A DNA stretch of 64,000 nucleotides. Origin: an uncultured Methanosarcinales archaeon. GTDB lineage: Archaea > Nanobdellota > Nanobdellia > Woesearchaeales > JAGVZT01. The position numbers and the translations under genes were made by a program. Positions 1 through 64,000 of the stretch are shown here, one piece after another. Location: positions 6,720 through 70,719 of the forward strand of contig CAYUHF010000007.1 in the NCBI GenBank assembly GCA_964444505.1, in the 5' to 3' direction. How positions within the stretch are numbered: position 1 is the first letter of the stretch; each line of letters opens with the position of its first letter. Below the pieces are notes generated by a model. The model had not been told where the DNA came from and did no database searches. It saw nothing but the letters and a program-made list of their open reading frames with translations.

Positions 1-690
1 CATGGAATGTATCTGGACTGGTCAAAGACCAATTTTGTACTTGGTTCTCTGGAGGATGAGATAAAGTGTCTTGCACGTTATGTTGATATTATCATGGCGC
101 GTGTTTACAAGAACAAGGATATTTTGGATATGGCAGAGGCCTCTTCTGTTCCTGTGATAAATGGTTTGTGTGACATGTATCATCCCTGCCAGATACTTGC
201 TGATCTGATGACCATGAAGGAGAAGCTTAAAGGATTTCCTGACATAAAGGTAGCTTATGTCGGTGATGGCAATAATGTTTGCAACAGTCTTATTATCGGA
301 TGCAGCAAACTTGGAATAAGTATTGCAGTTGCTACACCTGAGGGTTATGAACCTGATTTGGATAAATGGAAATATGTGTTGACTAATGATCCTGGAGCAG
401 CTGTAAAAGGTGCTGATGTAATCTATACTGACACCTGGATTTCAATGGGTCAGGAAGATGAAAAAAACAAGCGTATGAAGGTTTTCCCTCCTTACCAGGT
501 GAACATGGCACTGGTTGGGAAGGCAAAAAAGCATGTTATTGTGATGCACTGTCTTCCTGCACACAGGGGTTATGAGATTAGTGATGAGGTAATTGACTCT
601 GAAAAATCTGTTGTGTTTGATGAGGCAGAGAACCGTTTGCATGTGCAGAAAGCGCTATTGCTAGAATTAACTAGAAAAAACCTTACTTAG
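1..690 (+). CDS. argF: ornithine carbamoyltransferase, 5'-truncated by window edge
   Basis: Carbamoyltransferase fold with HPCQ..LADL and C-terminal HCLP motifs. The reading frame is open to position 1, so the N-terminal ~100 aa lie upstream of the window. Confidence 0.85.
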   Translation, partial: HGMYLDWSKTNFVLGSLEDEIKCLARYVDIIMARVYKNKDILDMAEASSVPVINGLCDMYHPCQILADLMTMKEKLKGFPDIKVAYVGDGNNVCNSLIIGCSKLGISIAVATPEGYEPDLDKWKYVLTNDPGAAVKGADVIYTDTWISMGQEDEKNKRMKVFPPYQVNMALVGKAKKHVIVMHCLPAHRGYEISDEVIDSEKSVVFDEAENRLHVQKALLLELTRKNLT

Positions 691-1657
691 AAATCTCCAT
701 TACCATACAATCTGTAGGGCTTGTTATGACCACTCCCTTTTTATTGAATTCCTCTTCATTCTTGACCCACAGGTGTCTATATACGAGCTGCATAAAAAAA
801 TTGTGCTGATGGCGAACTCTTGTACTTTGTGATGCTCTTTCTGACAACCACACAAGAAAGTCAAAATCAACCCTGTAGGTAATATCTGTAGTGTATAGTT
901 CAGGCACGGGTCCTCCAAAATCTACATAGTATTTTTCACCAAAATGTGCTGGGTGTTCTTCATCTCTTTGTTCAAAGATTGTAGGGGTCTGAAGATAACC
1001 ATAATCAATTACCATGATTCTTCCTTTTTTTAATACTCTGTACATCTCTGAAAGAACAATTGGAGCAAGTTGTGATACGGAAACCACTCCTTTCCTATCT
1101 GGTCTGCTTTGTCTTAGAAATGTTTCGTAAAGCTCAACAAAGCTATCTCTCTCTGTTGGTTTGAAAACATATTCGGGTGACTCCTCAAGCTCAATATATG
1201 CTTCTCCTGTAATCCTTGCTTCATCAATCCTAAATACCCTGCATGGCAGTGCATCAAAAAGTTCATTAGAAAAGATAACTCCATCAACACATTCATCTTT
1301 TAAAGGCAAATACTCTGCATTGGCCTGTAGTGTGTTTTCACCCTGTTTTGCCAGCAGATGTTTGGAGGCGTCTATTGAAACATAGTTACCTTCCGAAAAT
1401 CTCTGATAATTCTTTTTGAATTTCCCGTTACCCCCTCCAATTTCCAAAAAATCTTCATGAAGAAAATTATCCTGAATGTATAATGACAGCAATCTTGCAA
1501 AAAGAGGATGTCTGGAATGGGTTGTGAAGTCTCCTCCTTCTCTTATTCGCACATGCTCGTAGAAACCTTCTTCAGGGTTGAACAGGTTCTCCTGCATGTA
1601 TTCATCAAACCTAAGACTTCCACCTGCAGACTGCAATAATGTTACTAGTCTTTCCAT
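683..1657 (-). CDS. class I SAM-dependent methyltransferase, MidA/NDUFAF7-like (DUF185)
   Basis: Glycine-rich EIGGGNGKF motif with MidA-like length and architecture. The start is taken at MERLV, although the ORF extends to 1705. There is an 8-nt tail-to-tail overlap with argF. Confidence 0.55.
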   Translation of the reverse strand: MERLVTLLQSAGGSLRFDEYMQENLFNPEEGFYEHVRIREGGDFTTHSRHPLFARLLSLYIQDNFLHEDFLEIGGGNGKFKKNYQRFSEGNYVSIDASKHLLAKQGENTLQANAEYLPLKDECVDGVIFSNELFDALPCRVFRIDEARITGEAYIELEESPEYVFKPTERDSFVELYETFLRQSRPDRKGVVSVSQLAPIVLSEMYRVLKKGRIMVIDYGYLQTPTIFEQRDEEHPAHFGEKYYVDFGGPVPELYTTDITYRVDFDFLVWLSERASQSTRVRHQHNFFMQLVYRHLWVKNEEEFNKKGVVITSPTDCMVMEISK

Positions 1658-1750
1658 GATTGTCTTGAAAAGCGCTGAATATTTAACTCTTACTAAAAGT
1701 ACCACTTAACAATAGAAAAATATATATAGGTCTTTTTTTAGATTGCTTTT

Positions 1751-2488
1751 ATGGTTGAAGATATTGTTGAGCAATTATTAGTGCACAATGTTCGTGAAAT
1801 ACCATGCAGATTTGTGAATTCAAGGGTTTTTAGATATAAGCTTGGCCTTGTTGATAAAGTAAAATGCAGACCGTCAGAAAAGGTGGACACAAGGCCGGAA
1901 GATATTGCAGCAGTTGCAGGAGAATATGTTATTGATGTTCCTGTTTTGTCCCGCAAGCAGAAACCCAGGCACATTAATTACCCTTCTGCTAATCTTTGTG
2001 AAATGTCTATCCCTGAGGTTGTAGAGTATGATCTTGACTATGAAGAGGTGGCAAGGAGATTTTTAGAACAAGAATATCCCGTGCCCGCAACTCTTGTAGC
2101 AAAATTCACAAGGGGTTCTCCCAACTATTTAACTCCTCATGTGCTGAGTCCAAGATATGATCCGATAAGAGAATACATGCCTTTGTTTTTTTCTGATGAA
2201 ATAGACCTAGTTGATCGGGAACTTAAGCTTTGGGAAAGACTCAAACAGGTAGAGGTCAGAGTTGATTTTGGGTACAACCCATATGATCATGCCAGAACAA
2301 AAAGAGAAGCCATTGCAAATGTTTTCAATGGTTTTAGCGGTTTTTTCAGGGGATTTTTTTCCAAAAAGACTATTCAAACTCTTTATTCAGCTGCTCAGCA
2401 TGATCCTGAAGTAAGAGAGATTGTTCTGGATAAGATAGATGACTGGTGGGATTTCAGTGTTTTCAGAGGTTCCAATGAAAGTACCTGA
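1751..2488 (+). CDS. hypothetical protein
   Basis: 245-aa ORF with no recognisable motif. Its operon partner 2475..2891 overlaps it. Confidence 0.45.
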   Translation: MVEDIVEQLLVHNVREIPCRFVNSRVFRYKLGLVDKVKCRPSEKVDTRPEDIAAVAGEYVIDVPVLSRKQKPRHINYPSANLCEMSIPEVVEYDLDYEEVARRFLEQEYPVPATLVAKFTRGSPNYLTPHVLSPRYDPIREYMPLFFSDEIDLVDRELKLWERLKQVEVRVDFGYNPYDHARTKREAIANVFNGFSGFFRGFFSKKTIQTLYSAAQHDPEVREIVLDKIDDWWDFSVFRGSNEST

Positions 2489-2891
2489 TAAATTAGGAAA
2501 TGTTCTGGAGTATTTTGTAGATTACAAGCGTGCAAAGCAGGAAGGAGAATTAAGTGAATTCTATCTTCAAATATTTATTCAGAGGCGCGATGATTACATG
2601 GATGAACTCCCTGAGCAAGATGTAAGAAATTCTGTTTCCATTGATGAAAATGGACACTTTGTGGAACTTGCCTACAAATGCAGAGGTCATTATATAATTG
2701 GTTTGTGTTTCCAGCTTCAGTCTGCAGTCAGGGATGGAGTTATCAAAGATGGTAGTCTGATCAGCAGAATTCAGGAGCTCGGCCATCATGATTTCAGGTT
2801 TCATCACGGGGAGTTTACTACACCTGATGAGATTGATATGATGAATAGTGTTCTGGATGATGTAATTGAGTATCTTGATGTTTCCGAATAG
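2475..2891 (+). CDS. hypothetical acidic protein
   Basis: Start taken at MKVPDKL, overlapping the upstream stop by 14 nt. No motif recognised. Confidence 0.4.
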   Translation: MKVPDKLGNVLEYFVDYKRAKQEGELSEFYLQIFIQRRDDYMDELPEQDVRNSVSIDENGHFVELAYKCRGHYIIGLCFQLQSAVRDGVIKDGSLISRIQELGHHDFRFHHGEFTTPDEIDMMNSVLDDVIEYLDVSE

Positions 2892-2914
2892 GTTTTTGTA
2901 ACCGATACATTTAT

Positions 2915-2975
2915 ATAGAACTGGTTGTTTACTTTTGGTTAGAAATCTGAATAAAAAAATAACGGAGGGGTTAAT
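2915..2975 (+). promoter_or_regulatory. putative thermosome promoter (TATA-like tttatata) plus Shine-Dalgarno GGAGGGG 7 nt upstream of the ATG
   Basis: The sequence catttatatagaac lies ~50 bp upstream of the start, and ggagggg sits directly before the ATG at 2976. Confidence 0.4.
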
Positions 2976-4616
2976 ATGCCACAAAATGTACAACCTATAT
3001 TTATACTGCCGGAGGACTCTCAGAGAACTACTGGTAGAAATGCGCAAAGAACAAATATTATGGCTGCTGAAGCAGTAGCCGAGACCGTCAGAACAACTCT
3101 TGGTCCAAAAGGAATGGACAAGATGCTTGTTGATTCTCTTGGAGATGTTGTTGTGACAAATGATGGTGTAACAATTCTAAAGGAGATGAGTATTGAGCAC
3201 CCATCAGCAAAGATGATTGTTGAGGTTGCTAAAACTCAGGAAGATGAAGTTGGTGACGGAACAACCACAGCTGTTGTGCTGGCTGGTGAACTTCTAAAAA
3301 AAGCAGAAGACCTGCTGGAAAAAGATATTCACCCTACTGTACTTGTCAAAGGGTACAACATGGCAGCAGAAAAGGCACAGGTTGTCCTAAACAACATTGC
3401 AAAAGATGTGTCAACAGATGACACAGATCTTCTAAGAAAGATTGCAATGACTGCCATGACAGGTAAGGGAGCTGAAGCTAACAAGGGCAAGCTTGCTGAA
3501 CTGATTGTCAGAGCTGTAAAGCAGGTTGCAGATGAAGAGAATGGCAATATTGTGATTGACATTGACAATATCAAGATTGAAAAGAAAGTTGGTTCTGGGG
3601 TGGAGGACACTGAACTTGTTGAAGGTCTTATTCTTGACAAGGAAAGGGTTCATCCAGGAATGCCACGGATTGTGAAGGATGCAAAGATTGCTTTGCTGAA
3701 TGCACCTGTGGAGATAAAAAACCCTGAGACAGAGGCAAAGATCCAGATAACAGACCCGACCCAGATGCAGTCATTCCTGTCACAGGAAGAAGGCATGCTG
3801 AGAAAGATGGTCGAGAAGATTGCTGATTCTGGAGCAGATGTTGTCTTCTGCCAGAAGGGTATTGACGACATTGCACAGCACTTCCTTTCCAAAAAAGGAA
3901 TCTATGCACTAAGAAGAGTTAAAAAGAGCGACATGCAGCTTCTTGCAAGAGCAACAGGAGGAAATGTTGTCTCAAACATTGAAGACCTTGAAAAAGAAGA
4001 CCTTGGTTTTGCAGGTATTATTGAGGAAAAGAAGGTCGGAGATGAGCACATGACTTATGTCAGGGACTGCAAGAATCCAAAGTCGGTGACTATTCTTGTG
4101 AGAGGAGGAACAGAGCATGTTGTTGCTGAAGTAAAGAGGGCAATGGATGATGCTGTAGGCGGTGTTGCTTCTGCTCTTGTGGGCGGAAGAGTTGTGGCTG
4201 GTGCAGGTGCTCCTGAGATGGAGGTTGCAAGAAACCTAAGAAAGTTCTCAGAGAGTTTATCAGGAAGAGAACAGCTTGCTGTTGATGCATTTGCTGATGC
4301 AATGGAGATTATTCCAAGAACATTGGCTGAAAATGCTGGGCTTGACCCTATTGACATCTTGACTGACCTGAAGTCAGAGCATGACAAGGGCAACAAATGG
4401 CATGGTGTTGATGTGTTTGAGAAAAAGGTTGTTGATTCCTGGAAAGCAGGAGTTATTGAGCCTTTGAAAATCAAGACACAGGCAATAAAATCTGCCTCAG
4501 AAGTTGCAACTATGATCTTAAGAATTGATGATGTTATTGCATCTTCGGGATCAGGCAGAGACCAACCACAAATGCCTCCAGGAGGCATGGGTGGAATGGG
4601 CGGAATGCCCTATTAA
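2976..4616 (+). CDS. ths: thermosome subunit (group II chaperonin)
   Basis: 546 aa with a GDGTTT ATP-binding motif and the typical C-terminal GGMGGMGGM tail. Confidence 0.95.
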
Positions 4617-4640
4617 CTTTTTTCTTTTTTTCCATAATTC
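4617..4640 (+). terminator. oligo-T tract (archaeal-type terminator) after the thermosome gene
   Basis: ttttttctttttttcc lies immediately after the stop codon. Confidence 0.3.
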
Positions 4641-4669
4641 TTATATACTTTCTAATCATTACCAAAGTT

Positions 4670-5152
4670 ATGGGAATACTTGATCCAATTAAAAGATTCT
4701 TCGTGCCTTCAGGGATGAACCAACCATATGATGATCTGACAAGAAAAATAATGAGCGAGAAACCTGTACCCTCATCTGGTAATTTAGAAAAAATTGCGAA
4801 GACTGCTTATGACCTTGTCAACTTAATGTCTGATTTAATAAATATTGCAAACTCTTCTCATAATGACAAGAGAGAATCAGCTTTTATAAGGATTTCTGCT
4901 ATTGCATATGAGCGAGCAACAGAGCTTGATAAATTAATGAAGACCCTCAAAAGACAAGTTGGTGATAAAAAATGGAGAAAAATCTCAGAGTTCACAGCAT
5001 ACTCAAAACCAGTGAATCCTGTATTTAAGGGCTTTTCAAAGATAAATGATAGTGAAAAAGTTTTCAACACACTAATTAATTATATTGGATTATTTGAAAC
5101 AATAGAGGGAATGGCAAACTCTTTTCTTAAGTATATCCAGAACAATTCATAA
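4670..5152 (+). CDS. hypothetical protein
   Basis: 160-aa ORF preceded by ttatata. No recognisable domain. Confidence 0.45.
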   Translation: MGILDPIKRFFVPSGMNQPYDDLTRKIMSEKPVPSSGNLEKIAKTAYDLVNLMSDLINIANSSHNDKRESAFIRISAIAYERATELDKLMKTLKRQVGDKKWRKISEFTAYSKPVNPVFKGFSKINDSEKVFNTLINYIGLFETIEGMANSFLKYIQNNS

Positions 5153-5192
5153 TTCCCAAATATTTATATACCAAATTTGGATTATTTTTTAT

Positions 5193-6860
5193 ATGGATGA
5201 ACTAATCAGAAAATATGCACTGCATAATGCCATCAGATATAATGGAAAGGCTAATGTGGGAGCGGTTATTGGCAAGGTGTTTTCTGAAAAGAAAGTAGAC
5301 GATCCAAAAAAGCTTTCCCAAAAGGTTAGGGATGTTATTTCTGAGATCAACAAGATGGATGTCAAGGACCAGGTTGCTGAGCTAAAAGAGATTGCGCCTG
5401 AGCTTCTTGAAAAACCTGACACAAAGGAAAAAAAGGAATTACCTGAGCTTCCAAATGCTAGGGTAGGAGAGGTTGTCACGAGGATTCCTCCTGAACCAAG
5501 TAAATATAATCATATTGGTCATGCTTTGAGTTTTCTTATTAACTACATGTATTCAAAAAAATACAAAGGCGAGTGCATCATAAGGTTTGAAGATACTAAT
5601 CCTCTAAAGGCAAAGCAGGAGTATGTTGATGCCATGAAACAGGATGTTATGGAGTATCTTGATATCAAACCTGACAAGATTATTTTTGCTTCTGACAATC
5701 TTGAAAAATTGTACGGATATGCTGAACACCTGATCAAAAACCAGAAAGCATATGTGTGCAGCTGTCCCCAGGCCAAGATGAGAAGATTGAGGCATGAGGG
5801 TGTAGGGTGTGAGTGCAGGGAAAAGCCTCATGAGTTTAATATGAGGCAATGGGAAAACATGAAGGACAGAAAGTATCAGGAAGGTGAGGTTGTCTTGAGA
5901 CTTAAGGGTGATATGGAATCAGAGAATCATGTTATGAGGGATCCTGTAATTTTCCGACTTGTTTACAAAGAGCATTACAGACAGGGTAAAAAATACTGTG
6001 TATGGCCAATGTATGATTTTGAAAATGCTGTTGAGGATTCAACAAATGGAGTTACTCATATTCTAAGAAGTAATGAGTTTGGTACTATGAGAATTGAGCT
6101 CCAGAATTATATCAAGGATTTGCTTAAGATTCCAAAGCAGGAGATCATTCATTATGGCAGGTTCAATATTATTGGTGCCACAACAAAGGGAAGGGAAATT
6201 AGAGAAAAGATTGAGAACAAGGAAGTGATTGGCTGGGATGACCCAAGACTTGTCACACTAAGGGCTCTTAAGAGAAGGGGAATTGACAAGAGGACTTACT
6301 ATGATCTCGTTCACAAGTGGGGTCTGAACCTGAGTGAGACTAATGTTGACTGGGACCTTATTGCTGCAACCAACAGGCAGATTATTGACCCTGAGGTCAA
6401 CAGGTATTTTTTTGTTAATAATCCTGTAAAAATTAAGGTCAAAGGTGCACCTGACCAGATTGTAAAACTACCGCTGCATCCTGATTTTCCAGAACGAGGA
6501 GAGAGGAGTTTTTCAACCTCTGATGTTTTTTATATTGCCAGAAAAGACTATGACAGAATTGAGGATGGAAAACTCATAAGATTGATGGACTGCCTGAACT
6601 TCAGAAAGCAGGGAGAGGAGTTTGTTTTTGATTCTGTTGAGTACGAAAAGTACAGGAAAAAGGGCAAAATGATTATTCACTGGCTTCCTGTAAATCACAT
6701 CAAGGTGAATATTAGGATGCCTGATGCATCTATGATGTCTGGTATTGGTGAAGAGACCATGAAGCAGGTGGAGGAGGATGATGTTATTCAGGCTGCAAGG
6801 TTCGGATTTTTAAGATTGGACAATAAAAAAGATATGACTTTCTGGTATACTCATGATTAG
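5193..6860 (+). CDS. gltX: glutamyl-tRNA synthetase, archaeal type
   Basis: HIGH-type motif (NHIGHALSF) with archaeal/eukaryal GluRS architecture, 555 aa. Confidence 0.9.
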   Translation: MDELIRKYALHNAIRYNGKANVGAVIGKVFSEKKVDDPKKLSQKVRDVISEINKMDVKDQVAELKEIAPELLEKPDTKEKKELPELPNARVGEVVTRIPPEPSKYNHIGHALSFLINYMYSKKYKGECIIRFEDTNPLKAKQEYVDAMKQDVMEYLDIKPDKIIFASDNLEKLYGYAEHLIKNQKAYVCSCPQAKMRRLRHEGVGCECREKPHEFNMRQWENMKDRKYQEGEVVLRLKGDMESENHVMRDPVIFRLVYKEHYRQGKKYCVWPMYDFENAVEDSTNGVTHILRSNEFGTMRIELQNYIKDLLKIPKQEIIHYGRFNIIGATTKGREIREKIENKEVIGWDDPRLVTLRALKRRGIDKRTYYDLVHKWGLNLSETNVDWDLIAATNRQIIDPEVNRYFFVNNPVKIKVKGAPDQIVKLPLHPDFPERGERSFSTSDVFYIARKDYDRIEDGKLIRLMDCLNFRKQGEEFVFDSVEYEKYRKKGKMIIHWLPVNHIKVNIRMPDASMMSGIGEETMKQVEEDDVIQAARFGFLRLDNKKDMTFWYTHD

Positions 6861-8020
6861 TCCATAAGATGTTGTTCTTCTACTTTTGAGAAATATGCTG
6901 ATCCCAGTACTGCAATTCCTACCATCATAAAAGCTATACTAATGGATTTTTCCATGATCAGTCCGACTACCGGAAGAATCAAGGCCTGAAATAGTCTCTG
7001 AAAAACAGATATGGTTGATACTACTGTTGCCCTGTTTCCTGATTCAATGTATTTGTTCATGTAGCTCTGAAAAAGCACTTTTCTTGATAGCCCAAATCCA
7101 GAGATTAATACGAGCATTATGATCACAGGAACAAGATAACTGAATAATCCGATCAGAATGAATGCCAATCCTGGGATAATTGCACTCAGCAGAAGGTATT
7201 TCCTTTTTCCACCAATTGATTTTTCCAGCCAGCCAAAGCTGTTCATAAATATTATCTGGCTCCCGCTGATTGCTGCGTGTACAAAACCAAAGTATGCTAT
7301 TGGAACATTTATCTCCTTTAGAAGCGGCTGGTACATCCATATCATTGCAAAGCTTAGTGTGGATATTGCTATTGCATCAAACGAAAGTATCTGCAGTACC
7401 TTATGGTTTTTCAGATGGTGCCACCCTGACTTTACCATTTTGAGATATGATTCAGGCTTTTTTTCTACTTGTGGCTCTTTTAATGTAAGTGCAAGTATTC
7501 CTCCCAGTAAGAAGGGTACTGCCATAAACATCATTGTATATCTTAACCCAAAATAGTGTGCTATCAGGCTTCCTATGGGTGCTGCTGTCATAATCGCTAC
7601 CATTTCAAAAGTTCCAAGTCTTCCAAAGATTCTTTTTGATTTATCTTCCTGTCCAATCTGCTTTAATGTATCATAGACTAAGGCCTCAGTTGTTCCAGAA
7701 AAGAGTGCATTTGAGAATGCAAATAAGAACTCACCAATTATAAAAAGAAGCATTAGTGGATAGGAAGAGTAAATAACAGAAGCTACCGCTACAATAAGTG
7801 ATGCAAGGACTATTGTCTGCTTTCTTCCAAAATAGTCTGCCATTGCACCTGATGGAATTTCTAAAAACACAATAAATACTGAAAAAAGAGACTGCAAAAA
7901 TAATGCCTGGGAAACACTTATCTGTCCCCAGTCTGTAAAAAATATAACAAGCACACCTCCGATAAAATGAAAACTTCTAAGAAACCTAATCACATACATC
8001 TTCCAGATGTTTGATTTCAT
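6857..8020 (-). CDS. MFS transporter
   Basis: About 12 predicted TM segments with MFS-like loop motifs. Confidence 0.75.
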   Translation of the reverse strand: MKSNIWKMYVIRFLRSFHFIGGVLVIFFTDWGQISVSQALFLQSLFSVFIVFLEIPSGAMADYFGRKQTIVLASLIVAVASVIYSSYPLMLLFIIGEFLFAFSNALFSGTTEALVYDTLKQIGQEDKSKRIFGRLGTFEMVAIMTAAPIGSLIAHYFGLRYTMMFMAVPFLLGGILALTLKEPQVEKKPESYLKMVKSGWHHLKNHKVLQILSFDAIAISTLSFAMIWMYQPLLKEINVPIAYFGFVHAAISGSQIIFMNSFGWLEKSIGGKRKYLLLSAIIPGLAFILIGLFSYLVPVIIMLVLISGFGLSRKVLFQSYMNKYIESGNRATVVSTISVFQRLFQALILPVVGLIMEKSISIAFMMVGIAVLGSAYFSKVEEQHLMD

Positions 8021-9246
8021 AGAAACTCAACTGATGTGCTTTTGGTTCGGGTTTTTATGTACTTATTCTGTAAAACATCCTGGATTAGTTTTTCTGGTTC
8101 TGTATATTTTCTCTTGATTTCTGCAAAGATCCTGCCTTTTCTAACATAAGTTTCCTTGTGCTGCTCTTTGAATTTTTCAACGTGTCTTTTGTTTTTGAGC
8201 GGGGGTCCGGGGTGCTCCTTTATGATGTGGAGCTTTTTGTGGGGTACTATGTACCACAATATTCCCTTGTCTTTCCATTCCCATCCAGAATCAATTATTT
8301 TAAAATCATGGGATTTGAGCTGGTGCTTGATGTACTGGTAGGATTTCATGAGTTTTGCTCCCACAACATCTTTTTTGCCTTCTACTGGCTCTGCTTCTAT
8401 GTATATTAGTCTATTCTGTTTTGCTTTTTCCAACAGAGCTTGTTTTGTTAGTTCTTCTTTGTGAAAAAAATCTTTAGATGGGTCTTTAAGAAAATCTTTT
8501 GCTCGCGTTTTGAATTTTTTGAATTTTTTCATTGTCAGTGCTGCAGCTGCGTTTCTGTCTGGCTGTATTGGGTCTATTAAAATAAGCGGGCTTCTTTTGG
8601 ATTTGTTTATTTTTGTGCCATGGTTTTCAGGGTCAATTCTTGTGTATGGTTCCCAGTCCTGGGATGCTTTAAGCAGTTCCATAAAACCACCATAGTGGAT
8701 TGTAAGTATGTCCACAACATGTCCAGAGAATCCTCCAATATATGATTCTGCTCCATAGAGTCTGTTTGCTTTCATGAACTTTTTTGTGAGAATTATCTGG
8801 TCAATTAATTCAGGGTGGCTGGCGGTTTTTCTTTTTACCCAGTTTACGTGAAGTGGTGATGCGTCTGTTACATTTTCTGCCTGTTCAGGGCTTTTAATAT
8901 CAAGTACTGGTACAACCTCAAAATTAATTCCCTTATATTTAAATTTAAAGTAGTCTCTTGATCCTGGAACTCTTTTTGGTTCAAAGTTTTCCAAAACTTT
9001 TTCCAGTAAGATAGAAAGGTCTTCTTTTCTGTAGCTGTAATCAAACTGTGCAAAAAGGTCAACATCAAAGTCTCCCTTAAGCATTGTTCCTTTTGCTGCT
9101 GAGCCGCCAAGTGCAATTTTTGCATTAATGTTTTTTGTCTCAAAAGACATATCAATTTCCGAGATTACTTCTTCTACATTACCCAGTAGAATTTCTTTTT
9201 CCTTTTGGGATAGCTTGTTTTCTGTAATTATCTTTTGAAAATCCAT
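8017..9246 (-). CDS. cca: CCA-adding tRNA nucleotidyltransferase (archaeal class I)
   Basis: LGGSAAKGTMLKGDFDVDLF nucleotidyltransferase motif; 409 aa. Confidence 0.85.
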   Translation of the reverse strand: MDFQKIITENKLSQKEKEILLGNVEEVISEIDMSFETKNINAKIALGGSAAKGTMLKGDFDVDLFAQFDYSYRKEDLSILLEKVLENFEPKRVPGSRDYFKFKYKGINFEVVPVLDIKSPEQAENVTDASPLHVNWVKRKTASHPELIDQIILTKKFMKANRLYGAESYIGGFSGHVVDILTIHYGGFMELLKASQDWEPYTRIDPENHGTKINKSKRSPLILIDPIQPDRNAAAALTMKKFKKFKTRAKDFLKDPSKDFFHKEELTKQALLEKAKQNRLIYIEAEPVEGKKDVVGAKLMKSYQYIKHQLKSHDFKIIDSGWEWKDKGILWYIVPHKKLHIIKEHPGPPLKNKRHVEKFKEQHKETYVRKGRIFAEIKRKYTEPEKLIQDVLQNKYIKTRTKSTSVEFL

Positions 9247-9284
9247 AAAGTGTTCTGATAAGAATTAGTATAAAAAATTATCCC

Positions 9285-10670
9285 CTAGACTATGTACTTC
9301 CACCAGTTATTGTAGATTCCGTGTGTCTGACCTGGTTTTGTCGGGATGTGTCCAAGCCACCATTTCATGTAGCCATACTGGTTGCATCCCCATTCTGTAC
9401 AATCTATTGTTTTTTTGTCTCCAGTAAGGTCAGGATAATTATACCAGTCATCACAGTCTGACTCTACTTGTGCTGACCCTGTGTTGTATTCATAGTGGCA
9501 CTTTGCTGTGGGCGGGAAATGACAGTTACCGCAGTTTGCTTCTGGTTGAACTGGAGGCATATCATCACAGGCCCCGTAATTATATCTGTAGTAGTTTCCG
9601 TCAAAATCCTGCCAGAGTGCTGGCTGAAAATTCCTCATTGTCCCTTCTACTCTGTGACCCATATCATGAAGCATCTCTGTTACGCTTCTTTCATAATTAT
9701 ATCCCATGATGTGAAGTGGTTCTGTGCACGATGTGTCATCTATGACGGGCCCGTTTGTCCACCATGCATCTGGACCTGTCATGCAGGCTTCATAAAAACC
9801 AAAGTAAGGACCTCCAAACAGCCAAATTTCATCAACATTTCTTTCACATAAATCATAAGTCTCAATAACCCAGTTGTAATCCATGATATCTGCATCATGG
9901 CAGTTATCTCTCTCCTGCATACAATCCAGATATGTACTATCTGTGTACTGAAACCCGTCATTTTTTAAAGGAAAAAAGTCATATTCATCTTTTGATTGAA
10001 CAATATAGTTCACATAACCACCAGTTATCTCATTCATGTCGTCCATGTATTGGCTGATAAGTTCGTCAGGCTCATTCCAGCCATATAAAGATATCAGGTC
10101 ACCTGAATGCGACTCAATGTAAGGATTAAAGATTATTACTGCCACTTTCACATCTGCTATTTCTCCTTCATCATTGTTATCTTGATGATTAGGAAGGTCC
10201 GCAAGTGGGTAAGAAAGCAAGGCGCCTCGATTCACACCTCTGAGTGCATATTCAATCCTATTAATCCTGGATTCGAAACACAAAACATGCGGACTTGGTA
10301 TTCTCAGATCCTTAACTGTATGTGCTGACTCGAATTTACCATCTCTATAGAAGTAGATATTTTTTCCAGTACTGTAACTTTGTTCTGCATAAGGCATATC
10401 ATTAAAATCAGGATCTCCAGCCAAGTCTGCCATGCATACCTTGGTGGTCTTTGAAGGTATAGTTATTGAATACTTCTTAACTGAGCCAAAACTGGATTTT
10501 GAAATTTCAACACTTTCAGCAAGCTTTTTATTGAACTTTATTATCTGGGCCTGATGCGAACTTTCGAGCATGCCTTTTATTACCATATTGCCAAAGATAA
10601 CCACTATTGCAATAATTATGATGGACAGAATAAAAACTATTATTGTAGAGTTAATCTGGCCTCTTTTCAT
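9285..10670 (-). CDS. secreted Cys/Trp-rich protein with type IV pilin-like (class III) signal peptide
   Basis: The N-terminus is MKRGQ followed by a 22-aa hydrophobic stretch. The N-terminal 150 aa are paralogous to 11297..13120. The C-terminal domain is Cys-rich. Confidence 0.6.
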   Translation of the reverse strand: MKRGQINSTIIVFILSIIIIAIVVIFGNMVIKGMLESSHQAQIIKFNKKLAESVEISKSSFGSVKKYSITIPSKTTKVCMADLAGDPDFNDMPYAEQSYSTGKNIYFYRDGKFESAHTVKDLRIPSPHVLCFESRINRIEYALRGVNRGALLSYPLADLPNHQDNNDEGEIADVKVAVIIFNPYIESHSGDLISLYGWNEPDELISQYMDDMNEITGGYVNYIVQSKDEYDFFPLKNDGFQYTDSTYLDCMQERDNCHDADIMDYNWVIETYDLCERNVDEIWLFGGPYFGFYEACMTGPDAWWTNGPVIDDTSCTEPLHIMGYNYERSVTEMLHDMGHRVEGTMRNFQPALWQDFDGNYYRYNYGACDDMPPVQPEANCGNCHFPPTAKCHYEYNTGSAQVESDCDDWYNYPDLTGDKKTIDCTEWGCNQYGYMKWWLGHIPTKPGQTHGIYNNWWKYIV

Positions 10671-10694
10671 ACAGTTATAATAGTAGAATAGTAT

Positions 10695-11177
10695 TTAATA
10701 CTTATCCTGCTTGATGTTCATGATGTTTTCTTTTGCCTGCAGTTCCTTGAACCATGGCTCCAGCTGAATCTGGGGTTCTCTTTCAACAAATCTTTTAACA
10801 ATGGGAACTCCTTTTTCAAGAAGATTTGTGCAGTACCTGCTTGCCAGAAAAGTACTCATATTGGTCTTTGTGGCAATTTCCTCGTAGCTGAGGAAATCTT
10901 CTGATGTGTACAGGGCAAGAAAAACCTGTTTTTCTTTCTCACTTAGCTGAACTTCTCTGAGAGCATCTCTCACATACTCTAGCTCATCATCTGTGCAGAC
11001 CATCATAATTAACTCTTCGAGTTTTTCGTTTAATTTGTCAATTTTTCTCTCGAGTTTCTGGATGTATTCATAGTTGGCCTGGACTTCGTTTGTGTTCTGG
11101 TTTATTGAGTCAAGATGGTCATCCAGCTCTTCTTTTATTTTCTTGAATGTTCTTCTAAGTTTGGCTTCCCTCACCAT
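10695..11177 (-). CDS. putative transcriptional regulator (coiled-coil plus C-terminal winged HTH)
   Basis: The C-terminus (LSEKEKQVFLALY..SYEEIATKTNMSTFLASRYCTNLLEKGVPIV) resembles MarR/TrmB-like HTH. The gene lies between the two paralogous secreted-protein genes. Confidence 0.45.
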   Translation of the reverse strand: MVREAKLRRTFKKIKEELDDHLDSINQNTNEVQANYEYIQKLERKIDKLNEKLEELIMMVCTDDELEYVRDALREVQLSEKEKQVFLALYTSEDFLSYEEIATKTNMSTFLASRYCTNLLEKGVPIVKRFVEREPQIQLEPWFKELQAKENIMNIKQDKY

Positions 11178-11296
11178 AATATCTGGTTTTATCAGGGGGC
11201 TTAAATATTTTACTGAAGAGAGTATGACCTTAAACTAATTTAGTAGAATACTACTGCTTCCAGTTGGGAAAAATTGCATTTACTCAGCCTAAAGTT

Positions 11297-13120
11297 CTAA
11301 TAAAGATGAGGATATACCAGACTATTAATGTACTCCTCAATATTTGTATAACCATCACCGTCCCTATCCCCTGATGCGTCAAATGCATAATTAGGGTCCA
11401 AACCATGAGCAGTCTCCCATGTGTCAGGCATGCCGTCATTGTCTGTATCTACTGGGGGGGTGCCCGAACCAAGAGCAGGGTAACCGTAGGGGTTGTCTAT
11501 TATTCCGTCTCCATGGGTTGAGGTACCTGTTCTCACTTCCTGGACTATCCTCCTGTCAATTGCATCTCTACCTAAGCTTGCACCAGCCTTATCAAGGACT
11601 TCATCATATGCTGTGCTTGCATCAGTTGTTGTAACCTGTGCTACTGGCAGTGGCGAGCTTAATCGAGAAAGACCTCCATCCATTATCTGCCAGTCTGTTC
11701 TGGAGGATCCTTCCAATATATTTCCTGATGCATAGACTTCTGTTCTGCTGTTTCCCAAAAAAACATTATTCCTATTATTTGATGTTGCCGGACCGTTCTT
11801 AAAGTAGTTGTTCACAAAGTTAACATCAGGATATTCATCATCACCACTATACCCTGCCCTCATCCTCCAGTTGTATACAACATTGTTTCTGAAGTCAATA
11901 ATCGGACCTGGGTCATGATTGTCTTTTCCCGAAAACCTTGGATTCCTGCTCTTATGGTGAGCGTAAAGATTGTGATGGAAAGTAACTCCGTTTCCATCCA
12001 CCATGTCTCCAGCAAGAATAGAACCATATCCATGTTCGCCCTTATCATGACAATTATTATTAAGACTCTCAGTGATAAAAGTCCATTGAACTGTCACATC
12101 CTGTGTGTCATCTCCTGTAACAGAAAGAGTCTCATCTATGCTCCAGCTCGCGGAACAATGGTCAATTATGACATTTTGTGAGTTTTCCACTGACATGGAA
12201 TCATCTTCTTCATCAAATTGGCACTCCCAGTCACCAAGCCTGGTCCTGATGTATCTCACAACAATATCATGTGTGTCTTCAATCTCAAGAGATTGCTGTG
12301 CTAAAGTAATGCCCTCTCCGGGAGCTGTCTGGCCTGCTATTGTGAGATAAGGCTCATGTATTTTAAGTGAGTTAGTTAGATAAATTGTTCCGGCAACATC
12401 AAAGACACATATTCTAGGGCCACTGGCTTCAGTACATGCTCTAAGACTTCCTGGTCCTTCATTGTTCAGGTTTGTCACCTTAATTACTCTTCCGCCTCTG
12501 CCACCCTTGGAATATGCTCCAAACCCTTCTGCTCCGGGAAAGGCTGGAATCTGGTTTGCATCGGGTATATGGGGACTTGCCGGATCATGAACTGGATAAT
12601 CTGGCGGTTGATACTGCTGATTCGTCTGGATTATGTCAAGCACTTCAAAATATGGTATGAATAATGAACCATTCTGAACTCCCTCAAGCCCAAAATCAAT
12701 CATATCCTCTTCAAAGCATGCAAAGTATGGTTCTTGTAGCCGTAGATGCTCAATTTTATGGGCTTCAATAAATGTTTCATCATAGAAAAAAATGTTTTTT
12801 GTGTCCATTGCATTTTTCAAGTACGGGTAATTGTCAATTGCGGGATTGTTTCTGATCTCGGCTCTTTTTGAGTGGTCGAGTATGCAAATCTTGCTCACCT
12901 TGTCCGGAAGTTTCATCTGGAACCTTTTTCTTGCAGCATAATCTACCTTTAGAATGTCAACTCTTTCCTGAAACTCTTTCACAAATTTTATAATTTGTAC
13001 CTGGGAAGATGTATCTCCGGCACTGCTGAGAACTTTATAGCCAAAAACAACTACCATACCTATGATAATTATTGAGAGCATGAATACTATGACTGTTGAA
13101 TTGATTTGGCCAGATTTCAT
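11297..13120 (-). CDS. pectate lyase (PL1-like, right-handed beta-helix) with pilin-like signal peptide and C-terminal Ca-binding Asp-rich repeats
   Basis: PL1 signature GGRGGRVIKVTNLNNEGPGSLR..PRICVFDVAGTIYL..YLTIAGQTAPGEGI. The N-terminus is MKSGQ plus a hydrophobic stretch. The C-terminus has DTDNDGMPD/DGDGYTN repeats. Confidence 0.75.
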   Translation of the reverse strand: MKSGQINSTVIVFMLSIIIIGMVVVFGYKVLSSAGDTSSQVQIIKFVKEFQERVDILKVDYAARKRFQMKLPDKVSKICILDHSKRAEIRNNPAIDNYPYLKNAMDTKNIFFYDETFIEAHKIEHLRLQEPYFACFEEDMIDFGLEGVQNGSLFIPYFEVLDIIQTNQQYQPPDYPVHDPASPHIPDANQIPAFPGAEGFGAYSKGGRGGRVIKVTNLNNEGPGSLRACTEASGPRICVFDVAGTIYLTNSLKIHEPYLTIAGQTAPGEGITLAQQSLEIEDTHDIVVRYIRTRLGDWECQFDEEDDSMSVENSQNVIIDHCSASWSIDETLSVTGDDTQDVTVQWTFITESLNNNCHDKGEHGYGSILAGDMVDGNGVTFHHNLYAHHKSRNPRFSGKDNHDPGPIIDFRNNVVYNWRMRAGYSGDDEYPDVNFVNNYFKNGPATSNNRNNVFLGNSRTEVYASGNILEGSSRTDWQIMDGGLSRLSSPLPVAQVTTTDASTAYDEVLDKAGASLGRDAIDRRIVQEVRTGTSTHGDGIIDNPYGYPALGSGTPPVDTDNDGMPDTWETAHGLDPNYAFDASGDRDGDGYTNIEEYINSLVYPHLY

Positions 13121-14580
13121 CAGCTAATTTCAAAGCCATTTGCTTCTTTGATTATTGTTTTTGCAAACTCCATTTTTTCAGCGCTTTCTGCATAGACTGT
13201 ATAAATCAATTCTCCAGTTTCTACATTGTCCCCTTTGTGCTTTTCAAGGTAAATTCCTGCACCCTTATCAATGGGAGCTCCTGCTACTCTTGCAATTTTT
13301 GCTATTATCTTGTTATTGATATGAGATACTTTTCCCTTTTTTTCAGACTTTACTTCAAAGGTTTGTTCACCCAGGACAATTTTTGTTTCTGGATCACCAC
13401 TCTGTGCTTTAATTATTTCACACATTTTTTTATAGGCCTCTCCTGATGTTAGAATTTCTCTTGCCTTTTTTATGCTCCCGATAACACTTCCTGCAAGCAT
13501 TATTGACTTTTGTTCAAGGTCTTTTGGAGCTTTTTCATCCTGTTTTAGAACCCAGAGCACATCTCTTGCTTCAAGAGCTGGGCCAATCCCGTTACCTATC
13601 GGCTCAGATCCATCTGTTATAAGAACCTTCATTCTCATTCCAAGGGCTTTGCCGATTTTTTCAAACTTTTTTTTGTATTTTTTTGCGGTTCTCTTTTTCT
13701 CAATTTTTGCGTGTTTTCCACATGGAATATCAATTAATACATCTGTTGCATTGACTGCATGTTTTTTTGCAAGTACACTCGCAAGTACCATCCCCGGTGG
13801 GTCAAGACTAAGAGGATGTCTGAGTTTTATCAGTTTATCATCAGCTGATGCTAGTCCAAATGCACCACCCCATACAATACAGCCATTGGTTTCATTTACA
13901 ATCTGTTTCATCCTGTCAACTTCGATTGAAACATCTGCAAGTACTTCCATTGTATCGGCTGTTCCTGCAGGGCTTGTTATCGACCTTGATGATGTTTTTG
14001 GAATCTTCATTCCTGCTGCTGCAATTATGGGAACTATTACCATGGTCGTCCTGTTTCCGGGAACTCCCCCGACACAATGCTTATCCACTACTTTTTCTGC
14101 ATCTAGTTCCAGTTGTTTTCCGTTTTTTACCATGGCTTTGGTAAGATAAACTGTTTCATTATGAGTTAAGCCATTTAGATAGCAGCCTGAAACAAAGTAT
14201 GTCATCTCAACTCTACTCAATCTGTTTTCAACAACATCCTTTATTATCTCGTTGAATTCTTCTTCTGATAATTTTTGTCCTTTGAGTTTCTTTTTAATAT
14301 AATGTACTGAATCAGGTAAGCTCTCAAGAGAGATTTTGACTTCCTGGTCTCTTACTGCTCCCAGACACTCTAGTGCTTCTTCCATGAGTCCAATACTTCC
14401 TTCGGGCACTAGTCTCTGTGATTCAGCAATATCAATTATAGCAATAATATCACATGTTTCGGTTCTTATCTTTATTCTGTCTTCAAAATGCAAATCCATC
14501 TTCTGTGCATCTTTTTCATTTAGAATAGCAACTAGTGTGCTGCCTGTGGCAATATCAACATCTTTAACTTTCAGTTTCAT
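13120..14580 (-). CDS. deoA: AMP phosphorylase (thymidine phosphorylase family, archaeal long form)
   Basis: Pyrimidine-nucleoside phosphorylase motifs (GGVPGNRTT, SSRSITSPAGTADTMEV) plus the archaeal N-terminal extension; 486 aa. Confidence 0.8.
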   Translation of the reverse strand: MKLKVKDVDIATGSTLVAILNEKDAQKMDLHFEDRIKIRTETCDIIAIIDIAESQRLVPEGSIGLMEEALECLGAVRDQEVKISLESLPDSVHYIKKKLKGQKLSEEEFNEIIKDVVENRLSRVEMTYFVSGCYLNGLTHNETVYLTKAMVKNGKQLELDAEKVVDKHCVGGVPGNRTTMVIVPIIAAAGMKIPKTSSRSITSPAGTADTMEVLADVSIEVDRMKQIVNETNGCIVWGGAFGLASADDKLIKLRHPLSLDPPGMVLASVLAKKHAVNATDVLIDIPCGKHAKIEKKRTAKKYKKKFEKIGKALGMRMKVLITDGSEPIGNGIGPALEARDVLWVLKQDEKAPKDLEQKSIMLAGSVIGSIKKAREILTSGEAYKKMCEIIKAQSGDPETKIVLGEQTFEVKSEKKGKVSHINNKIIAKIARVAGAPIDKGAGIYLEKHKGDNVETGELIYTVYAESAEKMEFAKTIIKEANGFEIS

Positions 14581-15631
14581 TCTTTTCCTCCAAGTAAATC
14601 TCTATAAGTGTTAGTGTGAATGCTAATATTAGAGGACCCAGCACTAGACCTGGAATTCCAAGAAGCGCCACACCTCCAAACATTCCAAGAAGAATAATTG
14701 CTGGATTTACCTTTGATCTGTCACCAACTAATTTTGGTTTGATTATATTGTCAATAGTGCTTATTACAAAGAATCCGTATAGAAAAAGTCCAATTCCCAG
14801 ACCTGTTGTTTTGGGGCTGTTTGTACCTACACCTTCTAATGCTTTTAATATTGAAACAGGTGCCCATACAAAAGGAGAACCGACAAATGGTATAAGGGAC
14901 GCAACTGTTAAAGCAAGTCCAATTATTAGCGGACTCTGTATACCAAATATGTACATACCAATAATTCCAACAAGTCCCTGGACTAATCCAGTTATCACCT
15001 GACCATAGACTACTGCATATGTAACATCGTTGAGCTTCTTGAATAGTTCATTCTTATGTTTGACTTTCAAAGGTATTATATGTTTTAGTTTTCTTAAAAG
15101 AGACTTGCCATCTCTGAGTGAGTAGAAAAGAACAAGTACCATTATGAATAACTCAAGTAACAGTTTTGGTATTGCAGTTACTAGTGAAGGTATCCTATTC
15201 CAGAGAGTGTTTTCAAGCAAATCAAGCACATAATCCCTAAAGTATGTAAATGATGGATCAGACCATAATTCCTGATACATTGAGTTCAACTGACAAGCAA
15301 GCCCTGAATTGTTTTCACATAGGGATCCCACTATGTTACCTGTCATTATTCTTTGTTTTGTCACTACGTATGCGACTCTGGCCTGATAGCCTAGCTGCTG
15401 TATTAGAAACAAAACCGGAACAAATATTACGAGGATTGCAACTATTGTCACTATCACTGATACTGTTGATTTGTTTTTGATTTTTTTGTTGATAAAGTTG
15501 AAGAGTGGATGGAAAATTAGAGCAAGTACCAGGCCCGACAGCACTGCTGCAAAAAATGGTCTTATTACAAAAAATGACAGAATTAGGCACAATATCAGAA
15601 TATACACAAATTTTTCACTTGTATCCGCCAT
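14564..15631 (-). CDS. AI-2E family transporter (PerM/UPF0118)
   Basis: Eight-TM topology and AI-2E-like conserved C-terminal half. Confidence 0.75.
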   Translation of the reverse strand: MADTSEKFVYILILCLILSFFVIRPFFAAVLSGLVLALIFHPLFNFINKKIKNKSTVSVIVTIVAILVIFVPVLFLIQQLGYQARVAYVVTKQRIMTGNIVGSLCENNSGLACQLNSMYQELWSDPSFTYFRDYVLDLLENTLWNRIPSLVTAIPKLLLELFIMVLVLFYSLRDGKSLLRKLKHIIPLKVKHKNELFKKLNDVTYAVVYGQVITGLVQGLVGIIGMYIFGIQSPLIIGLALTVASLIPFVGSPFVWAPVSILKALEGVGTNSPKTTGLGIGLFLYGFFVISTIDNIIKPKLVGDRSKVNPAIILLGMFGGVALLGIPGLVLGPLILAFTLTLIEIYLEEKNETES

Positions 15632-15632
15632 C

Positions 15633-16517
15633 TTAGTTCAGATATAGTCTGTAGTTCATATGTGTGCTTGGCTTTTTGAAGATGTTCATAGCCATGGTGT
15701 CAAAAAATGTCGGGGGGTCACGGTACTCAACTTTGTTGACTGAATCTAAACCAGTCAAGTTCTTTATCATATCGACCGCTTGTTCTTCTCCTCCAATCAT
15801 GTCAACAAGTCCAAGCTCCTGTGATTCAAGACCAAAATAGAAAAGTCCTGATGATACTTCATCTTTCTGATCTGAAGTAAGTTCCCTGCTCTTGACAACA
15901 TCATCTAAGAATACTGCATGAGCCTTGTCCAGCTTTTCTTCTAGTATTTGTCTTTCTTCAGGTGTGAGTTCTTTTAGTGGAGTTCCAATATCTTTCTTGT
16001 CTCCTGCTACAAGTCTCTGATATGTGACGTTGTAGTCGTCCATAAGTCCTGAGAATTCAAGATAGGATGATATTACACCAATGCTTCCTGTGACACTTAG
16101 TTCATTTGCAACAATACCGTCACATGCAGATGCAGCCCAGTAGGCTCCGCTTGCTCCTGCTTCTCTTATCCATGCAACAGAAGGCTTCTCCATATTTTTT
16201 ATAGCTTGAACAATCTCGCTTGAAGCTACTGCTCCTCCACCTCCACTGTTGATTTCAAAAATTACTCCCTTAACAGAAGGATTGTTTTCTGCTTTTTCTA
16301 TTCTCTCAATTATTTTTGTTGATGATGCAACTCCAGAAGAAAAAAAATCAGTTGATGCATCTGTTGTAATCATTCCCTTTATTGGAATATATGCAATATT
16401 TCCTCCAACTACCTGCTCTCCGCTGACAAGCATATACATGCTAACCAAAATAAGCGATAGAAACAATACAATAGCTGCAGAAATACCTACAATTATCCAG
16501 GTAGACCTCTTTTTCAT
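15633..16517 (-). CDS. sppA: signal peptide peptidase SppA (S49)
   Basis: N-terminal TM anchor and S49-family core (GGGGAVASSE..SGAYWAA). Confidence 0.8.
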   Translation of the reverse strand: MKKRSTWIIVGISAAIVLFLSLILVSMYMLVSGEQVVGGNIAYIPIKGMITTDASTDFFSSGVASSTKIIERIEKAENNPSVKGVIFEINSGGGGAVASSEIVQAIKNMEKPSVAWIREAGASGAYWAASACDGIVANELSVTGSIGVISSYLEFSGLMDDYNVTYQRLVAGDKKDIGTPLKELTPEERQILEEKLDKAHAVFLDDVVKSRELTSDQKDEVSSGLFYFGLESQELGLVDMIGGEEQAVDMIKNLTGLDSVNKVEYRDPPTFFDTMAMNIFKKPSTHMNYRLYLN

Positions 16518-16570
16518 AACCTAAGAATAAAAAAGTACAATTTATAAATGTTTTTGTATCGGTGTGTTAT

Positions 16571-17218
16571 ATGCTGTATATTGTTGCAACTCCTATTGGA
16601 AATCTTGAAGACATTTCTCTTAGGGGGAAGAGAATTCTATCAGATGTTGATTTAATACTTGCTGAAGACACAAGAAGGGCAGGCAGGCTCCTTTCGCATT
16701 TTGAAATCAAAAACAAGTTGAAGAGTTACAATGATTACAACAAAGAGAAGATTACTCCTGAGTTGGTGAAGTATTTAAAACATAATGATGCTGCTCTTGT
16801 TAGTGATGCCGGCACCCCAGGTATTTCTGATCCAGGGTTTTACCTTGTGAGAGAATGCATAAAGGAGGATATACCTGTTGTTCCTGTTCCAGGCCCAAGT
16901 GCAATAATTACTGCTCTTTGTGCCTCTGGTCTTCCTACTGACAAATTTAGTTTTCATGGTTTTCTTCCAAAAAGTAAAAAGAAAGTAACTGATTTTTTGG
17001 AATTTGTAAAGAACAGGGATGAGACGATTGTAGTATATGAAAGTCCATACAGGGTTGAGAAAACCTTAAAGACAATGAGTGAAGTGATTCCACAGCATGA
17101 TGTGGTTGTTGCAAGAGAGCTTACCAAAAAGTTTGAGGAGTTCATCCGGGGAAAACCCTCTGAGATTCTTGAAAAGATTGTTCTCAAGGGTGAGTTTGTG
17201 ATTTTGTTTCACAAATAG
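16571..17218 (+). CDS. rsmI: RsmI-like tetrapyrrole-methylase-fold RNA 2'-O-methyltransferase (short form)
   Basis: Matches the RsmI signature LYIVATPIGNLEDISLR..DLILAEDTRRAGRLL..ALVSDAGTPGISDPG. The start is taken at MLYIV. Confidence 0.7.
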   Translation: MLYIVATPIGNLEDISLRGKRILSDVDLILAEDTRRAGRLLSHFEIKNKLKSYNDYNKEKITPELVKYLKHNDAALVSDAGTPGISDPGFYLVRECIKEDIPVVPVPGPSAIITALCASGLPTDKFSFHGFLPKSKKKVTDFLEFVKNRDETIVVYESPYRVEKTLKTMSEVIPQHDVVVARELTKKFEEFIRGKPSEILEKIVLKGEFVILFHK

Positions 17219-17352
17219 ATTTGGTTTAAGAACTAATGGAGTGCATGAGGTTGCAATTTACAAGCGTGTAAATCATTGCCCCTGGCCACAGCATAAATTC
17301 TGTGCCAAGTGTGAGAAAATATCAGATAAATTATTTTCAAGCAAGTTCAGAA

Positions 17353-17508
17353 CTATTCTTTCTTTTTGTACTCTGTGTACTGGCACTTGCCGCAGACGTA
17401 CCTGTTTTTGTGTTCTGCCATCAGAGTTCCCTGGCCGCACTTTGGACAGGACCTGTTTTTTCGCTTTATGTCGTCTTTGTCTTTGTCGTATCTTTCCCAG
17501 ATTTTCAT
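17353..17508 (-). CDS. rps27ae: 30S ribosomal protein S27ae
   Basis: Hand translation gives a 51-aa zinc-ribbon protein, MKIWERYDKDKDDIKRKNRSCPKCGQGTLMAEHKNRYVCGKCQYTEYKKKE. It is below the ORF-track length cutoff. Its start codon abuts the S24e stop codon. Confidence 0.8.
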   Translation of the reverse strand: MKIWERYDKDKDDIKRKNRSCPKCGQGTLMAEHKNRYVCGKCQYTEYKKKE

Positions 17509-17777
17509 TTTTCGTGTCTTTTTGTCAAATAATTTGGAACCTGTTTCATGCTTTCCTTGTTCTTATATGAATATGCTTCAATCATTGCCTTCCTGAAGCC
17601 AAAATCAGTTGATATTCTTTTGACTATTACAAGCTCTTCTTTTGTGTCAAGCTTTTCTGCCAACATCTTTCTTACTGTTGCTCTGCTTGGTGTCTCTGCT
17701 TCAAATGTTAATTCTCCCAGCACCACTTTTCTTGATAATAGCGGCTGGTCTTTTTCGTCTGTTACTTTTAATTCCAT
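17505..17777 (-). CDS. rps24e: 30S ribosomal protein S24e
   Basis: The S24e-like sequence begins MELKVTDEKDQPLLSRK..TPSRATVRKMLAEKL. Confidence 0.85.
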   Translation of the reverse strand: MELKVTDEKDQPLLSRKVVLGELTFEAETPSRATVRKMLAEKLDTKEELVIVKRISTDFGFRKAMIEAYSYKNKESMKQVPNYLTKRHEK

Positions 17778-17778
17778 T

Positions 17779-17970
17779 TTAAATCCTCAATGCATACTCT
17801 CCTTTTACATCAGTATCTATTTTTTCTGCGATTTTTGATTTTTTTGCGTCAACAATGTAAATTCTTCCTTTCCAGGAAGTCTCAAAATCTTCTCCTTTAC
17901 AAATAGGGCATTTATCCCCTTTTACAAAATATTTGCATTTTTTACAGACTTTTTTACTCATCTTCCTCAA
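17779..17970 (-). CDS. spt4: transcription elongation factor Spt4 (RpoE'')
   Basis: 63 aa with a CxxC..CxxC zinc ribbon and a KGEYAL motif. It sits in the canonical position after rpoE. Confidence 0.8.
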   Translation of the reverse strand: MRKMSKKVCKKCKYFVKGDKCPICKGEDFETSWKGRIYIVDAKKSKIAEKIDTDVKGEYALRI

Positions 17971-18487
17971 CCCAGTCTAATCTTCCGAGTCCCTGCTGTC
18001 TCATTGTAAGACCAATTTTTGGATTTGTAACATCCTTGTATGAGACTGCTATAACTCTTGCCCGGCACTTATCACCAACTTTTAGTGATTTGTTTGTCTC
18101 CTTTCCCTGGAGTGACTTGTCCTTTGAAAAAGAGACAAAATCATCCATTGTCTGCGAGATGTGTACCATTCCTTCTATAGGGCCGATGTTAAGAAATGCT
18201 CCAAAATCAGCAATATCTTTGATCTTGCCCAGAACAACTTCGTGAAGTTCTGGTTTGAATGTGATTATCTCAAAATCAGTCTTAAAGTATGCTGCCCCAT
18301 CACCTGGAACAATTACTCCTTCGCCAATTTCAATCACTTTTGAAACATCAATAACAATCCCAAGGTCTTTTGAGATGTGTCCTTCATAATCCTGTTTTAC
18401 TTGCTTGAGTACTGCCTTTTCAACGTTTTCCCCAAAAAGGTTTGGCGGTACTCTGACATGGTCATTTATTTGTGTCCTATAGAACAT
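17954..18487 (-). CDS. rpoE: DNA-directed RNA polymerase subunit E' (Rpo7)
   Basis: Rpb7-like N-terminus plus an S1 domain. Confidence 0.85.
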   Translation of the reverse strand: MFYRTQINDHVRVPPNLFGENVEKAVLKQVKQDYEGHISKDLGIVIDVSKVIEIGEGVIVPGDGAAYFKTDFEIITFKPELHEVVLGKIKDIADFGAFLNIGPIEGMVHISQTMDDFVSFSKDKSLQGKETNKSLKVGDKCRARVIAVSYKDVTNPKIGLTMRQQGLGRLDWVEEDE

Positions 18488-18530
18488 TTTGTAGTTGGTA
18501 GTTTTTAGTCATTTTTAAAGGTTTTGGATT

Positions 18531-18905
18531 TTAAGGTTTTGTCATTATCAAATACTGCTTTTTTCTCATTACAATGACAGGTATTCCTTTTTTCAGGAGC
18601 TTTTTTTTAAGTTCCCTGTCTTCTGTTGCAACTGCATAGTCTCCTTTGTACTTTAATATTGCCCTGTCTGCATAGTCATATTCTGATTTTTCTATCTTCA
18701 CCTTTTTGTTTTTTAATAGTGCCAGACCTACTTTTGCTGCCTGGCCGTCTTTTGAGTTTGACTGTGCAAGTTTTTCTAATTCTTTGTAGGATGGTTCAAG
18801 AATGATGATTTCATACTGGTCAAGCAATCTCCTGAATTCTGAGAATATGTCTATGTGGTGTTTTTCAGGTATTAACAGAAAATTTGTATCAAGTATTAGT
18901 TTCAT
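18531..18905 (-). CDS. PIN-domain protein (conserved neighbour of rpoE)
   Basis: MKLILDTNFL PIN motif with acidic residues. The start is taken at MKL; the ORF extends to 18980. Confidence 0.6.
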   Translation of the reverse strand: MKLILDTNFLLIPEKHHIDIFSEFRRLLDQYEIIILEPSYKELEKLAQSNSKDGQAAKVGLALLKNKKVKIEKSEYDYADRAILKYKGDYAVATEDRELKKKLLKKGIPVIVMRKKQYLIMTKP

Positions 18906-18940
18906 AGAATGAATAAGAAACAAGAATAATATAAATCTTG

Positions 18941-19507
18941 TTAATCCCAAAGACCTTCGTAGATTACCTTTTGTTCCCAAAGAATATCTCTATGGTTTCC
19001 ATCCAGCAGGTTTTCAAGATCTTTCTGCTCTGTTTCACTAAGATCAGATATTACAATCTCCTCTACCCTATCTCCCATTGTGTATGCTTCACTGAAATCT
19101 GGCAAATCATAATGCATAAGCACAAATTCAGCTTCATCTAAATTCTCCAGATACACTTTCTGAAGTTCTATGTCAGTTATTATTCTCCTTAAATCAGCTT
19201 GCGTCAACTCCTCGTTAATATCAACCCTGTTATCGTCAAAATACTCCTGGACTTCAGCTGTCCACAGAAAAATGGTTTCATCAAAGCATGCCATGTAACC
19301 GAATTCCCTTGCAGCACACTCTGCACTGCAACCATAACTTTCTGCTACTGCATGGACTGCCATGTTATAAGTCTCATTCAGATCTCTAACCTGATTGCCA
19401 AAAATCATTGCTGACCTTATTCTGTCTCTTTTCCTTGGCTGCATCCTATGTGAAGAAACTACTGGATTTTCAGGAAGGTCATATTGCTCTGTAATATCAT
19501 TCATCAT
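18941..19507 (-). CDS. hypothetical acidic protein
   Basis: 188-aa ORF with no motif recognised. Confidence 0.4.
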   Translation of the reverse strand: MMNDITEQYDLPENPVVSSHRMQPRKRDRIRSAMIFGNQVRDLNETYNMAVHAVAESYGCSAECAAREFGYMACFDETIFLWTAEVQEYFDDNRVDINEELTQADLRRIITDIELQKVYLENLDEAEFVLMHYDLPDFSEAYTMGDRVEEIVISDLSETEQKDLENLLDGNHRDILWEQKVIYEGLWD

Positions 19508-19575
19508 ATCTCACCATGATATACTTAAAAATAACCAGAATAAATATTTTTCGTAGTTTTGGCCAAATAAAGTAA

Positions 19576-19643
19576 ATCCGCTGTGGAGGCTGATCCCCAC
19601 AGTAAACTGTGGGGTATTTACGCCTCCAGTTTTGAAAGCGGAT
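19576..19643. ncRNA. candidate structured RNA: nested three-tier hairpin
   Basis: ATCCGCT/AGCGGAT, TGGAGGC/GCCTCCA and CCCCACAG/CTGTGGGG form nested stems with a TAAA loop, inside a 337-bp intergenic gap. Confidence 0.3.
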
Positions 19644-19843
19644 AATTGAAAATTGAACATTTTCAAGTGCCATAAATCTTCCATGTCTGAGCATTACGGA
19701 ACTTGTAAATGGCATTTGCTGTTGACACAATGAACATTTTGTTTAATTAAAACCTCGCCCCAAAGGGTCGGTTTTCATCAACCCAGCTGAAAATCTGAAG
19801 CAAGATGTTCAAATAATTATAGAAATTCTTGGTTTGAGAATAT

Positions 19844-22210
19844 TTATGGTTGAATTTCTGGTTCTCCAAATTCAACTGTTTCTGCTTTTATTGTTGCTTT
19901 AATGTCATCAAGCATTGGCTCAACATAATGGTATTTTTCGTCAATTACTACTTTTGAGAGTGGTTCAGCAAGACTCATCTGGTTGTCTGTTTTGTATTTT
20001 CTTACCTTGTCAATTATTTCAACTGCTGCTCTTCCTGCTTTTAATAATTCCTTATCGCATTCTCCTGTTTTTGGCCAGGATGTGTTGTGAATGCTTTTTT
20101 GCGGTTCATGGTTTACAAAGTATAAGTGGTATATTTCCTCTGTAATATGCGGCATTATTGGTGCCATGAGTTTTAATGTTGCAAAGACTGCTTTGTAAAG
20201 AGTGTACTGAGCTGATAGTCTTGCACCTTTTCCTCGCTTTTCTGGATTGTATACTCTGTCTTTAACAATCTCGAGATAATAGTCGCAGAATATGTTTTTG
20301 AAAAAGTTCTCGCTTTCTGCTCTTGATTTAGAGTATTCATATTTGTCAAAGCTTTGTGTGCATATATTTACTGTGTTCTGGAGTTCAGCAAGTATCCACT
20401 TGTCTGTCGGGTGCAGTTCTGGCTGCTGCTTTTCATATTCTTCAAGGTGCATTAGTGCAAATCTTGATGCATTCCAGAGTTTTTTTATCATTTTTTTTGC
20501 TGTGACAAGGTCTTTTTCCTTGAAAGCAAGGTCTTCTCCAAGTTTTGAGCCTGCTGCCCAGAATCTTAAGCAGTCTGCACTGTACTTTTGAGTCATCTTT
20601 CTTGGGTCAATTACATTTCCCTTGGATTTTGACATTTTCTGTCCTTTTGGGTCAAGCGCCCATCCTGAGATTACACAGTCTCTCCATGGGTTTATATTGT
20701 TGTGAAGTCGTGATTTGACAACTGTATTGAACAGCCAAAACGTGATTATATCGTGTGCCTGAGGTCTAAGTGTACTTGGGTAAAGGTCATTATATCTCTC
20801 TGGTACAAGTGATGCTGCTATTTGTGGTGATAGTGATGAGGTTGCCCATGTGTTTATTATGTCTGTTTCCGGGATGATTTTGTCTGAACCGCATTTCGGG
20901 CATTTATCAACAGGGGGGTCATCCACTATTGGATCTACCGGAAGGTCTTCTTCTGGTGCCAGGATTACTTCATCGCACTCTTCACAATACCATACTGGAA
21001 ATGGTATTCCAAAGAAGATCTGTCTGGAGATGCACCAGTCCCACTGTAGTCCTTTGACCCAGTTTTCATACCTGTTTCTCATATGGTCAGGATACCAGTT
21101 TAGTTCTTTTCCCCACTCAAGCATCTCTTCTTTTAAGTCCAAATATTTTACAAACCACTGTTTCGAATGAATAAACTCGATTTCTGTGCCGCACCTTTCG
21201 TGCACATTCACTGTGTGTTCTATAGGTCTTTCTTTTATTAGAAGATCTTTTTGTTTCATATCTTCGATCATTTGTGCTCGTGCCTTTTTCATATTGATAC
21301 CCTGGTATTTACCGGCAAGCTCTGTCATTTTTCCTTCTTTTGTTATTGCTTCTTTTATCGGAAGGTTGTATGCTTTCTGCCACTCTGTGTCTGTCAGGTC
21401 GCCAAACGTGCAGCACATAACTATGCCACTTCCTTTTTCAGGGTCAACTCTTTCGTCTTCCATAATAGGAACCTTGAAATCAAATAGTGGTGGCTTGGCC
21501 TGTTTTCCCTCAAGATGCTTGTACCTTGTATCTTCTGGATGATAGAATACTGCAACACATGCAGGGAGTAGTTCTGGCCGTGTTGTTGCTATTACAACAT
21601 CTTCTCCTTCTGTTTTGAATATGATATCAACAAATTTTGATGGTTTTACTGCATCTTCACACTCTACCTGTGATATTGCTGTCATACATTTTGGACAGTA
21701 CATTGCTGGTGCTTCTTTTCTGTATTCTCTTCCTTTTTTGTATAAATCAATGAATGATTTTTGTGAGATCTTTCTTGGTCTGTCTTTTATTGTCTTATAG
21801 ATTAATGAGAAATCACAGCTCATTCCGATGTTTTTCCAGTCCTGAATAAACTCGGGTCTTATTTCCTTATCAAGTGTTTCCATGCACAGCTTTCTGAATT
21901 TTTCTCTTCCCAAATCCACTGCACGTACTCCTTTCTTTTTTTCTATAAGAAGTTGTGTGGGAAGACCATTTCCATCTGTTCCAAATGGATAAAAAACATT
22001 AAAACCAGCCATTTTCTTGTACCGTGCAATAAAATCCTGCTGAGAATATGAAAATGCGTGTCCAAGGTGCATTCTTCCGGATATTGTTGGCGGCGGGGTG
22101 TCTATGCTGAATATTGGTTTTTTTGATTTCTTATCAAATTTGTTTATCCCTTCTTTTTCCCAGAAGTTCTGCCAGTGGGGCTCTTGTTCCTGTGCATTGT
22201 ATTTTGCCAT
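19844..22210 (-). CDS. valS: valyl-tRNA synthetase
   Basis: Class Ia aaRS with PPPTISGRMHLGHAFSYSQQDFIARYKKM (ValRS-type HIGH region) and KMSKSKGN; 788 aa. Confidence 0.8.
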   Translation of the reverse strand: MAKYNAQEQEPHWQNFWEKEGINKFDKKSKKPIFSIDTPPPTISGRMHLGHAFSYSQQDFIARYKKMAGFNVFYPFGTDGNGLPTQLLIEKKKGVRAVDLGREKFRKLCMETLDKEIRPEFIQDWKNIGMSCDFSLIYKTIKDRPRKISQKSFIDLYKKGREYRKEAPAMYCPKCMTAISQVECEDAVKPSKFVDIIFKTEGEDVVIATTRPELLPACVAVFYHPEDTRYKHLEGKQAKPPLFDFKVPIMEDERVDPEKGSGIVMCCTFGDLTDTEWQKAYNLPIKEAITKEGKMTELAGKYQGINMKKARAQMIEDMKQKDLLIKERPIEHTVNVHERCGTEIEFIHSKQWFVKYLDLKEEMLEWGKELNWYPDHMRNRYENWVKGLQWDWCISRQIFFGIPFPVWYCEECDEVILAPEEDLPVDPIVDDPPVDKCPKCGSDKIIPETDIINTWATSSLSPQIAASLVPERYNDLYPSTLRPQAHDIITFWLFNTVVKSRLHNNINPWRDCVISGWALDPKGQKMSKSKGNVIDPRKMTQKYSADCLRFWAAGSKLGEDLAFKEKDLVTAKKMIKKLWNASRFALMHLEEYEKQQPELHPTDKWILAELQNTVNICTQSFDKYEYSKSRAESENFFKNIFCDYYLEIVKDRVYNPEKRGKGARLSAQYTLYKAVFATLKLMAPIMPHITEEIYHLYFVNHEPQKSIHNTSWPKTGECDKELLKAGRAAVEIIDKVRKYKTDNQMSLAEPLSKVVIDEKYHYVEPMLDDIKATIKAETVEFGEPEIQP

Positions 22211-22324
22211 ACAGAAAAGTTATATTAACTGATATTTAAATCTTAAGAAAGATGATTTTGAAAAGCTGATTTACATTTGACAAATTCACAAGTTTTTTAA
22301 ATAAGGCCATTTTACCTATTAAGC

Positions 22325-22606
22325 ATGGCAAGACTAGGCGGCAAGCGGAGAAAAACACGGCACAAATTAAAGAAAAAAATACGTGATCGTGGAAAAGTCA
22401 CTATAAGTAGACATATGCAGGAGTTTAAAGAGGGTGACAGAGTAAACCTTGTTACTGAGCCTGCTGTTCAGAAAGGGCAGTTTGATCCTAAGTTTCACGG
22501 AAAATCAGGAGTTGTGAAAGCGAAAAAAGGATCATGCTATATTGTGACTATAAATGATAAGGGAAAGCAAAAAGAATTAATAGTACATCCTGTTCACATG
22601 AAATAA
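22325..22606 (+). CDS. rpl21e: 50S ribosomal protein L21e
   Basis: The N-terminus is MARLGGKRRKTRHKLKKK and the KGD..VQKG core is present. Confidence 0.9.
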   Translation: MARLGGKRRKTRHKLKKKIRDRGKVTISRHMQEFKEGDRVNLVTEPAVQKGQFDPKFHGKSGVVKAKKGSCYIVTINDKGKQKELIVHPVHMK

Positions 22607-22607
22607 A

Positions 22608-22952
22608 ATGGGAGATCCAAAACTTATCTCAGAAGAACCAATGAGTATGTTGGAACTTCGAGAGGAACTGAAATCCATCAAAAAAAGAGATGAAGAACTT
22701 AGTTTTAGAGCCTCTAAGATGGAAGATTACCTGAATTCTTTTGTTACAAATGAGAAGAAAGAGGCAGAAAAGATCCAAAAAGAGATTGAAGAGCTTGAAG
22801 TCCCAAGACTAAGAGACCTTCATATCAAAAAGATTCTTGATCTTATGCCTTCTACAATGGAACAGCTTAAGCTTGTTCTAGATGGCTATTCACTGACTGT
22901 TAAGCAGTCTAACATGAAAAAGATTCTAAAGGTTCTTAAGAGCCATCAGTAG
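22608..22952 (+). CDS. rpoF: RNA polymerase subunit F (Rpo4/Rpb4-like)
   Basis: Canonical position after L21e; 114-aa helical acidic protein. Confidence 0.65.
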   Translation: MGDPKLISEEPMSMLELREELKSIKKRDEELSFRASKMEDYLNSFVTNEKKEAEKIQKEIEELEVPRLRDLHIKKILDLMPSTMEQLKLVLDGYSLTVKQSNMKKILKVLKSHQ

Positions 22953-22990
22953 AAAGATTTATAAAATATCTTGACATTTGAGAGTATACA

Positions 22991-23542
22991 ATGGTTAAGG
23001 AAGATTACGGGGTGGTGCTAGACTATCTGTCTCATGGTTATCCATTTGATAAGAGGCCCATGCACAGAAAGACACCAATTGTACAGGTTTTAGGTAAAGA
23101 TCATTATGTTCTTTTAGAGCTTGTTCCCAAAAAAAATGTTGCTCCTCAGTTGCAGGATGAAGTTTATATTGGGGAGGGTAAAAGGGAAAAGATTCACCAC
23201 ATTGTTGGTAAGCTTCCTTATGAAAAACTTACGAGCACTGCAAAGGCTGAACTGAAGTATGCTGTGAAAAATCTTGTTGAAGAAAGAGAACAGGAATATG
23301 TGAAGTTTTTTAACAAGGCCAGGCCTTTGAGCACCAGGATGCATTCTCTTGAGCTTTTGCCAGGACTTGGCAAGAAGAGGATGTGGGATATAATAAAGGA
23401 AAGAAAGGTTGAGCCTTTCAAGAGTTTTGATGACATTAAAGATAGAGTTAAACTTATGCCGGATCCAAAAAAATTAATCATCAAGAGGATTATGGAAGAG
23501 ATTGCCGGACATGAGAAGCATCATCTGTTTGTTGAGAGATAG
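22991..23542 (+). CDS. DUF655 predicted RNA-binding protein
   Basis: Conserved third gene of the archaeal L21e-rpoF-DUF655 block. The N-terminus is MVKEDYGVVLDYLSHGYP. Confidence 0.65.
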   Translation: MVKEDYGVVLDYLSHGYPFDKRPMHRKTPIVQVLGKDHYVLLELVPKKNVAPQLQDEVYIGEGKREKIHHIVGKLPYEKLTSTAKAELKYAVKNLVEEREQEYVKFFNKARPLSTRMHSLELLPGLGKKRMWDIIKERKVEPFKSFDDIKDRVKLMPDPKKLIIKRIMEEIAGHEKHHLFVER

Positions 23543-23662
23543 AGTTTCTTCAGATGTAGAATCGCATTTTGAGTTTGTGCTTAACATTTGAATAACTAGT
23601 ATTTCACTAATTAGTAGTAAAATAACGAAATATTTATATACTTGTAAATCAATTTATTAATT

Positions 23663-24121
23663 ATGCAATCCAAAAAAAGTGGTACTCCTGTTGACTCCAT
23701 TTCACCTAGCCGTGTTGAACTTATTGCAAAGAGTATTGAAGACGGCTTAATTGGGAGTTCAGATGATCTAAAAACAAGATTAGAACATCTTGATTCTGAA
23801 GATCTTTACTTTTTAAGATCAATAGATATTTATGATGAATTCTTTTTCAATGGAGAAACATGGGATTATGCTTTTCATGAAGGTCAGAATTTTGAGACTG
23901 ATCTCGGGGCCATGGTTCAGATGTACTCAGAAGGTGTAAACAGAGGTTTGGTAATTTTGTTTGAGCCTGAAGAATTTGCAGAATATCTTACTGTAGGTGA
24001 CAACGGCTACTTCCAGTGCAGAAAGGATTTTGTTGGTGAGGTAAGTATGTACTTTGTGCAGGACGAACTGCAATATTACGATGACAATGAATTAAAAACC
24101 AGAAAGATGTTTTCTTTTTAA
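23663..24121 (+). CDS. hypothetical acidic protein
   Basis: 152-aa ORF. Confidence 0.4.
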   Translation: MQSKKSGTPVDSISPSRVELIAKSIEDGLIGSSDDLKTRLEHLDSEDLYFLRSIDIYDEFFFNGETWDYAFHEGQNFETDLGAMVQMYSEGVNRGLVILFEPEEFAEYLTVGDNGYFQCRKDFVGEVSMYFVQDELQYYDDNELKTRKMFSF

Positions 24122-24215
24122 CTGGTTATGTGATTCTTCTCCATATATTGAACACTCTAGATTTTAGCTTACTACACAGTAGTACGATTACAAAAAATTA
24201 ATATAACTGAATAAA

Positions 24216-24887
24216 TTGCTTGACAAAATGGATGCAAAACAGATTCAAAGACAGTATAATTCATTATCACCTTTCTATGATATGCTTCACCATCTGCAGA
24301 CTCTCTGGGCAGATGATATTCACAGAAAGGCAGTGGTTGAAGCAATCCATAGCAAGCCAGGTTACAGAATATTAGACATTGGTACTGGTACAGGTTTAAC
24401 TGCAGTTATGGCTGGGCAAGAGCATCCACAAGCTGTGATTGTTGGAATTGATTTTTCCAATGGTCAGATTAAACAGGCTTGCAAGAAGATTTCAGGTGAT
24501 CTTGAGAACAGAGTAGAATTTGTCTGCGCTGACGCTACAAAAATGCAATTCTCTAATGATTCTTTTGATTGTGTCATATCTGCTTATGGAATGGGTGGGA
24601 TTGTTGATATTGATTGTGCTTTAAATGAGATAAAAAGGGTTGCAAAACCTGATGCACAGCTAGTTTTTGCTGAGATGTCAGATACTCCACAAAAATACAG
24701 AGTGAGAAAAACAATCCATAACTACATCGTGGAGCCGATCATTAAAATGATATGGGGGTTTAGAGATCTTGACCTGCCGAATCTTTTTAAAAAACATGGA
24801 CTTGAAATAGAAACAGAGCAGTTTTTTAATGACAGATATTTGGGGAGCACAACTCTTGTCAGGGGATATAATTCCCAACAGAATTAA
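24216..24887 (+). CDS. class I SAM-dependent methyltransferase (UbiE/Methyltransf_11-like)
   Basis: Contains ILDIGTGTGLTAVMAG motif I and an acidic motif II. Confidence 0.75.
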   Translation: MLDKMDAKQIQRQYNSLSPFYDMLHHLQTLWADDIHRKAVVEAIHSKPGYRILDIGTGTGLTAVMAGQEHPQAVIVGIDFSNGQIKQACKKISGDLENRVEFVCADATKMQFSNDSFDCVISAYGMGGIVDIDCALNEIKRVAKPDAQLVFAEMSDTPQKYRVRKTIHNYIVEPIIKMIWGFRDLDLPNLFKKHGLEIETEQFFNDRYLGSTTLVRGYNSQQN

Positions 24888-24963
24888 TGCGGTCTGATTC
24901 CTTTAGATTGCCATTATTTAATAGTAATATTTATATCTACAGACTTATTGTAATATAATCACA

Positions 24964-25209
24964 GTGAAGGTTTCATATATTATTGGGGTTGCGGTATTTG
25001 CTTTATTAATTGTAATGGCGTTAGTTTTGATGAGCTTGACTGATTCGCAAAGTGATATGAACTATAATTCTAATGAGGAATCTGAGTGCATAGACAAGTG
25101 TATTACAGATTGCTCAAGCGAAGTTGATTGCGTAAAAAATTGTCTTCACACTAAATGTGGTATGAAAACAAATAAAGGAAGTATGGAAGCTATCACTACA
25201 ACTATTTGA
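24964..25209 (+). CDS. small secreted/membrane Cys-rich protein
   Basis: GTG start, N-terminal hydrophobic segment and 8 Cys in the C-terminal half. Confidence 0.3.
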   Translation: MKVSYIIGVAVFALLIVMALVLMSLTDSQSDMNYNSNEESECIDKCITDCSSEVDCVKNCLHTKCGMKTNKGSMEAITTTI

Positions 25210-25299
25210 TATCTTAATGGTTCAACAGACTCAAGTTGTTTTATAACAAATGGTTAATTTGATCAACAATCGCGGCGTTAGAATCCCCATTGAAAGACA

Positions 25300-25557
25300 T
25301 TAAAAACCTTCTTGTCCAATATTTCGCAATACATCCTTGATCTCATCAATCACTTTTTTCTGGTTCTTCTTGTCAGACATTCTCACAAATTTTATTACAA
25401 GGTCTTTTAGTTCTTCTTGTTTTAGAAACTTAATCTTGTATCCATCATTTGCGAAGTAGAATCGGAAATTTTTGTACATGATTTCCTTGATGAGAATCCT
25501 TCCAACAACTCCGATTTCTTTTCCATTTTTTGGATTTTTCTTTAATTTCCTCATCAA
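25300..25557 (-). CDS. hypothetical small basic protein
   Basis: 85-aa ORF adjacent to the TA pair. Confidence 0.3.
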   Translation of the reverse strand: MMRKLKKNPKNGKEIGVVGRILIKEIMYKNFRFYFANDGYKIKFLKQEELKDLVIKFVRMSDKKNQKKVIDEIKDVLRNIGQEGF

Positions 25558-25580
25558 TGAGAAAAATTAAACTCTACGTA

Positions 25581-25883
25581 TTACTGTTTATCCTTATGTG
25601 AAAATTCCACAATTCTTATGATTTTTTCTTTTGAATAATATTTGAAGTAAAGTCTAAATGAATTAAGATAAACTTCCCTTTCTCCTTTTCTTGTGTATCT
25701 CAGCCGCTTACCAATCTTCGGGTTCTTGACAATCTTTAGAATCTGTTTGAATAGTTGGACCTTTTTGCTGTTATCCCTGATCTTTTTTACTTGTTTATCA
25801 AATTCATGAGAAAAACGTATGGAAACTTGGGTTTCACTGGCAGTTTCAACAATTCTCTTTCGAAGATCATCAACTTGGCTCAT
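25581..25883 (-). CDS. RelE/ParE-family toxin
   Basis: C-terminal RYTRKGEREVYLNSFRLYFKYY..IIRIVEFSHKDK matches the RelE/ParE pattern. There is a 4-nt overlap with the upstream antitoxin. Confidence 0.55.
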   Translation of the reverse strand: MSQVDDLRKRIVETASETQVSIRFSHEFDKQVKKIRDNSKKVQLFKQILKIVKNPKIGKRLRYTRKGEREVYLNSFRLYFKYYSKEKIIRIVEFSHKDKQ

Positions 25884-26161
25884 TTTAGAACATCTTCTGC
25901 CTCGAGTTCTTTACCGTCCTCCATATCAGTTAGTATCTTATCATGTCTCATTGCTCTTATAAAATCTTCAGCGTATTTACTTTTGATTTTCTTAATCTTA
26001 AGAACATCCTTGACTGGTCTGATAACTATCTCATTATCTTCAGACATCACCACGAGTTGTTCATCTTTAACCAAGCCAAGTTTGGTCCGAATATTCTTGG
26101 GTATTACTATCTGTCCTTTTGTACTCATCTTAGAGATTCCGATTTCCATAAACTTCACCAA
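25880..26161 (-). CDS. AbrB/MazE-family antitoxin
   Basis: Swapped-hairpin motif MSTKGQIVIPKNIRTKLGL. Confidence 0.55.
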   Translation of the reverse strand: MVKFMEIGISKMSTKGQIVIPKNIRTKLGLVKDEQLVVMSEDNEIVIRPVKDVLKIKKIKSKYAEDFIRAMRHDKILTDMEDGKELEAEDVLK

Positions 26162-26246
26162 AAGTAAGAAAAGTAAGACAGTTTATATGGTTTTTGTTCT
26201 GGAAGTCAAAAATGTTCTATGTTTAAATGTCAATTTTGCAAATATT

Positions 26247-26933
26247 TCATGACTGACTTTTACCATCCTCAACTATCAGCGCATGATATTCCTGAAACAT
26301 CTTGTAGTCTTTCTCTAGATTATCTTCCAACAAAGTTTTTATCTCATCATACTTTGCTTTCTTTGAAATCAATCTTTTCTTTAGCAAAAACCTTTTTGTG
26401 TAAGCATCTACAACAAACTCCGGCTGTTTATAGGCATACAACAGAATTGAATCTGCTGTCTCTGGTCCTATTCCCCAGATATCAAGGAGTTGTTCTCGTG
26501 TTGGTATTTTTCCATCCAATCCAATGAAAAACTTTGAAAAAATCTTGAGTTTCTTTGTCTTCTGTCTGAAGTAGCCTGCTGGTCTAATGGTTTTTTGGAG
26601 TTTTTCTTTGGGTGTTTTGATTATTGATTCCGGGTCGAGAAGATCTTGTTTGTACAGATTAAGAAGTGCTTTTGAGGCCTGGTTCCATGATGTGTTTTGT
26701 GTTAAGATTGCTCCGCAACAGATTTCAAATTTCTGTTCTTGTGTTTTTGGATATGAATAATCTCCGGGGTGGTACCCTCCATAGTTTTTGTTTCCCTTTT
26801 TGTATTTGACTTGTCCAATTTCTATTAGGGGCCACCATCCCTGTAGTCCGTACTTTTTTAAGAGTTTTTCATAGATTTTTTTCATAATAGCTTGAGCAGA
26901 ATAATTCTTTATTAGTTTTTCTAAGATTGGCAA
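26247..26933 (-). CDS. HhH-GPD superfamily DNA glycosylase (EndoIII/MagIII-like)
   Basis: Helix-hairpin-helix LLDIWGIGPETADSILLYA followed by a catalytic Asp (VVDAYTKR). Confidence 0.6.
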   Translation of the reverse strand: MPILEKLIKNYSAQAIMKKIYEKLLKKYGLQGWWPLIEIGQVKYKKGNKNYGGYHPGDYSYPKTQEQKFEICCGAILTQNTSWNQASKALLNLYKQDLLDPESIIKTPKEKLQKTIRPAGYFRQKTKKLKIFSKFFIGLDGKIPTREQLLDIWGIGPETADSILLYAYKQPEFVVDAYTKRFLLKKRLISKKAKYDEIKTLLEDNLEKDYKMFQEYHALIVEDGKSQS

Positions 26934-26967
26934 AAAGTTTATATTTGACTATTGTAAAGTAAATAAC

Positions 26968-27738
26968 ATGATTGCCACTTATGATGAGATTGAAAAAGCA
27001 TCTGAGATTGTGTACAGAGTTTTTAATCATGCTGTTTTCACTGATCCTGATTTTTATTCTGATTCCTCCCGTGTTCCTGACTATTTGGTATTGACTGAGT
27101 TCAACCAAAACCCTCATGAAAGACTAGGTCAGTTTAAGAGCCCCACAATAGATAGATATCTTAAAGTCTTTCCAGCTGGCGGGGTTATGGGAGCAAAGAG
27201 TTCTATTGAACTTTGCGTTGATAATGCAGAGTCAGATGGAAATTGTACAATTGAAGATTATCTTGACATGTTTTACAGAGGACCATATGAAGAAGGTTGG
27301 GCTCTTGGGATCTCTCCAATCATTGTGTTTAAGGGTGAATGCATTGCACAGTGTGTACAAGTTGATTTTGAGGTCGGACCGGACCACTATTCTACTGTGA
27401 AAGAAATGCTTACATCAAGACACCAGGCAGACAAAGACCTATGTTTTCCAACCGAAGGACTTTTTGTGGTAAGTTCTACTGAAGGTATGCACTTTCACTC
27501 ATCATTGTATTTTCCACGACCTTCTGGTAACTCCTGTGTATCTCATGGGTATGGTACTTTTCTTCTTTTGAACCATGATGAGCTAAGGCTTGTGGATGAC
27601 AGACAGATTGGACACAATCTGAGATCTCTTCATGAAGAATGGCCTGAAAATAAATTACCAATCGGTCCTTCTGAACTGGGTTGTCTTAGAATTACGAGAA
27701 GCAAAATAAAACCAAGCATGCCAGAAATTATTGATTAG
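26968..27738 (+). CDS. hypothetical protein
   Basis: 256-aa ORF divergent from the TGase-like gene. Confidence 0.4.
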   Translation: MIATYDEIEKASEIVYRVFNHAVFTDPDFYSDSSRVPDYLVLTEFNQNPHERLGQFKSPTIDRYLKVFPAGGVMGAKSSIELCVDNAESDGNCTIEDYLDMFYRGPYEEGWALGISPIIVFKGECIAQCVQVDFEVGPDHYSTVKEMLTSRHQADKDLCFPTEGLFVVSSTEGMHFHSSLYFPRPSGNSCVSHGYGTFLLLNHDELRLVDDRQIGHNLRSLHEEWPENKLPIGPSELGCLRITRSKIKPSMPEIID

Positions 27739-28361
27739 GGTACTTCAATATAATGCTGGTTTTTTTCCCAGTTTTCCCACGGGATTTCTCCAAATTCACA
27801 TTCACTGCATGTCCAATCAAGATATATCCAGCCATCGTTTTTGTATCTTCTTGGGGCTTCATCAAGCTTTATTCGAACATATGCATGTCCATGAACAATT
27901 ACCAGCTGAGCATCAACACCTACAGCTTCCATCAAAGATGCAAGGAGTATTGAACCTGACTCACAGTCTCCGCCACCAGAGGACATAACTTTCACAGGAT
28001 GCTCAATATATTCTGTGCTTAATGGATCAGAGATGTACTGGATTCTGTCCCTTACAAAATAGTAGATTGCCTTTGCATAGCATATCTTGTTGTCCTCACA
28101 AGAGACTGATGCAATTTTATTTGCTGAATATTTAACTTCTGATGGGATTACTGCTGATCTTAAACCATCAACTTCTGAAAAGTTTTGGGAAGGGTCCAGA
28201 ACTTCACTTATCTCTGGAATGCTTGATGGAGATGGATTTTGTCCAATTCCATAATAGGGCACAATAGTTACTATAAGTATAAAAACAAGAATAAGTGCAA
28301 GCATAATCCTAATTGGATTTCTCCAGCTTTGGTCCTCTTGTTCAGACTCTTCCATATTCAT
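27735..28361 (-). CDS. membrane-anchored transglutaminase-like cysteine protease
   Basis: N-terminal TM segment plus a Cys-His-Asp core (GGDCESGSILLASLMEAVG..VIVHGHAYVRI..DWT). It lies 26 nt downstream of the giant gene on the same strand. Confidence 0.65.
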   Translation of the reverse strand: MNMEESEQEDQSWRNPIRIMLALILVFILIVTIVPYYGIGQNPSPSSIPEISEVLDPSQNFSEVDGLRSAVIPSEVKYSANKIASVSCEDNKICYAKAIYYFVRDRIQYISDPLSTEYIEHPVKVMSSGGGDCESGSILLASLMEAVGVDAQLVIVHGHAYVRIKLDEAPRRYKNDGWIYLDWTCSECEFGEIPWENWEKNQHYIEVP

Positions 28362-28387
28362 AGCATATCAAACAGAATTTAAAAGCC

Positions 28388-31300
28388 TTACTTAAAAACA
28401 TCGATAACGAGTTTAGTTGGCTTTCCTCTGAAAACAACTACTCTTACTTGTCTTACCAGATGTTCAACATCAGATGCTGCTGTGTCAACCACTCTTAGTT
28501 CTTGGGTTTCGTAGGGTTCTCCCTCACAGCAGATAATTTCATGTGTACTATTATATGCTCTTACCCATCCATCATTTTTGTTGTTGCAGATTCTTGTTGT
28601 ATTTGCATCAAAGAATTCACATCCAACCTTGCCGTTACATTCCCTATGACATATTCTGTCATTAATGTAAGTACAGTCTGATTCACATGGTTCAAATTCC
28701 CAGACTATTGTGAAGTTAATTTCTTTCACATCGAAGATTTCTACTTCTTGTTTTGTTACTGTATCTGACCTAAAGCCAATTTTTGATGCCATTAGGTCGT
28801 ATGTAGCATTAGCAATCACGTAGCTTTCATAATAACCTGAACCATTGGTTGTAACATTGTATCTATAAGTTACTTTCCTTACATCATCATAGCCTACAAA
28901 TTCCACAGTGGCATTTGGTACTCCCTGTCCTGTAGAGTTCTTGACCCAGCCAAAGAATACTGCATTTGTGTCGCCAAAGTGCCATTCACCAGGATCACAC
29001 AACTCCTGCCAGCCATCCCCGTCAATATCTGTGTAGATTTGATCGTGCAGATCATGCTGGTTGTATATTCTTATCCTGCACTCACCGTCAACCCACTGAC
29101 ATCTGTCGTCTTCATTACACTCTTTCATATCAATCCTAGGATTATCATTATCTTCATACTGTGAACATTCACTTGCTAACTGCTGTTCATCTAATTCGAG
29201 CTGTGCATAAACAATATCATAGTCTTTGTAGCACTTTCCTTCAAACACACAATCAGTTTCATTATCACAGCAGGCATTATCTGAATAATTTATCCTGTCC
29301 ATAAAAAATCCTTCAATAAGTGATTCTTTGCTTGTGCTTACTACTTCACGGAACCTAAATGTTTCTCCAAGATCATCACCACAGCATTCTGTTGATGTGC
29401 TCAGATCATATTCACCAAATGAGAAAGTCTCTCCATTTTGTGTCCAGTTCAAATCACAGAGTTGACATTGGGCACTACCACTATCACAATCATACCACCT
29501 GTCAAATCCTGGTTCGCACAATGCTATATTGTCATTTCCTGTCGGATTAAAGTTGTTTGCATTTTCGTTATCTTCATAACAGGCACCACTTACATTAACA
29601 CAATCATTCGTGTTATTGCAGCATCCATTTGTATTTGGGTCATCGGGCCACACCATTGAAATATCATTGTTGACATCTGCATTTCTTTTCAAATACTTGT
29701 ATGTCTCGTTAAGATCATCTCCACAACACTCATAGTCATCAAGAACATTTGTGTATTCGCCTACAAACTCACCTGCTCTTGTCCAATGTGCTTCAAGTCC
29801 TACTGTACCCAGTAGTGCATTGCATCCAGTACACTTGGCCATTTCATAATCACAATCAATCCACTGGTCACTTTCTAATGCCTCTCCACAATAAGCTACT
29901 CTGTCATAATCATCTGTATCATTAAGGAATCCTGCATTATTCTCCTGCACACATAGATTGTCTTTGTCCACACAGTTATTGTCTTCCCTGCAGCAAGCTT
30001 CTGTGTTGAGCTCCTTGTTGACAAATGCATTTGCCCCCCCAACATATTTTGTAAAGTTTTTGTAGTACTCAAATGAGTCATCTCCACAGCATCTGGGTGT
30101 GGTCAGGTCATAGTACTCTCCAACATTTGATTCTCCGGCAGTGACGGCATTGTGATCCGTATCAGGAGCATAAGTTCTATCACCATAAAGTTTTGGAGGA
30201 TTCTGTGGACCGCAAATATCTGCGCACCAGAAGTCCATAAAGTCAGCATCGTCACAGTCAAGCCAGGTTCCATTACCGTTTGAATCTAAGCCACTATAGC
30301 AATGTGAGTAAGTGTCATTACCTCCAATGTTCAGATTACCAGTTGTTGCTTCGATTATATCTGATTGACCTTCATTTTGAGTGTTTGACGAGTAGCAATT
30401 GCTTCCGTTCACACAGTCTGTCTGTGAATCACAGCAGGCATCTTCATTGTCATCAAATTCAATTTCGCTTAGTCCACTCACATGTTCTTCAAGTGATTCT
30501 TCATATCTGATAAACTCTGGAACGTCATCTCCGCAACATTCATCTCCTCCCACTTCTCCGCCTATCTGCCAGCCATAATCATTTTCTAAACAGTAATTCT
30601 CATCATCAATATCATACCATCCACCTTCATAGCACATCACTTCATGCTGTCCACCGTCTACCCAAATTGTAGTACTATTTTCAAAGCATTCTCCGTTGAA
30701 GACACAATCTGTTTCTTTATCACAGCATGCATCATCGTTAGTGTCAGTAACAATACTGGAATCTCCCTGATCTTGAACATCTCTGAATACATAATATTCT
30801 GAAAGATCATCACCACAGCATTCTGTTGATGTGCTGAGATCATATTCGCCAAATGAAGATGTCTCCCCATTTTCTGCATAGTCAAATCCACACTGGTTTT
30901 CACAGAAACTCTGTGAGCCGTCACAATCTCTCCATTCTCCTGAAACACACCTTTCTCCTGCTACTGTATCCAAGTTAACATCTAACATTGTGCCTGAGGC
31001 ATAGCAATCACCGTCAAATACACAATCTCCTGAATTATCACAACATGCCTCATCCCCACTATTTGATCCTCCAGTACAGTTCTCATTTGTTCGGTCATTG
31101 CACGTACTAGCTGCATAATCTCTACGGTAGTTGTATTCTTCATTTGCATCATCACCGCAACAACACATCTGACTGGCGTGGTCTCCTGAAGCAATGTTGC
31201 AGAAGTTGGGTCTGGTGTGACCAAAAGCATCATAGTAATATCCATCTTCTGATACTGCTTCTCCACCCACATTCCAGAAGTATGTGGGTTCGCATACACC

Positions 31301-34300
31301 TATTGCGTAATCGAGATTAAGCCAGCTCCCATCGTCTCCCTGACTTTCTGGCAGACAGAAATAATCTTCTCTTCCATCGTTATCATAATCAATATATTCT
31401 CCTGGATCATAGCAAATTCCATTGAAAACACATTTATCAGCGCCTGTACAGCAGGCATTATCTGTGGTATCATTCTGTGCTTTTCCATGGTCTTCTTCCT
31501 GCGGCATATTTGGCCTGAATAATCTGAAATAATTATAGTACTCGTCTTCATCATCACCACAGCAATTAAGTTGTCCTCCCCCAGCTGTCCAGTCTATACC
31601 CATATCACCTGCTGTTGTGTCACAGGTTGAATCACAGTATGACTGGAGTTCATCTGGATCCTGCCATCGTGCATTGCTGCAATAAGACTTGTGGCCTGTA
31701 CCAAAACCATGGCATTGCCCCTGTACAACACAATCACCAGTTGTATTAACACAGTCTGTTGCAGAGCTACAGCAAGCTTCGTCTGCCCCAGAACACCAAG
31801 CATTATTGGAATTGTCTGAATCATAGCATTCCACATAATTTTCAAAGAAATCATCACCACAACAGTTTGCGACGCCTGACTCAAATATCCAGGAAGTACT
31901 ATAACAACTGCTTCCCGGAGGACAAGCATCCATAAACTCATCTATATTATTATCAACCTGATCAGAAGGAACAAGTCCAGTCTCATTATCACAACATGCA
32001 GAGTCAGGAATTCCCCCATCCGTAAAGGTATCTGGATTGCACACTTGGTCTTCACACTGGCAAGTATCATAATCACATTCTTGGTAACCAGAACATGCTG
32101 TGCTTCCATCACATGTTGCAGTGCAATTCTCAAAAGTACATACTGCAGGCCCACAATCTGCTGCCATATCCCCAGTATCTTCTACACATGTACCGTAGTT
32201 TGGATAGTATTTATTTCCATCACATTCTGTATCACACCATCTGCAACCTGCTGTTGCACAATCAGTTGGATTATCAATTTCAGAACAAGTACCAGGGATA
32301 CATGTTATTGACTGGTTTTTATCTGTTCCATTCTGGTGCGAACGATCAATAGTCTCAGCATCATTACCACTATATACACCGCAAACAATATGTACTGTAT
32401 CCTGACCGTCACAATCTATTTGCTCATTATTGAAATATACATCATCATATGTTGCACTCCACGTATCATCTCCATCTTCCCAGCCCAGATCTTCGTCACC
32501 TGAACTATAAACACCATTCTGGTCTCTGTCAATGTAAGCAAAGATACTATCATATCCCTGACCTGATGGTGCTGTGGGGTCAACTGTACAGGTAATATCA
32601 ATATCACTACCTGATACAACTTCTGGTGCCGAGAGTGAGATATCAATTATTCCGACATCACATCCATCATCCCCGTGAATCCCGTCACGGTTATCATAGT
32701 CTGTTTCGCCATCTCCATCATTATCAATACCATCATTGCAGTTACCTGCGATGTGAGATTCCTCTGTCTGGCAGTGCGGATCCTCAAGATCAGTCAATCC
32801 GTCGCAGTCATTATCTATTCCATCATCACATGTTAATTCCCTATCCCATTCAGTCTGGCAGTGACCAGTAAGGTCAACACAATTACTTAAATCTGAACAG
32901 CATCTTTCAGGACCCAAACCAGCTGTCACATAAATCTCATCAACGTCATCTCCACAGCATTCAGTTTCACCTGGCTGATACTCTCCGTGGCCAAAATCTT
33001 CTCCTGATTCAACATAGCAGTCTATACCTGAACAGTCAGGGAGGTTTGTCCCGGAATCACAGTAAGCGCATGTAGTTGACGAGTTATCACAATCATACCA
33101 CTTGCCATCACCAGCTTCAGCTATACAGACTGCATCAGATTCTGAGTCACCAATACCAAGATGATATCCTATATTTAGTGCAGCATAACAATCACCATTA
33201 TAAACACAGTCATCAGTGTTGTCACAGCATGAATTATCTGTAGTAACATCTGCTGGACAAAACATTCCTGCTCCAGATGTGTGGCAATGCCTGTACTCAA
33301 AAAACTCATCTTGGTCATCACCACAGCAAAGTCCCTGTGTTCCTACACCAAACCCAATATCATAGCATGAACTTCCAGGTGGACAGTTTTCTGCAAAGTT
33401 TTCTATTGGCTGCGAAACATCCACGTTTGGATAGTATCCTGTTTCATTATCACAACATTGTTGGCCTGCGTCAGGGTCGCATTCCTCGTCTGTGCACAAG
33501 CAGGTATCAGTATCGCAGGTTGCAGGAAGTGTGCATCCTCCGCTCATACCACACCCGTCCACAATACACTTTCCTTGTGTACAAACTGGGTCTGCACATC
33601 CAGTGCTTGCATCCACACATGTAAGATAGTCTGGATAATATTTTGGTCCATCACACTCCTGATCACACCAAGTACATTGTGGATCTGCATTACAATCTCC
33701 CTCTTCAAGGTCTCCACACCCTTCCAAACAGGTAACTGTCTGCCACACGTCAGGACCGTTCTGGTAGGATCTATTATATTTTTCTCTGGAATCATTATAG
33801 ACACCACATGCAATATCCACACTCGGTGCACTTAGGCAGTTTATTGTTTCATTTCTGAAAACAACTTCATCATCATTCGGCCAGTAATCATCTGAATCCC
33901 ATGTAAAATCTGTATCTCCGGCGTCATATATTCCGTTTCCATTTCTGTCAATATACGCAAAGATACTATCATAACCTGTGCCTGCTGGAGCAGTTGGATT
34001 GACATTACATGTTATGTTAAGTTTTCTCCCAGAGATTACTTCTGTATCTGAAAGTGTGATTGAATCAATTCCGACAGGACAACCATCGTCTCCATGAGGA
34101 GATGGCCCACTAGCTCCCCTGTTTTGAGTGTCATAATCCCATTCTCCATCACAATCTGTATCATTACCGTCATTACACTGGCTCTCTTGCACACCAAACT
34201 CATCTCTGCAGAGGTTTAGGCTGTCAACACAGTTCTTACCATCCTGACAACATCTTGGGTCTCCAACTCCGTCCGAGACATAATTTTCATTATCATCATC

Positions 34301-37300
34301 TCCACAGCACTCCGAGGCAGTTCCAGAGTTGTATTCTCCAAATTGTGATGATTCTCCTCCCTGGACATAATCAAGACCACATAATGCCCCAGTACATGTT
34401 GTAGAATCAGCATCACAGTCCCTCCACTCGCCAGCAATACATATCGCACCAGGAATACTATCTGCATCCGGGTCACCTTTTGTATCTTCAATATAGCAGT
34501 CTCCACCATATACGCAATCATTCTCCCCACTGCAACAAAACTTATCTGAAGGATCTGAACCTCCTACACAGTTATTATCATAAATATCAGAGCATGCACT
34601 TCCTCCCTGATCAACCAAGTAGGTGAAATATTCTGAATCATCATCTCCGCAGCAAATTCCGTTTGATTTAATATTATAACAGGAAGTCCCTGGGGGACAG
34701 TTCTCTGCAAAGTTTTCTATTGGCTGCGAAACATCCACGTTTGGATAGTATCCTGTTTCATTATCACAGCACTGCGGGCTTGAATCAGGGTCGCATTCCT
34801 GATCCTCACACTGGCATGTATCATAGTCACATTCCTGATTGCCTGAACATGCTGTGCTTCCATCACATGTTGCAGTGCAATTCTCAAAAGTACATACTGC
34901 AGGCCCACAATCTGCTGCCATATCTCCGGTATCTTCAACACACATACCGTAGTTTGGATAGTATTTATTTCCATCACATTCTGTATCACACCATCGGCAA
35001 CCTGCTGTTGCACAGTCGACTGAGTTTTCAATTTCAGAACAAGTGCTTGGGATACATGTTATTGAGTGGGATTTATCTGTTCCATTCTGGTATGATCTGT
35101 CCCATGGTTCAGTTGGAGAGGAATATACTCCACAAACAACATGTACTGTATCCTGACCGTCGCAATCTATTTGCTCATTATTGAAATAAACTTCACCATA
35201 GGTCGGATCCCAAGTATCATCTCCATCTTCCCAGCTCAGATCCTCGTCACCTGAACTCCACACACCATTCTGATCCCTGTCAACATACGCAAAAATACTA
35301 TTATATCCTCTATCTTTTGGTGCTGTCGGATCAACTGTACAAGTAATGTCAATATCATTACCTGATACTACTTCTGCTGCCGAGAGTGAGATATCAATTA
35401 TTCCTACATCGCATCCATCATCTCCATGCTCAGGATCATTCATATTATCATAATCAGTCAAATCATCCCCGTCATTATCGATACCATCATTACAGTTACC
35501 TGCGATGTGAGATTCCTCTGTCAAGCAGTTTGGATCTTCATCGTCCGTCAGACCGTCACAGTCATTGTCAATATCATCATCACAATTCACACCCAGCGTT
35601 TCAGTACCAGATCTGCAATTGTTTGTTCCATCAACGCATGTATTCCCGTCTGCACAGCATCTGGGTTCACCAACTCCTGCTGTAATGTAATTCTCACCTG
35701 CATCGTCTTCACAACATTCCTCTTCGGCACCTGTGTCGTATTCACCAAATTGAACAGATTCACCACCATAAACATAGTTATAGTCACAGATTGTCTCGCA
35801 AGCATAATTATTTGAGTCACAATCCGACCACCTTCCAGGATTATCACCTGACAAATCCCAATCGTTACACCATTCACCCAGTACACCATCTCCGTCAATA
35901 TCTGCCATATCAAGATCATTATAACAAGTGCTCTCAAAGACACATTGTTGACTTTGAGGGCAACAAGTACCGTCTGTAACATCATCACTTTTTCCGACAC
36001 ACACAGGATTAGTTATGTCGTTGCATCCATTTGTGGCATATTGGTCATAGTAAACATAATATTCTTGGTTATCATCTCCACAGCAAGCTGCATTTCCTTC
36101 AAGAAATGTCCAATCTTCGCTATAACAACTACCAGACGAAGACGCAGGACATTGGTTGTCAAAAACACTTGGTTCATTATCAGTATTCATATTAGGTAAA
36201 TAACTTCCTTCACTATCACAGCAAGCTTGGCTTAAATCAGGATCACATGGTGTTGCTTCATAGCAGTTGCCACTGGCATCAACTATTTTATCTGACTCAT
36301 TACAACATCTGGCAGGGTTTACACCATCATTGATATAGTATTCGTTAGGGTCGTCACCACAGCATTCTTCTTCAGAATCAAAATTACATCCCAGGTTTTC
36401 ACACTCTGTCTTATCACTTAAAACTGAACAATCACCCATATTTGTACACTCATCTAAAAAACTGTCCCATGCACATCCCGCTTCACTTAAGCCATTACAG
36501 CAGGATAATGATCCTCCACAAGCAGCATAGCAATCAAATGTTCCAGAGCAACGCAATTCATATTCTCCATGGTCTGTTAATTCACCTGAATAAGCTACTC
36601 CTGTATTAACTCCTTCTGAGGCTCCCCACTCTTCACAATAATCATAGTCAGGATCTATCCAATATCTATCCTTACAATAGAAACTTTGAGATATTGAATT
36701 CCCATTGCAATTCATATCCTCTCCATATCTAAAAGTTGTATCACTAGGATAACAGCAACGTGGACCAACAATAGGATATGCACCCCCTATACAATCTGTC
36801 TCTGACTGACAGCAAGCAACACTATTGGTGTTGTGTACCTCAGAAGTATCATCCTCATCAGTGTAAGCCATATTATGTATAGCATAATCAAATAAACCAT
36901 CACAACAAACTGGTGAGCTAGCATTCACTATAATTTCAGTTTTTCCCCATTGGGCCCAGTCGTATCCTGTATCTCCCTCCCAGGAATTTCTTTCAGGATG
37001 TGTAGTAAACCAAAATCGTTGGATTGATCCAGCATAATTACTAAGATCTACAGCAAAAGGTACCCACCCTGTATCATTTACTAAAAGTCCACTCCATACA
37101 ACGCTATCAGATACGCTATTGAGATCCATTTTTGAAGTGGTGCTTATTCTAATAGTGAACCAAACACCCCCGCTATTTCTGGAACCATCGGCTATACCCG
37201 CATAGCCCACAAGATATGCATCATCCGGAACAAATTTATCGTATATATGTACTGTTGTTCCAGTTCCTACTGCCGTATTCCATGAAGGATGTGCCTGTCT

Positions 37301-38692
37301 TGCGACCATTGCCTCACCCCCCACAGTCGGATATCCAATATTCTGCTGCTGACATACATCCCAGAACATTCCCTCATTAGTTTTTGTCCCATTTCTTCCG
37401 GGTTTTGGATCTGAATAGAAATCACTGTATACATCTCCTGATGACTTAAAGAATTCATTAGCATCATCTCCACAACACCCTGTTTCCAAAAGAATGGAGT
37501 CTCCCGCTCTTATTGCAATGTCATCAAAATAAATTGGCATTCCATCCGCATTGTCGCCATCTGTAACTGCTCTTATTCTGACAGTACCACTAGAATCAGA
37601 TGTAAAATTACATTGCACATATTCCCACTGGTTGTATACGCCAGCAGTGGTTCCTGCATGACACTCATATACTGCATCATGAAGATCAAGATAAGCATTT
37701 CCTGGATAGAAAAGATCAGTCTTTTCTCTGTATATATAGCCTGTGAGATTGAACATTGTATTTTTTGGTACATCAACTTCCTGCCAGGTGCTTACCCCTG
37801 GACCTGTTCCTGTCCAACTGCTCTTCAAAGAGTAACTTCCTGAATGGGCCCTCTCATCAGACCTAGTATGATCAGCATGCTCATTCCAATCTTCAGCATC
37901 GTTACTTGATCCTCTTTCAAATCCTGAGTTTTTAACCACTCCTCTGTATTCTCCATGTGGTGTCCTTTCCCCACTCTGGACTCCCGCGGGACTACCACAA
38001 TATGCATTTGGATAGTCCCAATCCGAATTTGTACAGGCACCACTATCCCAGGAATCACAACTTGGATTACACCAGTTCTTGAACCAATTGTTTGAGTCAC
38101 AGTCAAGCCAGGTCGCTGGCTGGGAATCTGGGGCGGATGGACTTTGATCATAGAGACAATATGCTAGATTATCATTACGACCTGGATGAAGCCCCACATG
38201 AATAAAATCACCGAATTGTGAAAAACTGCTGCCTGATGGATGAGGATCTCCTTCCTTATCAAGGCACTCCGCACTTAAACTAACTCTGGTATCAGCGTGG
38301 TTACAAAAACCTATTGTCTGATATCCCCACTTGTCAATGTGAGCACATCTGTTAACAAAAAAGCCAGAGAATATAGTGTCATTGTCACAGTCCTCCGGAT
38401 AATCTGGATTCGAGGGATTACAACCATCCTCACAGCTTCTCGCATCATAAAAGCCAGGCTCTCCAATTACCTGTGTACATGTTTGCCCGTCTGCCTCATC
38501 AAAAGTACCACATGCATTACATGTGCATGAATCTTCTCCTCGACTGCATTCAAAATAATTTTCTCCCCATGAAGGGGGTTGGTAACAGCAAACAACAGTT
38601 TCCCCAGCAACTTGTAAGACTAAAAATAGACATAATACACTAATTATCCAAAAATGCTTCCTCATATCCAGCCTCTTTTTTATTTTTTTCAA
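28388..38692 (-). CDS. giant secreted cysteine-rich surface protein (3434 aa)
   Basis: The start shows a Sec signal peptide. A CBM4/9-like jelly-roll domain (GFERGS..W..AHSGSYSLK) follows. There are more than 10 CCGDD...CC...CY modules and three ~460-aa tandem repeats. A C-terminal carboxypeptidase-regulatory-like domain is present. The protein has no TM anchor other than the signal peptide. Confidence 0.85.
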   Translation of the reverse strand: MKKIKKRLDMRKHFWIISVLCLFLVLQVAGETVVCCYQPPSWGENYFECSRGEDSCTCNACGTFDEADGQTCTQVIGEPGFYDARSCEDGCNPSNPDYPEDCDNDTIFSGFFVNRCAHIDKWGYQTIGFCNHADTRVSLSAECLDKEGDPHPSGSSFSQFGDFIHVGLHPGRNDNLAYCLYDQSPSAPDSQPATWLDCDSNNWFKNWCNPSCDSWDSGACTNSDWDYPNAYCGSPAGVQSGERTPHGEYRGVVKNSGFERGSSNDAEDWNEHADHTRSDERAHSGSYSLKSSWTGTGPGVSTWQEVDVPKNTMFNLTGYIYREKTDLFYPGNAYLDLHDAVYECHAGTTAGVYNQWEYVQCNFTSDSSGTVRIRAVTDGDNADGMPIYFDDIAIRAGDSILLETGCCGDDANEFFKSSGDVYSDFYSDPKPGRNGTKTNEGMFWDVCQQQNIGYPTVGGEAMVARQAHPSWNTAVGTGTTVHIYDKFVPDDAYLVGYAGIADGSRNSGGVWFTIRISTTSKMDLNSVSDSVVWSGLLVNDTGWVPFAVDLSNYAGSIQRFWFTTHPERNSWEGDTGYDWAQWGKTEIIVNASSPVCCDGLFDYAIHNMAYTDEDDTSEVHNTNSVACCQSETDCIGGAYPIVGPRCCYPSDTTFRYGEDMNCNGNSISQSFYCKDRYWIDPDYDYCEEWGASEGVNTGVAYSGELTDHGEYELRCSGTFDCYAACGGSLSCCNGLSEAGCAWDSFLDECTNMGDCSVLSDKTECENLGCNFDSEEECCGDDPNEYYINDGVNPARCCNESDKIVDASGNCYEATPCDPDLSQACCDSEGSYLPNMNTDNEPSVFDNQCPASSSGSCYSEDWTFLEGNAACCGDDNQEYYVYYDQYATNGCNDITNPVCVGKSDDVTDGTCCPQSQQCVFESTCYNDLDMADIDGDGVLGEWCNDWDLSGDNPGRWSDCDSNNYACETICDYNYVYGGESVQFGEYDTGAEEECCEDDAGENYITAGVGEPRCCADGNTCVDGTNNCRSGTETLGVNCDDDIDNDCDGLTDDEDPNCLTEESHIAGNCNDGIDNDGDDLTDYDNMNDPEHGDDGCDVGIIDISLSAAEVVSGNDIDITCTVDPTAPKDRGYNSIFAYVDRDQNGVWSSGDEDLSWEDGDDTWDPTYGEVYFNNEQIDCDGQDTVHVVCGVYSSPTEPWDRSYQNGTDKSHSITCIPSTCSEIENSVDCATAGCRWCDTECDGNKYYPNYGMCVEDTGDMAADCGPAVCTFENCTATCDGSTACSGNQECDYDTCQCEDQECDPDSSPQCCDNETGYYPNVDVSQPIENFAENCPPGTSCYNIKSNGICCGDDDSEYFTYLVDQGGSACSDIYDNNCVGGSDPSDKFCCSGENDCVYGGDCYIEDTKGDPDADSIPGAICIAGEWRDCDADSTTCTGALCGLDYVQGGESSQFGEYNSGTASECCGDDDNENYVSDGVGDPRCCQDGKNCVDSLNLCRDEFGVQESQCNDGNDTDCDGEWDYDTQNRGASGPSPHGDDGCPVGIDSITLSDTEVISGRKLNITCNVNPTAPAGTGYDSIFAYIDRNGNGIYDAGDTDFTWDSDDYWPNDDEVVFRNETINCLSAPSVDIACGVYNDSREKYNRSYQNGPDVWQTVTCLEGCGDLEEGDCNADPQCTWCDQECDGPKYYPDYLTCVDASTGCADPVCTQGKCIVDGCGMSGGCTLPATCDTDTCLCTDEECDPDAGQQCCDNETGYYPNVDVSQPIENFAENCPPGSSCYDIGFGVGTQGLCCGDDQDEFFEYRHCHTSGAGMFCPADVTTDNSCCDNTDDCVYNGDCYAALNIGYHLGIGDSESDAVCIAEAGDGKWYDCDNSSTTCAYCDSGTNLPDCSGIDCYVESGEDFGHGEYQPGETECCGDDVDEIYVTAGLGPERCCSDLSNCVDLTGHCQTEWDRELTCDDGIDNDCDGLTDLEDPHCQTEESHIAGNCNDGIDNDGDGETDYDNRDGIHGDDGCDVGIIDISLSAPEVVSGSDIDITCTVDPTAPSGQGYDSIFAYIDRDQNGVYSSGDEDLGWEDGDDTWSATYDDVYFNNEQIDCDGQDTVHIVCGVYSGNDAETIDRSHQNGTDKNQSITCIPGTCSEIDNPTDCATAGCRWCDTECDGNKYYPNYGTCVEDTGDMAADCGPAVCTFENCTATCDGSTACSGYQECDYDTCQCEDQVCNPDTFTDGGIPDSACCDNETGLVPSDQVDNNIDEFMDACPPGSSCYSTSWIFESGVANCCGDDFFENYVECYDSDNSNNAWCSGADEACCSSATDCVNTTGDCVVQGQCHGFGTGHKSYCSNARWQDPDELQSYCDSTCDTTAGDMGIDWTAGGGQLNCCGDDEDEYYNYFRLFRPNMPQEEDHGKAQNDTTDNACCTGADKCVFNGICYDPGEYIDYDNDGREDYFCLPESQGDDGSWLNLDYAIGVCEPTYFWNVGGEAVSEDGYYYDAFGHTRPNFCNIASGDHASQMCCCGDDANEEYNYRRDYAASTCNDRTNENCTGGSNSGDEACCDNSGDCVFDGDCYASGTMLDVNLDTVAGERCVSGEWRDCDGSQSFCENQCGFDYAENGETSSFGEYDLSTSTECCGDDLSEYYVFRDVQDQGDSSIVTDTNDDACCDKETDCVFNGECFENSTTIWVDGGQHEVMCYEGGWYDIDDENYCLENDYGWQIGGEVGGDECCGDDVPEFIRYEESLEEHVSGLSEIEFDDNEDACCDSQTDCVNGSNCYSSNTQNEGQSDIIEATTGNLNIGGNDTYSHCYSGLDSNGNGTWLDCDDADFMDFWCADICGPQNPPKLYGDRTYAPDTDHNAVTAGESNVGEYYDLTTPRCCGDDSFEYYKNFTKYVGGANAFVNKELNTEACCREDNNCVDKDNLCVQENNAGFLNDTDDYDRVAYCGEALESDQWIDCDYEMAKCTGCNALLGTVGLEAHWTRAGEFVGEYTNVLDDYECCGDDLNETYKYLKRNADVNNDISMVWPDDPNTNGCCNNTNDCVNVSGACYEDNENANNFNPTGNDNIALCEPGFDRWYDCDSGSAQCQLCDLNWTQNGETFSFGEYDLSTSTECCGDDLGETFRFREVVSTSKESLIEGFFMDRINYSDNACCDNETDCVFEGKCYKDYDIVYAQLELDEQQLASECSQYEDNDNPRIDMKECNEDDRCQWVDGECRIRIYNQHDLHDQIYTDIDGDGWQELCDPGEWHFGDTNAVFFGWVKNSTGQGVPNATVEFVGYDDVRKVTYRYNVTTNGSGYYESYVIANATYDLMASKIGFRSDTVTKQEVEIFDVKEINFTIVWEFEPCESDCTYINDRICHRECNGKVGCEFFDANTTRICNNKNDGWVRAYNSTHEIICCEGEPYETQELRVVDTAASDVEHLVRQVRVVVFRGKPTKLVIDVFK
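31300..35700 (-). repeat. three ~1.38-kb tandem intragenic repeats; copies 1 and 3 are near-identical
   Basis: The DNA string acagttacctgcgatgtgagattcctctgt (encoding TEESHIAGNC) recurs at ~32740 and ~35490. Antisense ORFs 31942..32154 and 34717..35031 are near-identical. Confidence 0.7.
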
Positions 38693-38785
38693 ACAATTGC
38701 CTTTAAATATTTTCCGATTTAGAATAGTTATTTAGCAGGATACAAATAATTATATATGAATTTCCCAGATTATATTTTCTAGTTT

Positions 38786-39466
38786 TTGGGTGGTAGATTG
38801 ACTATTGACAGAGTATTCGAGATTTGTTTTGAGGGACCTATTGCATCAGGTAAAACAACCTGCGCCAGACATCTTAAAAAAAACTTGGGTGCCGGCGGAT
38901 TTAGATTAGTGCATGAAGACCCATATGAGAATGAGTTCTTTGGGGATTATTACAGGGCTATGGTGGCTGTGCGTGCAGGAAAACCCGTTCCCTCAGATAT
39001 TGAAGAAGGAATATTTTACATGGCCCAGGACAGGTTTCTTGACTTGACTGTAGAGAGAGAAAGTGCAGGCAATAGTGTGAATAGGGTATCAGACCGGCAT
39101 GTATGGGCTGACATTAATATCTTTGCTGAGGGACTTATAGAAAGAGGTTTGTTTTCACCAGAACACGCCTGCATGTACAGAAAAAAAGCATCAACTATAA
39201 ATATTAATTATCCTGACTTTTTGGTATATCTTGCCACAAGTGATCTGGTTTGTTACCATAGGGCACAAAACCGAAGCAGAGATGAAGAGATGAATGTTTC
39301 ATTTTCGCATTTCGAGTTTATTGGTCAGCGGTACAGGGAGCTGATGCCCACATATCCGGGAAGAGTTTTAACACTTCCAACTGATGAACTTAATCTTGAA
39401 TCTGAGCCTGATGATATCAACTATATGCTTGAACAAGTAGCAGGAGCTCTGGCAAAATTAAATTGA
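38786..39466 (+). CDS. deoxynucleoside kinase (dNK family)
   Basis: P-loop FEGPIASGKTT plus VSDRHVWAD (ERS/DRS-type motif); 226 aa. Confidence 0.7.
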   Translation: MGGRLTIDRVFEICFEGPIASGKTTCARHLKKNLGAGGFRLVHEDPYENEFFGDYYRAMVAVRAGKPVPSDIEEGIFYMAQDRFLDLTVERESAGNSVNRVSDRHVWADINIFAEGLIERGLFSPEHACMYRKKASTININYPDFLVYLATSDLVCYHRAQNRSRDEEMNVSFSHFEFIGQRYRELMPTYPGRVLTLPTDELNLESEPDDINYMLEQVAGALAKLN

Positions 39467-40809
39467 TCAAGATTGGAAAAGATCCGTATCTAAAAAAAGA
39501 AATACACAAAGTTCTCTTTGATGACCGTCCCAAGGTTCAGTACTTTAACCAGTCTGATGTTTATCTTGGCCATCCGAGTTCAAATATTGCTGTTGCATTT
39601 ATTTACACCTGGAAAGATGACCACCCTCCAGAACATGTCAAAAAGTTCATGGAAAAACTCTCAAACTACGCATATATTTCTGGTTTCTGGCGAACCACAA
39701 ATGGTGCCAGGTATGTGTTTTCTAATATTCTTGCAAATCCTAATGTGAACAAGCTTTTTGTTTTTGTGTTTGACTACAAGGACAATGGTCATGCTCTTGT
39801 GAATGCCTTGAAAAACTTCTGGAAAAACGGGATAAGAAATGACGGCACAATAAAGGGCTCAATTGCACAAAACCCCAAGTTTGAGCAGATACCTCATGAT
39901 GCACTCCAGAGGATAAGAAAACAGTGTGATCTGGTTGTGGTTGATAAGATAGACAAAAAAGAGTTTGGCAAGATTGAATATATGGTGAAAAACTCAATTA
40001 ATGAGCCAAAAAATCCTGTCAATCTGGAAGAGTGTGAGCTTTCGCCTGTGTTTATTTCAAATGTTGTTGATAAAAAAATTCTTTATGATGATGGAGCCAG
40101 GTTTAAGGAACCATACCACATTGATCTGTCACAGAATGCCTCAACTGTGGAATACAGGGAGAGAAATCTTTCAAATGTTCTTGGCCAGTCTATCCAGGCA
40201 GAAACCCTTGATGAAGCACTGAAATCTGCTGTTGCCTTTATTTTCAAGAATGGTTCTGTTCATGTTGATGACAGGGGGATTATTACAATTGAGTGCAGAA
40301 GCTTTACAGTTACTATTACTGATGCTCTATCAAAAGTGCCTGATGGTTTTTCAAATGGCTATATTAAAAATTATGTTGAAGAGTTTATGGAAGGGCCCAA
40401 AAACCCTATGGAGTACAATTATCACGAGAGAATCTTCAAGCGATGGGGAAATCAGGTAGAAAGAGTTGTTGAGATGCTTGAGGATCATTCTTCAACACGG
40501 AGGATGGTTATTTCTCTTTGGGACCAGAAAAGTGATCTTGAGAATCCGTGTCCCCCTTGCCTTGATATTATCTGGGTGTGCATTCGAAATGACAAGCTGG
40601 AGATGCATGTTTTGTTCAGGAGTCATCATATAGCTACTGTTACAGAGGATGGAAAACTGATGAAAGGCGAGGGTGCTTTTGTTCCAAATATTATTGCACT
40701 TGTTAATCTCCAGAATTACATTGCCAAGAAACTGGAAGTGGAGAGAGGTGCTTTTGTTTTGTCTGAGTTTTCGGGTCATTTATACACAAGCAAGGTGAAA
40801 AATGGGTAA
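39463..40809 (+). CDS. thymidylate synthase-fold enzyme (ThyA/dUMP hydroxymethylase family) with ~210-aa N-terminal domain of unknown function
   Basis: The C-terminal half aligns to the ThyA core: RRMVISLWDQ..NPCPPCLDIIWVC..LFRSHHIA..GAFVPNIIALVNL..GHLY. This corresponds to SRR..W, PPCH, YQRSxD, PFNIASYALL and GDAHIY. Start and stop overlap the neighbouring genes. Confidence 0.6.
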   Translation: MIKIGKDPYLKKEIHKVLFDDRPKVQYFNQSDVYLGHPSSNIAVAFIYTWKDDHPPEHVKKFMEKLSNYAYISGFWRTTNGARYVFSNILANPNVNKLFVFVFDYKDNGHALVNALKNFWKNGIRNDGTIKGSIAQNPKFEQIPHDALQRIRKQCDLVVVDKIDKKEFGKIEYMVKNSINEPKNPVNLEECELSPVFISNVVDKKILYDDGARFKEPYHIDLSQNASTVEYRERNLSNVLGQSIQAETLDEALKSAVAFIFKNGSVHVDDRGIITIECRSFTVTITDALSKVPDGFSNGYIKNYVEEFMEGPKNPMEYNYHERIFKRWGNQVERVVEMLEDHSSTRRMVISLWDQKSDLENPCPPCLDIIWVCIRNDKLEMHVLFRSHHIATVTEDGKLMKGEGAFVPNIIALVNLQNYIAKKLEVERGAFVLSEFSGHLYTSKVKNG

Positions 40810-41461
40810 ACTAATTGTTCTAGAGGGATTGGATGGTTCTGGTAAGCTGACGCAGCTGAAGATGCTGAAAGAGAGACTTATTAAAGATGGTTATCCTGTT
40901 GACACTTTTGACTTTCCCCAGTATGATTCTTTTTTTGGTGCTCTTGTGGGTAAATACCTGCGGGGTGAATTTGGTTCTATGGTTGAACTTCCAGTTGAGA
41001 TTCCGACTCTGTTGTATGCTCTTGACAGGTACTATGTGAGGGATGATATTGAAGAGTCTCTTGAGGAAAATATTGTTCTTCTTAATAGATACACTCCTTC
41101 AAATACCTGTTTTCAGGGTGCAAAGCTTAAGGGTAAGGACCGAGACAAGTTTATCAAGTGGGTTGGTGCTGTCGAGGCAAGGCTTCCACGACCTGACCTT
41201 GTGCTGTTTCTTGATGTTCCAAGATATATTGCAAGAAATCTAATTGGAAACAAGGATCTTAGAAAGTACCTGAATGGAAAAAAGCAGGATATTCATGAGA
41301 AAAATGATCCTTACCAGGAAGAGGTTGAGAGTCTTTACAGAAGACTTGTGAGGGAGAGGAAAAACTGGATCGGTATCAAATGTGTTGAGTATGACCTACT
41401 GCTAAAGGTGGAGGAAATTCATGATAAAATATGGAAGGTAGTAAAACGGGAGTTAGGGTAG
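40802..41461 (+). CDS. tmk: thymidylate kinase
   Basis: IVLEGLDGSGKLTQ P-loop, ALDRYY (DRY motif) and an LNRYTPS lid. Confidence 0.8.
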   Translation: MGKLIVLEGLDGSGKLTQLKMLKERLIKDGYPVDTFDFPQYDSFFGALVGKYLRGEFGSMVELPVEIPTLLYALDRYYVRDDIEESLEENIVLLNRYTPSNTCFQGAKLKGKDRDKFIKWVGAVEARLPRPDLVLFLDVPRYIARNLIGNKDLRKYLNGKKQDIHEKNDPYQEEVESLYRRLVRERKNWIGIKCVEYDLLLKVEEIHDKIWKVVKRELG

Positions 41462-42111
41462 AATTTGTTGGGCCAAAGTGCAGCGGAAAGAGTGTTCTTC
41501 TGAAGGCACTAAAATGCTGGTCATTGCAGCAAGGGCTAGGAATAGTTGACATGGAGAGCTATTGGAAGAGATATCAAAGGTATCCTGAGTTTGATGATTC
41601 ATTTGCTAGTTTATATGATGTTGTTTTGACTGTGGAACCAACATGGGTTGGTGCTGGCAGATCTATAAGGGAGAGATTTGGCGGTGAGTACCAGGAGGTT
41701 TTGCTTCCTGGCAAGAGTGCTCAGGACAGAGGAGATCATTATGGTAGTCTTATAGAACCTGCTCTTGAAAATGGTTTTTATGTTTTCCAGGAAGGCGGAC
41801 TTGCAGAGGATATAGTAAGGTGGGGTGTAGATGTTCTTGATTTTCAGGGAAACCAGATATCAATGCAAAGACATCCTGATTATGTTTTCTTGACAAGGTG
41901 CAGTCCGATTACTGCTGCGCTAAGGATAGACAAGGAGACATGTTCAAACAGAGGCACTTACAGTATTGATGAGATTGTTAAAGAGCATCAGGCATACAGG
42001 ATGGTTGAAGAAGCTGGTATTTATGACAATCTTATTGTTTTTGACACTGAAGATTCAGTTCTCAATACCAAAATGAAGATTATTGAAATGTGGGAAAGCT
42101 TGGTTGAGTGA
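41431..42111 (+). CDS. Tmk-like P-loop nucleotide kinase (divergent paralog A)
   Basis: GPKCSGKS P-loop plus VEPTWVGAGRSIRE, which matches KEPTQNYVGRAISE in 42695..43372. Confidence 0.5.
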   Translation: MEGSKTGVRVEFVGPKCSGKSVLLKALKCWSLQQGLGIVDMESYWKRYQRYPEFDDSFASLYDVVLTVEPTWVGAGRSIRERFGGEYQEVLLPGKSAQDRGDHYGSLIEPALENGFYVFQEGGLAEDIVRWGVDVLDFQGNQISMQRHPDYVFLTRCSPITAALRIDKETCSNRGTYSIDEIVKEHQAYRMVEEAGIYDNLIVFDTEDSVLNTKMKIIEMWESLVE

Positions 42112-42232
42112 TTCTTGTACAAAGAATAGTCTCCATATAGCAACTCTGTTTGTGGAATCCTCCAAATAGTTCTTTGATTGCCAGCCATTCGATTGGAACC
42201 ATTATGCACAAAGCTTTATTATCTTTAGCCAG

Positions 42233-42600
42233 CCTACCTCGGCACAGACGGCCACTTGCGTGTGTCCTATTCCATTAACCTTGTGTATTCGGTTAATTCC
42301 ATCTGGCCAAGGCTGGCCATAGAGGGATTCCTAAATATTATTGGAGCTGTCTTTTATGAATAATTCTTAGGGATAGAAATTAAATACCATGGCTTAATAT
42401 GGTGATGTCAACTATTTCTTTCGATCTAATTTTATCCTTTTTTTGGTCGCTTGCAGTATTTGAGCAAGCTATGCACGTTTGCTTGTGCACTGCACAACCT
42501 CGGCAAGGCATTATGAGTTTTCTGCAGAAATAAGAAGTTCCTGGCCAGATGGAGTTAAACGGAATAGGCCATACGCAAATGGCCGTCTGTGCCAGGTAGG
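42233..42600. repeat. MITE-like element bounded by ~20-bp inverted repeats
   Basis: cctacctcggcacagacgg (42233..42251) matches the reverse complement of ccgtctgtgccaggtagg (42583..42600). The interior contains a TGGCCA-AGGC-TGGCCA hairpin and a ggtcgcttgca motif. Confidence 0.35.
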
Positions 42601-42694
42601 AATTTCCAATAAACATTTTGCTAACAACAATACAACCTCACATAACTTGACACAACCTAAAACTATATAAACTCGAAATACCAATTAGTTCTCT

Positions 42695-43372
42695 ATGGGG
42701 AAATTTGTGATTGTAGATGGTATTGACGGCTCTGGAAAAGGGGCTGTTATGGATGCTTTCAGGGAGTGGACAGAAGAAAAGGAACTCTCATCTATTGATG
42801 TTAGTGAGTACTGCAGAAAACATGAGACTTTCCCGGATATTTCTGAGTATGATGTTGTTTTTTCAAAGGAGCCTACCCAGAATTATGTTGGAAGGGCAAT
42901 TTCTGAAGAGTTTATAAAAGATAGAAGCTATAGTGTTACTTCTACTGCATGGGCTTTTGCTCTTGACAGGGAGATTTTGTACAAAAAAGTTATTATTCCT
43001 GCTCTCAAGGCTGACAAGTTTATTTTCCAGGAAAGAGGTATAACAACGTCTCTTGTTTACCAGCCAGTGCAGGGGAGAATAACCTTAAAGGAACTGATTG
43101 GTATTCCTGGAAACAGGCTTGCCATAAAAAACCAGCCTGATCTTGTTATTGTGACAAAGGTTGAACCCAAGGTTGTTATCCAGAGGATGAGGGTTTCGGG
43201 CAAGCTTGGTTCTGACAGGTTCAGTGAACTGAATTTCCAGAGAAAGATTGACCAGAGATATTCAAGTCCGTGGTTAAGAAAGGTTTTTTCTGACAAGATA
43301 AGGTATATTGATACAAATCCTCCGAATACTGTTAGTGACACCAAGAAAAAGGCAATTGAATATGCTTTCTGA
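42695..43372 (+). CDS. Tmk-like P-loop nucleotide kinase (divergent paralog B)
   Basis: IVDGIDGSGKG P-loop, ALDRE motif and QERGITTSLVYQ. Confidence 0.55.
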   Translation: MGKFVIVDGIDGSGKGAVMDAFREWTEEKELSSIDVSEYCRKHETFPDISEYDVVFSKEPTQNYVGRAISEEFIKDRSYSVTSTAWAFALDREILYKKVIIPALKADKFIFQERGITTSLVYQPVQGRITLKELIGIPGNRLAIKNQPDLVIVTKVEPKVVIQRMRVSGKLGSDRFSELNFQRKIDQRYSSPWLRKVFSDKIRYIDTNPPNTVSDTKKKAIEYAF

Positions 43373-44021
43373 GATCTTTGGTTCAAGTGGTGTAGTTCTG
43401 TCTCACAGAATACCGATCATTGATGGGTCTAAGACAAAAATAGAAGTTTCTTCTGGAAGTAGTTACTGGGGTCTATCTGATATTCTTGATGCAATTGACA
43501 AGGTGCATTCAGAAAATCATGATAAGCATGTACCTTCCAGTTTTGTTGATGGTAATGTTATGGCTCCAGAATGGGACATTCCAATAGGACTGCCCAGCCT
43601 TGATCATGTGCTGCAGGAGAATAATAATTACCCCACTCTTGACAGGGTTATTGATGAGTATCCTGAGATACTGCAGTATGCTGCTGCCAATATTTATAGG
43701 GTTGAGAGATTTGAGCAGTACAACGAGAACACTATTTACTCTTATTTTTCACAGGAAAACGAGAGCTACTATCTTTTCACTCCTGACTGGGTGACTGTTG
43801 TGAGGGCATCGCAGGCTGAACTTGGACATGGTGTTCTGGGATTGGCTATGCCTGGAACTAATGTCATCAAGATTCTTGATACATTGTATGGAAATGACTA
43901 TGTTGAGGTAAAGCAGCATGAACTACTGCACATTTTTTTCCCGCACAAGTCAGAGCCTGAGATAAGAAAAATGACTCCCTGGCACCTGAATTTTCTCCCA
44001 AAATTCCACAAGGCGCAGTAA
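43362..44021 (+). CDS. hypothetical protein with HELLH (HExxH) motif
   Basis: VKQHELLHIFFPHKSEPE. The start is taken at MLSEIF, overlapping the upstream kinase gene. Confidence 0.4.
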   Translation: MLSEIFGSSGVVLSHRIPIIDGSKTKIEVSSGSSYWGLSDILDAIDKVHSENHDKHVPSSFVDGNVMAPEWDIPIGLPSLDHVLQENNNYPTLDRVIDEYPEILQYAAANIYRVERFEQYNENTIYSYFSQENESYYLFTPDWVTVVRASQAELGHGVLGLAMPGTNVIKILDTLYGNDYVEVKQHELLHIFFPHKSEPEIRKMTPWHLNFLPKFHKAQ

Positions 44022-44024
44022 ACT

Positions 44025-44321
44025 CTATTTCAAAGAGCTCTTCACAAGGTGCAGTATAAGTGCAATGTTTAACAAGACTACACCTACACCAACCAGCACT
44101 GCATCTGTTGGGAAAAATCTCATCAGGAAAAGCACAAACCCAAGTCCAATTACAAAAACACCCAGCAAAAGAAAAAACATCCCTGCTATTGACAGGGCAA
44201 TCATTTTCTGGATTGTTTTTATCCTGTGCATGAGCCGCATTTCTGCTCTTTGTACTGATCTGTCAAGTATGTTTCCAAGCTCTGCAATAATATCTGTTAA
44301 AGCCTGGAGAACTCCAATCAT
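44025..44321 (-). CDS. small membrane protein (2 TM)
   Basis: Two hydrophobic helices; 98 aa. Confidence 0.35.
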   Translation of the reverse strand: MIGVLQALTDIIAELGNILDRSVQRAEMRLMHRIKTIQKMIALSIAGMFFLLLGVFVIGLGFVLFLMRFFPTDAVLVGVGVVLLNIALILHLVKSSLK

Positions 44322-44509
44322 CTTTTTCTCCGAAGTAAAGACAGTGCCAGTGCTCCTGCAAGCACTCCTGCGCCAAAAGATATTGCAAGTGCTTCTTTTG
44401 GTTTTTCTGATACTTTTCCTTCCAGGTCCTTTTCTAGTTTTGTAATCTTTTGTTTTAAAGCATCTATCCGCTCTTCTATTACATCTTTATTTACAACTGA
44501 TTTTGCCAT
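44318..44509 (-). CDS. small coiled-coil protein with C-terminal TM
   Basis: 63 aa; translationally coupled to 44025..44321. Confidence 0.3.
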   Translation of the reverse strand: MAKSVVNKDVIEERIDALKQKITKLEKDLEGKVSEKPKEALAISFGAGVLAGALALSLLRRKR

Positions 44510-44639
44510 AAATTATCCCCCCATGTTGTATCTATATTATAATGGTACTACTTATAAACTTTTTGTTTAATTTGTTGTCACTGGAGTAGTCGAATTACTG
44601 GGCTAAATATCATAAGCAAATTATTTATAGAGAGAAACT

Positions 44640-45065
44640 TTGATGTGTTTTATGCAAGGTATTGATACTGCTGTGAAAGCAATAATCATGAGGGATAATA
44701 GGGTTCTTATTCTAAAAGCAGAGGATAATGGTATTTTATGGACAGATCTTCCTGGAGGAAGGATGGAATACGGTGAATCACCGACTGAAGCACTTAAGAG
44801 AGAAGTAAGAGAAGAAACAACACTTGATATTGAAGTTGGAGATATTTTAGGTGCATGGTGGTTTTTCCGATCTCTTGATGGTTCACAGGTTATCTGCATT
44901 ACATATCTTTGTGATTCAGTTGGTGAGGTTGATATCACATGCAATCCTGCTGATGAAGATGTATGCAGCTACGAGTGGGTCGATATTGATGATCTAGATA
45001 GTCTGAAGAACCTTCCTCATGAAAGTATAAAAGAGATTTTCAGAAAGATCAAAGATATGCATTGA
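44640..45065 (+). CDS. NUDIX hydrolase
   Basis: Nudix box GGRMEYGESPTEALKREVREETTL. Confidence 0.8.
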   Translation: MMCFMQGIDTAVKAIIMRDNRVLILKAEDNGILWTDLPGGRMEYGESPTEALKREVREETTLDIEVGDILGAWWFFRSLDGSQVICITYLCDSVGEVDITCNPADEDVCSYEWVDIDDLDSLKNLPHESIKEIFRKIKDMH

Positions 45066-45351
45066 TTTTTTTCTTAAGTATTGTTCTTAGTTCGGGGTCG
45101 TTGTAAGAGTAAGTGTCTGGGATACTCAGGTTTATTATTCTGTTCATGTTGTAGAGTTTGGGAAACTCTCTTTCTATCGTCCTCCTGTGCCATGATTCCA
45201 TCACAAAAACAACATCTGCCCACTCCAGCTGCTTTTTTGTGATATAGTTGTTTAGAATTCCAGCTGAGTCAACATTGTGCTTATCTTTAAAGAGGTCTTC
45301 TGCTGTCTTGCTCCTGTGCTGGTTCATGGAACAGACGAATAATAGGTTCAT
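45049..45351 (-). CDS. LMW protein-tyrosine phosphatase / ArsC-like (short)
   Basis: LLFVCSMNQHRS (CX5R(S) P-loop) with a downstream DP motif. The start is taken at MNLLFVC. Confidence 0.5.
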   Translation of the reverse strand: MNLLFVCSMNQHRSKTAEDLFKDKHNVDSAGILNNYITKKQLEWADVVFVMESWHRRTIEREFPKLYNMNRIINLSIPDTYSYNDPELRTILKKKINAYL

Positions 45352-45388
45352 ATTAATATTATTGTGTGTCTTGTTTAAATAGTTTTTG

Positions 45389-45955
45389 TTAATGATAACC
45401 GCAGGAAGCAAGAGACCTTTTTTCTTTAGAGATTTTTGCCAGTCTTTCCACATGTCTAATTTTTTCATCAAGTCGCATATCTCCTGATCCAAAAAAATAA
45501 CATTCTGAGTCTTTACAATGCTCAACAAGATGGATATGCTTTGCTTCATGATTTCCGACAATTCTTGCTAGATAAAAACCATTAGAAGTATCTAATCCAT
45601 AAGAAGAACAAATAACCTCACCACTCCACTGCTTTCCCCTGGTATACTTGTCTCGGACATTTATACCAAGAACTGCTTCATGACCTTTATGATCAAAAAA
45701 GGGCATGTCTGTGATGGTAAGTCTCCAATAGTCTGTTAATCCTCTTGTTGCAGCAAGACATCTTAAGTAATTTTCCAACCGGTCTCCTTTCAATTGCTGC
45801 ACTCTCGTCTCAAGATCAACAATATCAATTGTGTCTGGCTCTATTCTAAATTTGTATCCAATTTCTCCTGCTTTTTCTGTGAATCCCACAATGTAGCCGT
45901 TTACAGTATCAGTATTCACGTTTGGACTAATGTTTAGTTTTAATCTCATATCCAT
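45389..45955 (-). CDS. hypothetical protein with GNHE (metallophosphoesterase-like) motif
   Basis: IVGNHEAKH. The C-terminal end overlaps the out-of-frame 45049..45561 ORF, so a frameshift or fusion is possible. Confidence 0.35.
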   Translation of the reverse strand: MDMRLKLNISPNVNTDTVNGYIVGFTEKAGEIGYKFRIEPDTIDIVDLETRVQQLKGDRLENYLRCLAATRGLTDYWRLTITDMPFFDHKGHEAVLGINVRDKYTRGKQWSGEVICSSYGLDTSNGFYLARIVGNHEAKHIHLVEHCKDSECYFFGSGDMRLDEKIRHVERLAKISKEKRSLASCGYH

Positions 45956-46047
45956 AGTATTTGAAAACTATTATTTAAAATTTATTATTTAATAGTAATT
46001 ACACCTTTTGAAAACTCTTATAAATAAGGTTATCAGTTTTTGAAATC

Positions 46048-46593
46048 ATGTATTTTGTCACTGGAAATCCCGGAAAGTTTAGAGAAGCCAAAGAGATTAT
46101 TCCAGAGCTCAAGCAGATTGAGCTTGATTTGACAGAGATTCAGGAGTTTGATATGCAGAAGATTGTCAAGGCAAAACTAATTGAAGCTTCCAAAAAAGTT
46201 GAGGGTGAAGTTGTGGTTGAGGATACTGGACTTTTTCTTGATTGTCTGAATGGTCTTCCAGGTCCTATGATCAAGTGGTTTTTGAAAAGAGTCGGCAACA
46301 AGGGTTTGTTTGAGATTTGTGATAGTCTGGGTCAATATGGTGCTAAGGCTAAGACAGTTGTAGGATTGTATGATGATGATTTTCATTTTTATGAAGGTTG
46401 TGTCAGGGGAAAGATTGTTTCTCCTAGAGGAGAGGGTTTTGGGTGGGATCCTGTTTTCCAGCCTGAAGGTTATTCTAAAACTTTTGGTGAGATTGGTTTT
46501 AAGAATGATATTAGTATGAGAAGGAAGGCTTTTGAAAAGTTATGGACAGACCGGGACTTTCAAGACGACAAGTCTCAAAAAGGCCATGCATAG
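46048..46593 (+). CDS. non-canonical purine NTP pyrophosphatase (Ham1/ITPase)
   Basis: Ham1 family; the N-terminus is MYFVTGNPGKFRE. Confidence 0.85.
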   Translation: MYFVTGNPGKFREAKEIIPELKQIELDLTEIQEFDMQKIVKAKLIEASKKVEGEVVVEDTGLFLDCLNGLPGPMIKWFLKRVGNKGLFEICDSLGQYGAKAKTVVGLYDDDFHFYEGCVRGKIVSPRGEGFGWDPVFQPEGYSKTFGEIGFKNDISMRRKAFEKLWTDRDFQDDKSQKGHA

Positions 46594-46782
46594 CCTGAAA
46601 CTCAGCCGTCTTTTGAACCCGGGGCCTCCCGCCAGCCAAGCGGGCATTCTGCCAGGCTGAACTATCTGCCCATGAAGTAAATGTATTTTGTTTCTCTTTT
46701 AAATTTTTGCTTCCGAGTCCAAATGGAATCACAACATGGCCAGACAGAGCTCTTGAAGAGTGGAGTAGGGCATCTTGGATGA

Positions 46783-46807
46783 CCGTCTGTGCCAAGGGGT
46801 GGGATTC
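46783..46807. repeat. copy of conserved intergenic element CCGTCTGTGCCAAGG(N)GGTGGGATTC
   Basis: The same ~25-28-nt element occurs at 42583..42605, 63128..63154 and, inverted, at 42233..42253. Confidence 0.4.
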
Positions 46808-46957
46808 AAAAATTTCTTTTTCTATACCAGTCTTAATACTTTAGAGGTCGCTTGCACTGTACAAAAAGTGAACTGCGACAGCTCAAGTTTCCCCAAGCAA
46901 ATTTTCCAAATCGAAATCTTTATAAATATTGAATCAGTAAATTATCTAAAAAAGAGT

Positions 46958-47506
46958 ATGAAACAGATTTTTGAACTGACAATTATTGGACGTGGAGGCC
47001 AGGGCGCAAAAACAGCTTCTGAGGTATTGGCTATGGGGGCCCTTAGAAAAGGGAAGTATATCCAATCTTTTTCTGAATATGGTGCTGAGAGAGGTGGGGC
47101 ACCAATATTCAGCTATGTCCGTATCAGTAATGATCCTATTACTATCCACACTAGTGTTCTTAATCCTGATGTGGTTGTTGTGATTGATGACTCTCTTCTT
47201 CATCTTGCTCCTGAATTTGACGGGAAATTAATTGTCAATACTGCACAATCAGATGATTTTGTCAAAAATGAAACTGGCCATACAGGTAAAGTTTTTACTA
47301 TTGACGCTACTTCGATTTCAGTTGATATTCTGGGGAGAAATATTCCAAACACCCCGACACTAGGTGCTATTGCACGTGTATCAGATATTTTGCCAAAGAA
47401 TATTATTGTTGAAGAGCTTAGAAACAAGCTTGAAAAAAAGATAGGCAAAGAGTTAATGGATAGAAATATTGAATGTCTTAACAGGGCTTATGAGGAAGTA
47501 AAATGA
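46958..47506 (+). CDS. porG: pyruvate/2-oxoacid:ferredoxin oxidoreductase gamma subunit
   Basis: IIGRGGQGAKTA motif. ATG start at 46958, preceded by ctttataaata. Confidence 0.85.
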   Translation: MKQIFELTIIGRGGQGAKTASEVLAMGALRKGKYIQSFSEYGAERGGAPIFSYVRISNDPITIHTSVLNPDVVVVIDDSLLHLAPEFDGKLIVNTAQSDDFVKNETGHTGKVFTIDATSISVDILGRNIPNTPTLGAIARVSDILPKNIIVEELRNKLEKKIGKELMDRNIECLNRAYEEVK

Positions 47507-47880
47507 GTAAAAAAGCAAGTGGTTTTTTATCTGCGTCAGGAAAGGCCAAGGGATGGAAAGATATCCCAAAGGCAGGTCTTGTTGTAGATGCAGGAAATTC
47601 TGAAGAGTATTTTACAGGAGGGTGGAGAACTTTCAGGCCTCTTGTTGACAAGAAGAGATGCATAAACTGCATGAGGTGCTGGATTATGTGTCCGGACAGT
47701 GCAATCTATGCCAAGGAAGGAAACATGGAAGGTTTTGATTATGATCACTGCAAGGGCTGCGGCATCTGCAAAGAGGTCTGCCCTGTCAAATGTATTAAGA
47801 TGGTTAAGGAAGATGGTTTTGAAAGTGATGATTTTGATGAAAAGGGAAGAACTGAGACGGTGGAGATAAATGAAGATTAA
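47503..47880 (+). CDS. porD: pyruvate:ferredoxin oxidoreductase delta subunit (2x[4Fe-4S] ferredoxin)
   Basis: Ferredoxin-type cysteine motifs CINCMRCWIMCP and CKGCGICKEVCP. Confidence 0.85.
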   Translation: MSKKASGFLSASGKAKGWKDIPKAGLVVDAGNSEEYFTGGWRTFRPLVDKKRCINCMRCWIMCPDSAIYAKEGNMEGFDYDHCKGCGICKEVCPVKCIKMVKEDGFESDDFDEKGRTETVEINED

Positions 47881-49045
47881 AGCTATGACTGGTGCAGATT
47901 CTGCAGGTTTTGCTATGAAGCAGATTGAGCCGGATGTTGTTGCTGCTTATCCTATTACTCCTCAGACTCCGGTGATGCACAAGTTTGCCAGTTATATTGC
48001 TGATGGAAAGATCAGAACAGAACTGATAAGAGTGGAGTCAGAGCATTCTGCAATGTCTGCTTCTGTTGGTGCTGCTTCTGCTGGCGCTAGAGTGATGACG
48101 GCTACTGCTGCAAATGGTCTAGCTCTTATGATTGAGATTGTTTATATTGCTTCTTCATTAAGACTTCCGATTGTCATGAATGTTGTGAACAGGGCATTGA
48201 GTGCTCCGATTAATATTCACTGTGATCATTCTGATTCTATGATGTGCAGGGATACAAGCTGGATACAGCTTTATTCTGAGAATCCGCAGGAAGTTTATGA
48301 TAACACGATTATTGCTATGAAGCTTGCTGAAGATGAAAAAGTTCATCTTCCAACTATGGTTTGCCAGGATGGTTTTATTACAAGCCATTCTGTTGAGCGT
48401 GTTGAAGTTGTTGAAGACCAGAAAGTAAAAGATTTTGTTGGGGAGCACAAACCATGGTATCCTCTGCTTGATGTTGACAAGCCGGTAACATATGGTCCTC
48501 TGGACTTGTTTGATTACTATTTTGAACACAAGAGACAGCAGAGTGAGGCCATGACTCATGTTTTTGATACTTTTAACAGGGTAAGTTCTGAGTATGAAAA
48601 ATTAACAGGAAGAAAACTGAATATTATTGAGCCGTACAGGTTAGAGGATGCTGAATATGCTGTTGTTGCTCTTAGCTCAAGTGCTGGTACAGCAAAGTAT
48701 GTTGTTGACCAGATGAGAGAAAAGGGTGTCAAGGCAGGATTACTTAAGATAAGAATGTTTAGGCCTTTTCCCAAGGTGAGAATTGTTAATGCCCTGAAGC
48801 ATGTCAAGGCTTTTGCTGTTCTTGACAGGTCTGAGACTTTTAGCCTGCAGGGTGGGCCTTTGTTTATTGAGACAAGGTCAGCTTTTTATCAGGAAAAGAA
48901 CAGGCCAAAAGTTATCAATTATATTTACGGACTTGGAGGCAGGGAACTAAAGCTTTCTCATATCGAAAGAGTTTTTGACGAACTGCAGGAAGTTGATGAG
49001 AATAATTACATTAGATACCTGGGGGTCAGAAATGGTGAATCTTAA
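47870..49045 (+). CDS. porA: pyruvate:ferredoxin oxidoreductase alpha subunit
   Basis: PFOR domain I; 391 aa. The gene order gamma-delta-alpha-beta is the archaeal arrangement. Confidence 0.85.
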   Translation: MKIKAMTGADSAGFAMKQIEPDVVAAYPITPQTPVMHKFASYIADGKIRTELIRVESEHSAMSASVGAASAGARVMTATAANGLALMIEIVYIASSLRLPIVMNVVNRALSAPINIHCDHSDSMMCRDTSWIQLYSENPQEVYDNTIIAMKLAEDEKVHLPTMVCQDGFITSHSVERVEVVEDQKVKDFVGEHKPWYPLLDVDKPVTYGPLDLFDYYFEHKRQQSEAMTHVFDTFNRVSSEYEKLTGRKLNIIEPYRLEDAEYAVVALSSSAGTAKYVVDQMREKGVKAGLLKIRMFRPFPKVRIVNALKHVKAFAVLDRSETFSLQGGPLFIETRSAFYQEKNRPKVINYIYGLGGRELKLSHIERVFDELQEVDENNYIRYLGVRNGES

Positions 49046-49955
49046 AGAATTATCGAAAAGGCCTGACAGGTTAAGGCCAGGTCACAGGATGTGTATTGGG
49101 TGCGGTGTACCTATTGGTATCAGGCAGATTCTTAAAGGGACTGACAAGCCTGTTGTTGTTGGAAATGCAACTGGTTGTCTTGAGGTCTGTACTACGATTT
49201 ATCCTTATACTGCATGGAATACTCCTTTTATTCACAATGCTTTTGAGAATGTTGGTGCCACCATGGCTGGTGTTGAAACTGCCTACAGAAAACTAAAAGA
49301 GAGAGGCAAAATTGACAAGGATATCAAATTTTTAGCTATTGGTGGTGACGGCGGCACTTATGATATCGGGCTGCAGAGTATGTCTGGTATGCTTGAGCGT
49401 GGTCACAATGTTTTTTATGTCTGCTATGACAATGAGGCCTATATGAACACTGGTATTCAGAGAAGTTCTGCTACTCCTTATGGGGCCAGTACAAAAACAG
49501 ATCCTGCTGGCAAGGCCAGTCCTGGAAAGCAGGAGTTCAAGAAGGACTTGACAAAGGTTGTTGCTGCCCATAATATTCCTTATGTGTGCCAGGCTTCTAT
49601 TCATAATTACACTGATACTATAAGAAAGGCAAAGAAAGCTTTTGAAACTGATGGTCCTGCGTTTATGAATATCTTAACTCCGTGCACTGCAGGGTGGGTT
49701 TTTCCACAGAATAAGACTGTTGAGATTTCTGAACTTGCAACAAAGACTTGTTTCTGGCCTTTGTATGAGATTGAGAATGGCAAATATAAACTGAACTATG
49801 ATCCTGGTGATAATAAGCTGCCTGTTACAGAATGGTTCAAGACCCAGAGAAGATTTAGTCATCTTTTCAAGCCTGAGAATAAGCATCTTCTTGAGAAGAT
49901 TCAGGCGCATGTTGATGAAGAGTGGGAGAGTCTCAAAAATTTATGTAATGCTTAG
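49032..49955 (+). CDS. porB: pyruvate:ferredoxin oxidoreductase beta subunit (TPP-binding)
   Basis: CIGCG motif and TPP fold (GGDG). The start is taken at MVNLKEL, overlapping porA. Confidence 0.85.
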   Translation: MVNLKELSKRPDRLRPGHRMCIGCGVPIGIRQILKGTDKPVVVGNATGCLEVCTTIYPYTAWNTPFIHNAFENVGATMAGVETAYRKLKERGKIDKDIKFLAIGGDGGTYDIGLQSMSGMLERGHNVFYVCYDNEAYMNTGIQRSSATPYGASTKTDPAGKASPGKQEFKKDLTKVVAAHNIPYVCQASIHNYTDTIRKAKKAFETDGPAFMNILTPCTAGWVFPQNKTVEISELATKTCFWPLYEIENGKYKLNYDPGDNKLPVTEWFKTQRRFSHLFKPENKHLLEKIQAHVDEEWESLKNLCNA

Positions 49956-50585
49956 GAACTCTTTTGCTTTTACTCCAATGATTGGTGAGAATCTGGGATT
50001 GTTCTTTATAGACTCAAGGTATTTCAAATACTCTTCAAGGTCATCAATAGGAACAGACATCCTGCCAAAATAAGCAGGAGAGATGTACTCGTCTACTTTT
50101 TTTCGTGCAGCTTCCCATTCATCTGCAAATTCACTGAAGACTCTCTTAAGCTCCTCTTCAGATAGTTTGTGTTGTTTTGCCAGGTTCCTCAGGCCTGCTT
50201 CAAGCTTTCTGCGCAAAATCGGGTTTTGAAGTGCTGAGCTCCCTCTATACTGGTATCTATGAGTAATAAAACCTCCAAGAGTCATCTCCCCGCGTACATC
50301 ATATAGTTCTTCATAGATTTCTTTTATTCGTGCCTGCAGATGCCTGTATCTTTTTACCTTTTTCTCAATCTTTTTCTTGAGCTTTTCCATGTGATTAACA
50401 TCCCTCATAACTCTCAATTCATCTTTTTCAAGTAATTTCAAGACATTTTCCAGAAGTTGCCTGTCAACTGGAGTTTCTGAATCAACATCGTATTGGTGTA
50501 TGAGTCCAAGGAGCTCTCTGTGGTGGTGTTTCTCCTTTTCAAGAATATCTCTCACTGTTCTTATGAGTTCCTGCTTTTCGCGCAT
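49941..50585 (-). CDS. hypothetical coiled-coil protein
   Basis: 214 aa, rich in charged heptads. Confidence 0.4.
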   Translation of the reverse strand: MREKQELIRTVRDILEKEKHHHRELLGLIHQYDVDSETPVDRQLLENVLKLLEKDELRVMRDVNHMEKLKKKIEKKVKRYRHLQARIKEIYEELYDVRGEMTLGGFITHRYQYRGSSALQNPILRRKLEAGLRNLAKQHKLSEEELKRVFSEFADEWEAARKKVDEYISPAYFGRMSVPIDDLEEYLKYLESIKNNPRFSPIIGVKAKEFLSIT

Positions 50586-50679
50586 GTGAATTAAACAGAG
50601 TAATGTGTATAAAGGTTTTTCTAAAACAATACAAAAGCTTCAGGTAAATTATTTATATTAATAAAATTCAAGAGTTGAC

Positions 50680-51312
50680 ATGAGGTACAAAGTGGATGGA
50701 GTAGTATTTGATTGCTGGAATACTCTTTTTCATACTTATTATGACAGACACCATTATGACATTGTCAGGAAAAGATTGGATATATCCTATTCTAAGTATA
50801 TGAAGAAATTTGAAGAAAAAATGATGTTAAGAAGGATTGATGATTACGAGCAGTCTATTAGGGATTTCTTCACTGATCTCGGTATTGATTTTTCAGAGAA
50901 TGATGTTATTGAGTTTGCAGGAATAAACATGAAAAGACTTAGCACAGCAAGACCTTATCCTGAAACAAACAAGATTATTTGTAAGTTAAATGCATTCAAG
51001 CTTGGCATTATCACCAATACACAGAAAATTGCATTTGAAAAAATCAGAAAATTCAAAATCATCAAGGAATTTGATGTAATAATAACCTCTTTTGAAAATG
51101 GACTACTTAAACCAGACAGGCGGATATTTGAACTCATGATAGACAAGATGGAAACTGACAACCTGTTGATGGTGGGTGACAATCTTCATGATGATGTCCT
51201 GGCTGCTGAATCATGTGGTTTTAAAGCCATTCTAATTGACAGGAAAAACAGATACCCTGGGTATTCAAAAAGAATCAAAAACCTGAGTCAGTTGGTAAGC
51301 ATACTTGAATAA
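50680..51312 (+). CDS. HAD-superfamily hydrolase
   Basis: N-terminal FDCWNTLF (motif I-like) and C-terminal VGDNLHDD (motif IV). Confidence 0.6.
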   Translation: MRYKVDGVVFDCWNTLFHTYYDRHHYDIVRKRLDISYSKYMKKFEEKMMLRRIDDYEQSIRDFFTDLGIDFSENDVIEFAGINMKRLSTARPYPETNKIICKLNAFKLGIITNTQKIAFEKIRKFKIIKEFDVIITSFENGLLKPDRRIFELMIDKMETDNLLMVGDNLHDDVLAAESCGFKAILIDRKNRYPGYSKRIKNLSQLVSILE

Positions 51313-52919
51313 AGGCATTCTAATGGTTTTATCCAGTAAGGGTTCAGAACAGACTGATTATTCTGTATGATGAACGGAGAGCAGTCACAAGTGTCAGGCA
51401 CACCAAGTATTCTAAAAAGCTGCCTTCCCTTTTCAATGGGCTGTCCATTTTCCAGACTCCCACCTCCGATACTTACGCGGAAACTTCCATTTGCAGGTGA
51501 TACAGTTTTTGGAAAACTTTCACTGTAGCCTGACCATTCCCAGCTCCAGCCATCCTGCACTGGAATAACATCATATATTCCCTGAGGTAAATCCCGTCTT
51601 GCAAGTAAACTTTCCTTAGAGGCAACTTTGATATAGAAAGAACCTTTCCTGTTAGTGCTGTATGCCTGTCCTATCTCATAATTTGCTTGTCTCAACTCAC
51701 TTACAAGCTGCTGCATATAGGGCTCAGAAAAGTCAGCAAAAGTGTTTAGAAATGCCAGTTTTGTCAATGATGGTAAGCCTACTTTTTCAGCATCTTCACT
51801 CATTCGCTCTGAAGGACCCTGCGGTCTGCTGTTGATCTCATTGACATATACTTGCCCTGAGTCATCAAATATTAAATCACATCCAGCAACATTTGTCCAT
51901 CCAAGAGTTGCAAGAAAATGTGAAAGTTTATTTCCAATATCACTTATCTTTTCACGCTGTTCTTTTGGGTAAACATAAGCCAATGAATTGCCAACACCAC
52001 TGCTTTCCTTTGGCGTGAGCATGGGTTCTCCTACAACTTTGAGTGTTGCCCGTCCCGAAATTCCATAAACAGTGCTTCTGCCGATTCCTTCCTGCAATGA
52101 CATGGCGAGAAGCTTTTCAACCTGCCCATGGTCGCCCACATCAAAATCAGGAGGAATCTCAACTCTTTTGCAGCCATATCTGGCGGGCATCATGTTTCCG
52201 CATACAAAAGAAAGGTTTCCTTCAGAGCCTGATATGTAGCTGGACATCTTCACATTACCTTCTCTCTGTGCCACTATCTTTAATGTCTTTTCCAGTGTTG
52301 TGGTTATCACAGTTCCCCTGCCACCAGCAGACCTCCACCCTTCTTCCAGTCCACACTGGATCACTACTCTTCCTTCTTCGTCCCTTAATGTGTTGTAATA
52401 ATCTGTAACTTTTTCAGGGCTTTGTCTTGATTCAAAAACTTTATTTGGTATCACATGTTTTTTTAGACCAGCATAAGTAAGGATTGTCTCAAGGTTCAGC
52501 TTGTTTTCAATAAATGACCTCAGTGTTCCCCCAGGAGAAGCGAGAATGTTTATTTCAGGGTGTTCTGACTGAAAAACAGAACTCCAGCTCGGGCTCAGTG
52601 GTGAATACGTGTAAATAAAAACATCTGAATAGTCTCCGTTATAAGGATACTGCTGGACAATTTTTCTGGTAGTCTCAGAAGACTTTGACATGCCTCGAGT
52701 GTCAACACCAGGGACACCGACCTGTGGAATATCAGGAAAAACACGGTCACCTTCAGGTCCACCAATTATTATTGAATCCAGTCCATAGTGGTGTGCAAGA
52801 TCCAGTTGGTGCATACGCTCAGGGAGATATGTCAATCCTACAAGCAGAGCATCCTGTTGAATCATGTTTTGGACAGTTCTCTGGAAGGCATTTACCACCT
52901 TTTGCTTTAAATCAGCCAT
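51288..52919 (-). CDS. multidomain ATP-grasp-containing protein
   Basis: Central VYVNEINSRPQG (ATP-grasp E-x-N-x-RP motif). The C-terminal domain is Trp-rich (DGWSWEWSGY). Confidence 0.45.
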   Translation of the reverse strand: MADLKQKVVNAFQRTVQNMIQQDALLVGLTYLPERMHQLDLAHHYGLDSIIIGGPEGDRVFPDIPQVGVPGVDTRGMSKSSETTRKIVQQYPYNGDYSDVFIYTYSPLSPSWSSVFQSEHPEINILASPGGTLRSFIENKLNLETILTYAGLKKHVIPNKVFESRQSPEKVTDYYNTLRDEEGRVVIQCGLEEGWRSAGGRGTVITTTLEKTLKIVAQREGNVKMSSYISGSEGNLSFVCGNMMPARYGCKRVEIPPDFDVGDHGQVEKLLAMSLQEGIGRSTVYGISGRATLKVVGEPMLTPKESSGVGNSLAYVYPKEQREKISDIGNKLSHFLATLGWTNVAGCDLIFDDSGQVYVNEINSRPQGPSERMSEDAEKVGLPSLTKLAFLNTFADFSEPYMQQLVSELRQANYEIGQAYSTNRKGSFYIKVASKESLLARRDLPQGIYDVIPVQDGWSWEWSGYSESFPKTVSPANGSFRVSIGGGSLENGQPIEKGRQLFRILGVPDTCDCSPFIIQNNQSVLNPYWIKPLECLYSSMLTN

Positions 52920-53157
52920 TTTGTGTTTTATACTCCTAATTAGTATCTAAAACACCTCAATTTTTTGTAATATTTCAAAAATCAGCCTATCTGATAAACT
53001 TGTATAAGTAAATTATATATGATTATGTAAATTATATCATTTTATATAACATAATAGTTAAATTAGTAACTAATATATAAATTTTTCCTAATTGTAATAA
53101 CTATTGAGTAATAAATATTATGATAATCATGCCATAATTTCAGTAAAAAGTAAAGAA

Positions 53158-54885
53158 CTAATTAAATAACTCCTCAATCATCTCAATATACATTGCATTG
53201 CTCCAGCCTTGTGAAAAGCAGCCGTTGCTTTCCTGTCTTGCTGCTGAAGAGACTTCTGCGTGTCTTCCTGATGCTCCCATCCAGAGTATCTCATCTGTTG
53301 ATGCATGGAGTATTGGGAATATGTATTTTCTGAAATTCAATGTTCCTAGTCTGTGCATGTTTAGTGCTGCCATGTTGTTGATCCAGTACCAGGAGTCACC
53401 GCGGTGATAGCTCTTGTTGTCCTGGCCTGTGTAGTACAGCTGGAACAGTTCATGGTCTTTATCTATTGTTGACAATCCCCCCCATGAAAGCCAGAGTTTT
53501 GGTATTGATCTTTCATAGCATTTTATCCAGTCCTTTTTTGATAAAAGTTCAGGGTATACATAGTGTGCGATTATAAAGTTTGGTCTTATGGTGAAGTCAT
53601 TGAGGCCGTCTGCAAGTATCTCCCCGTTCCAGAACTTTTCCTGGACTCTGTAGAGCATCTCTGTTTCCATTTCTTCAAATCTTTCTTGTTTTGTCAGTTT
53701 GTATAACAGTCTGTAGAAAACAAGCTGGAGTGCCTGGATTTCTATTCTTGCTCCTTCTCTGGTGTCGCCTTTGTATTCTGTGTCCATCCAGGTTTCTTTG
53801 GGTTTGTTGTAGACAAGTCCGTTTTTTACATAGTTTTTGTGGAACCTTTCAAACATGTACTGGAGTTTTGCCTTCAAAAAAATGATCTCAGATTGATCAA
53901 GCTGGTCAGCTTCATAAAGCTGCAGGAATCTCTTTAGACACCAGCCAAGTGAGTCTGCTGAGCCAAGGTCACTATGGGGTGTTCTGTTTGGTATTCTGCC
54001 GTCTGCATCAACATATCCTATTTCTTTGAAGAGTATTTCTTTTGCTATATGGTGTCTGTTTTGGGCAATGTATGCTCCCATTGATATTGCCTCATCTCTT
54101 GTCCAGAACTGGAAAAACCACGGAAGTCCTGCAAACATTCTGCCGACAACGAGGTCATCCAGTGCCTGGACTGCTAATGTGTATGCAAAGTCAACTTCTG
54201 GATGTGATATTTTTTGATATTTTGTGTTCATCTTCTGCGGGTGTTTGAAAACAGAGTTAGCGTCATCTATTGCCTGGTTCTTATCCTTTGATGCGGTAAT
54301 TACTATTTTAGGAGCTTTTATTCTCAGCGGCTGGAAAACATGCCTGCTGTATGGTTGTGAGCCTCTGTTTTTGTCCCATTCATAATGTTTTTCAACCCAT
54401 TTTTCATCTATTGAATGCAGTCCGTTGTGTCTTACTGCAACATGCATGTCAAACTCTTTTTCACCATGTGTGGGGTCTTCTCTTGAGTCTGTTGTTTTTG
54501 TGTAGTTTATCAGTGTGCAGTCTTTTTCTTGTATGGTGTAGTTTCTGCCCCACACTCTTGCATCATAGCTTTGTCTTATGTCAAAGTTTAGTTTTACAGG
54601 GTAATTTGTATGGATTGTAAGTGCGTTTTTTGTCGGGTGAAGATAGAATCTTGCTGTGTCTGCCTCAACATATTCTATGTTGTTTTTAAGGATTTTAAAG
54701 TCAATATCAAGAGAATCAAGTATCTTGTACATTGTCTCATCAAAAACAAAGAAGCCGTCATATCTGGACTTATCTCCAGATGGCTGCATAAAGTAGCTGC
54801 CTCTCCTGTTTGAGAGAAGAAGCCTTATATCATTTACCTCTTTTTTGATGGCATTACTGCCATAACTGTACTCCACCCCAACCAT
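53158..54885 (-). CDS. archaeal-type glycogen debranching enzyme (amylo-alpha-1,6-glucosidase, GDE_C family)
   Basis: MFAGLPWFFQFWTRDEAIS (GDE_C signature). N-terminal domain plus (alpha/alpha)6 catalytic domain; 575 aa. Confidence 0.65.
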   Translation of the reverse strand: MVGVEYSYGSNAIKKEVNDIRLLLSNRRGSYFMQPSGDKSRYDGFFVFDETMYKILDSLDIDFKILKNNIEYVEADTARFYLHPTKNALTIHTNYPVKLNFDIRQSYDARVWGRNYTIQEKDCTLINYTKTTDSREDPTHGEKEFDMHVAVRHNGLHSIDEKWVEKHYEWDKNRGSQPYSRHVFQPLRIKAPKIVITASKDKNQAIDDANSVFKHPQKMNTKYQKISHPEVDFAYTLAVQALDDLVVGRMFAGLPWFFQFWTRDEAISMGAYIAQNRHHIAKEILFKEIGYVDADGRIPNRTPHSDLGSADSLGWCLKRFLQLYEADQLDQSEIIFLKAKLQYMFERFHKNYVKNGLVYNKPKETWMDTEYKGDTREGARIEIQALQLVFYRLLYKLTKQERFEEMETEMLYRVQEKFWNGEILADGLNDFTIRPNFIIAHYVYPELLSKKDWIKCYERSIPKLWLSWGGLSTIDKDHELFQLYYTGQDNKSYHRGDSWYWINNMAALNMHRLGTLNFRKYIFPILHASTDEILWMGASGRHAEVSSAARQESNGCFSQGWSNAMYIEMIEELFN

Positions 54886-55086
54886 TAGAGTATTTTAGAG
54901 GGAAGTGGTATTTAAATTTAATGCTTTTATTCTCTTTGATCTGAACATGCCTTTTTAACTAACTGGTGGTTATTGTAAGAAAATTAGGATTTTATCTATC
55001 AATACTAAAGAGATAAGTTGCTTAAAGCAGTATTTACATAAAAAGAATTTAAAAAAGCTCATCAAAAATAAAAAAAAATATTGGAA

Positions 55087-55494
55087 CTACAATGCAAGTC
55101 CTTGGAGAGCTCTTCTTTTATGCAACTTAGGAATCTTGTCCACAAAATTCCAGCTGTAATTGTGCCCTATCCTTTTTTCAAGGTCTTCAAACTCATCTGT
55201 TAAAGCATCCAAAACTGATTGCTCAGTATCTAATTCAACAAATACTGAATACTGTCTGTCCCATTCTAAGGTCACCAATGCAACTGGATCTGTCTCTTGC
55301 TTAGAGAGAAGTCCACAGAGGCATTTTTTAGTACCAAGCTGCTCTTCAAGCAAATATGAAACATCTTCGTTAATGCTTTCGTGTGTGTACCCTTCTCTTA
55401 CATTATACAGTCCAGACAAGTTCTCTGCAACTGACTCTAATGCTTCATAAGTTAGCTCTTTCACAGCGGATTGAGTGTATTCTATTTTTTCCAT
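55087..55494 (-). CDS. hypothetical acidic protein
   Basis: 135-aa ORF. Confidence 0.35.
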   Translation of the reverse strand: MEKIEYTQSAVKELTYEALESVAENLSGLYNVREGYTHESINEDVSYLLEEQLGTKKCLCGLLSKQETDPVALVTLEWDRQYSVFVELDTEQSVLDALTDEFEDLEKRIGHNYSWNFVDKIPKLHKRRALQGLAL

Positions 55495-56285
55495 TGTACT
55501 AAGTAGAATGTATTTACTATTTATAAATTTTTTGATATTTTGTTACTAAAAGGTGGCAAACATTGTGTTATCTGGATTGGTGTTCATTTTTACAGTCCAT
55601 AATTAAATCTATTATATACTGCAAATTTCTCCTACTTGTTCAGAAATTGATGTATATCCACCTGAGATTTACGTAGTTCAGGGGTCGAAATCATTGAGAA
55701 TCTTTTACTTGATATTCTGAGCTTTGATCTGTTCTTGCATCTGGACTTGAAAATAACTAAGAATCACAGCAGGGCCATATGGGTTACAAAGTATATATCC
55801 TTTTACCTACCATCAGCAGAAGAAATCATCTTTAAAAAAAGTTCAATAATTTTTTGATGATTTCTGTGATTTTTCTACCAACTTCTTGAAGATACCCAGA
55901 AATCTTTGATCTCTTTCAGATAATCTTTCAGGATGCAATTGTGTCTCTAGAATGAATCTATGATTTTTGGATTCAATTGCTTAAATAGAATCATTAAGAC
56001 ACCTTGCTGATACTAAGAAAGAATCGGATATTCCTATCAAGGTCTGCCTAGGGGTGCTATTCACCTTTATTTTTCCCCTATTAGCGAATAAAGACTACTA
56101 TTTTCATCTAAAATGATTTGGTGATTCTGCCCGTATGGATGATTTTTTCTTGTGTCTATGTCAAGTTCAAACCCTGCATATTTTCCAATCATCTGATGCC
56201 CCCCTCATGTGCCCACCAATAAAGGTACATTCTTTTCCGGAAACAGCCGTTTTTCCTATGCATAACGTACGAAATACTGACTTGA

Positions 56286-57317
56286 TTAAGCCAATATTCT
56301 TTTCATCTCCCTATAACCCGACTGAGACAATTGGGAAGGACGACCTAGGTGGTTATTGTATCTTACTAATGCAGACTGTACAATCTCGTCCAATAATTCT
56401 GAACCAGAAATGCCTGTTGCAACAGCCATTCTACCCACATAGCTGATAGGATTCTCAACTGGGATGCAAGCAAGTCCTGCAAAAGTATTTGCTTCCAAAA
56501 TAAATGGCCCTTCATCTGTCAAAATAGTGTCTATACGACCATAATCTCTCATACCAACTGCATGGTAAGCACTGAGTCCAATATTTTGCATCAAACCTGT
56601 CAGTCTTTCACTCAGATCTGCAGGACATATGAACTCAGCAAGTTCCTTTTCCTTATTTTCGAATCCTAGTACAAAATCGTCAGGATACTCAATCTCAAGC
56701 AGAGGAAGTGCTCTAGCAGGATCATTACCAAGTACACCGATAGTTATTTCACGACCTTGCAAATACCTTTCAACTAACGCAGGCTGTCCCATTTTATCTA
56801 TTATTTTGCTTGTTTTTCTGACTAACTCTTCGTAACTCTCCACCACAGAAAAATCATCAATACCTGCACTGCCCCTTCCATAGACTGGTTTCACGAAAAA
56901 TGGAAAAGCAAATGGTGGATCATCGCTAAATACTTCACAATCTTCTTTGCTACCAACTACTCTAAAGGGAGAGGTTGGCAGACCATTGAGTTGCCAAATC
57001 CTCTTTGCTAAAGATTTATCGGTTGCTACTGCAATAGAAAACTGATCTGATCCCACATATGGAATAGACAGCTCTTCTGCTAAGGCTGCTTCTATCATTG
57101 TTGACACATTGAAAAGCAAGTCAACATCAGCATTCCTAATTTTGTATAATATGTCATCTCCCCAATTAATCACTTCAACATGATATCCTGCTTTTCTCAG
57201 TGCTTCTTCATGATGTTTTACTTCTTCTTCTGTATGATCAACTACTTCTCCACCGAGTTTTTCCTGTAAAACTACATTTTCTCTCTTTTTACTCATCAAG
57301 CCGATTTTTATTTCCAT
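56286..57317 (-). CDS. ATP-grasp ligase, D-alanine--D-alanine ligase family
   Basis: Ddl-like N-terminal domain and ATP-grasp core; 343 aa. Confidence 0.65.
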   Translation of the reverse strand: MEIKIGLMSKKRENVVLQEKLGGEVVDHTEEEVKHHEEALRKAGYHVEVINWGDDILYKIRNADVDLLFNVSTMIEAALAEELSIPYVGSDQFSIAVATDKSLAKRIWQLNGLPTSPFRVVGSKEDCEVFSDDPPFAFPFFVKPVYGRGSAGIDDFSVVESYEELVRKTSKIIDKMGQPALVERYLQGREITIGVLGNDPARALPLLEIEYPDDFVLGFENKEKELAEFICPADLSERLTGLMQNIGLSAYHAVGMRDYGRIDTILTDEGPFILEANTFAGLACIPVENPISYVGRMAVATGISGSELLDEIVQSALVRYNNHLGRPSQLSQSGYREMKRILA

Positions 57318-57430
57318 TTAATTACCTCCTGATTTCAAGATCAAAGACAGAGGATACACAATTCTTCTCTGATGAAGTATGTTGGTAGTCAACCACAGTT
57401 CTTCCACTGTAATAACATACCAAAACCTAC

Positions 57431-59329
57431 TTACCACTCCATGTCAACTAATAGTGGACTATCTTGCTCCACTCTTAACTCCAAATTAGGCTCCCATAGC
57501 CCAAGTCTTTCCATTTCCGTGATCTTCTCCCCATTTCTGATTGGGTATCTGCATCCATCAATCACTTTTGTATCAATATCAGATGCATTAGGATATGGAT
57601 CATAGTCTATTCCAGGAGCTGCCAGTATTCCATCTTCAAGTGCCCTATCAATTATATGAGGCTTAACAAGATTCTCTACCAGTCCATCTGAAACAATATC
57701 ATTGCCTCTGTAACCATTTAGCCTCCCTATGGCATTAAGTATAACCTTAGCCTCACTAATTAATTCCTGCCTTCTTGACCTTACTCTAGTATCATTTTCA
57801 AAATCAGGCATCTCCTGCCAATTGTTTCTGAAATAATCGATTGCAGTGAGGGCAAGCTTTGCACTATGCACAACATTATCAACATCTGCTGCGCCTCGTG
57901 CTTCATCTGTATTAACAACATGCATCAGTGTTGGTCCAGATGTTCTACCCAAAACATTATCAACCCTTGGATTTATCATCATCTGTAGAAGAGTAGATGT
58001 TGCTAACTGCCTATCAGCGATATCCCCTGGCTTCAAGTACATCAGGCCGGTTCTTGTTTCAACATGCATAGGACCCTTCCTAATCATTTTAGCAATTTCA
58101 AGAGATGCTGACATTCTGGCGTAGTCTCCCCATGATGATATTGGAGGCGTGTTAAACATCAGCTGAATTATGTAATCATTTACACTGCATACATTTGCAG
58201 CGGCTGCTGCCAACCCGTGTGCTGCTACTGTGATAGTATCATGTCCGTACCTTAATGCATAGTGATGTGCATAGTTTGATTCTATTGGAACATTCTTACT
58301 AGCCAGAAATTTTGCAAGGTTAATATGCTCTCTAACTGCCGCTTCTGGGGTCAATGGGCCCCTTCGGTCTAACAAGCTAAACCATTCTCCTGGTAGTGGA
58401 ACTGCCTGCATTGCTTCATCAATTTTCAGAAATCTTAGTGCTGCCTCATTAAAATTCCTCATATTATCAGTACCACAGTAGGGTTTTATACTCGGGAAAT
58501 TTCCCCTCCTTGTTGCTTCATAAAGCTTCATCATGTCTAGTGAGTCTCTTATTACAACTCCACCATCATCAGGACCTAATTCCGAATCAGGGTCCCAATA
58601 TTTCCTATGTCCGAAAAACCTACCCAGTTGGGTACGCTGTGAAGAACCAAGAGACATTAATCCAATTATGTATTCTTCTGCAATTCTCTCAATTCCATTA
58701 ATTGTTGGGACAGGCGAGTGTGGATCTGTGGGTCCAAAGTGAGTCCTAAGAGTCACGGTACCTTTAAGCTCATCCTCGCGCATTCTGACAATAAGACTTT
58801 TTTTTGCTTTGTCGCTTGGTTCCTCTACACCAGAATGTGCAAAATAGTCCTTTTCAAGAATTCTTTCTGCATGTTCAATTAATCGAGGATCATCCCCAAT
58901 CTGTGACATTCTGTGGCATGTGTATTTTTGTGCATTATCCTTTGGTACACCAAGCGCGGTAAGCACCTCCATAATATCTTTTTCAGGGTAATCACTTTGG
59001 GCAAAAACTTCAATCTCCGGAAACCTTGATTTCACCTGTTCTGTAGCTGGACCCAGTCCCCCAAAAAAAATCCTGCGTCCGTCATAGAGCCCATTTTGCT
59101 TAAGTCCCGCTACCAACTCTTCTGCAAAAACTACAGCTCTATCTGGGCTTAACCTATAACTAATAGCAACAATTCCAGGGTCTTCTGAGTAGACCTGATC
59201 AAGAAGACCAGAAATGTCTTCTGCAATAGGCAGTAGTGAGTACCCATGATCTTTTGCAATAGATGTAAAATTCTGTATTCCTGCTTTGTGCGCACAATCC
59301 CCCATAACATAAGGTGAAATCTTTCTCAT
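57431..59329 (-). CDS. fused cobalamin-binding domain protein (glutamate-mutase S-like domain plus ~500-aa E-like domain)
   Basis: The N-terminal ~130 aa align positionally with glutamate mutase MutS (GDCAHKAG = DxHxxG; ...GGLG...). No radical-SAM CxxxCxxC motif is present. Confidence 0.45.
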   Translation of the reverse strand: MRKISPYVMGDCAHKAGIQNFTSIAKDHGYSLLPIAEDISGLLDQVYSEDPGIVAISYRLSPDRAVVFAEELVAGLKQNGLYDGRRIFFGGLGPATEQVKSRFPEIEVFAQSDYPEKDIMEVLTALGVPKDNAQKYTCHRMSQIGDDPRLIEHAERILEKDYFAHSGVEEPSDKAKKSLIVRMREDELKGTVTLRTHFGPTDPHSPVPTINGIERIAEEYIIGLMSLGSSQRTQLGRFFGHRKYWDPDSELGPDDGGVVIRDSLDMMKLYEATRRGNFPSIKPYCGTDNMRNFNEAALRFLKIDEAMQAVPLPGEWFSLLDRRGPLTPEAAVREHINLAKFLASKNVPIESNYAHHYALRYGHDTITVAAHGLAAAAANVCSVNDYIIQLMFNTPPISSWGDYARMSASLEIAKMIRKGPMHVETRTGLMYLKPGDIADRQLATSTLLQMMINPRVDNVLGRTSGPTLMHVVNTDEARGAADVDNVVHSAKLALTAIDYFRNNWQEMPDFENDTRVRSRRQELISEAKVILNAIGRLNGYRGNDIVSDGLVENLVKPHIIDRALEDGILAAPGIDYDPYPNASDIDTKVIDGCRYPIRNGEKITEMERLGLWEPNLELRVEQDSPLLVDMEW

Positions 59330-59330
59330 T

Positions 59331-60626
59331 TTAGCCTCCGTAATTCACAAGATTTACAATATCATCAACTTTCATTCCATTAATACCCATCCTATCCAGA
59401 GTCCTACCATCTGATCTGAGATCTTTTTGAAGCAGGTCTGAAGCAATATCTACTGTATACGACAGCCTAGGAGTTTCCAAATCAGCAATTGATGCTAGCT
59501 CCGAGATAGGTAATGCCGATGTTCGAGCATCTTCAAACAGGTATCTATGATTCAGTGTATCTGGGACTGACAAACCCGCGTATGCAGGATTGTTCCTCAT
59601 TGATTCTGCTAACGTGGTTCCCGCCACACCATATGTTCTCTGTAACCATTTTCTAGCTGAATCTACATAAACTCCAAAGGATTCTGCAACCTTAACTCTC
59701 TCTCTATCAGCTGCTTCAAGGACACGCCCCATATTGTCAGTAACATCGCTATAGTGCTGAACATGCGCAAAAATCTGGTCCTTATGCTGCATTTCAATAA
59801 CTCCTGACCATAATGTCATCAATACTGCATGGAAAATCGTTCCAACATTATCAAAACTCGTGTATAGAACATTTCCAGTAGGAGAATGCATAGTCTGCGG
59901 ATAGAACTCTTTAAGGTATCTTACAAGATCTGTTGTGTTCCCGTTTGGACTTTCTCTATCTTTTGTTGCAGGCATTGCCGCAACAGTCAACGAATCTTTT
60001 GCCTTCAGTACATAACCTCTTCTGGGCGCATACTTACGAGCAGCAAATATAAAAGTTCCTGCTTCACCCAATACTATTTTCTCAAGTCTGTCTTCTTCAA
60101 CAGCAGTGTCTCTTAAGGTGTTATAGAATTCAACTGCACCAAAGGTTCTACCAGGTTCAAGGAGAACATATTGTTTTTTATCCTGACCTAAAAAGGGAGC
60201 CAGCTTTCTAGCTACATCCCTATGACCAGTGGAAACAGTTATAATTCTAACAAGATCTGCTTCCCTTACAACTTCTTCCAATTCTTCATCTTCAAATGAT
60301 ACTGCTTTTTGTATCGGACACTCCAATGAAACAAGATTATCTACTCCTATCTTTTCATATAATTCTCCATTGACAGGATGACCTTCAAAAACAGATTTGT
60401 CTAATCCAAGTGTTCCTGCCCGAAAAAGATTCTCCACTTGATCTGATTTGTAAATAAGTTCTATGCTCCCTGCACTCTGAATCTCAGTCAAAGGACCAGG
60501 ATTTCTATTTATAATTGAAACATCATGACCATATGCAGCCATATGGGCGGCAGAACATACTCCTCCGTTTCCGGCGCCTACAATAAGCACTTTTTGCTTT
60601 TCCATTTCGTTTCCCCCATATCCCAT
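59331..60626 (-). CDS. opine dehydrogenase-family NAD(P)H oxidoreductase
   Basis: KVLIVGAGNGGVCSAAHMA Rossmann motif and LLEPGRTFGAVEF match octopine/CENDH-type dehydrogenases. The 1-nt spacing to 57431..59329 suggests an operon. Confidence 0.6.
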   Translation of the reverse strand: MGYGGNEMEKQKVLIVGAGNGGVCSAAHMAAYGHDVSIINRNPGPLTEIQSAGSIELIYKSDQVENLFRAGTLGLDKSVFEGHPVNGELYEKIGVDNLVSLECPIQKAVSFEDEELEEVVREADLVRIITVSTGHRDVARKLAPFLGQDKKQYVLLEPGRTFGAVEFYNTLRDTAVEEDRLEKIVLGEAGTFIFAARKYAPRRGYVLKAKDSLTVAAMPATKDRESPNGNTTDLVRYLKEFYPQTMHSPTGNVLYTSFDNVGTIFHAVLMTLWSGVIEMQHKDQIFAHVQHYSDVTDNMGRVLEAADRERVKVAESFGVYVDSARKWLQRTYGVAGTTLAESMRNNPAYAGLSVPDTLNHRYLFEDARTSALPISELASIADLETPRLSYTVDIASDLLQKDLRSDGRTLDRMGINGMKVDDIVNLVNYGG

Positions 60627-60686
60627 TTACCTAAATAATCAAACAATTGTAATCAAAAAACCCCTCTAATTACTCTTCTTCCATTA

Positions 60687-61928
60687 TCACATCATCCCGT
60701 CCTGATGTGCAGGAGGTATTTTTCCTTCATATGCTGCTTGCATGTATGACTTTGCAAGTGGAGAAGATGCAAAGTTATCTGCTGCTCTAACTACTCCTCC
60801 TCTCAGATTATTCCATACTCTTGAAACTGGTGAATTAGGCCTCCATGGATGGCCATCTGTAAAAGAATTAACTCCTCTCTCACTTGCTGCTGAGCCAGGG
60901 CATCCTAAAAGTGAGGCATAACCTGTTGAAATTTCTCTGAGTTTAGCATTTTTAGGTACATTTATCCAGGCAGGCTCAGCTCCGTTTACATATACTCTTT
61001 CCCCATGTATTTCTCCTGTTTCCGGGTGAACCAACACAGCACCATCAATGTCAACAAGATTATCAAGGTATGCCTGAACCTCTGTCTCTCCATCCAATAA
61101 ATTTGGACCATGGACATATCCTCCTCCCGGAAGGAAAGTTCCAAGCGAATAACCATTATCATCAGGTGTCATTATTCGATCATCAGCAACAATCAATGAA
61201 AGTCCATCTTCAGGGTGTTTTCTGTGGAAGCTCTCAGCTGCTTTGTGTACCTTCTGCAGCAATCCATCCTGGATTTCAGACTCGTAAGCCTGAACAAAAG
61301 GCTCATAGATTTTTTTAGGTTCTTTTCCCAAAGCGCACTCAAGTCTGTCACAGAACTCTTTTGAATCAAGATAATTGTCTGCCTCGAGCTGTCTTGTTCT
61401 CCCATCCCTGTGATAAAGTGTAAGTGGAACTGTTGTTGTCACATATTCTCCGTTTACAAGCGCTACAAGTCCACCCATTTCTTCACTGACTGCAATTACT
61501 ACATCCTTGGGTTTTCTTGCAGATCTGTCTACTGCTGCAGTTCCTCTACCATTATTAAAGTACCATAAATTATGATCTCTTCTTGCATTTGGGAATGCTC
61601 TCATGTAAAGATTTTGATATGTGCCATCATGGCTAACAACAATTGCGCCAGGCTCTTCAAGCAGACCGGCTAATGTTGGTGTATGAATAATGCTATCACA
61701 GCCTCTTGCTGATCTTAAAACAGGTTTTTCACCAATTTTATATGATGGATCATTTAGATAATCTTCTGTCATGACAAGAAGTATTCCGCCGTCCAATTCC
61801 CCCCCGTTCTTTCTTAGCTCTGGTAACAGGTCATACAGGGCTTTGTACATTTCGTGAACTTTTGCCGGAACAAAACTAGCTTCTCCATTATTCCCTCTTT
61901 GTGCCGCAATTCTGTCTATTAAATCCAT
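60687..61928 (-). CDS. hypothetical protein (413 aa)
   Basis: First gene of the minus-strand cluster, downstream of the AT-rich region. No motif recognised. Confidence 0.4.
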   Translation of the reverse strand: MDLIDRIAAQRGNNGEASFVPAKVHEMYKALYDLLPELRKNGGELDGGILLVMTEDYLNDPSYKIGEKPVLRSARGCDSIIHTPTLAGLLEEPGAIVVSHDGTYQNLYMRAFPNARRDHNLWYFNNGRGTAAVDRSARKPKDVVIAVSEEMGGLVALVNGEYVTTTVPLTLYHRDGRTRQLEADNYLDSKEFCDRLECALGKEPKKIYEPFVQAYESEIQDGLLQKVHKAAESFHRKHPEDGLSLIVADDRIMTPDDNGYSLGTFLPGGGYVHGPNLLDGETEVQAYLDNLVDIDGAVLVHPETGEIHGERVYVNGAEPAWINVPKNAKLREISTGYASLLGCPGSAASERGVNSFTDGHPWRPNSPVSRVWNNLRGGVVRAADNFASSPLAKSYMQAAYEGKIPPAHQDGMM

Positions 61929-62302
61929 TTTCCCCCAAATAAAATATATTTTTTGTTTTTCATTATGTCAAAATAATATTTTTTGATATGTTTTATTTGT
62001 TTATTAAATATTATTGATAATTATTAATACATATCATATATATAAATGTTTTGCAATTATGGTTATTCTCTTTAATTCATTCTTAATTTGTTAATCGAAG
62101 CATATAATGGTCTTATTTAGCTTAATTTAACTATTAAATTATCTCTTATTTTGCTTAATATCAACTTAATTAAGGTTATTTTTATTTTAATAGGTCAATT
62201 TGAGCTTTTCTATTTATGTTAGAATTTTTAATCTGAATCTGTTGTTACACCTGGATTTATAACAAATTTTATATAGATGTATTTGTCGACAAAATATCGG
62301 GA

Positions 62303-62788
62303 ATGAGGGTAAGAGAAGCAATCAAAAGAGTTGAATCGTCCAAAGCCTACCAAGAGTGGGCTGGCAGGGATAAATGCTTTCTTGTTCATGCGTTTAATTC
62401 AAAAAATGATGAAATGAATTTCTGGCAGATTGGCTATTATAATCCTGATACAGAAGTTGTTACTGTTTTTCAGGCTGGCGACGATATTGAGATCATTGCT
62501 GAGGATGAGATTCTCAAGAGGGGGAATGGTCCAAAAGAGCTTGACAGAGAAAAGATTGATGTTTCTTTTGAGAATGCTCTTGAGGTTGCTGAAGAAGAGT
62601 CGCTTGAAAAATATCCAAATATTGAGCTGAACAAATCCATAGGGATTCTCCAGATGATAAAAAACCATCCTGTTTGGAATCTGACTTTTGTTACTAATTC
62701 TCTTGACGTTTTGAACTGCCAGGTTAGTGCTGAAGATAAATCTGTGCGTGACATCACACTTAAACCACTATTCCGTTTTGACAGGTGA
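62303..62788 (+). CDS. hypothetical protein
   Basis: 161-aa ORF. Confidence 0.4.
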   Translation: MRVREAIKRVESSKAYQEWAGRDKCFLVHAFNSKNDEMNFWQIGYYNPDTEVVTVFQAGDDIEIIAEDEILKRGNGPKELDREKIDVSFENALEVAEEESLEKYPNIELNKSIGILQMIKNHPVWNLTFVTNSLDVLNCQVSAEDKSVRDITLKPLFRFDR

Positions 62789-63127
62789 GTTCTTAAATAT
62801 TTTGGAAAGTGTTTTACCATGTCAATAATAACTCTTTGTATTATATATTTTGGAATTTGATATTACTTATAAAGTCGAGTCATTTATAGAAAATTACCAG
62901 GAAAAAGGGTGACAAAAAGAGGATGGAAAACGGAATCAGCTACAAAACAATACTTGGAAACAAGAGATTATCAGATTTCGTAAAAGAGGAGGAAGAAGAA
63001 TAAAACCTCTTTCTCCTCAAACTAATCTCTGTCAAATTTTTGGTTTCTTGGACTTACACACCTGACAATATTTTCTTGCATGTTTCGTGGCCTATTTGAT
63101 TTTGAGCAAATATAGGGTTTTTGACTG

Positions 63128-63154
63128 GCGGTCTGTGCCAAGGTGGTGGAATTC
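63128..63154. repeat. copy of conserved intergenic element GCGGTCTGTGCCAAGGTGGTGGAATTC
   Basis: Shared with 46783..46807 and 42583..42605. Confidence 0.4.
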
Positions 63155-63241
63155 GATAACATTATAAACAAATGGCCAGGCTGACGCATAACTTGTTAAA
63201 AAACATAACCTTTAAAAGGAATACTTAAACACATATTCTAC

Positions 63242-63934
63242 ATGAGTTTTAAAAGGACACTGAAACAGGTATGGCATTTTATCTGGGAAGAAGACAGTAT
63301 ATGGAGCTGGATTGCCAATATTGTGCTTGCTTTTGTTTTGATAAAATTTGTAATATATCCCGGGCTTGGTTTTCTGATGGGGACAAGTTATCCTATTGTT
63401 GCTGTTGTTTCAAGTTCTATGGAGCACAGGACTGTTAAAAACTGTAACTCAGATTATCTCTTGAGTTTCTGCCCTGATGCACAGCCAACTATATGCGGGA
63501 ACATGATTGCGACCCAGAGATTTAATCTTGACGAGTACTGGGCGCTTTGCGGTGACTGGTATCTTAGAAATACAAATATAACAAGAGAAGAATTCCAGGA
63601 TTTTCCTTTCAAGAATGGCTTTAACAAAGGGGATATTATGATACTTTTGGGAAGGAATCCTGAAAAAATTGATGTGGGTGATGTTATTGTTTTTAGAGGC
63701 CAGAGACCTGATCCCATAATTCACAGGGTTGTTAATAAGTGGCAGGAAGATGGAGAGTATTATTTTTCAACCAAGGGAGACAACAATGCCGGCATGCATA
63801 ATAACTTGTACCTTAATGAACAGAAAATCAGTGAAGAGAGGATTCTTGGGAAAGCTTTTATAAGGGTTCCTTTGTTAGGGTATATCAAGATAGTTGCGTT
63901 TGGTTTATTGCAATATGTTGTGAGCGTGATATAG
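63242..63934 (+). CDS. signal peptidase I (archaeal/eukaryal Sec11 type)
   Basis: TM anchor followed by the SSSMEH (SxSMxP-like) catalytic Ser box. S26 fold with a GDNN box near the C-terminus. Confidence 0.7.
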   Translation: MSFKRTLKQVWHFIWEEDSIWSWIANIVLAFVLIKFVIYPGLGFLMGTSYPIVAVVSSSMEHRTVKNCNSDYLLSFCPDAQPTICGNMIATQRFNLDEYWALCGDWYLRNTNITREEFQDFPFKNGFNKGDIMILLGRNPEKIDVGDVIVFRGQRPDPIIHRVVNKWQEDGEYYFSTKGDNNAGMHNNLYLNEQKISEERILGKAFIRVPLLGYIKIVAFGLLQYVVSVI

Positions 63935-64000
63935 ATGTTTTGTCCTGAATGTGGTTCAATTCTTTTACCAAAAAAACAGAATGATAAGACTACTCTTTGC
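63935..64000 (+). CDS. transcription factor S / RpoM-like zinc ribbon protein, 3'-truncated by window edge
   Basis: MFCPECGSILLP is the N-terminal zinc ribbon typical of TFS/Rpb9. Only 22 codons lie in the window. Confidence 0.5.
   Translation, partial: MFCPECGSILLPKKQNDKTTLC

What the first reader, a model, noticed from the sequence alone, without database searches (positions are those of the whole stretch)
9285..13120. Two paralogous pilin-like-signal-peptide secreted proteins, one a PL1 pectate lyase, flanking a wHTH regulator
- Both proteins start MK[RS]GQINST followed by a ~22-residue hydrophobic segment. This gives a short n-region, Gly at -1 and Gln at +1.
- That pattern is typical of archaeal class III (type IV prepilin, EppA/PibD-type) signal peptides.
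- The two proteins share a ~120-aa N-proximal domain.
- The longer one carries a bona fide PL1 pectate-lyase beta-helix and Asp-rich Ca-binding repeats.
- The other has a Cys/Trp-rich C-terminal domain.
- A coiled-coil/wHTH regulator gene sits between them.
- A polysaccharide lyase mounted on a pilin-like N-terminus, as in bindosome-style surface assembly, is unusual. It suggests cell-surface-tethered glycan degradation.
Basis: partly seen in the sequence, partly recalled or inferred. Interest (0 to 1): 0.6.

Follow-up and report, generated by a model that had tools for sequence, protein, structure and literature searches.

The report
Archaeal pilin-like modules fused to enzymes
Two neighbouring genes of an uncultured archaeon each join a complete pilus-subunit-like module to an enzyme-like domain (a pectate-lyase-type sugar-chain cutter, and an unknown protease-like fold), which suggests enzymes held on the cell surface or on a pilus rather than released.

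Summary
On the minus strand, gene A (9285..10670, 461 aa) and gene B (11297..13120, 607 aa) share their first ~155 residues (41% identity, E 2e-34). Both begin MK[RS]GQINST followed by about 22 hydrophobic residues.

This N-terminal part is more than a signal peptide. It is a full-length copy of a large, unannotated family: at least 1176 cluster representatives, and no Pfam or NCBIfam model.
- Many members are stand-alone proteins of about 160 aa.
- They carry a conserved K-[KR]-[GAS]|Q-[IVL] site, like the EppA-type prepilin cleavage sites of Methanococcus.
- The predicted structure is a 57-residue N-terminal helix plus a beta-sheet head with two conserved cysteines.
- In other contigs, members sit in clusters of several genes with class III-like N-termini.

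The C-terminal cargo differs between the two genes.
- B carries a PL1 (subfamily-2-like) lyase domain (PDB 9buj, E 2e-53) with the R-x-P-x-R motif intact, plus TSP3 repeats.
- A carries a conserved domain of unknown function. Its fold is weakly metzincin-like but it lacks HExxH.

Best reading: these are archaeal "modular pilins" with enzyme cargo.

Not shown: no prepilin peptidase or pilus ATPase was found in the window or near relatives, no solved pilin matched, and the regulator call is weak.

The parts
11297..13120 (-). Gene B, 607 aa: pilin-like module, Pro-rich linker, PL1 lyase domain, TSP3 repeats
   Evidence: ORF. Domain evidence.
13109..13120 (-). B leader MKSG (residues 1-4). The predicted prepilin-peptidase cut lies after Gly4, giving Gln at +1.
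   Evidence: Family logo K-[KR]-[GAS]|Q. Leaders of 4-5 residues are the mode in the family. PibD cleaves 3-4-residue leaders (PMC4307647). Ser at -2 is atypical.
13040..13108 (-). B hydrophobic segment (residues 5-27), the N-terminal half of the long helix
   Evidence: Sequence. AlphaFold helix over residues 3-59.
12647..13120 (-). B pilin-like module (residues 1-158): helix 3-59 plus a beta-sheet head with conserved Cys79 and Cys135
   Evidence: Profile search found 1176 relatives. HMM without window sequences gives E 5e-41. Model pLDDT 86.6. Conserved Cys.
12551..12646 (-). Pro-rich linker (residues 159-190)
   Evidence: Sequence ...QYQPPDYPVHDPASPHIPDANQIPAFP.... It lies between the end of the family HMM match and the start of the PelZ/PfPL1 match.
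11519..12550 (-). PL1 polysaccharide-lyase domain (residues 191-534). Motifs: DDSMSV at 306, IIDHCS at 318, SRNPR at 391 (Arg392, Arg395).
   Evidence: PDB 9buj E 2.2e-53 and VexL E 5e-11. PelZ model E 1.4e-52 over residues 191-534. Motif positions. 9buj is a PL1 subfamily 2 enzyme (PMC11229556).
11327..11449 (-). Two Asp-rich TSP3-type (calcium-binding-type) repeats, residues 558-598
   Evidence: Pfam TSP3_bac. Motifs. The C-terminal part of B (residues 161-607) matched giant surface proteins encoded upstream of family pilins in other loci. I infer, without having inspected the alignments, that the TSP3 repeats are what matched.
10695..11177 (-). Gene R, 160 aa: coiled-coil N-half (about residues 5-60), possible Lrs14/Sta1-like helix-turn-helix (residues 77-129, coordinates 10791..10949)
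   Evidence: Only sub-threshold hits. No homologue in 22 related loci.
9285..10670 (-). Gene A, 461 aa: pilin-like module plus a conserved Cys/Trp-rich domain of unknown function
   Evidence: ORF. Domain evidence.
10206..10670 (-). A pilin-like module (residues 1-155). Leader MKRG, Gln5 at +1, Cys79 and Cys131.
9288..10157 (-). A C-terminal domain (residues 172-461): DEIW at 280, HDMGHRVE at 335, CGNCH at 380
   Evidence: 42 homologues, none with a Pfam model covering this domain; most of those inspected have ordinary signal peptides. Model pLDDT 90.8, pTM 0.90. All top-50 Foldseek hits are zinc metallopeptidases, nearly all metzincins, but weakly: E about 1e-3, TM 0.21-0.42. Motif statistics.

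Best explanation
A and B are archaeal 'modular pilins'. Each is a complete type IV pilin-like module joined by a linker to an enzyme-like cargo domain.

**The pilin-like module** has a very short class III-type leader, a hydrophobic N-terminal helix, and a small disulfide-type beta-sheet head.

**The cargo** is a PL1 polysaccharide lyase with calcium-binding-type TSP3 repeats in B, and a conserved hydrolase-like domain of unknown activity in A.

**Proposed mechanism (inferred, not shown):**
1. The proteins insert into the membrane through the Sec route.
2. A prepilin peptidase of the EppA/PibD kind removes MK[RS]G, leaving Gln at +1.
3. The hydrophobic helix then either keeps the protein anchored in the membrane with the enzyme outside, or lets a type IV filament machinery build it into a pilus. 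Given the bulky cargo, the tip is the most likely position.

Either way, the lyase and the second enzyme act while tethered to the cell, on uronic-acid polysaccharides and on a second, unknown substrate.

Gene R between them is probably a small DNA-binding protein. Its link to A and B is only positional.
For: **Shown**
- A and B share residues 1-155 (E 2e-34).
- That region matches a family of at least 1176 representatives at E<=1e-3, and 192 at E<=1e-10. Among the 149 listed sequences, 69 are 150-180 aa.
- An HMM of 78 stand-alone members, built without the window sequences, covers B (E 5e-41) and A (E 1e-39) end to end.
- 132 of 150 members have the site. Position -2 is K or R in 121 of 132, position -1 is G, A or S, and +1 is Q in 122 of 132.
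- The AlphaFold model of B 1-165 has pLDDT 86.6, a helix over 3-59, then beta-strands.
- Two Cys are conserved across the family.
- In L001, L014, L017 and L018 the family gene lies in a conserved cluster with 3-8 further genes that have class III-like N-termini.
- The PL1 domain matches 9buj at E 2e-53 and keeps SRNPR and IIDHCS.

**From the literature**
- EppA substrates have KGQI, KGQV or RAQI, and EppA needs Gln at +1 (PMC4371748).
- PibD cleaves leaders of 3-4 residues (PMC4307647).
- Class III signals occur on binding proteins, proteases and redox proteins (PMC2910488).
- Bacterial modular pilins carry grafted functional modules and are thought to sit at the tip (PMC8179133).
- Epd-like 'system 1' type IV filament machineries occur in DPANN archaea (10.64898/2026.04.22.720090).
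Against: - No prepilin peptidase, platform protein or secretion ATPase is present in the window. It has only two polytopic membrane proteins, an MFS and an AI-2E transporter. A Walker-A pattern typical of these secretion ATPases (G..GSGKT) found none in the window or in loci L001-L022.
- Foldseek of the N-module against the PDB found nothing; the best E was 0.6.
- A family profile against PDB sequences gave only a non-significant hit to a bacterial PilE1 helix, E 0.84.
- Pfam and NCBIfam pilin or class III models do not match.
- B has Ser at -2, where a positive charge is considered typical (PMC3387779).
- The FlaFind-like regex I recall matches only 28 of 150 family members, and neither A nor B.
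- Among 53 longer family members, Pfam recognises only adhesin-type extensions (PKD, BACON, cohesin). Enzyme cargo is therefore rare, and could be a lineage-specific oddity.
Confidence: 0.65

Rival explanations
1. A and B are plain type II (signal-anchor) membrane proteins. The N-terminal hydrophobic helix is never cleaved, and the conserved ~130-aa region is a membrane-proximal stalk that holds the enzymes at the surface. No pilus machinery is involved.
For: - No peptidase or assembly genes are in the window or near relatives.
- No match to solved pilins.
- The leader is only 4 residues. B lacks the charged -2 residue, and a strict FlaFind-like rule fails.
Against: - An uncleaved anchor does not explain why [GAS] at -1 and Gln at +1 are kept in a family whose members are only about 20-25% identical overall.
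- It does not explain why many members are pilin-sized stand-alone proteins.
- It does not explain why members sit in clusters of several genes with the same kind of N-terminus.
Confidence: 0.22
2. The N-termini are ordinary Sec signal peptides cut by signal peptidase I, so the enzymes are released into the medium.
For: - Most homologues of A's C-terminal domain that were inspected do have ordinary Sec-type signal peptides.
- B has a possible small-residue site (SSAG|D) after the hydrophobic stretch, by eye.
- The ORF at 63242..63934 has an N-terminus that by eye resembles a type I signal peptidase. It has no Pfam hit, so this is untested.
Against: - The hydrophobic stretch is about 22-25 residues and continues into a predicted 57-residue helix. 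That is too long for a typical Sec h-region.
- The region after it is a conserved folded module, not a cleavable peptide.
- A has no matching small-residue site at the same place.
Confidence: 0.05
3. The fusions are artefacts, from assembly chimeras or a lost stop codon joining a pilin gene to a downstream enzyme gene, and so have no function as fusions.
For: Both proteins are singletons in the protein collection. No other pilin-PL1 fusion was seen among the 150 best family members.
Against: - There are two independent fusions with different cargo and different linkers, both in intact ORFs in a compact co-directional gene row.
- Many other family members also have long C-terminal extensions, up to 1446 aa.
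- Pieces of the same contig were assembled independently from run SRR15425350, though these cover only the window edges.
Confidence: 0.03

Closest known systems
Bacterial modular type IV pilins (Streptococcus sanguinis PilB and PilC; survey of more than 1,200 proteins; PMC8179133)
   Same: The architecture is the same: an N-terminal pilin module with a class III leader, a short linker, and a grafted functional module not specific to pili. In bacteria this is proposed to be displayed at the filament tip. One bacterial architecture even carries a peptidase domain.
   Different: Those are bacterial and are defined by the IPR012902 N-methylation motif, which is not detected here. Their cargo is mostly binding modules such as vWA and lectins. 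Here the host is an archaeon, the pilin module belongs to an unannotated family, and the cargo includes a PL1 polysaccharide lyase.
Methanococcus maripaludis Epd pilins, substrates of the prepilin peptidase EppA (DUF361 / QXSXEXXXL group)
   Same: The cleavage-site type is the same: K/R, then G/A, then Gln at +1 followed by I, V or L (KGQI, KGQV, RAQI). There is a polar residue (Q, E or N) around +5. Several pilin-like genes occur in one cluster.
   Different: The DUF361 spacing (S at +3, E at +5, L at +9) is only partly kept. The family has S or G at +4, mostly Q at +5, and Y at +9. No hit to that family appeared in any Pfam scan. No EppA gene was seen. Epd pilins have no enzyme cargo.
Sulfolobales bindosome sugar-binding proteins (GlcS, AraS, TreS) with class III signal peptides
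   Same: A non-pilin functional protein carries a class III N-terminus. Its gene lies away from the assembly genes, and it is thought to be surface-assembled by a type IV filament machinery.
   Different: The bindosome cargo is an ABC-transporter binding protein encoded next to its transporter. It carries only the signal and helix, not a full pilin head domain. Here the cargo is enzymatic, no ABC transporter is adjacent, and a whole pilin-like module is present.
PL1 subfamily 2 pectin/pectate lyases (PfPL1 = PDB 9buj; PelZ of Dickeya; BT_4115/4116/4119)
   Same: B is homologous over about 295 residues (E 2e-53). It keeps the Arg-x-Pro-x-Arg segment that holds the catalytic arginine, and the IIDH and DDS acidic motifs.
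   Different: The known enzymes are bacterial, use ordinary signal peptides, and are released or exported by type II secretion. B is archaeal, sits behind a pilin-like module, and ends in TSP3 repeats. It scores far below the PelZ equivalog cut-off (179 against 840 bits). Its substrate is unknown.
Metzincin metallopeptidases (adamalysin/ADAM, TACE, fragilysin)
   Same: The model of A's C-terminal domain retrieves only zinc metallopeptidases among its 50 best PDB matches, nearly all of them metzincins. The two conserved His residues (335 and 339) lie four apart on a predicted helix, like HExxH.
   Different: The similarity is weak (E about 1e-3, TM 0.21-0.42). The motif is [H/E]-[D/N]-x-G-H-R-x-E, not HExxHxxGxxH. 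The first His is Glu in 20 of 43 homologues, and the catalytic Glu position is Asp, Asn or Ser. Membership is not supported.

Membership tests
Archaeal class III signal peptide / type IV pilin-like proteins | Short charged leader with K/R at -2 and G/A at -1, directly before the hydrophobic stretch | tested here: met
   A has M-K-R-G|Q, so it meets the feature. B has M-K-S-G|Q: Gly at -1, but Ser at -2 and Lys at -3. In the family, -2 is K or R in 121 of 132, and -1 is G (66), A (43) or S (23).
Archaeal class III signal peptide / type IV pilin-like proteins | About 20 hydrophobic residues after the cut that start a long N-terminal alpha-helix (alpha1, about 50 residues) | tested here: met
   Residues 5-27 are hydrophobic. 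The AlphaFold model has one helix over residues 3-59, with block pLDDT of 71-94 over residues 11-60.
Archaeal class III signal peptide / type IV pilin-like proteins | Globular beta-sheet head packed on the helix, resembling solved pilins | tested here: inconclusive
Archaeal class III signal peptide / type IV pilin-like proteins | Positive call by FlaFind or an equivalent predictor | tested here: inconclusive
   FlaFind itself could not be run. The regex as I recall it ([KRDE][GA][ALIFQMVED][ILMVTAS]x3) rejects A (Asn at +3) and B (Ser at -2, Asn at +3). It matches only 28 of 150 family members.
Archaeal class III signal peptide / type IV pilin-like proteins | A prepilin peptidase (PibD/FlaK/EppA) encoded in the genome | not testable with these tools
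   None is in the 64-kb window. The window's genome is not among the species representatives searched. Only about 3 kb beyond the window ends was recovered.
Archaeal class III signal peptide / type IV pilin-like proteins | Genomic linkage to pilus genes (other pilins, ATPase, platform protein) | tested here: inconclusive
   Relatives lie in conserved clusters with 3-8 further class III-like genes (L001, L014, L017, L018). No secretion ATPase motif was found in the window or in loci L001-L022. A and B themselves have no pilin-like neighbours.
EppA-type (Gln +1) pilins, DUF361 group | Gln at +1, required by EppA | tested here: met
   Gln5 in both A and B. In the family, Gln is at +1 in 122 of 132. 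The requirement is stated in PMC4371748.
EppA-type (Gln +1) pilins, DUF361 group | QXSXEXXXL motif or a match to the DUF361 Pfam model | tested here: not met
   A and B read Q-I-N-S-T-[IV]-I-V-F. The family has S or G at +4, Q, E or N at +5, and Y at +9. No hit to that family appeared in any Pfam scan.
Polysaccharide lyase family 1 (PL1) | Homology to the PL1 parallel beta-helix catalytic domain | tested here: met
   9buj E 2.2e-53 (residues 180-474), VexL E 5e-11. PF00544 is above its gathering score. PelZ model E 1.4e-52.
Polysaccharide lyase family 1 (PL1) | Catalytic arginine segment (R-x-P-x-R) and conserved acidic motifs | tested here: met
   B's S391-R-N-P-R395 aligns with SRTPR of PfPL1 and QRNPR of VexL. 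IIDHCS at 318 and DDSMSV at 306 align with IIDHCS and EDSMSV of PfPL1. The paper's residue numbers (Arg220, Arg235) could not be mapped onto the construct numbering.
Polysaccharide lyase family 1 (PL1) | CAZy/dbCAN subfamily assignment and lyase activity | not testable with these tools
   No dbCAN models are available. The closest solved relative is a subfamily 2 enzyme. B is not a PelZ equivalog (179 against 840 bits).
Metzincin / zincin metallopeptidases (C-terminal domain of A) | HExxH zinc-binding motif (HExxHxxGxxH in metzincins) | tested here: not met
   The motif is H335-D-M-G-H339-R-V-E342. Across 43 homologues, position 335 is H (22) or E (20), and 336 is D (26), N (11) or S (4). H339 is kept in 42, R340 in 43, and E342 in 41.
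Metzincin / zincin metallopeptidases (C-terminal domain of A) | Catalytic-domain fold | tested here: inconclusive
   All top-50 Foldseek hits are zinc metallopeptidases, nearly all metzincins (probability up to 0.99). However, E is about 1e-3, TM is 0.21-0.42 and rmsd is 5.6-13.6 A.
Sulfolobales bindosome binding proteins | Cargo is an ABC-transporter substrate-binding protein encoded next to its transporter | tested here: not met
   The cargo domains are a PL1 lyase and an unknown domain. The neighbours are a CCA-adding enzyme, an AMP-phosphorylase-like gene, an MFS transporter and an AI-2E transporter.
Modular pilins (in the sense of PMC8179133) | An N-terminal pilin module fused by a linker to a functional module not specific to pili | tested here: met
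   The module boundaries come from independent matches. The family HMM covers residues 2-153, the PL1 match starts at 180-191, and a Pro-rich linker lies between them. The bacterial signature IPR012902 / N_methyl is absent.
Winged-helix regulators of the Lrs14/Sta1 kind (gene R) | Significant match to a helix-turn-helix model | tested here: inconclusive
   HTH_11 19.4 bits (cut-off 25). Sta1 19.4 bits (cut-off 80). Lrs14 E 0.033. PDB 6cmv E 0.26. All cover residues 77-129.

The most novel reading that the evidence does not exclude
A 'catalytic pilus'. In a small, probably host-dependent archaeon, a type IV filament carries a polysaccharide lyase and a second hydrolase as tip subunits, or as subunits built into the filament. 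It would use them to cut through the capsule, biofilm matrix or envelope of a partner cell or substrate at a distance from its own surface.

The pilin module used belongs to a large, so far unannotated archaeal pilin family with its own conserved gene cluster. That cluster also holds a class III-like protein with a VanY/M15 cell-wall peptidase domain (L014).
Probability: 0.2. Interest if true: 0.8.

Novelty: new variant of a known kind. Interest (0 to 1): 0.5.

Why it matters
Type IV filaments are known to carry binding modules: adhesins, lectins, and sugar-binding proteins in the Sulfolobus bindosome. A filament subunit or pilin-anchored protein that carries a polysaccharide lyase would add polymer degradation to what these filaments do. 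It would also give a simple way for very small archaea to keep scarce enzymes attached to the cell.

The work also exposes a large pilin-like family with no model in Pfam or NCBIfam: at least 1176 representatives at the 50% identity level. A standard class III rule, as I recall it, would mostly miss this family. Surveys of archaeal pili may therefore undercount such systems in uncultured lineages.

The second cargo domain is a well-conserved secreted domain of unknown function. It is found in archaea (Bathyarchaeota) and bacteria (Anaerolineae, Lysobacter), and is a clean target for biochemical work.

Tried and rejected
- **Word-indexed homology search with the N-module alone:** no hits. The same tool with an 80-sequence alignment gave only 10 hits. 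The exhaustive profile search was what revealed the family.
- **Genome collection searches:** with A1, no relative was found, so the window's organism could not be named. With A7, one 5.3-kb contig labelled 'uncultured Methanosarcinales archaeon' was found, and it was uninformative.
- **Exact look-up of A:** no contig on record. Cluster look-up gave no names.
- **Foldseek and PDB-sequence searches of the N-module:** negative. A neighbouring small pilin-like protein was also negative.
- **Contexts of homologues of A's C-terminal domain** (Lysobacter, two metagenome bins): no conserved neighbourhood, so no functional clue.
- **Giant protein comparison:** I considered that the window's 3425-aa protein is the counterpart of the giant proteins upstream of family pilins. 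BLASTP shows no significant similarity, so I rejected this.
- **Gene R as a conserved partner:** no homologue in 22 related loci, so I rejected this.
- **PfPL1 residue numbers:** mapping the published Arg220 and Arg235 onto the alignment failed. I therefore rely on motif conservation only.
- **Literature searches** for pectate lyases in DPANN archaea, or for glycan-degrading enzymes with class III signals: nothing specific.

Full report
**What is there**

The minus strand between 9285 and 13120 holds three co-directional ORFs:
- B: 11297..13120, 607 aa.
- R: 10695..11177, 160 aa.
- A: 9285..10670, 461 aa.

They lie in a tight gene row. An AMP-phosphorylase-like gene (13120..14580) lies upstream of B, and its stop codon overlaps B's ATG by one base. 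An archaeal-type CCA-adding enzyme (8017..9246), an MFS transporter and an AI-2E transporter are the other neighbours. Both A and B start at the first possible start codon with MK[RS]GQINST and about 22 hydrophobic residues. Their first ~155 residues align at 41% identity, E 2e-34.

**The shared N-terminus is a whole module, not only a signal**

A word-indexed search found nothing. An exhaustive profile search of 1.84 billion cluster representatives found 1176 proteins at E<=1e-3 and 192 at E<=1e-10.
- Of the 149 listed sequences, 69 are 150-180 aa long. The rest carry the same region at the N-terminus of proteins up to 1446 aa.
- An HMM built from 78 stand-alone members, leaving out the window sequences, matches B (E 5.4e-41, residues 2-153) and A (E 1.2e-39) over its full length.
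- No Pfam or NCBIfam model matches any member tested.
- The window contains no further member.

**Class III character**

In 132 of 150 members the hydrophobic stretch is directly preceded by a conserved site:

| Position | Residues (of 132) |
|---|---|
| -3 | K 94 |
| -2 | K 68, R 53 |
| -1 | G 66, A 43, S 23 |
| +1 | Q 122, E 10 |
| +2 | I, V or L |
| +5 | mostly Q, E or N |

The hydrophobic stretch that follows reads roughly V-F-I-Y-I-L.
- Leaders are mostly 4-5 residues long.
- This is the pattern of the experimentally studied EppA substrates of Methanococcus maripaludis (KGQI, KGQV, KGQL, RAQI). EppA requires Gln at +1 (PMC4371748).
- PibD cleaves leaders as short as 3-4 residues (PMC4307647).
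- Overall identity in the family is only about 20-25%, so keeping this site needs a functional reason. An uncleaved anchor would not supply one.

Against this reading, B has Ser at -2, where a positive charge is considered typical (PMC3387779). The FlaFind-style regex that I recall from memory rejects A and B (Asn at +3) and accepts only 28 of 150 members. The real program could not be run.

**Structure of the N-module**

AlphaFold2 on B residues 1-165, with a 12-sequence alignment, gave mean pLDDT 86.6.
- One helix spans residues 3-59. Beta-strands and short helices follow.
- This is the helix-plus-head layout of type IV pilins.
- Two cysteines (B: 79 and 135; A: 79 and 131) are conserved across the family and lie in predicted strands. 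This fits a disulfide but does not prove one.
- Foldseek against the PDB found no match (best E 0.6). A family profile against PDB sequences gave only a non-significant hit to the N-terminal helix of a bacterial PilE1 (E 0.84).

Fold membership is therefore suggested, not shown.

**Genomic context of relatives**

Relatives were fetched from metagenome and genome contigs. Among loci L001-L022, nineteen carry exactly one family member each.

In L001, L003, L004, L014, L017 and L018 the gene sits in a conserved order:
1. A giant secreted protein of 1050-2770 aa.
2. The family gene.
3. A protein of about 340 aa with K-[GA]|F-E-[IM]-Q-F.

In the longer loci (L001, L014, L017, L018) further genes follow:
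4. One or two proteins of about 160-180 aa, with K-A|Q-I-Q-I-F-E-T or K-[AS]|Q-x-E-I-[LM]-G-L.
5. In L014 and L018, pairs of proteins of about 100-120 aa with K-A|Q-G.

This looks like a multi-pilin operon, as in the 11-gene Epd cluster. None of these neighbours has a Pfam model. One shows a faint match to the N-terminus of the bindosome pilin-like protein BasB (E 0.011).

No secretion ATPase motif occurs in the window or in loci L001-L022. The window has only two polytopic membrane proteins, both transporters. The machinery and the peptidase were therefore not found. For this organism the question cannot be settled with the sequence available.

The relatives come from archaeal contexts. L002 has an archaeal-type CCA-adding enzyme and NMD3. 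By eye, L011 has MBF1-like and RadB-like ORFs. Several relatives come from small-filter-fraction groundwater samples. This fits DPANN-type archaea but is not proven.

**Cargo of B**

Residues 180-474 match the PL1 subfamily 2 lyase PfPL1 (PDB 9buj) at E 2.2e-53, and the Vi-antigen lyase VexL at E 5e-11.
- The NCBIfam PelZ model matches residues 191-534 at E 1.4e-52. This is far below its equivalog cut-off.
- S391-R-N-P-R395 aligns with SRTPR of PfPL1 and QRNPR of VexL, the segment that holds the catalytic arginine.
- IIDHCS (318) and DDSMSV (306) are also kept.
- PfPL1 is proposed to use a metal-independent arginine mechanism with metal-assisted substrate binding (PMC11229556).
- I could not map that paper's residue numbers onto the construct.
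- A Pro-rich linker (residues 159-190) separates the module from the lyase.
- The protein ends in two TSP3-type Asp-rich repeats (558-598).
- The C-terminal part of B (residues 161-607) matched the giant proteins encoded upstream of family pilins elsewhere (E 1e-8 to 1e-10). I infer, without having inspected the alignments, that the TSP3 repeats are what matched.

The substrate is unknown. PL1 members act on pectin-type and other alpha-1,4-linked galacturonan-type (uronic-acid) polymers.

**Cargo of A**

Residues ~172-461 belong to a conserved family with no Pfam model. It has 42 homologues, with named members from Bathyarchaeota, Anaerolineae and Lysobacter. Most of those inspected have ordinary Sec-type signal peptides, and some are fused to FN3, Kelch or other modules.
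- The AlphaFold model is confident (pLDDT 90.8, pTM 0.90).
- Its 50 best PDB matches are all zinc metallopeptidases, nearly all metzincins, but the match is weak (E about 1e-3, TM 0.21-0.42).
- The helix motif is [H/E]-[D/N]-x-G-H-R-x-E rather than HExxH.
- E281, R340, H339, E342 and H384 are nearly invariant.

I read it as a candidate metal-dependent hydrolase of unknown specificity, not as a metzincin. Gene neighbourhoods of three homologues gave no clue. No other homologue carries the pilin-like module.

**Gene R**

The N-half gives only weak, sub-threshold matches to coiled-coil proteins over residues ~5-75. Residues 77-129 give only sub-threshold hits to helix-turn-helix models (HTH_11, sigma-70 region 4, Sta1, Lrs14) and to the Lrs14-like structure 6cmv (E 0.26). 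No homologue occurs in the 22 related loci. 'Regulator' is plausible. A functional tie to A and B is unsupported.

**How it most likely works**

What is shown:
- Two paralogous proteins consist of a complete pilin-like module, a linker and a cargo domain.
- One cargo is a PL1 lyase with its key motifs intact.

What is inferred:
- Cleavage after Gly4 by an EppA- or PibD-type peptidase.
- Then either membrane anchoring by the helix with the enzyme outside, or incorporation into a type IV filament. The tip is the likely position, because the cargo is bulky. This follows what has been argued for bacterial modular pilins (PMC8179133) and the Sulfolobus bindosome.

I give this 0.65. The main rival is an uncleaved signal anchor with a conserved stalk, at about 0.22. 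Release after signal peptidase I cleavage (0.05) and artefactual fusion (0.03) are unlikely.

**Novelty**

Several related things are already known:
- Class III signals on non-pilin proteins have been known since the FlaFind survey: binding proteins, proteases and redox proteins (PMC2910488).
- Modular pilins with more than 260 architectures are described in bacteria, including one with a peptidase domain.
- A 2026 survey of archaeal type IV filament systems extends bindosome-like binding proteins widely. It does not mention enzymatic cargo: zero occurrences of hydrolase, protease, catalytic or degrad-.

Within the family itself, Pfam sees only adhesin-type extensions (PKD, BACON, cohesin, Ig-like) in 53 longer members. 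A weak reprolysin-like hit occurs in one other member. A VanY/M15 domain sits on a class III-like N-terminus in L014.

The window thus shows a new variant of a known kind: archaeal modular pilins with enzyme cargo, built on an unannotated pilin-like family.

Interest is moderate (0.5). This is a good lead for people who study archaeal surface filaments and DPANN-type lifestyles, but it is not a surprise in principle. The key steps, processing and assembly, are untested.

Noticed in passing
window 28388..38665 (-) and 27735..28361 (-): A 3425-aa Cys-rich secreted giant protein whose only Pfam hit is a CarboxypepD_reg domain near the C-terminus. It is followed by a transglutaminase-core protein. 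It has no significant similarity to the giant proteins that precede family pilins in other loci.
   Followed up: partly
L014 1933..17572; L017 366..12537; L018 4039..18178; L001 6858..11941: A conserved, entirely unannotated gene cluster. It holds a class III-like protein of 430-716 aa, a giant secreted protein, the family pilin, and 3-8 further genes with class III-like N-termini, including pairs of ~100-120-aa candidates for a major pilin. No Pfam or NCBIfam hits.
   Followed up: partly
L014 18076..19209: A 377-aa protein with a class III-like N-terminus (KKG|IGLEWYMLIVAV) and a VanY/M15 D-Ala-D-Ala carboxypeptidase domain, at the end of the pilin-like cluster. This is a second example of an enzyme on such an N-terminus, here a bacterial-cell-wall peptidase type in an apparently archaeal contig.
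   Followed up: no
L002 581..2325 (GCA_003561825.1, PWVO01000086.1) compared with window 8017..10670: A stand-alone family pilin lies directly next to the CCA-adding enzyme gene, as gene A does in the window, though in the opposite relative order.
   Followed up: no
window 39649..40809 (+), with 38960..39466 and 40802..43372: A 386-aa ORF with an MtrA-like N-half and a thymidylate-synthase-like C-half, next to a deoxynucleoside kinase. By eye only, several neighbouring ORFs have dTMP-kinase-like N-termini. This looks like an unusual nucleotide-salvage cluster.
   Followed up: no
window 11327..11449 (-); L003, L009, L012, L014, L017, L019 giant ORFs: The C-terminal part of B matches (E 1e-8 to 1e-10) the giant surface proteins encoded immediately upstream of family pilins. 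I infer that B's TSP3 repeats are the shared part, because in L014 such repeats precede a C-terminal membrane anchor. The domain coordinates of the matches were not inspected.
   Followed up: partly
family-wide (P0044-P0192): Positions +3 to +5 after the predicted cut are mostly polar (Q, S, N, G). A strict FlaFind-type pattern, as I recall it, would therefore miss about 80% of members. This may explain why the family is unannotated.
   Followed up: partly
L008 6304..8023: In one bacterial-looking metagenome contig, the homologue of A's C-terminal domain lies directly after a gene with an N_methyl (prepilin-type) motif and an SBP_bac_10 domain. This may be coincidence.
   Followed up: no

What the first reader, a model, noticed from the sequence alone, without database searches (positions are those of the whole stretch)
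27735..28361. Transglutaminase-like Cys protease encoded directly after the giant surface protein (LapA/LapG-like logic)
- A 208-aa protein has an N-terminal TM anchor and a papain/transglutaminase-like Cys-His-Asp core.
- It starts 26 nt after the giant gene's stop on the same strand.
- In bacteria, the periplasmic transglutaminase-like cysteine proteinase LapG cleaves the giant adhesin LapA to release it.
- An analogous protease, or a cross-linking transglutaminase, dedicated to the giant protein is a reasonable hypothesis. This pairing has not, to my knowledge, been described for archaea.
Basis: inference. Interest (0 to 1): 0.6.

Follow-up and report, generated by a model that had tools for sequence, protein, structure and literature searches.

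The report
Membrane-anchored LapG-like cysteine protease, not giant-specific
The small gene after the giant surface-protein gene does encode a membrane-tethered, outward-facing transglutaminase-fold cysteine protease whose closest solved relative is bacterial LapG, but it belongs to a widespread Woesearchaeota family that has its own promoter and almost never sits next to a giant gene, so a dedicated pairing is not supported.

Summary
ORF 27735-28361 (-) encodes 208 aa (probably 206, from the second ATG). It has one N-terminal TM helix and an invariant Cys133-His159-Asp182 triad, and it starts 26 nt after the stop of a 3434-aa, 8.3%-Cys secreted protein.

LapG is the closest solved structure by sequence and by fold. 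The nucleophile sits in the D-C-E motif that binds calcium in LapG and DvhG. The TM-plus-linker layout matches membrane-anchored DvhG.

The protein is not a BTLCP (PF06035) member. It belongs to PF01841, in a family found across Woesearchaeota/Nanoarchaeota.

The dedicated-pair idea mostly fails:
- In 96 distinct related loci with an upstream neighbour, none is 1000 aa or longer. The recurrent neighbours are UPPS, DXS, IspG, polyprenyl synthase and ribosomal protein L1.
- The giant is nearly an orphan and lacks a [T/A/P]AAG site, a T1SS and a LapD-like gene.
- The 26-nt spacer carries a TATA-like element that is conserved, in register, in the nearest relatives.

Residual support: four loci among the nearest relatives have unrelated large surface-protein genes 0-2 genes upstream. 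This could be inherited gene order.

Verdict: an ordinary new member of a known superfamily, plausibly a surface-protein protease. Giant-specific function is unproven.

The parts
27735..28361 (-). Gene for the transglutaminase-like cysteine protease. It encodes 208 aa from the first ATG, or 206 aa from the likely true start at 28355. The stop codon is at 27735-27737.
28251..28313 (-). N-terminal transmembrane signal-anchor, residues 17-37 (IRIMLALILVFILIVTIVPYY). It is predicted to place the catalytic domain outside the cell.
   Evidence: Hydropathy. AF2 helix 16-37. Translation. The topology is inferred from the R/K residues before the helix.
27738..28145 (-). Extracytoplasmic transglutaminase-fold catalytic domain, residues 73-208. 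It contains the four extra invariant Cys (C88, C94, C185, C188).
   Evidence: Pfam PF01841. AF2 pLDDT above 90 over most of the domain. Foldseek hits to LapG, PNGase and Pei proteins. Invariant columns.
27960..27968 (-). Codons for D132-C133-E134. C133 is the nucleophile, flanked by the acidic pair that forms the calcium site in LapG and DvhG.
   Evidence: DvhG D316A/E318A and C317A mutants in PMC13090378.
27885..27887 (-). Codon for the catalytic His159, in the motif GHAY.
27816..27818 (-). Codon for the catalytic Asp182, in the motif YLDWTC.
   Evidence: The Pfam match ends here, at profile position 107 of 108.
28377..28389 (-). Promoter-like BRE/TATA element AAGGCTTTTAAAT, at -34 to -22 from the ATG at 28355. 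It overlaps the giant gene's TAA stop codon.
   Evidence: TATA boxes cluster at -35 to -26 before most genes of the window. The same element, AAAGCTTAAAAAT, lies in register in L002, L145, L148, L149 and L150. Its function is inferred, not measured.
28388..38692 (-). Neighbouring giant secreted protein. It is 3434 aa from the TTG start, or 3425 aa from the ATG at 38665. Composition is 8.3% Cys and 13% Asp, with 16 CC[GE]DD motifs. It has an N-terminal signal peptide, no C-terminal TM helix, and a CarboxypepD_reg domain at residues 3248-3329.
26247..26933 (-). HhH-GPD DNA glycosylase gene downstream on the same strand. It marks inherited synteny with L002, L004 and L006 and is not a functional partner.

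Best explanation
The gene encodes a type-II membrane protein with a short acidic cytoplasmic N-terminus and one TM helix. A linker of about 35-45 residues then leads to a compact transglutaminase-fold domain on the outer face of the membrane.

The most likely activity is a calcium-assisted cysteine endopeptidase. It would use Cys133-His159-Asp182, with D132 and E134 flanking the nucleophile as in LapG and DvhG. Its likely substrates are proteins of the cell envelope, cut close to the membrane.

It belongs to an orthologous family conserved across Woesearchaeota/Nanoarchaeota. It is transcribed from its own promoter.

Its position directly behind the giant gene is specific to this lineage. The fast-evolving giant ORF ends inside the protease gene's promoter region. 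The arrangement does not look like an operon or a dedicated two-gene system. The giant could still be one of several substrates.

Shown here: the ORF, the fold, the invariant residues, the family distribution and the lack of conserved adjacency. Inferred: topology, calcium dependence, peptidase rather than other hydrolase or transferase chemistry, and the substrates.
For: - Pfam PF01841 matches all 30 aligned family members.
- Invariant residues are the D-C-E-S-G motif, H159 and D182.
- The AF2 model has mean pLDDT 84.9.
- The six best Foldseek PDB hits are all LapG chains. Next come PNGase, putative proteases, PeiP/PeiW and CPR-C4.
- LapG is also the best PDB match by sequence and by profile.
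- hhalign against six plasmid-encoded BTLCPs gives 91% probability and E=1e-6 around the nucleophile.
- DvhG is a membrane-anchored BTLCP with a TM helix and linker, and its D316/E318 calcium site flanks C317.
- The family is large: more than 200 90%-identity clusters and 79 50%-identity clusters at E<=1e-30.
- None of 96 upstream neighbours is 1000 aa or longer.
- The conserved neighbours are UPPS (29 loci), DXS (21), IspG (18), polyprenyl synthase (17), ribosomal protein L1, a CBS-domain protein and AMMECR1.
- A promoter-like element is present in register with close relatives.
Against: - There is no biochemical evidence of any kind.
- Transglutaminase-fold enzymes also act as amidases (PNGase), isopeptidases (Pei) and cross-linkers, so peptidase chemistry is not certain.
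- The family does not match PF06035. The hhalign match to BTLCPs covers only 52 columns and stops before the His.
- The role of the four extra invariant Cys is unknown.
- Four loci among the nearest relatives, plus the window, place the gene 0-2 genes downstream of large surface-protein genes of at least three unrelated types. That is more than the family-wide background of 12 large genes in 1296 and hints at some link.
- Read-through transcription from the giant gene cannot be excluded.
Confidence: 0.5

Rival explanations
1. Dedicated LapG-like partner. The protease specifically cleaves the adjacent giant Cys-rich protein to release or mature it, and the two genes form a functional unit.
For: - The genes are on the same strand with a 26-nt spacing.
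- LapG is the closest solved structure.
- The D-C-E motif and the DvhG-like membrane tether are present.
- Among the nearest relatives, large surface proteins lie 0-2 genes upstream in L147, L002, L006 and L001.
Against: - None of 96 upstream neighbours family-wide is 1000 aa or longer.
- Close relatives L144, L145, L148, L149 and L151-L153 lack a large upstream gene.
- The giant is nearly an orphan, and its two partial homologues have no TGase-like neighbour.
- The giant has no [T/A/P]AA[G/V] site. Its only hydrophobic segment is an N-terminal signal peptide, so no obvious membrane tether needs cutting.
- The protease gene has its own conserved promoter element.
- The sub-clade association can be explained by inherited gene order, because the unrelated HhH-GPD gene is equally syntenic.
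Confidence: 0.12
2. Envelope-glycan or lipid-carrier-linked enzyme. The domain would act as an amidase or transferase in the pathway that builds or remodels lipid-linked glycans or glycoproteins, for example by PNGase-like deglycosylation or by attaching or removing surface polymers. It would not be a general endopeptidase.
For: - In relatives the gene is most often next to UPPS (PF01255, position -1 in 29 of 107 loci, co-directional with a 28-nt gap in L151).
- 61 of 105 loci have at least one of UPPS, DXS, IspG or polyprenyl synthase within three genes.
- An overlapping GT2 glycosyltransferase gene follows it in L148, L149, L150 and L002.
- PNGase structures are the second-best class of fold hits, at E about 1e-3.
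Against: - LapG scores about 50-fold better than PNGase in Foldseek.
- The neighbours also include ribosomal protein L1, Kae1, Lon, AMMECR1 and SecF. The block looks like housekeeping synteny rather than a pathway operon.
- In the window itself none of these genes is nearby.
- The Cys pairs are arranged differently from the PNGase zinc site. This last point rests on my own knowledge of the PNGase zinc-binding CxxC pairs and is not a tested result.
Confidence: 0.15
3. True cross-linking transglutaminase. It would form isopeptide bonds that stitch the giant protein, or other envelope proteins, into a stable surface layer.
For: - The fold and triad are those of transglutaminases.
- The catalytic domain is extracellular.
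Against: - The nearest structures are hydrolases: LapG, PNGase, Pei and CPR-C4. Factor XIII and TG2 type enzymes rank far lower, at E about 0.1.
- Prokaryotic PF01841 members were predicted to be mostly proteases by Makarova et al. 1999, as cited in PMC10318531.
- The giant is poor in Lys (1.8%) and Gln (3.0%).
- There is no conserved linkage to any candidate substrate.
Confidence: 0.06

Closest known systems
LapG and DvhG, the bacterial transglutaminase-like cysteine proteinases (BTLCP, Pfam PF06035, MEROPS C93)
   Same: - It is a compact single-domain transglutaminase-fold Cys-His-Asp enzyme on the extracytoplasmic side.
- LapG is the closest solved structure by sequence and by fold.
- It shares the GGGDCE motif, with acidic residues flanking the nucleophile that form the calcium site in LapG and DvhG.
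- The N-terminal TM helix plus linker matches DvhG.
   Different: - No family member matches PF06035, 0 of 30 at E<=1.
- Profile-profile similarity is limited to 52 columns around the Cys.
- Spacing differs: Cys-to-His is 26 residues against 35, and His-to-Asp is 23 against 17.
- It has four extra invariant Cys.
- It is archaeal, with no T1SS, no LapD/DvhD-like gene and no [T/A/P]AAG substrate next door.
- It has no conserved linkage to an adhesin gene.
The generic archaeal and bacterial transglutaminase-like superfamily (Pfam PF01841 Transglut_core and PF04473 DUF553; Makarova, Aravind and Koonin 1999)
   Same: - It scores above the Pfam gathering threshold in all 30 members tested.
- More distant relatives found by the profile search are PF01841/DUF553 proteins, and many carry GGDCEDL/F.
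   Different: It forms its own tight orthologous group of about 205-250 aa with a fixed TM-linker-domain architecture and four additional invariant Cys. It appears restricted to Woesearchaeota/Nanoarchaeota-type genomes, judging by the names on the records.
Pseudomurein endoisopeptidases PeiW and PeiP, and peptide:N-glycanase
   Same: They share the transglutaminase fold and the Cys-His-Asp triad, and they are hydrolases acting on envelope or glycoprotein substrates.
   Different: The fold matches are weaker, at E 1e-3 to 5e-2 against 2e-5 for LapG. No Pfam match to PF12386 appeared.

Membership tests
Transglutaminase-like superfamily (PF01841) | The profile HMM match is above the curated gathering score. 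| tested here: met
   40.3 bits against a cut-off of 23, E=4.1e-10. All 30 aligned homologues match.
Transglutaminase-like superfamily (PF01841) | The Cys-His-Asp catalytic triad is conserved in the expected order and motifs. | tested here: met
   C133 (GDCESG), H159 (GHAY) and D182 (YLDWT) are invariant in 30 sequences. The Pfam match spans profile positions 11-107 of 108 and ends at D182.
Transglutaminase-like superfamily (PF01841) | The protein has the papain/transglutaminase fold. | tested here: met
   In the AF2 model 116 of 208 residues have pLDDT of 90 or more. All significant Foldseek PDB hits are transglutaminase-fold proteins.
BTLCP / LapG family (PF06035, MEROPS C93) | The protein matches the family profile PF06035. 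| tested here: not met
   PF06035 is absent from the hits at E<=1 for the window protein and for all 30 homologues. More distant relatives are PF01841/DUF553.
BTLCP / LapG family (PF06035, MEROPS C93) | Acidic calcium-binding residues lie next to the active site and flank the nucleophile (D-C-E). | tested here: met
   D132 and E134 are invariant. They correspond to GDCED in six BTLCPs and to DvhG D316/E318. Calcium binding itself was not tested. The motif also occurs in other PF01841 proteins, so it is not exclusive to BTLCPs.
BTLCP / LapG family (PF06035, MEROPS C93) | Homology extends over the whole catalytic core. | tested here: inconclusive
   hhalign of A1 against A2 gives 91% probability and E=1.1e-6, but only 52 columns around the Cys align. 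Foldseek TM-scores to LapG are 0.39-0.53.
BTLCP / LapG family (PF06035, MEROPS C93) | The enzyme is located outside the cytoplasm, by a signal peptide (LapG) or a TM anchor (DvhG). | tested here: met
   There is a single N-terminal hydrophobic helix at residues 17-37 with basic residues before it. The topology is inferred from sequence only.
Lap-type adhesin release system (LapA/LapG/LapD plus T1SS) | The substrate adhesin has an N-terminal retention module and a [T/A/P]AAG cleavage site. | tested here: not met
   The 3434-aa protein has no [TAP]AA[GV] anywhere. It has eight AA dipeptides, none in a similar context, and a plain N-terminal signal peptide. The motif definition is from PMC13090378.
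Lap-type adhesin release system (LapA/LapG/LapD plus T1SS) | Type I secretion genes and a c-di-GMP receptor (LapD/DvhD) are encoded alongside. | tested here: not met
   The flanking genes are an HhH-GPD glycosylase, an unknown 256-aa ORF, a methyltransferase, DUF655, a deoxynucleoside kinase, an MtrA/ThyA-like protein and thymidylate kinase. Only about ten flanking genes were scanned, not the whole genome.
Lap-type adhesin release system (LapA/LapG/LapD plus T1SS) | The protease gene is recurrently linked to a large adhesin gene across genomes. | tested here: not met
   None of 96 upstream neighbours is 1000 aa or longer. A large gene lies within 3 genes upstream only in L002, L006, L001 and L147, which are among the nearest relatives. 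It is absent in L144, L145, L148, L149 and L151-L153.
Peptide:N-glycanase (PNGase) | A zinc-binding pair of CxxC motifs is required for activity, together with a glycan-binding site. | not testable with these tools
   The four invariant Cys (C88x5C94 and C185xxC188) differ in arrangement from the PNGase zinc site. That comparison rests on my own knowledge of the PNGase zinc site. The PNGase fold hits are at E about 1e-3.

The most novel reading that the evidence does not exclude
Woesearchaeota and other DPANN archaea might carry a family-wide, membrane-tethered, calcium-dependent LapG/DvhG-like protease. It would mature or shed their large, fast-evolving surface adhesins, including this Cys-rich giant, and so control attachment to hosts or surfaces. 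This would be an archaeal analogue of bacterial adhesin-release systems, working without a T1SS or c-di-GMP. In one sub-clade the gene would sit beside a slot where adhesin genes are repeatedly replaced.
Probability: 0.15. Interest if true: 0.65.

Novelty: new member of a known kind. Interest (0 to 1): 0.3.

Why it matters
How DPANN archaea attach to and detach from their hosts is unknown. Their giant surface proteins are the main suspects. A conserved surface protease that processed those proteins would be a useful experimental handle.

This analysis shows that gene adjacency in this one genome is not good evidence for such a link. It also shows that the protease family is real, conserved and LapG/DvhG-like in fold, motif and membrane tethering. 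That makes it a reasonable candidate for biochemical testing on envelope proteins in general.

Tried and rejected
BTLCP sequences were obtained instead by tblastn against plasmids.
- The metagenome scan with the single protein found nothing. The alignment-based scan worked.
- The window's own protein P0001 is not on record for a contig look-up, so the window's own contig could not be looked up.
- Rfam and tRNA scans of the window were empty.
- The Chatterjee 2012 paper on the LapG structure is not held. The calcium-site residues were taken from the DvhG paper instead.
- I first guessed that the window's 632-aa and 343-aa genes were DXS and IspG. That was wrong. The first has no Pfam family and the second is a Ddl-like ATP-grasp protein.
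- No similarity was found between the window's giant and the L002 or L006 large proteins by BLAST or phmmer.
- I considered operon coupling with the giant and rejected it, because of the TATA-type rather than GGAGG-type upstream signal.

Full report

Yes. The minus-strand ORF at 27735..28361 encodes 208 aa. The 3434-aa ORF at 28388..38692 lies directly upstream on the same strand. The spacer is 26 nt.

The small protein has an acidic N-terminus and one hydrophobic helix at residues 17-37. A linker of lower model confidence follows, then a confidently modelled alpha/beta domain. The AF2 model has mean pLDDT 84.9.

Pfam PF01841 (Transglut_core) matches at E=4e-10, covering residues 89-182. Thirty homologues at 42-58% identity were aligned. 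The invariant residues are D132-C133-E134-S135-G136, H159 (GHAY), D182 (YLDWT), and four additional Cys: C88, C94, C185 and C188.

The organism is a Woesearchaeota-type DPANN archaeon. This is judged from the names on homologous records. The window has 38.9% GC.

**2. What is the protein most like?**

LapG is the best PDB hit by sequence (4fgo, E=0.003) and by profile (E=0.005). The top six Foldseek hits to solved structures are all LapG chains, at E 2e-5 to 2e-4 and TM-scores of about 0.4-0.5. PNGase follows at about 1e-3. Further down come two putative proteases, PeiP/PeiW and CPR-C4.

The shared motif is GGGDCE. In DvhG, a LapG orthologue, D316 and E318 flank the nucleophile C317 and form the calcium site that activity requires. 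DvhG is also anchored by an N-terminal TM helix and a linker (PMC13090378). In architecture and active-site motif, the window protein therefore resembles a small DvhG.

It is nevertheless not a member of the BTLCP family:
- PF06035 is not matched by the protein or by any of 30 homologues at E<=1.
- A profile-profile comparison with six plasmid-encoded BTLCPs gives 91% probability. Only 52 columns around the Cys align.
- The more remote relatives found by an exhaustive profile search are PF01841/DUF553 proteins. Many of them also carry GGDCEDL/F.

**3. Is the pairing with a giant protein conserved?**

Family-wide, no. The family is large. It has more than 200 clusters at 90% identity. At 50% identity it has 79 clusters with E<=1e-30.

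I collected 55 loci from species-representative genomes and 80 from metagenomes, each with up to 10 kb of flank on either side. ORF neighbourhoods were computed for 107 distinct loci:
- 96 loci have an upstream neighbour.
- Half of those neighbours are on the same strand.
- The median size is 239 aa and the largest is 677 aa.
- None reaches 1000 aa.

The recurrent neighbours are housekeeping genes, many of them for isoprenoid synthesis:
- UPPS (29 loci, mostly at position -1)
- DXS (21 loci)
- IspG (18 loci)
- polyprenyl synthase (17 loci)
- ribosomal protein L1, a CBS-domain protein, AMMECR1, Kae1, Lon and SecF

The test in the other direction also fails. The giant protein has only two partial homologues among 5.8 billion proteins, covering 15% and 5% of its length. 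Neither locus encodes a TGase-like protein.

**4. A residue of association among the nearest relatives**

In an NJ tree the window protein groups with L001, L002, L147 and a few short-contig sequences. L006 lies just outside this group.

Loci with a large surface-protein gene upstream on the same strand:
- L147: the immediately upstream ORF is truncated at the contig end. It is the C-terminus of a large protein with a C-terminal TM anchor, homologous to those of L001 and L006.
- L002: an Ig-domain (Big_13) protein of at least 2830 aa, then a 321-aa MopE-motif protein with a C-terminal anchor, then the protease gene.
- L006: an Ig/cadherin protein of at least 1443 aa, two genes upstream.
- L001: the homologous large protein, three genes upstream.

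Equally close loci without one are L144, L145, L148 and L149. The slightly more distant L151-L153 also lack one. L150 is uninformative, because its contig begins about 120 nt upstream of the gene.

The background rate is 12 large genes among 1296. The family-wide count is therefore not clearly above expectation.

The cases cluster among related genomes, where an unrelated HhH-GPD glycosylase gene is equally syntenic. Inherited gene order is a sufficient explanation. The large proteins are of at least three unrelated kinds, which could also indicate a replaceable adhesin slot or a loose functional link. I cannot separate these readings.

**5. Transcription signals**

Most genes of the window have a TATA-like box 26-35 nt before the ATG. 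That is a leaderless-type arrangement. Genes internal to operons instead have GGAGG just upstream.

The 26-nt spacer contains AAGGCTTTTAAAT at -34 to -22 from the second ATG (28355). The same element, AAAGCTTAAAAAT, is conserved in register upstream of the orthologues in L002, L145, L148, L149 and L150, whatever gene lies upstream of them.

The giant ORF's last codons and its stop codon overlap this conserved element. The protease gene therefore most likely keeps its own promoter. Its product would then be the 206-aa form, as in the public annotation. This is inference from sequence, not a measurement.

**6. Lap-system hallmarks**

The giant protein has an ordinary N-terminal signal peptide and no other hydrophobic segment. 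It has no [T/A/P]AA[G/V] motif. Its only Pfam domain is CarboxypepD_reg. It contains 16 CC[GE]DD motifs, 13% Asp and 8.3% Cys.

The flanking genes encode nucleotide-metabolism and repair enzymes. None encodes a T1SS component or a LapD-like receptor.

**7. Conclusion**

The best reading is a conserved, independently transcribed, membrane-tethered extracytoplasmic cysteine hydrolase of the transglutaminase fold. It is most likely a calcium-assisted endopeptidase acting on envelope proteins near the membrane. In fold and layout it is LapG/DvhG-like, but it is not a BTLCP member.

Its adjacency to the giant gene is lineage-specific and is not evidence of a dedicated system. The rival readings cannot be excluded without biochemistry:
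- a dedicated partner of the giant protein
- a glycan or lipid-carrier-linked amidase, suggested by the UPPS and GT2 neighbours and the PNGase fold hits
- a cross-linking transglutaminase

No paper in the searchable library describes this family in DPANN archaea, or a BTLCP-like system in archaea. The general presence of transglutaminase-like predicted proteases in archaea has been known since Makarova et al. 1999, as cited in PMC10318531.

Noticed in passing
L001-L137 (for example L039:8042-9904, L136:6794-7831, L099:2285-2995, L063:81-1145): In many Woesearchaeota/Nanoarchaeota loci the TGase-like gene sits among isoprenoid genes: DXS, IspG/GcpE (MEP pathway), polyprenyl synthase and UPPS. 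61 of 105 distinct loci have at least one of these within three genes. MEP-pathway genes in DPANN archaea, and their tight clustering with this surface enzyme, may deserve a separate look.
   Followed up: partly
L148:1774-2472, L149:2407-3147, L150:768-1457, L002:10573-11349: In the nearest relatives a family-2 glycosyltransferase gene overlaps the 3' end of the TGase-like gene, which looks like an operon. The window lacks this gene at that position.
   Followed up: partly
L147:1-1011, L001:2-1438, L006:1-4332, L002:3-9516: Large surface proteins with a C-terminal TM anchor lie 0-2 genes upstream of the TGase-like gene in these loci among the nearest relatives. They carry Ig-like, cadherin or MopE-motif domains, or no Pfam domain at all. 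The group includes at least two unrelated kinds of protein, and the window's giant is a third kind. This may be a variable adhesin slot.
   Followed up: partly
window 26968-27738 (+): A 256-aa ORF converges on the protease gene and overlaps its stop by 4 nt. It has no Pfam or NCBIfam family, only a weak AEP-like hit at E=0.1. It has its own TATA-like box at about -25 from its ATG. No counterpart was seen in the related loci.
   Followed up: no
window 56286-61928 (-): This gene cluster holds a D-Ala-D-Ala-ligase-like ATP-grasp protein (343 aa), a 632-aa protein with no Pfam family, an octopine/nopaline-dehydrogenase-like protein (431 aa) and a 413-aa protein with no family. The internal genes have GGAGG ribosome-binding sites. 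It may be a peptide or opine-type biosynthetic operon, which would be unusual for a DPANN archaeon.
   Followed up: no
window 38786-42111 (+): A nucleotide-salvage block starts just upstream of, and divergent from, the giant gene. It holds a deoxynucleoside kinase, a 448-aa protein combining MtrA-like and thymidylate-synthase-like regions, a thymidylate kinase and an unknown 226-aa protein.
   Followed up: no
window, genome-wide (for example upstream of 5193, 9285-10670, 19844-22210): Most genes have a TATA box 26-35 nt before the ATG, which implies largely leaderless mRNAs. Operon-internal genes instead carry GGAGG. This is useful for calling starts and transcription units in this lineage.
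   Followed up: partly
window 28388-38692 (-): The giant protein has 16 copies of a CC[GE]DD motif and two DNDCDG (MopE-like metal-binding) motifs. It has large internal duplications, for example near-identical segments around residues 1259 and 2177. Among 5.8 billion proteins it has essentially no full-length homologue.
   Followed up: partly

What the first reader, a model, noticed from the sequence alone, without database searches (positions are those of the whole stretch)
28388..38692. 10.3-kb gene for a 3434-aa secreted protein built from a novel CCGDD...CC...CY cysteine module
- A single ORF encodes a Sec-signal-peptide protein with about 9% Cys and no TM anchor.
- Domain order:
  - An N-terminal CBM4/9-like jelly-roll carbohydrate-binding domain
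  - At least 11 copies of a ~55-70-aa module: CCGDDx[NE]EY..., then a second CC pair, then C[VY]xxGxCY
  - Three long tandem repeats
  - A C-terminal carboxypeptidase-regulatory-like (prealbumin-fold) domain
- The CCGDD module does not correspond to any domain family I know.
- In a small-genome, likely symbiotic archaeon, this is a prime candidate for a host- or substrate-attachment surface protein.
Basis: partly seen in the sequence, partly recalled or inferred. Interest (0 to 1): 0.75.

Follow-up and report, generated by a model that had tools for sequence, protein, structure and literature searches.

The report
Giant cysteine-rich archaeal surface protein
An uncultured archaeon encodes a 3,425-residue secreted protein built mostly from a disulfide-type repeat module of about 115 residues that no domain library or solved structure matches, and this module turns out to be widespread in tiny symbiotic-type (DPANN) archaea, where it probably forms the stalk of a cell-surface attachment fibre.

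Summary
The ORF is real: 28388..38692(-), with a likely start at ATG 38665, giving 3,425 aa, 8.3% Cys and pI ~4. It has a signal peptide and no TM segment.

It occurs 16 times rather than "at least 11".

The module is not unique to this gene. A profile finds 472 protein clusters in 1.84 billion representatives. A DNA pattern gives 50 profile-confirmed loci in reference genomes, 48 of them labelled archaeal, mostly DPANN.

Cysteine counts per module are even in 88% of 246 modules, and cysteines are lost in pairs, which fits disulfides.

- The C-terminal prealbumin-fold domain is confirmed. It belongs to a larger conserved C-terminal domain that always sits at the protein end and also occurs on unrelated secreted proteins, so it is a likely anchor or sorting domain.
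- The N-terminal "CBM4/9" call is not supported by any profile search.

Best reading: a disulfide-stapled, acidic surface fibre or adhesin. This function is inferred, not shown.

The parts
28388..38665 (-). Coding sequence of the 3,425-aa protein, from ATG 38665 to stop codon 28388-28390. The mechanical ORF starts at TTG 38692.
38672..38675 (-). GAGG Shine-Dalgarno-like element six nt upstream of the ATG. A TTTAAA (TATA-like) box lies at 38702-38707.
   Evidence: read directly from the sequence, function inferred
38603..38665 (-). Signal peptide (residues 1-21, MRKHFWIISVLCLFLVLQVAG).
   Evidence: hydropathy 3.0 and n/h/c layout read by eye, no predictor was run
37961..38602 (-). N-terminal Cys-rich region (residues 22-235). 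It ends in a second-half module element (WLDCDSNNWFKNWCNPSC...GERTPHGEY). Apart from that element (residues ~118-240, 37% identical to P0003), it has no homologues in my data.
37478..37960 (-). No family is assigned; a beta-rich jelly-roll is possible but unverified.
   Evidence: no Pfam hit at E<=10, no PDB sequence hit
36365..37477 (-). Module 1 (residues 397-767), split by an inserted domain of about 230 aa with no family assigned, followed by extra Cys-rich sequence.
36224..36364 (-). Module 2, short form (CCGDDPNEYY...RCC...C).
34772..36223 (-). Long repeat 1 (residues 815-1298). It contains a CCDxExG..CPxGxSCY element, a full module, a short module, CDDxIDNDCDG acidic Cys loops, an Ig-like stretch and a PSI-like Cys-rich stretch.
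33458..34771 (-). Long repeat 2 (residues 1299-1736).
31997..33457 (-). Long repeat 3 (residues 1737-2223), 75-84% identical to repeat 1.
31865..31996 (-). Fourth copy of the CCDNETG...CPPGSSCY element (residues 2224-2267), which opens the tandem module array.
29216..31864 (-). Head-to-tail array of modules 9-16 (residues 2268-3150). Module 11 (30785-31168) is the copy that was modelled.
28391..29035 (-). Conserved C-terminal domain (residues 3211-3425). It has three parts: a transthyretin-like sandwich (Pfam CarboxypepD_reg, 28706-28951), a Cys-rich part (CxxDCT..C...CxGxxGCxF..C..GW..N.T..I.CC) and a terminal hairpin (VRQVRVVVFRGKPTKLVIDVFK-COOH).
27735..28361 (-). Next gene on the same strand, 26 nt downstream: a 208-aa protein with an N-terminal TM segment and a transglutaminase-like (Cys-protease fold) domain. 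A functional link to the giant gene is possible but not shown. It was not found next to relatives in the short loci available.

Best explanation
The gene encodes a Sec-exported, highly acidic, 375-kDa cell-surface fibre (an adhesin-like protein) of a DPANN-type archaeon.

Its shaft is a string of 16 copies of an undescribed, beta-rich module of about 115 residues. Each module has eight core cysteines (two vicinal CC pairs plus four single Cys) that form four disulfides; optional extra pairs bring the count to five to seven. A conserved acidic cluster (GDDxxE, WxDxD) may bind Ca2+. Three longer repeats interleave these modules with Ig-like and acidic Cys-loop segments.

The unique N-terminal 770 residues would be the distal, specificity-determining tip. 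The conserved C-terminal domain (transthyretin-like sandwich, Cys-rich knot and terminal beta-hairpin) would hold the protein on the producer's envelope or direct its sorting.

Shown here: the ORF, the module family and its distribution, the lack of any library or fold match, the cysteine parity and co-loss, the prealbumin fold, and the portability and strictly terminal position of the C-terminal domain.

Inferred: the disulfides themselves, Ca2+ binding, the N-out/C-anchored orientation, and attachment as the function.
For: Export and lack of an anchor: signal-peptide-like N-terminus and no TM segment. Most family members show the same layout.

The module family is real:
- The profile of 10 window modules finds 472 clusters at E<=1e-3 and 249 at E<=1e-10 among 1.84e9 representatives. 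These proteins reach 6,834 aa.
- 50 of 55 genome loci found by a DNA pattern are confirmed by the profile. Of these, 48 are labelled archaeal, mostly Woese-, Pace-, Nano-, Aenigmat- and Altiarchaeia.
- Source names include Ca. Woesearchaeota and Ca. Aenigmarchaeota.

The module is not in any library: Pfam and NCBIfam give nothing on this protein or on 9 relatives, and the PDB profile search gives nothing.

Disulfide logic: 217 of 246 modules have an even Cys count (8, 10, 12 or 14 per period). Cysteines are lost together: columns 42-66 (r 0.91), 36-48, 74-85, and 81 with the CC of the next module.

Extracellular company: relatives carry beta-propeller/NHL, cohesin, Big, fn3 and PKD domains and a subtilase.

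The C-terminal domain:
- It is present at the extreme C-terminus of 16 other module proteins.
- In a metagenome scan, 33 of 34 confirmed copies end 0-7 residues before the stop codon.
- More than 10 of these ORFs have no CCGDD module, and their passenger regions include disintegrin repeats and a NosD/beta-helix.

Assembly is sound: internal DNA repeats are at most 89% identical.
Against: - There is no experimental or expression evidence.
- No binding domain was identified in the tip. The CBM call failed in profile searches.
- Disulfide connectivity could not be read, because model coordinates are not returned. Four of the five AF2 models are only 77-80 pLDDT.
- Many hosts of this family live in anoxic habitats, where extracellular disulfides need explaining.
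- The C-terminal domain has no demonstrated ligand. Only its sandwich matches known structures.
- The organism's lifestyle is unknown. Its own contig was not found in the reference collections.
- A few module genes lie in bacterial contexts, so the family is not strictly archaeal or DPANN.
Confidence: 0.55

Rival explanations
1. It is a structural envelope component (S-layer-like coat or sheath protein) rather than an adhesin. The repeats would build a wall, and the C-terminal domain would insert into or bind the membrane-proximal layer.
Against: The protein is a singleton with no close orthologue (at most 52% identity over about 150 aa), whereas main envelope proteins are usually conserved within a lineage. 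Family architectures are extremely variable, which is typical of adhesins and variable surface proteins. The SlaB similarity is confined to a generic beta-sandwich.
Confidence: 0.15
2. It is a scaffold for extracellular enzyme or substrate capture, a cellulosome-like display or polymer-binding protein, rather than a host-cell adhesin.
For: Relatives combine the module with cohesin, subtilase S8, PKD and beta-propeller domains. One protein carrying the C-terminal domain has a dockerin-like Ca-binding segment; this was read by eye in the L115 ORF and was not a Pfam hit. The window also encodes a glycogen-debranching-type enzyme.
Against: Pfam finds no cohesin, dockerin, CBM or enzyme domain in this protein.
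Confidence: 0.15
3. The cysteines bind metals rather than forming disulfides. Candidates are Fe-S or Zn sites, metallothionein-like sequestration, or an HdrB-type CCG cluster site.
For: There is a CCG motif, very high Cys plus Asp content, and many carriers come from anoxic, metal-rich habitats. The CDDxIDNDCDG loops resemble motifs annotated as metal-binding (from memory, not tested).
Against: The protein has a signal peptide and extracellular partner domains. Even Cys parity and pairwise co-loss fit disulfides. Pfam CCG (PF02754) and MopE-type models did not hit. AF2 packs the module without a cofactor at pLDDT 93.
Confidence: 0.08
4. It is an assembly or gene-calling artefact: a chimeric or collapsed repeat region, or a fusion of several genes.
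For: The gene is highly repetitive and sits in a metagenome-type contig. No identical or near-identical copy exists elsewhere.
Against: The frame stays open for 10.3 kb. The repeats have diverged (at most 89% DNA identity). The architecture is coherent from signal peptide to a C-terminal domain that in 33 of 34 metagenome copies ends within 7 residues of the stop codon. Relatives of 3-7 kaa have the same build.
Confidence: 0.03

Closest known systems
Disulfide-rich extracellular repeat modules (EGF-like, VWC, TIL, fibronectin type I, LDL-receptor class A)
Giant surface proteins of DPANN archaea, such as the SPEARE proteins of Nanohaloarchaeum antarcticus (PMC6642349; domain content recalled from memory) and the large extracellular murein-transglycosylase proteins of Pace- and Woesearchaeota (PMC8204110)
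   Same: They are multi-thousand-residue secreted proteins in small-celled archaea and are proposed to mediate contact with hosts.
   Different: No protease, endonuclease, laminin-G or lytic transglycosylase domain was detected here. This protein is built on a different, Cys-rich module.
Giant repeat adhesins of bacteria (RTX/BIg-type such as LapA, SiiE, MpIBP; from general knowledge)
   Same: The logic is the same: a cell-proximal anchor region, a long Ca2+-rigidified repeat shaft and a distal ligand-binding tip. All are acidic.
   Different: The repeats there are Ig-like and Cys-free. Export is by T1SS with a C-terminal secretion signal, and retention is through an N-terminal plug. Here export is by Sec with a putative C-terminal anchor.
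Portable C-terminal sorting or anchor domains (T9SS CTD, PGF-CTERM/archaeosortase, S-layer homology domains)
   Same: The conserved domain sits strictly at the C-terminus and is shared by secreted proteins with unrelated passenger regions.
   Different: There is no TM helix or PGF motif, so it is not archaeosortase-type. At about 200 aa with a Cys-rich knot it is much larger than a T9SS CTD. No sorting machinery was identified.
Carboxypeptidase regulatory-like / transthyretin-like domain (PF13620)
   Same: Residues 3239-3320 match above the Pfam cut-off and superpose at 1.6 A on the human CPD domain.
   Different: Here it is only the first third of a larger conserved C-terminal unit.

Membership tests
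CarboxypepD_reg / prealbumin-fold domain (PF13620) | Match to the Pfam profile above the gathering score | tested here: met
   38.9 bits (cut-off 32.3), E 1.1e-9, profile positions 4-81 of 82. On the whole protein: 34 bits.
CarboxypepD_reg / prealbumin-fold domain (PF13620) | Seven-stranded transthyretin-like beta-sandwich | tested here: met
CBM4/9 carbohydrate-binding module (PF02018) | Match to the family profile | tested here: not met
   Residues 230-400 scanned alone against Pfam at E<=10 gave 0 families. The whole protein also gave none.
CBM4/9 carbohydrate-binding module (PF02018) | Jelly-roll fold with a ligand cleft | not tested
There was no PDB sequence hit.
Known Cys-rich extracellular repeats (EGF, VWC, TIL, LDL-A, PSI, Fn1, Pfam Cys_rich_* families) | Profile match of the CCGDD module | tested here: not met
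   No Pfam or NCBIfam hit on this protein or on 9 relatives. The PDB profile search gave only one hit, E 1.3 to an unrelated viral protein.
Known Cys-rich extracellular repeats (EGF, VWC, TIL, LDL-A, PSI, Fn1, Pfam Cys_rich_* families) | Structural superposition on a solved domain | tested here: not met
HdrB-type CCG domain (PF02754) | CXnCCGXmCXXC profile match in a cytoplasmic or membrane redox enzyme | tested here: not met
   No Pfam hit. The protein has a signal peptide and extracellular partner domains.
SPEARE-type DPANN giant proteins | Serine protease, adhesion (laminin-G-like) and restriction-endonuclease domains (definition from memory) | tested here: not met
   Pfam finds none of these domains in the protein.
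CCGDD-module family (defined here) | Profile match with CCGDDxxE, CCx5C, CxxGxWxDxD and GEY landmarks, in tandem, in a signal-peptide protein | tested here: met
   833 bits in 13 stretches. 246 full modules from 122 proteins share the Cys columns.
Archaeosortase / PGF-CTERM anchored proteins | C-terminal PGF motif, TM helix and basic tail | tested here: not met
   The C-terminus is ...RGKPTKLVIDVFK. The hydropathy maximum in the last 50 aa is 0.66.

The most novel reading that the evidence does not exclude
The CCGDD module and the portable C-terminal domain together mark an unrecognised surface-display system, mainly of DPANN archaea with a few bacterial-context carriers. In this reading, a dedicated C-terminal anchor or sorting domain attaches diverse passenger proteins to the cell. 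A new disulfide/Ca2+-stabilised fold serves as the universal stalk of their host-attachment fibres. This would give a sequence handle for finding the contact machinery of uncultured episymbionts.
Probability: 0.3. Interest if true: 0.72.

Novelty: new variant of a known kind. Interest (0 to 1): 0.55.

Why it matters
How DPANN archaea attach to hosts or surfaces is largely unknown, and most of their lineage-specific extracellular proteins have no annotation (PMC8204110).

A defined module (a profile finding 472 clusters) and a defined C-terminal domain would turn a mass of "hypothetical proteins" into a recognisable class of surface fibres. They would also give targets for immunolabelling and cryo-ET in enrichment cultures.

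They also raise a concrete biochemical question: how organisms with minimal genomes, many from anoxic habitats, make dozens of extracellular disulfides. The module would further be a candidate new fold for structural work.

Tried and rejected
- Word-indexed homology search with the whole protein found only itself. With 10 modules it found one fragment. The exhaustive HMM search was needed.
I used hand-made degenerate DNA patterns instead.
- A metagenome scan with the N-terminal 749 aa found no relatives.
- Exact look-ups of the giant protein and of the thermosome gave no encoding contig. The organism's name and sample therefore remain unknown, and its contig is not among the GTDB species representatives.
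- A full-length alignment of 43 relatives for a batch Pfam scan failed.
- Literature searches for 'CCGDD' and for cysteine-rich DPANN surface proteins found no description of the module.
- No homologue of the downstream transglutaminase-like gene was found in the genome-collection loci L001-L056 (at most 8 kb each; L001 20 kb) that carry the module.
- Rejected readings: HdrB-type CCG Fe-S domain, SPEARE membership, PGF-CTERM anchoring and an assembly artefact. Reasons are given under the rival explanations and the membership tests.
- Five of the 55 genome pattern hits (Pelagicoccus, two MAGs labelled bacterial, one Patescibacteria, one Nanoarchaeia) were not confirmed by the profile and are treated as chance.
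Full report
**1. The observation**

The minus strand carries one open frame from 38692 to 28388 (3,434 codons from a TTG). Ten codons in there is an ATG (38665). It has a GAGG six nt upstream and a TTTAAA box about 40 nt upstream. The resulting 3,425-aa product is identical to a protein held once in the 5.8-billion-protein collection (NCBI source, 74.8-kb contig).

The protein is 8.3% Cys and 13.1% Asp, with 686 acidic against 144 basic residues, pI about 4 and mass 375 kDa. It begins with a classical n/h/c signal-peptide layout and has no later hydrophobic segment.

The DNA copies of its internal repeats are at most 89% identical, so a collapsed or chimeric assembly is unlikely.

The flanking genes are ordinary archaeal housekeeping genes: thermosome, AMP phosphorylase, GluRS, ValRS, PFOR, and a dNK / MtrA-like-ThyA / Tmk nucleotide cluster. 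No tRNA or Rfam feature lies in the window.

**2. Anatomy**

There are 16 CC[GE]DD motifs. Aligning the ten complete copies shows that the true period is about 115 aa (range 95-150). Its layout is CCGDDxxEYY, a variable loop, (A)CCxxxxDCVxxGxCY, a loop, CxxGxWxDCDxxxxxCxxxC, a loop, GGExxxFGEY, and about six residues to the next CCGDD (A1).

Modules 2, 4, 6 and 8 are short forms. Module 1 is split by an insert of about 230 aa.

Residues 815-1298, 1299-1736 and 1737-2223 are three long tandem repeats. Each contains one full and one short module plus acidic CDDxIDNDCDG loops, an Ig-like stretch and a PSI-like Cys-rich stretch. None of these extra segments has a Pfam match, even at E<=10. Modules 9-16 follow head to tail.

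The last 215 residues form a separate conserved domain (see section 5).

**3. Is the module known?**

- Pfam-A (2025 copy) finds only CarboxypepD_reg in the whole protein.
- NCBIfam finds nothing.
- Nine relatives scanned against Pfam show various extracellular domains but never a model covering the module.
- A profile of 75 modules finds nothing meaningful in PDB sequences.
- With that alignment, the best AlphaFold2 model of one period has mean pLDDT 93.1 and pTM 0.85; the other four models have mean pLDDT 77-80. The fold is mostly beta with one short helix.
- Foldseek against the whole PDB gives nothing below E = 7.9.
- The AFDB library was not available.
- Full-text searches found no description.

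As far as these tools reach, the module is an undescribed domain family with no solved structural counterpart.

**4. Is the module private to this gene?**

No. The profile of the ten window modules, run exhaustively over 1.84 billion representative proteins, finds 472 clusters at E<=1e-3, 249 at E<=1e-10 and 43 at E<=1e-30. Proteins reach 6,834 aa and carry up to 17 copies. Most have an N-terminal signal-peptide-like segment, 6-12% Cys and no C-terminal TM helix.

A degenerate DNA pattern for CCGDDxxE-(22-32 aa)-CCx5C hit 55 places in the 185,579-species genome collection. It hits the window 4 times against 0 in shuffles. Of the 55 places, 50 are confirmed by the profile. Of those 50, 48 are labelled archaeal:
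- Woesearchaeota, Pacearchaeota, Nanoarchaeota/Nanoarchaeia, Aenigmatarchaeota (including a 1.05-Mb complete chromosome) and Altiarchaeia.
- Many third-party MAGs labelled 'uncultured Methanosarcinales' or 'uncultured archaeon'. I did not verify these labels.

Two confirmed loci are labelled bacterial (a Saccharibacteria MAG and a Deltaproteobacteria MAG). One JGI contig of 288 kb carries a module gene among clearly bacterial genes (SecG, bacterial IF-2, TsaB).

The particular protein in the window has no close orthologue. The best local identities are at most 52% over about 150 aa. The first 700 residues are essentially unique: the only matches are to a module-like stretch at residues ~118-240 (37% identical to P0003) and to a stretch at ~807-895 just beyond them.

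**5. The C-terminal domain**

It is, however, only the first third of a conserved unit of about 200 aa. After the sandwich comes a Cys-rich part (CxxDCT..C...CxGxxGCxF..C..GW..N.T..I.CC) and then a terminal hairpin that ends the protein.

Sixteen other module proteins end with this unit. A DNA pattern for its Cys motif found 63 metagenome loci, and 34 are confirmed by the profile. In 33 of these the domain ends 0-7 residues before the stop codon. More than ten of the ORFs carrying it have no CCGDD module at all. Their passenger regions include disintegrin-type repeats and a NosD/right-handed beta-helix.

A strictly C-terminal domain shared by secreted proteins with unrelated passengers is the signature of a sorting or anchoring domain. 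That role is an inference.

**6. Cysteine logic**

Among 246 full modules from 122 proteins, the number of cysteines per period is even in 217 (8, 10, 12 or 14). Where a conserved cysteine is missing, a specific partner is usually missing too: columns 42 and 66 (r 0.91), 36 and 48, the optional pair 74/85, and column 81 with the CC of the following module.

This fits four core disulfides plus optional extra ones, with one bridge tying each module to the next. That would make a stiff rod. I could not read the connectivity from the model because coordinates are not returned.

The nearly invariant acidic residues (GDDxxE, WxDxD) and the DxDxDG-type loops suggest Ca2+ binding by analogy with cbEGF and LDL-A modules. 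This was not tested.

**7. Interpretation**

The best-supported reading (confidence about 0.55) is a Sec-exported, disulfide-stapled, acidic surface fibre. It would have a unique distal N-terminal region, a shaft of CCGDD modules and long repeats, and a C-terminal anchor or sorting domain. It would work like the giant repeat adhesins of bacteria and the giant surface proteins proposed for DPANN host contact.

Rivals:
- An envelope or S-layer-like structural protein (0.15).
- A scaffold for extracellular enzymes or polymer binding (0.15). Relatives carry cohesin, subtilase and PKD domains.
- Metal binding rather than disulfides (0.08).
- An assembly artefact (0.03).

The N-terminal 'CBM4/9' assignment is not supported by profile or PDB sequence searches. 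It remains an untested possibility.

**8. Novelty and score**

A giant secreted repeat protein in a DPANN-type archaeon is a known kind of thing. The building block and the C-terminal domain are not described in the libraries or papers I could search, and the module's predicted fold has no PDB neighbour. I rate it a new variant of a known kind, with interest 0.55.

The module is one more domain of unknown function among many. The function is inferred. One of the four domain calls failed.

It remains above average because the family is large, taxonomically focused and now precisely defined. The portable C-terminal domain also offers a testable handle on how these organisms display surface proteins.

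Noticed in passing
window 28391-29035 (-); also loci L057-L119, e.g. L115:730-3864, L057:6163-7878, L086:530-1762: The last ~200 aa form a portable C-terminal domain: a transthyretin-like sandwich, a Cys-rich knot and a terminal hairpin. In 33 of 34 confirmed metagenome copies it ends within 7 residues of the stop codon. It also occurs on proteins without CCGDD modules, whose passengers include disintegrin repeats and a NosD beta-helix. It is a possible undescribed anchor or sorting domain.
   Followed up: partly
window 27735-28361 (-): A 208-aa membrane-anchored transglutaminase-like (Cys-protease fold) protein starts 26 nt after the giant gene's stop, on the same strand. It may be co-transcribed and could process or cross-link the fibre. 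No homologue was found in the short module-gene loci of other genomes.
   Followed up: partly
L001:9491-10471 (JGI contig Ga0207193_1000013, 288 kb); L047; L048: A CCGDD-module gene sits among clearly bacterial genes (SecG, bacterial IF-2, TsaB, SBP_bac_5). Two confirmed loci are labelled Saccharibacteria and Deltaproteobacteria. The module is therefore not strictly archaeal. It may be shared between DPANN and small-celled bacteria, or the bins may be mislabelled.
   Followed up: partly
window 38786-42111 (+): Diverging from the giant gene is a nucleotide-salvage cluster. It holds a deoxynucleoside kinase, a 448-aa ORF with an MtrA-like N-terminal part and a partial thymidylate-synthase C-terminal part, a thymidylate kinase and an unassigned 226-aa ORF.
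   Followed up: no
window 9285-10670, 11297-13120, 51288-52919, 57431-59329 (all -): Four ORFs of 461-632 aa have no Pfam match at E<=1e-5. They carry neither the CCGDD module nor the C-terminal domain.
   Followed up: no
window 28001-38000: The giant gene stands out in composition: GC 0.41-0.43 against 0.34-0.40 in the flanks, and GC skew -0.22 to -0.28 on the plus strand. The Asp/Gly/Glu/Cys-rich coding strand probably explains this, rather than foreign origin.
   Followed up: no
loci L002, L004-L008, L012, L021, L029, L030, L033, L034, L041-L043, L046: Many third-party (TPA) MAGs that carry module genes are titled 'uncultured Methanosarcinales archaeon'. Given the otherwise DPANN distribution, these labels look doubtful. 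I did not check them.
   Followed up: no
P0097; window 33458-36223 (-): The non-module part of the long repeats (the Ig-like plus PSI-like Cys-rich stretch) has 32-39% identical counterparts in another family member, P0097. It may therefore be a second undescribed domain pair.
   Followed up: no
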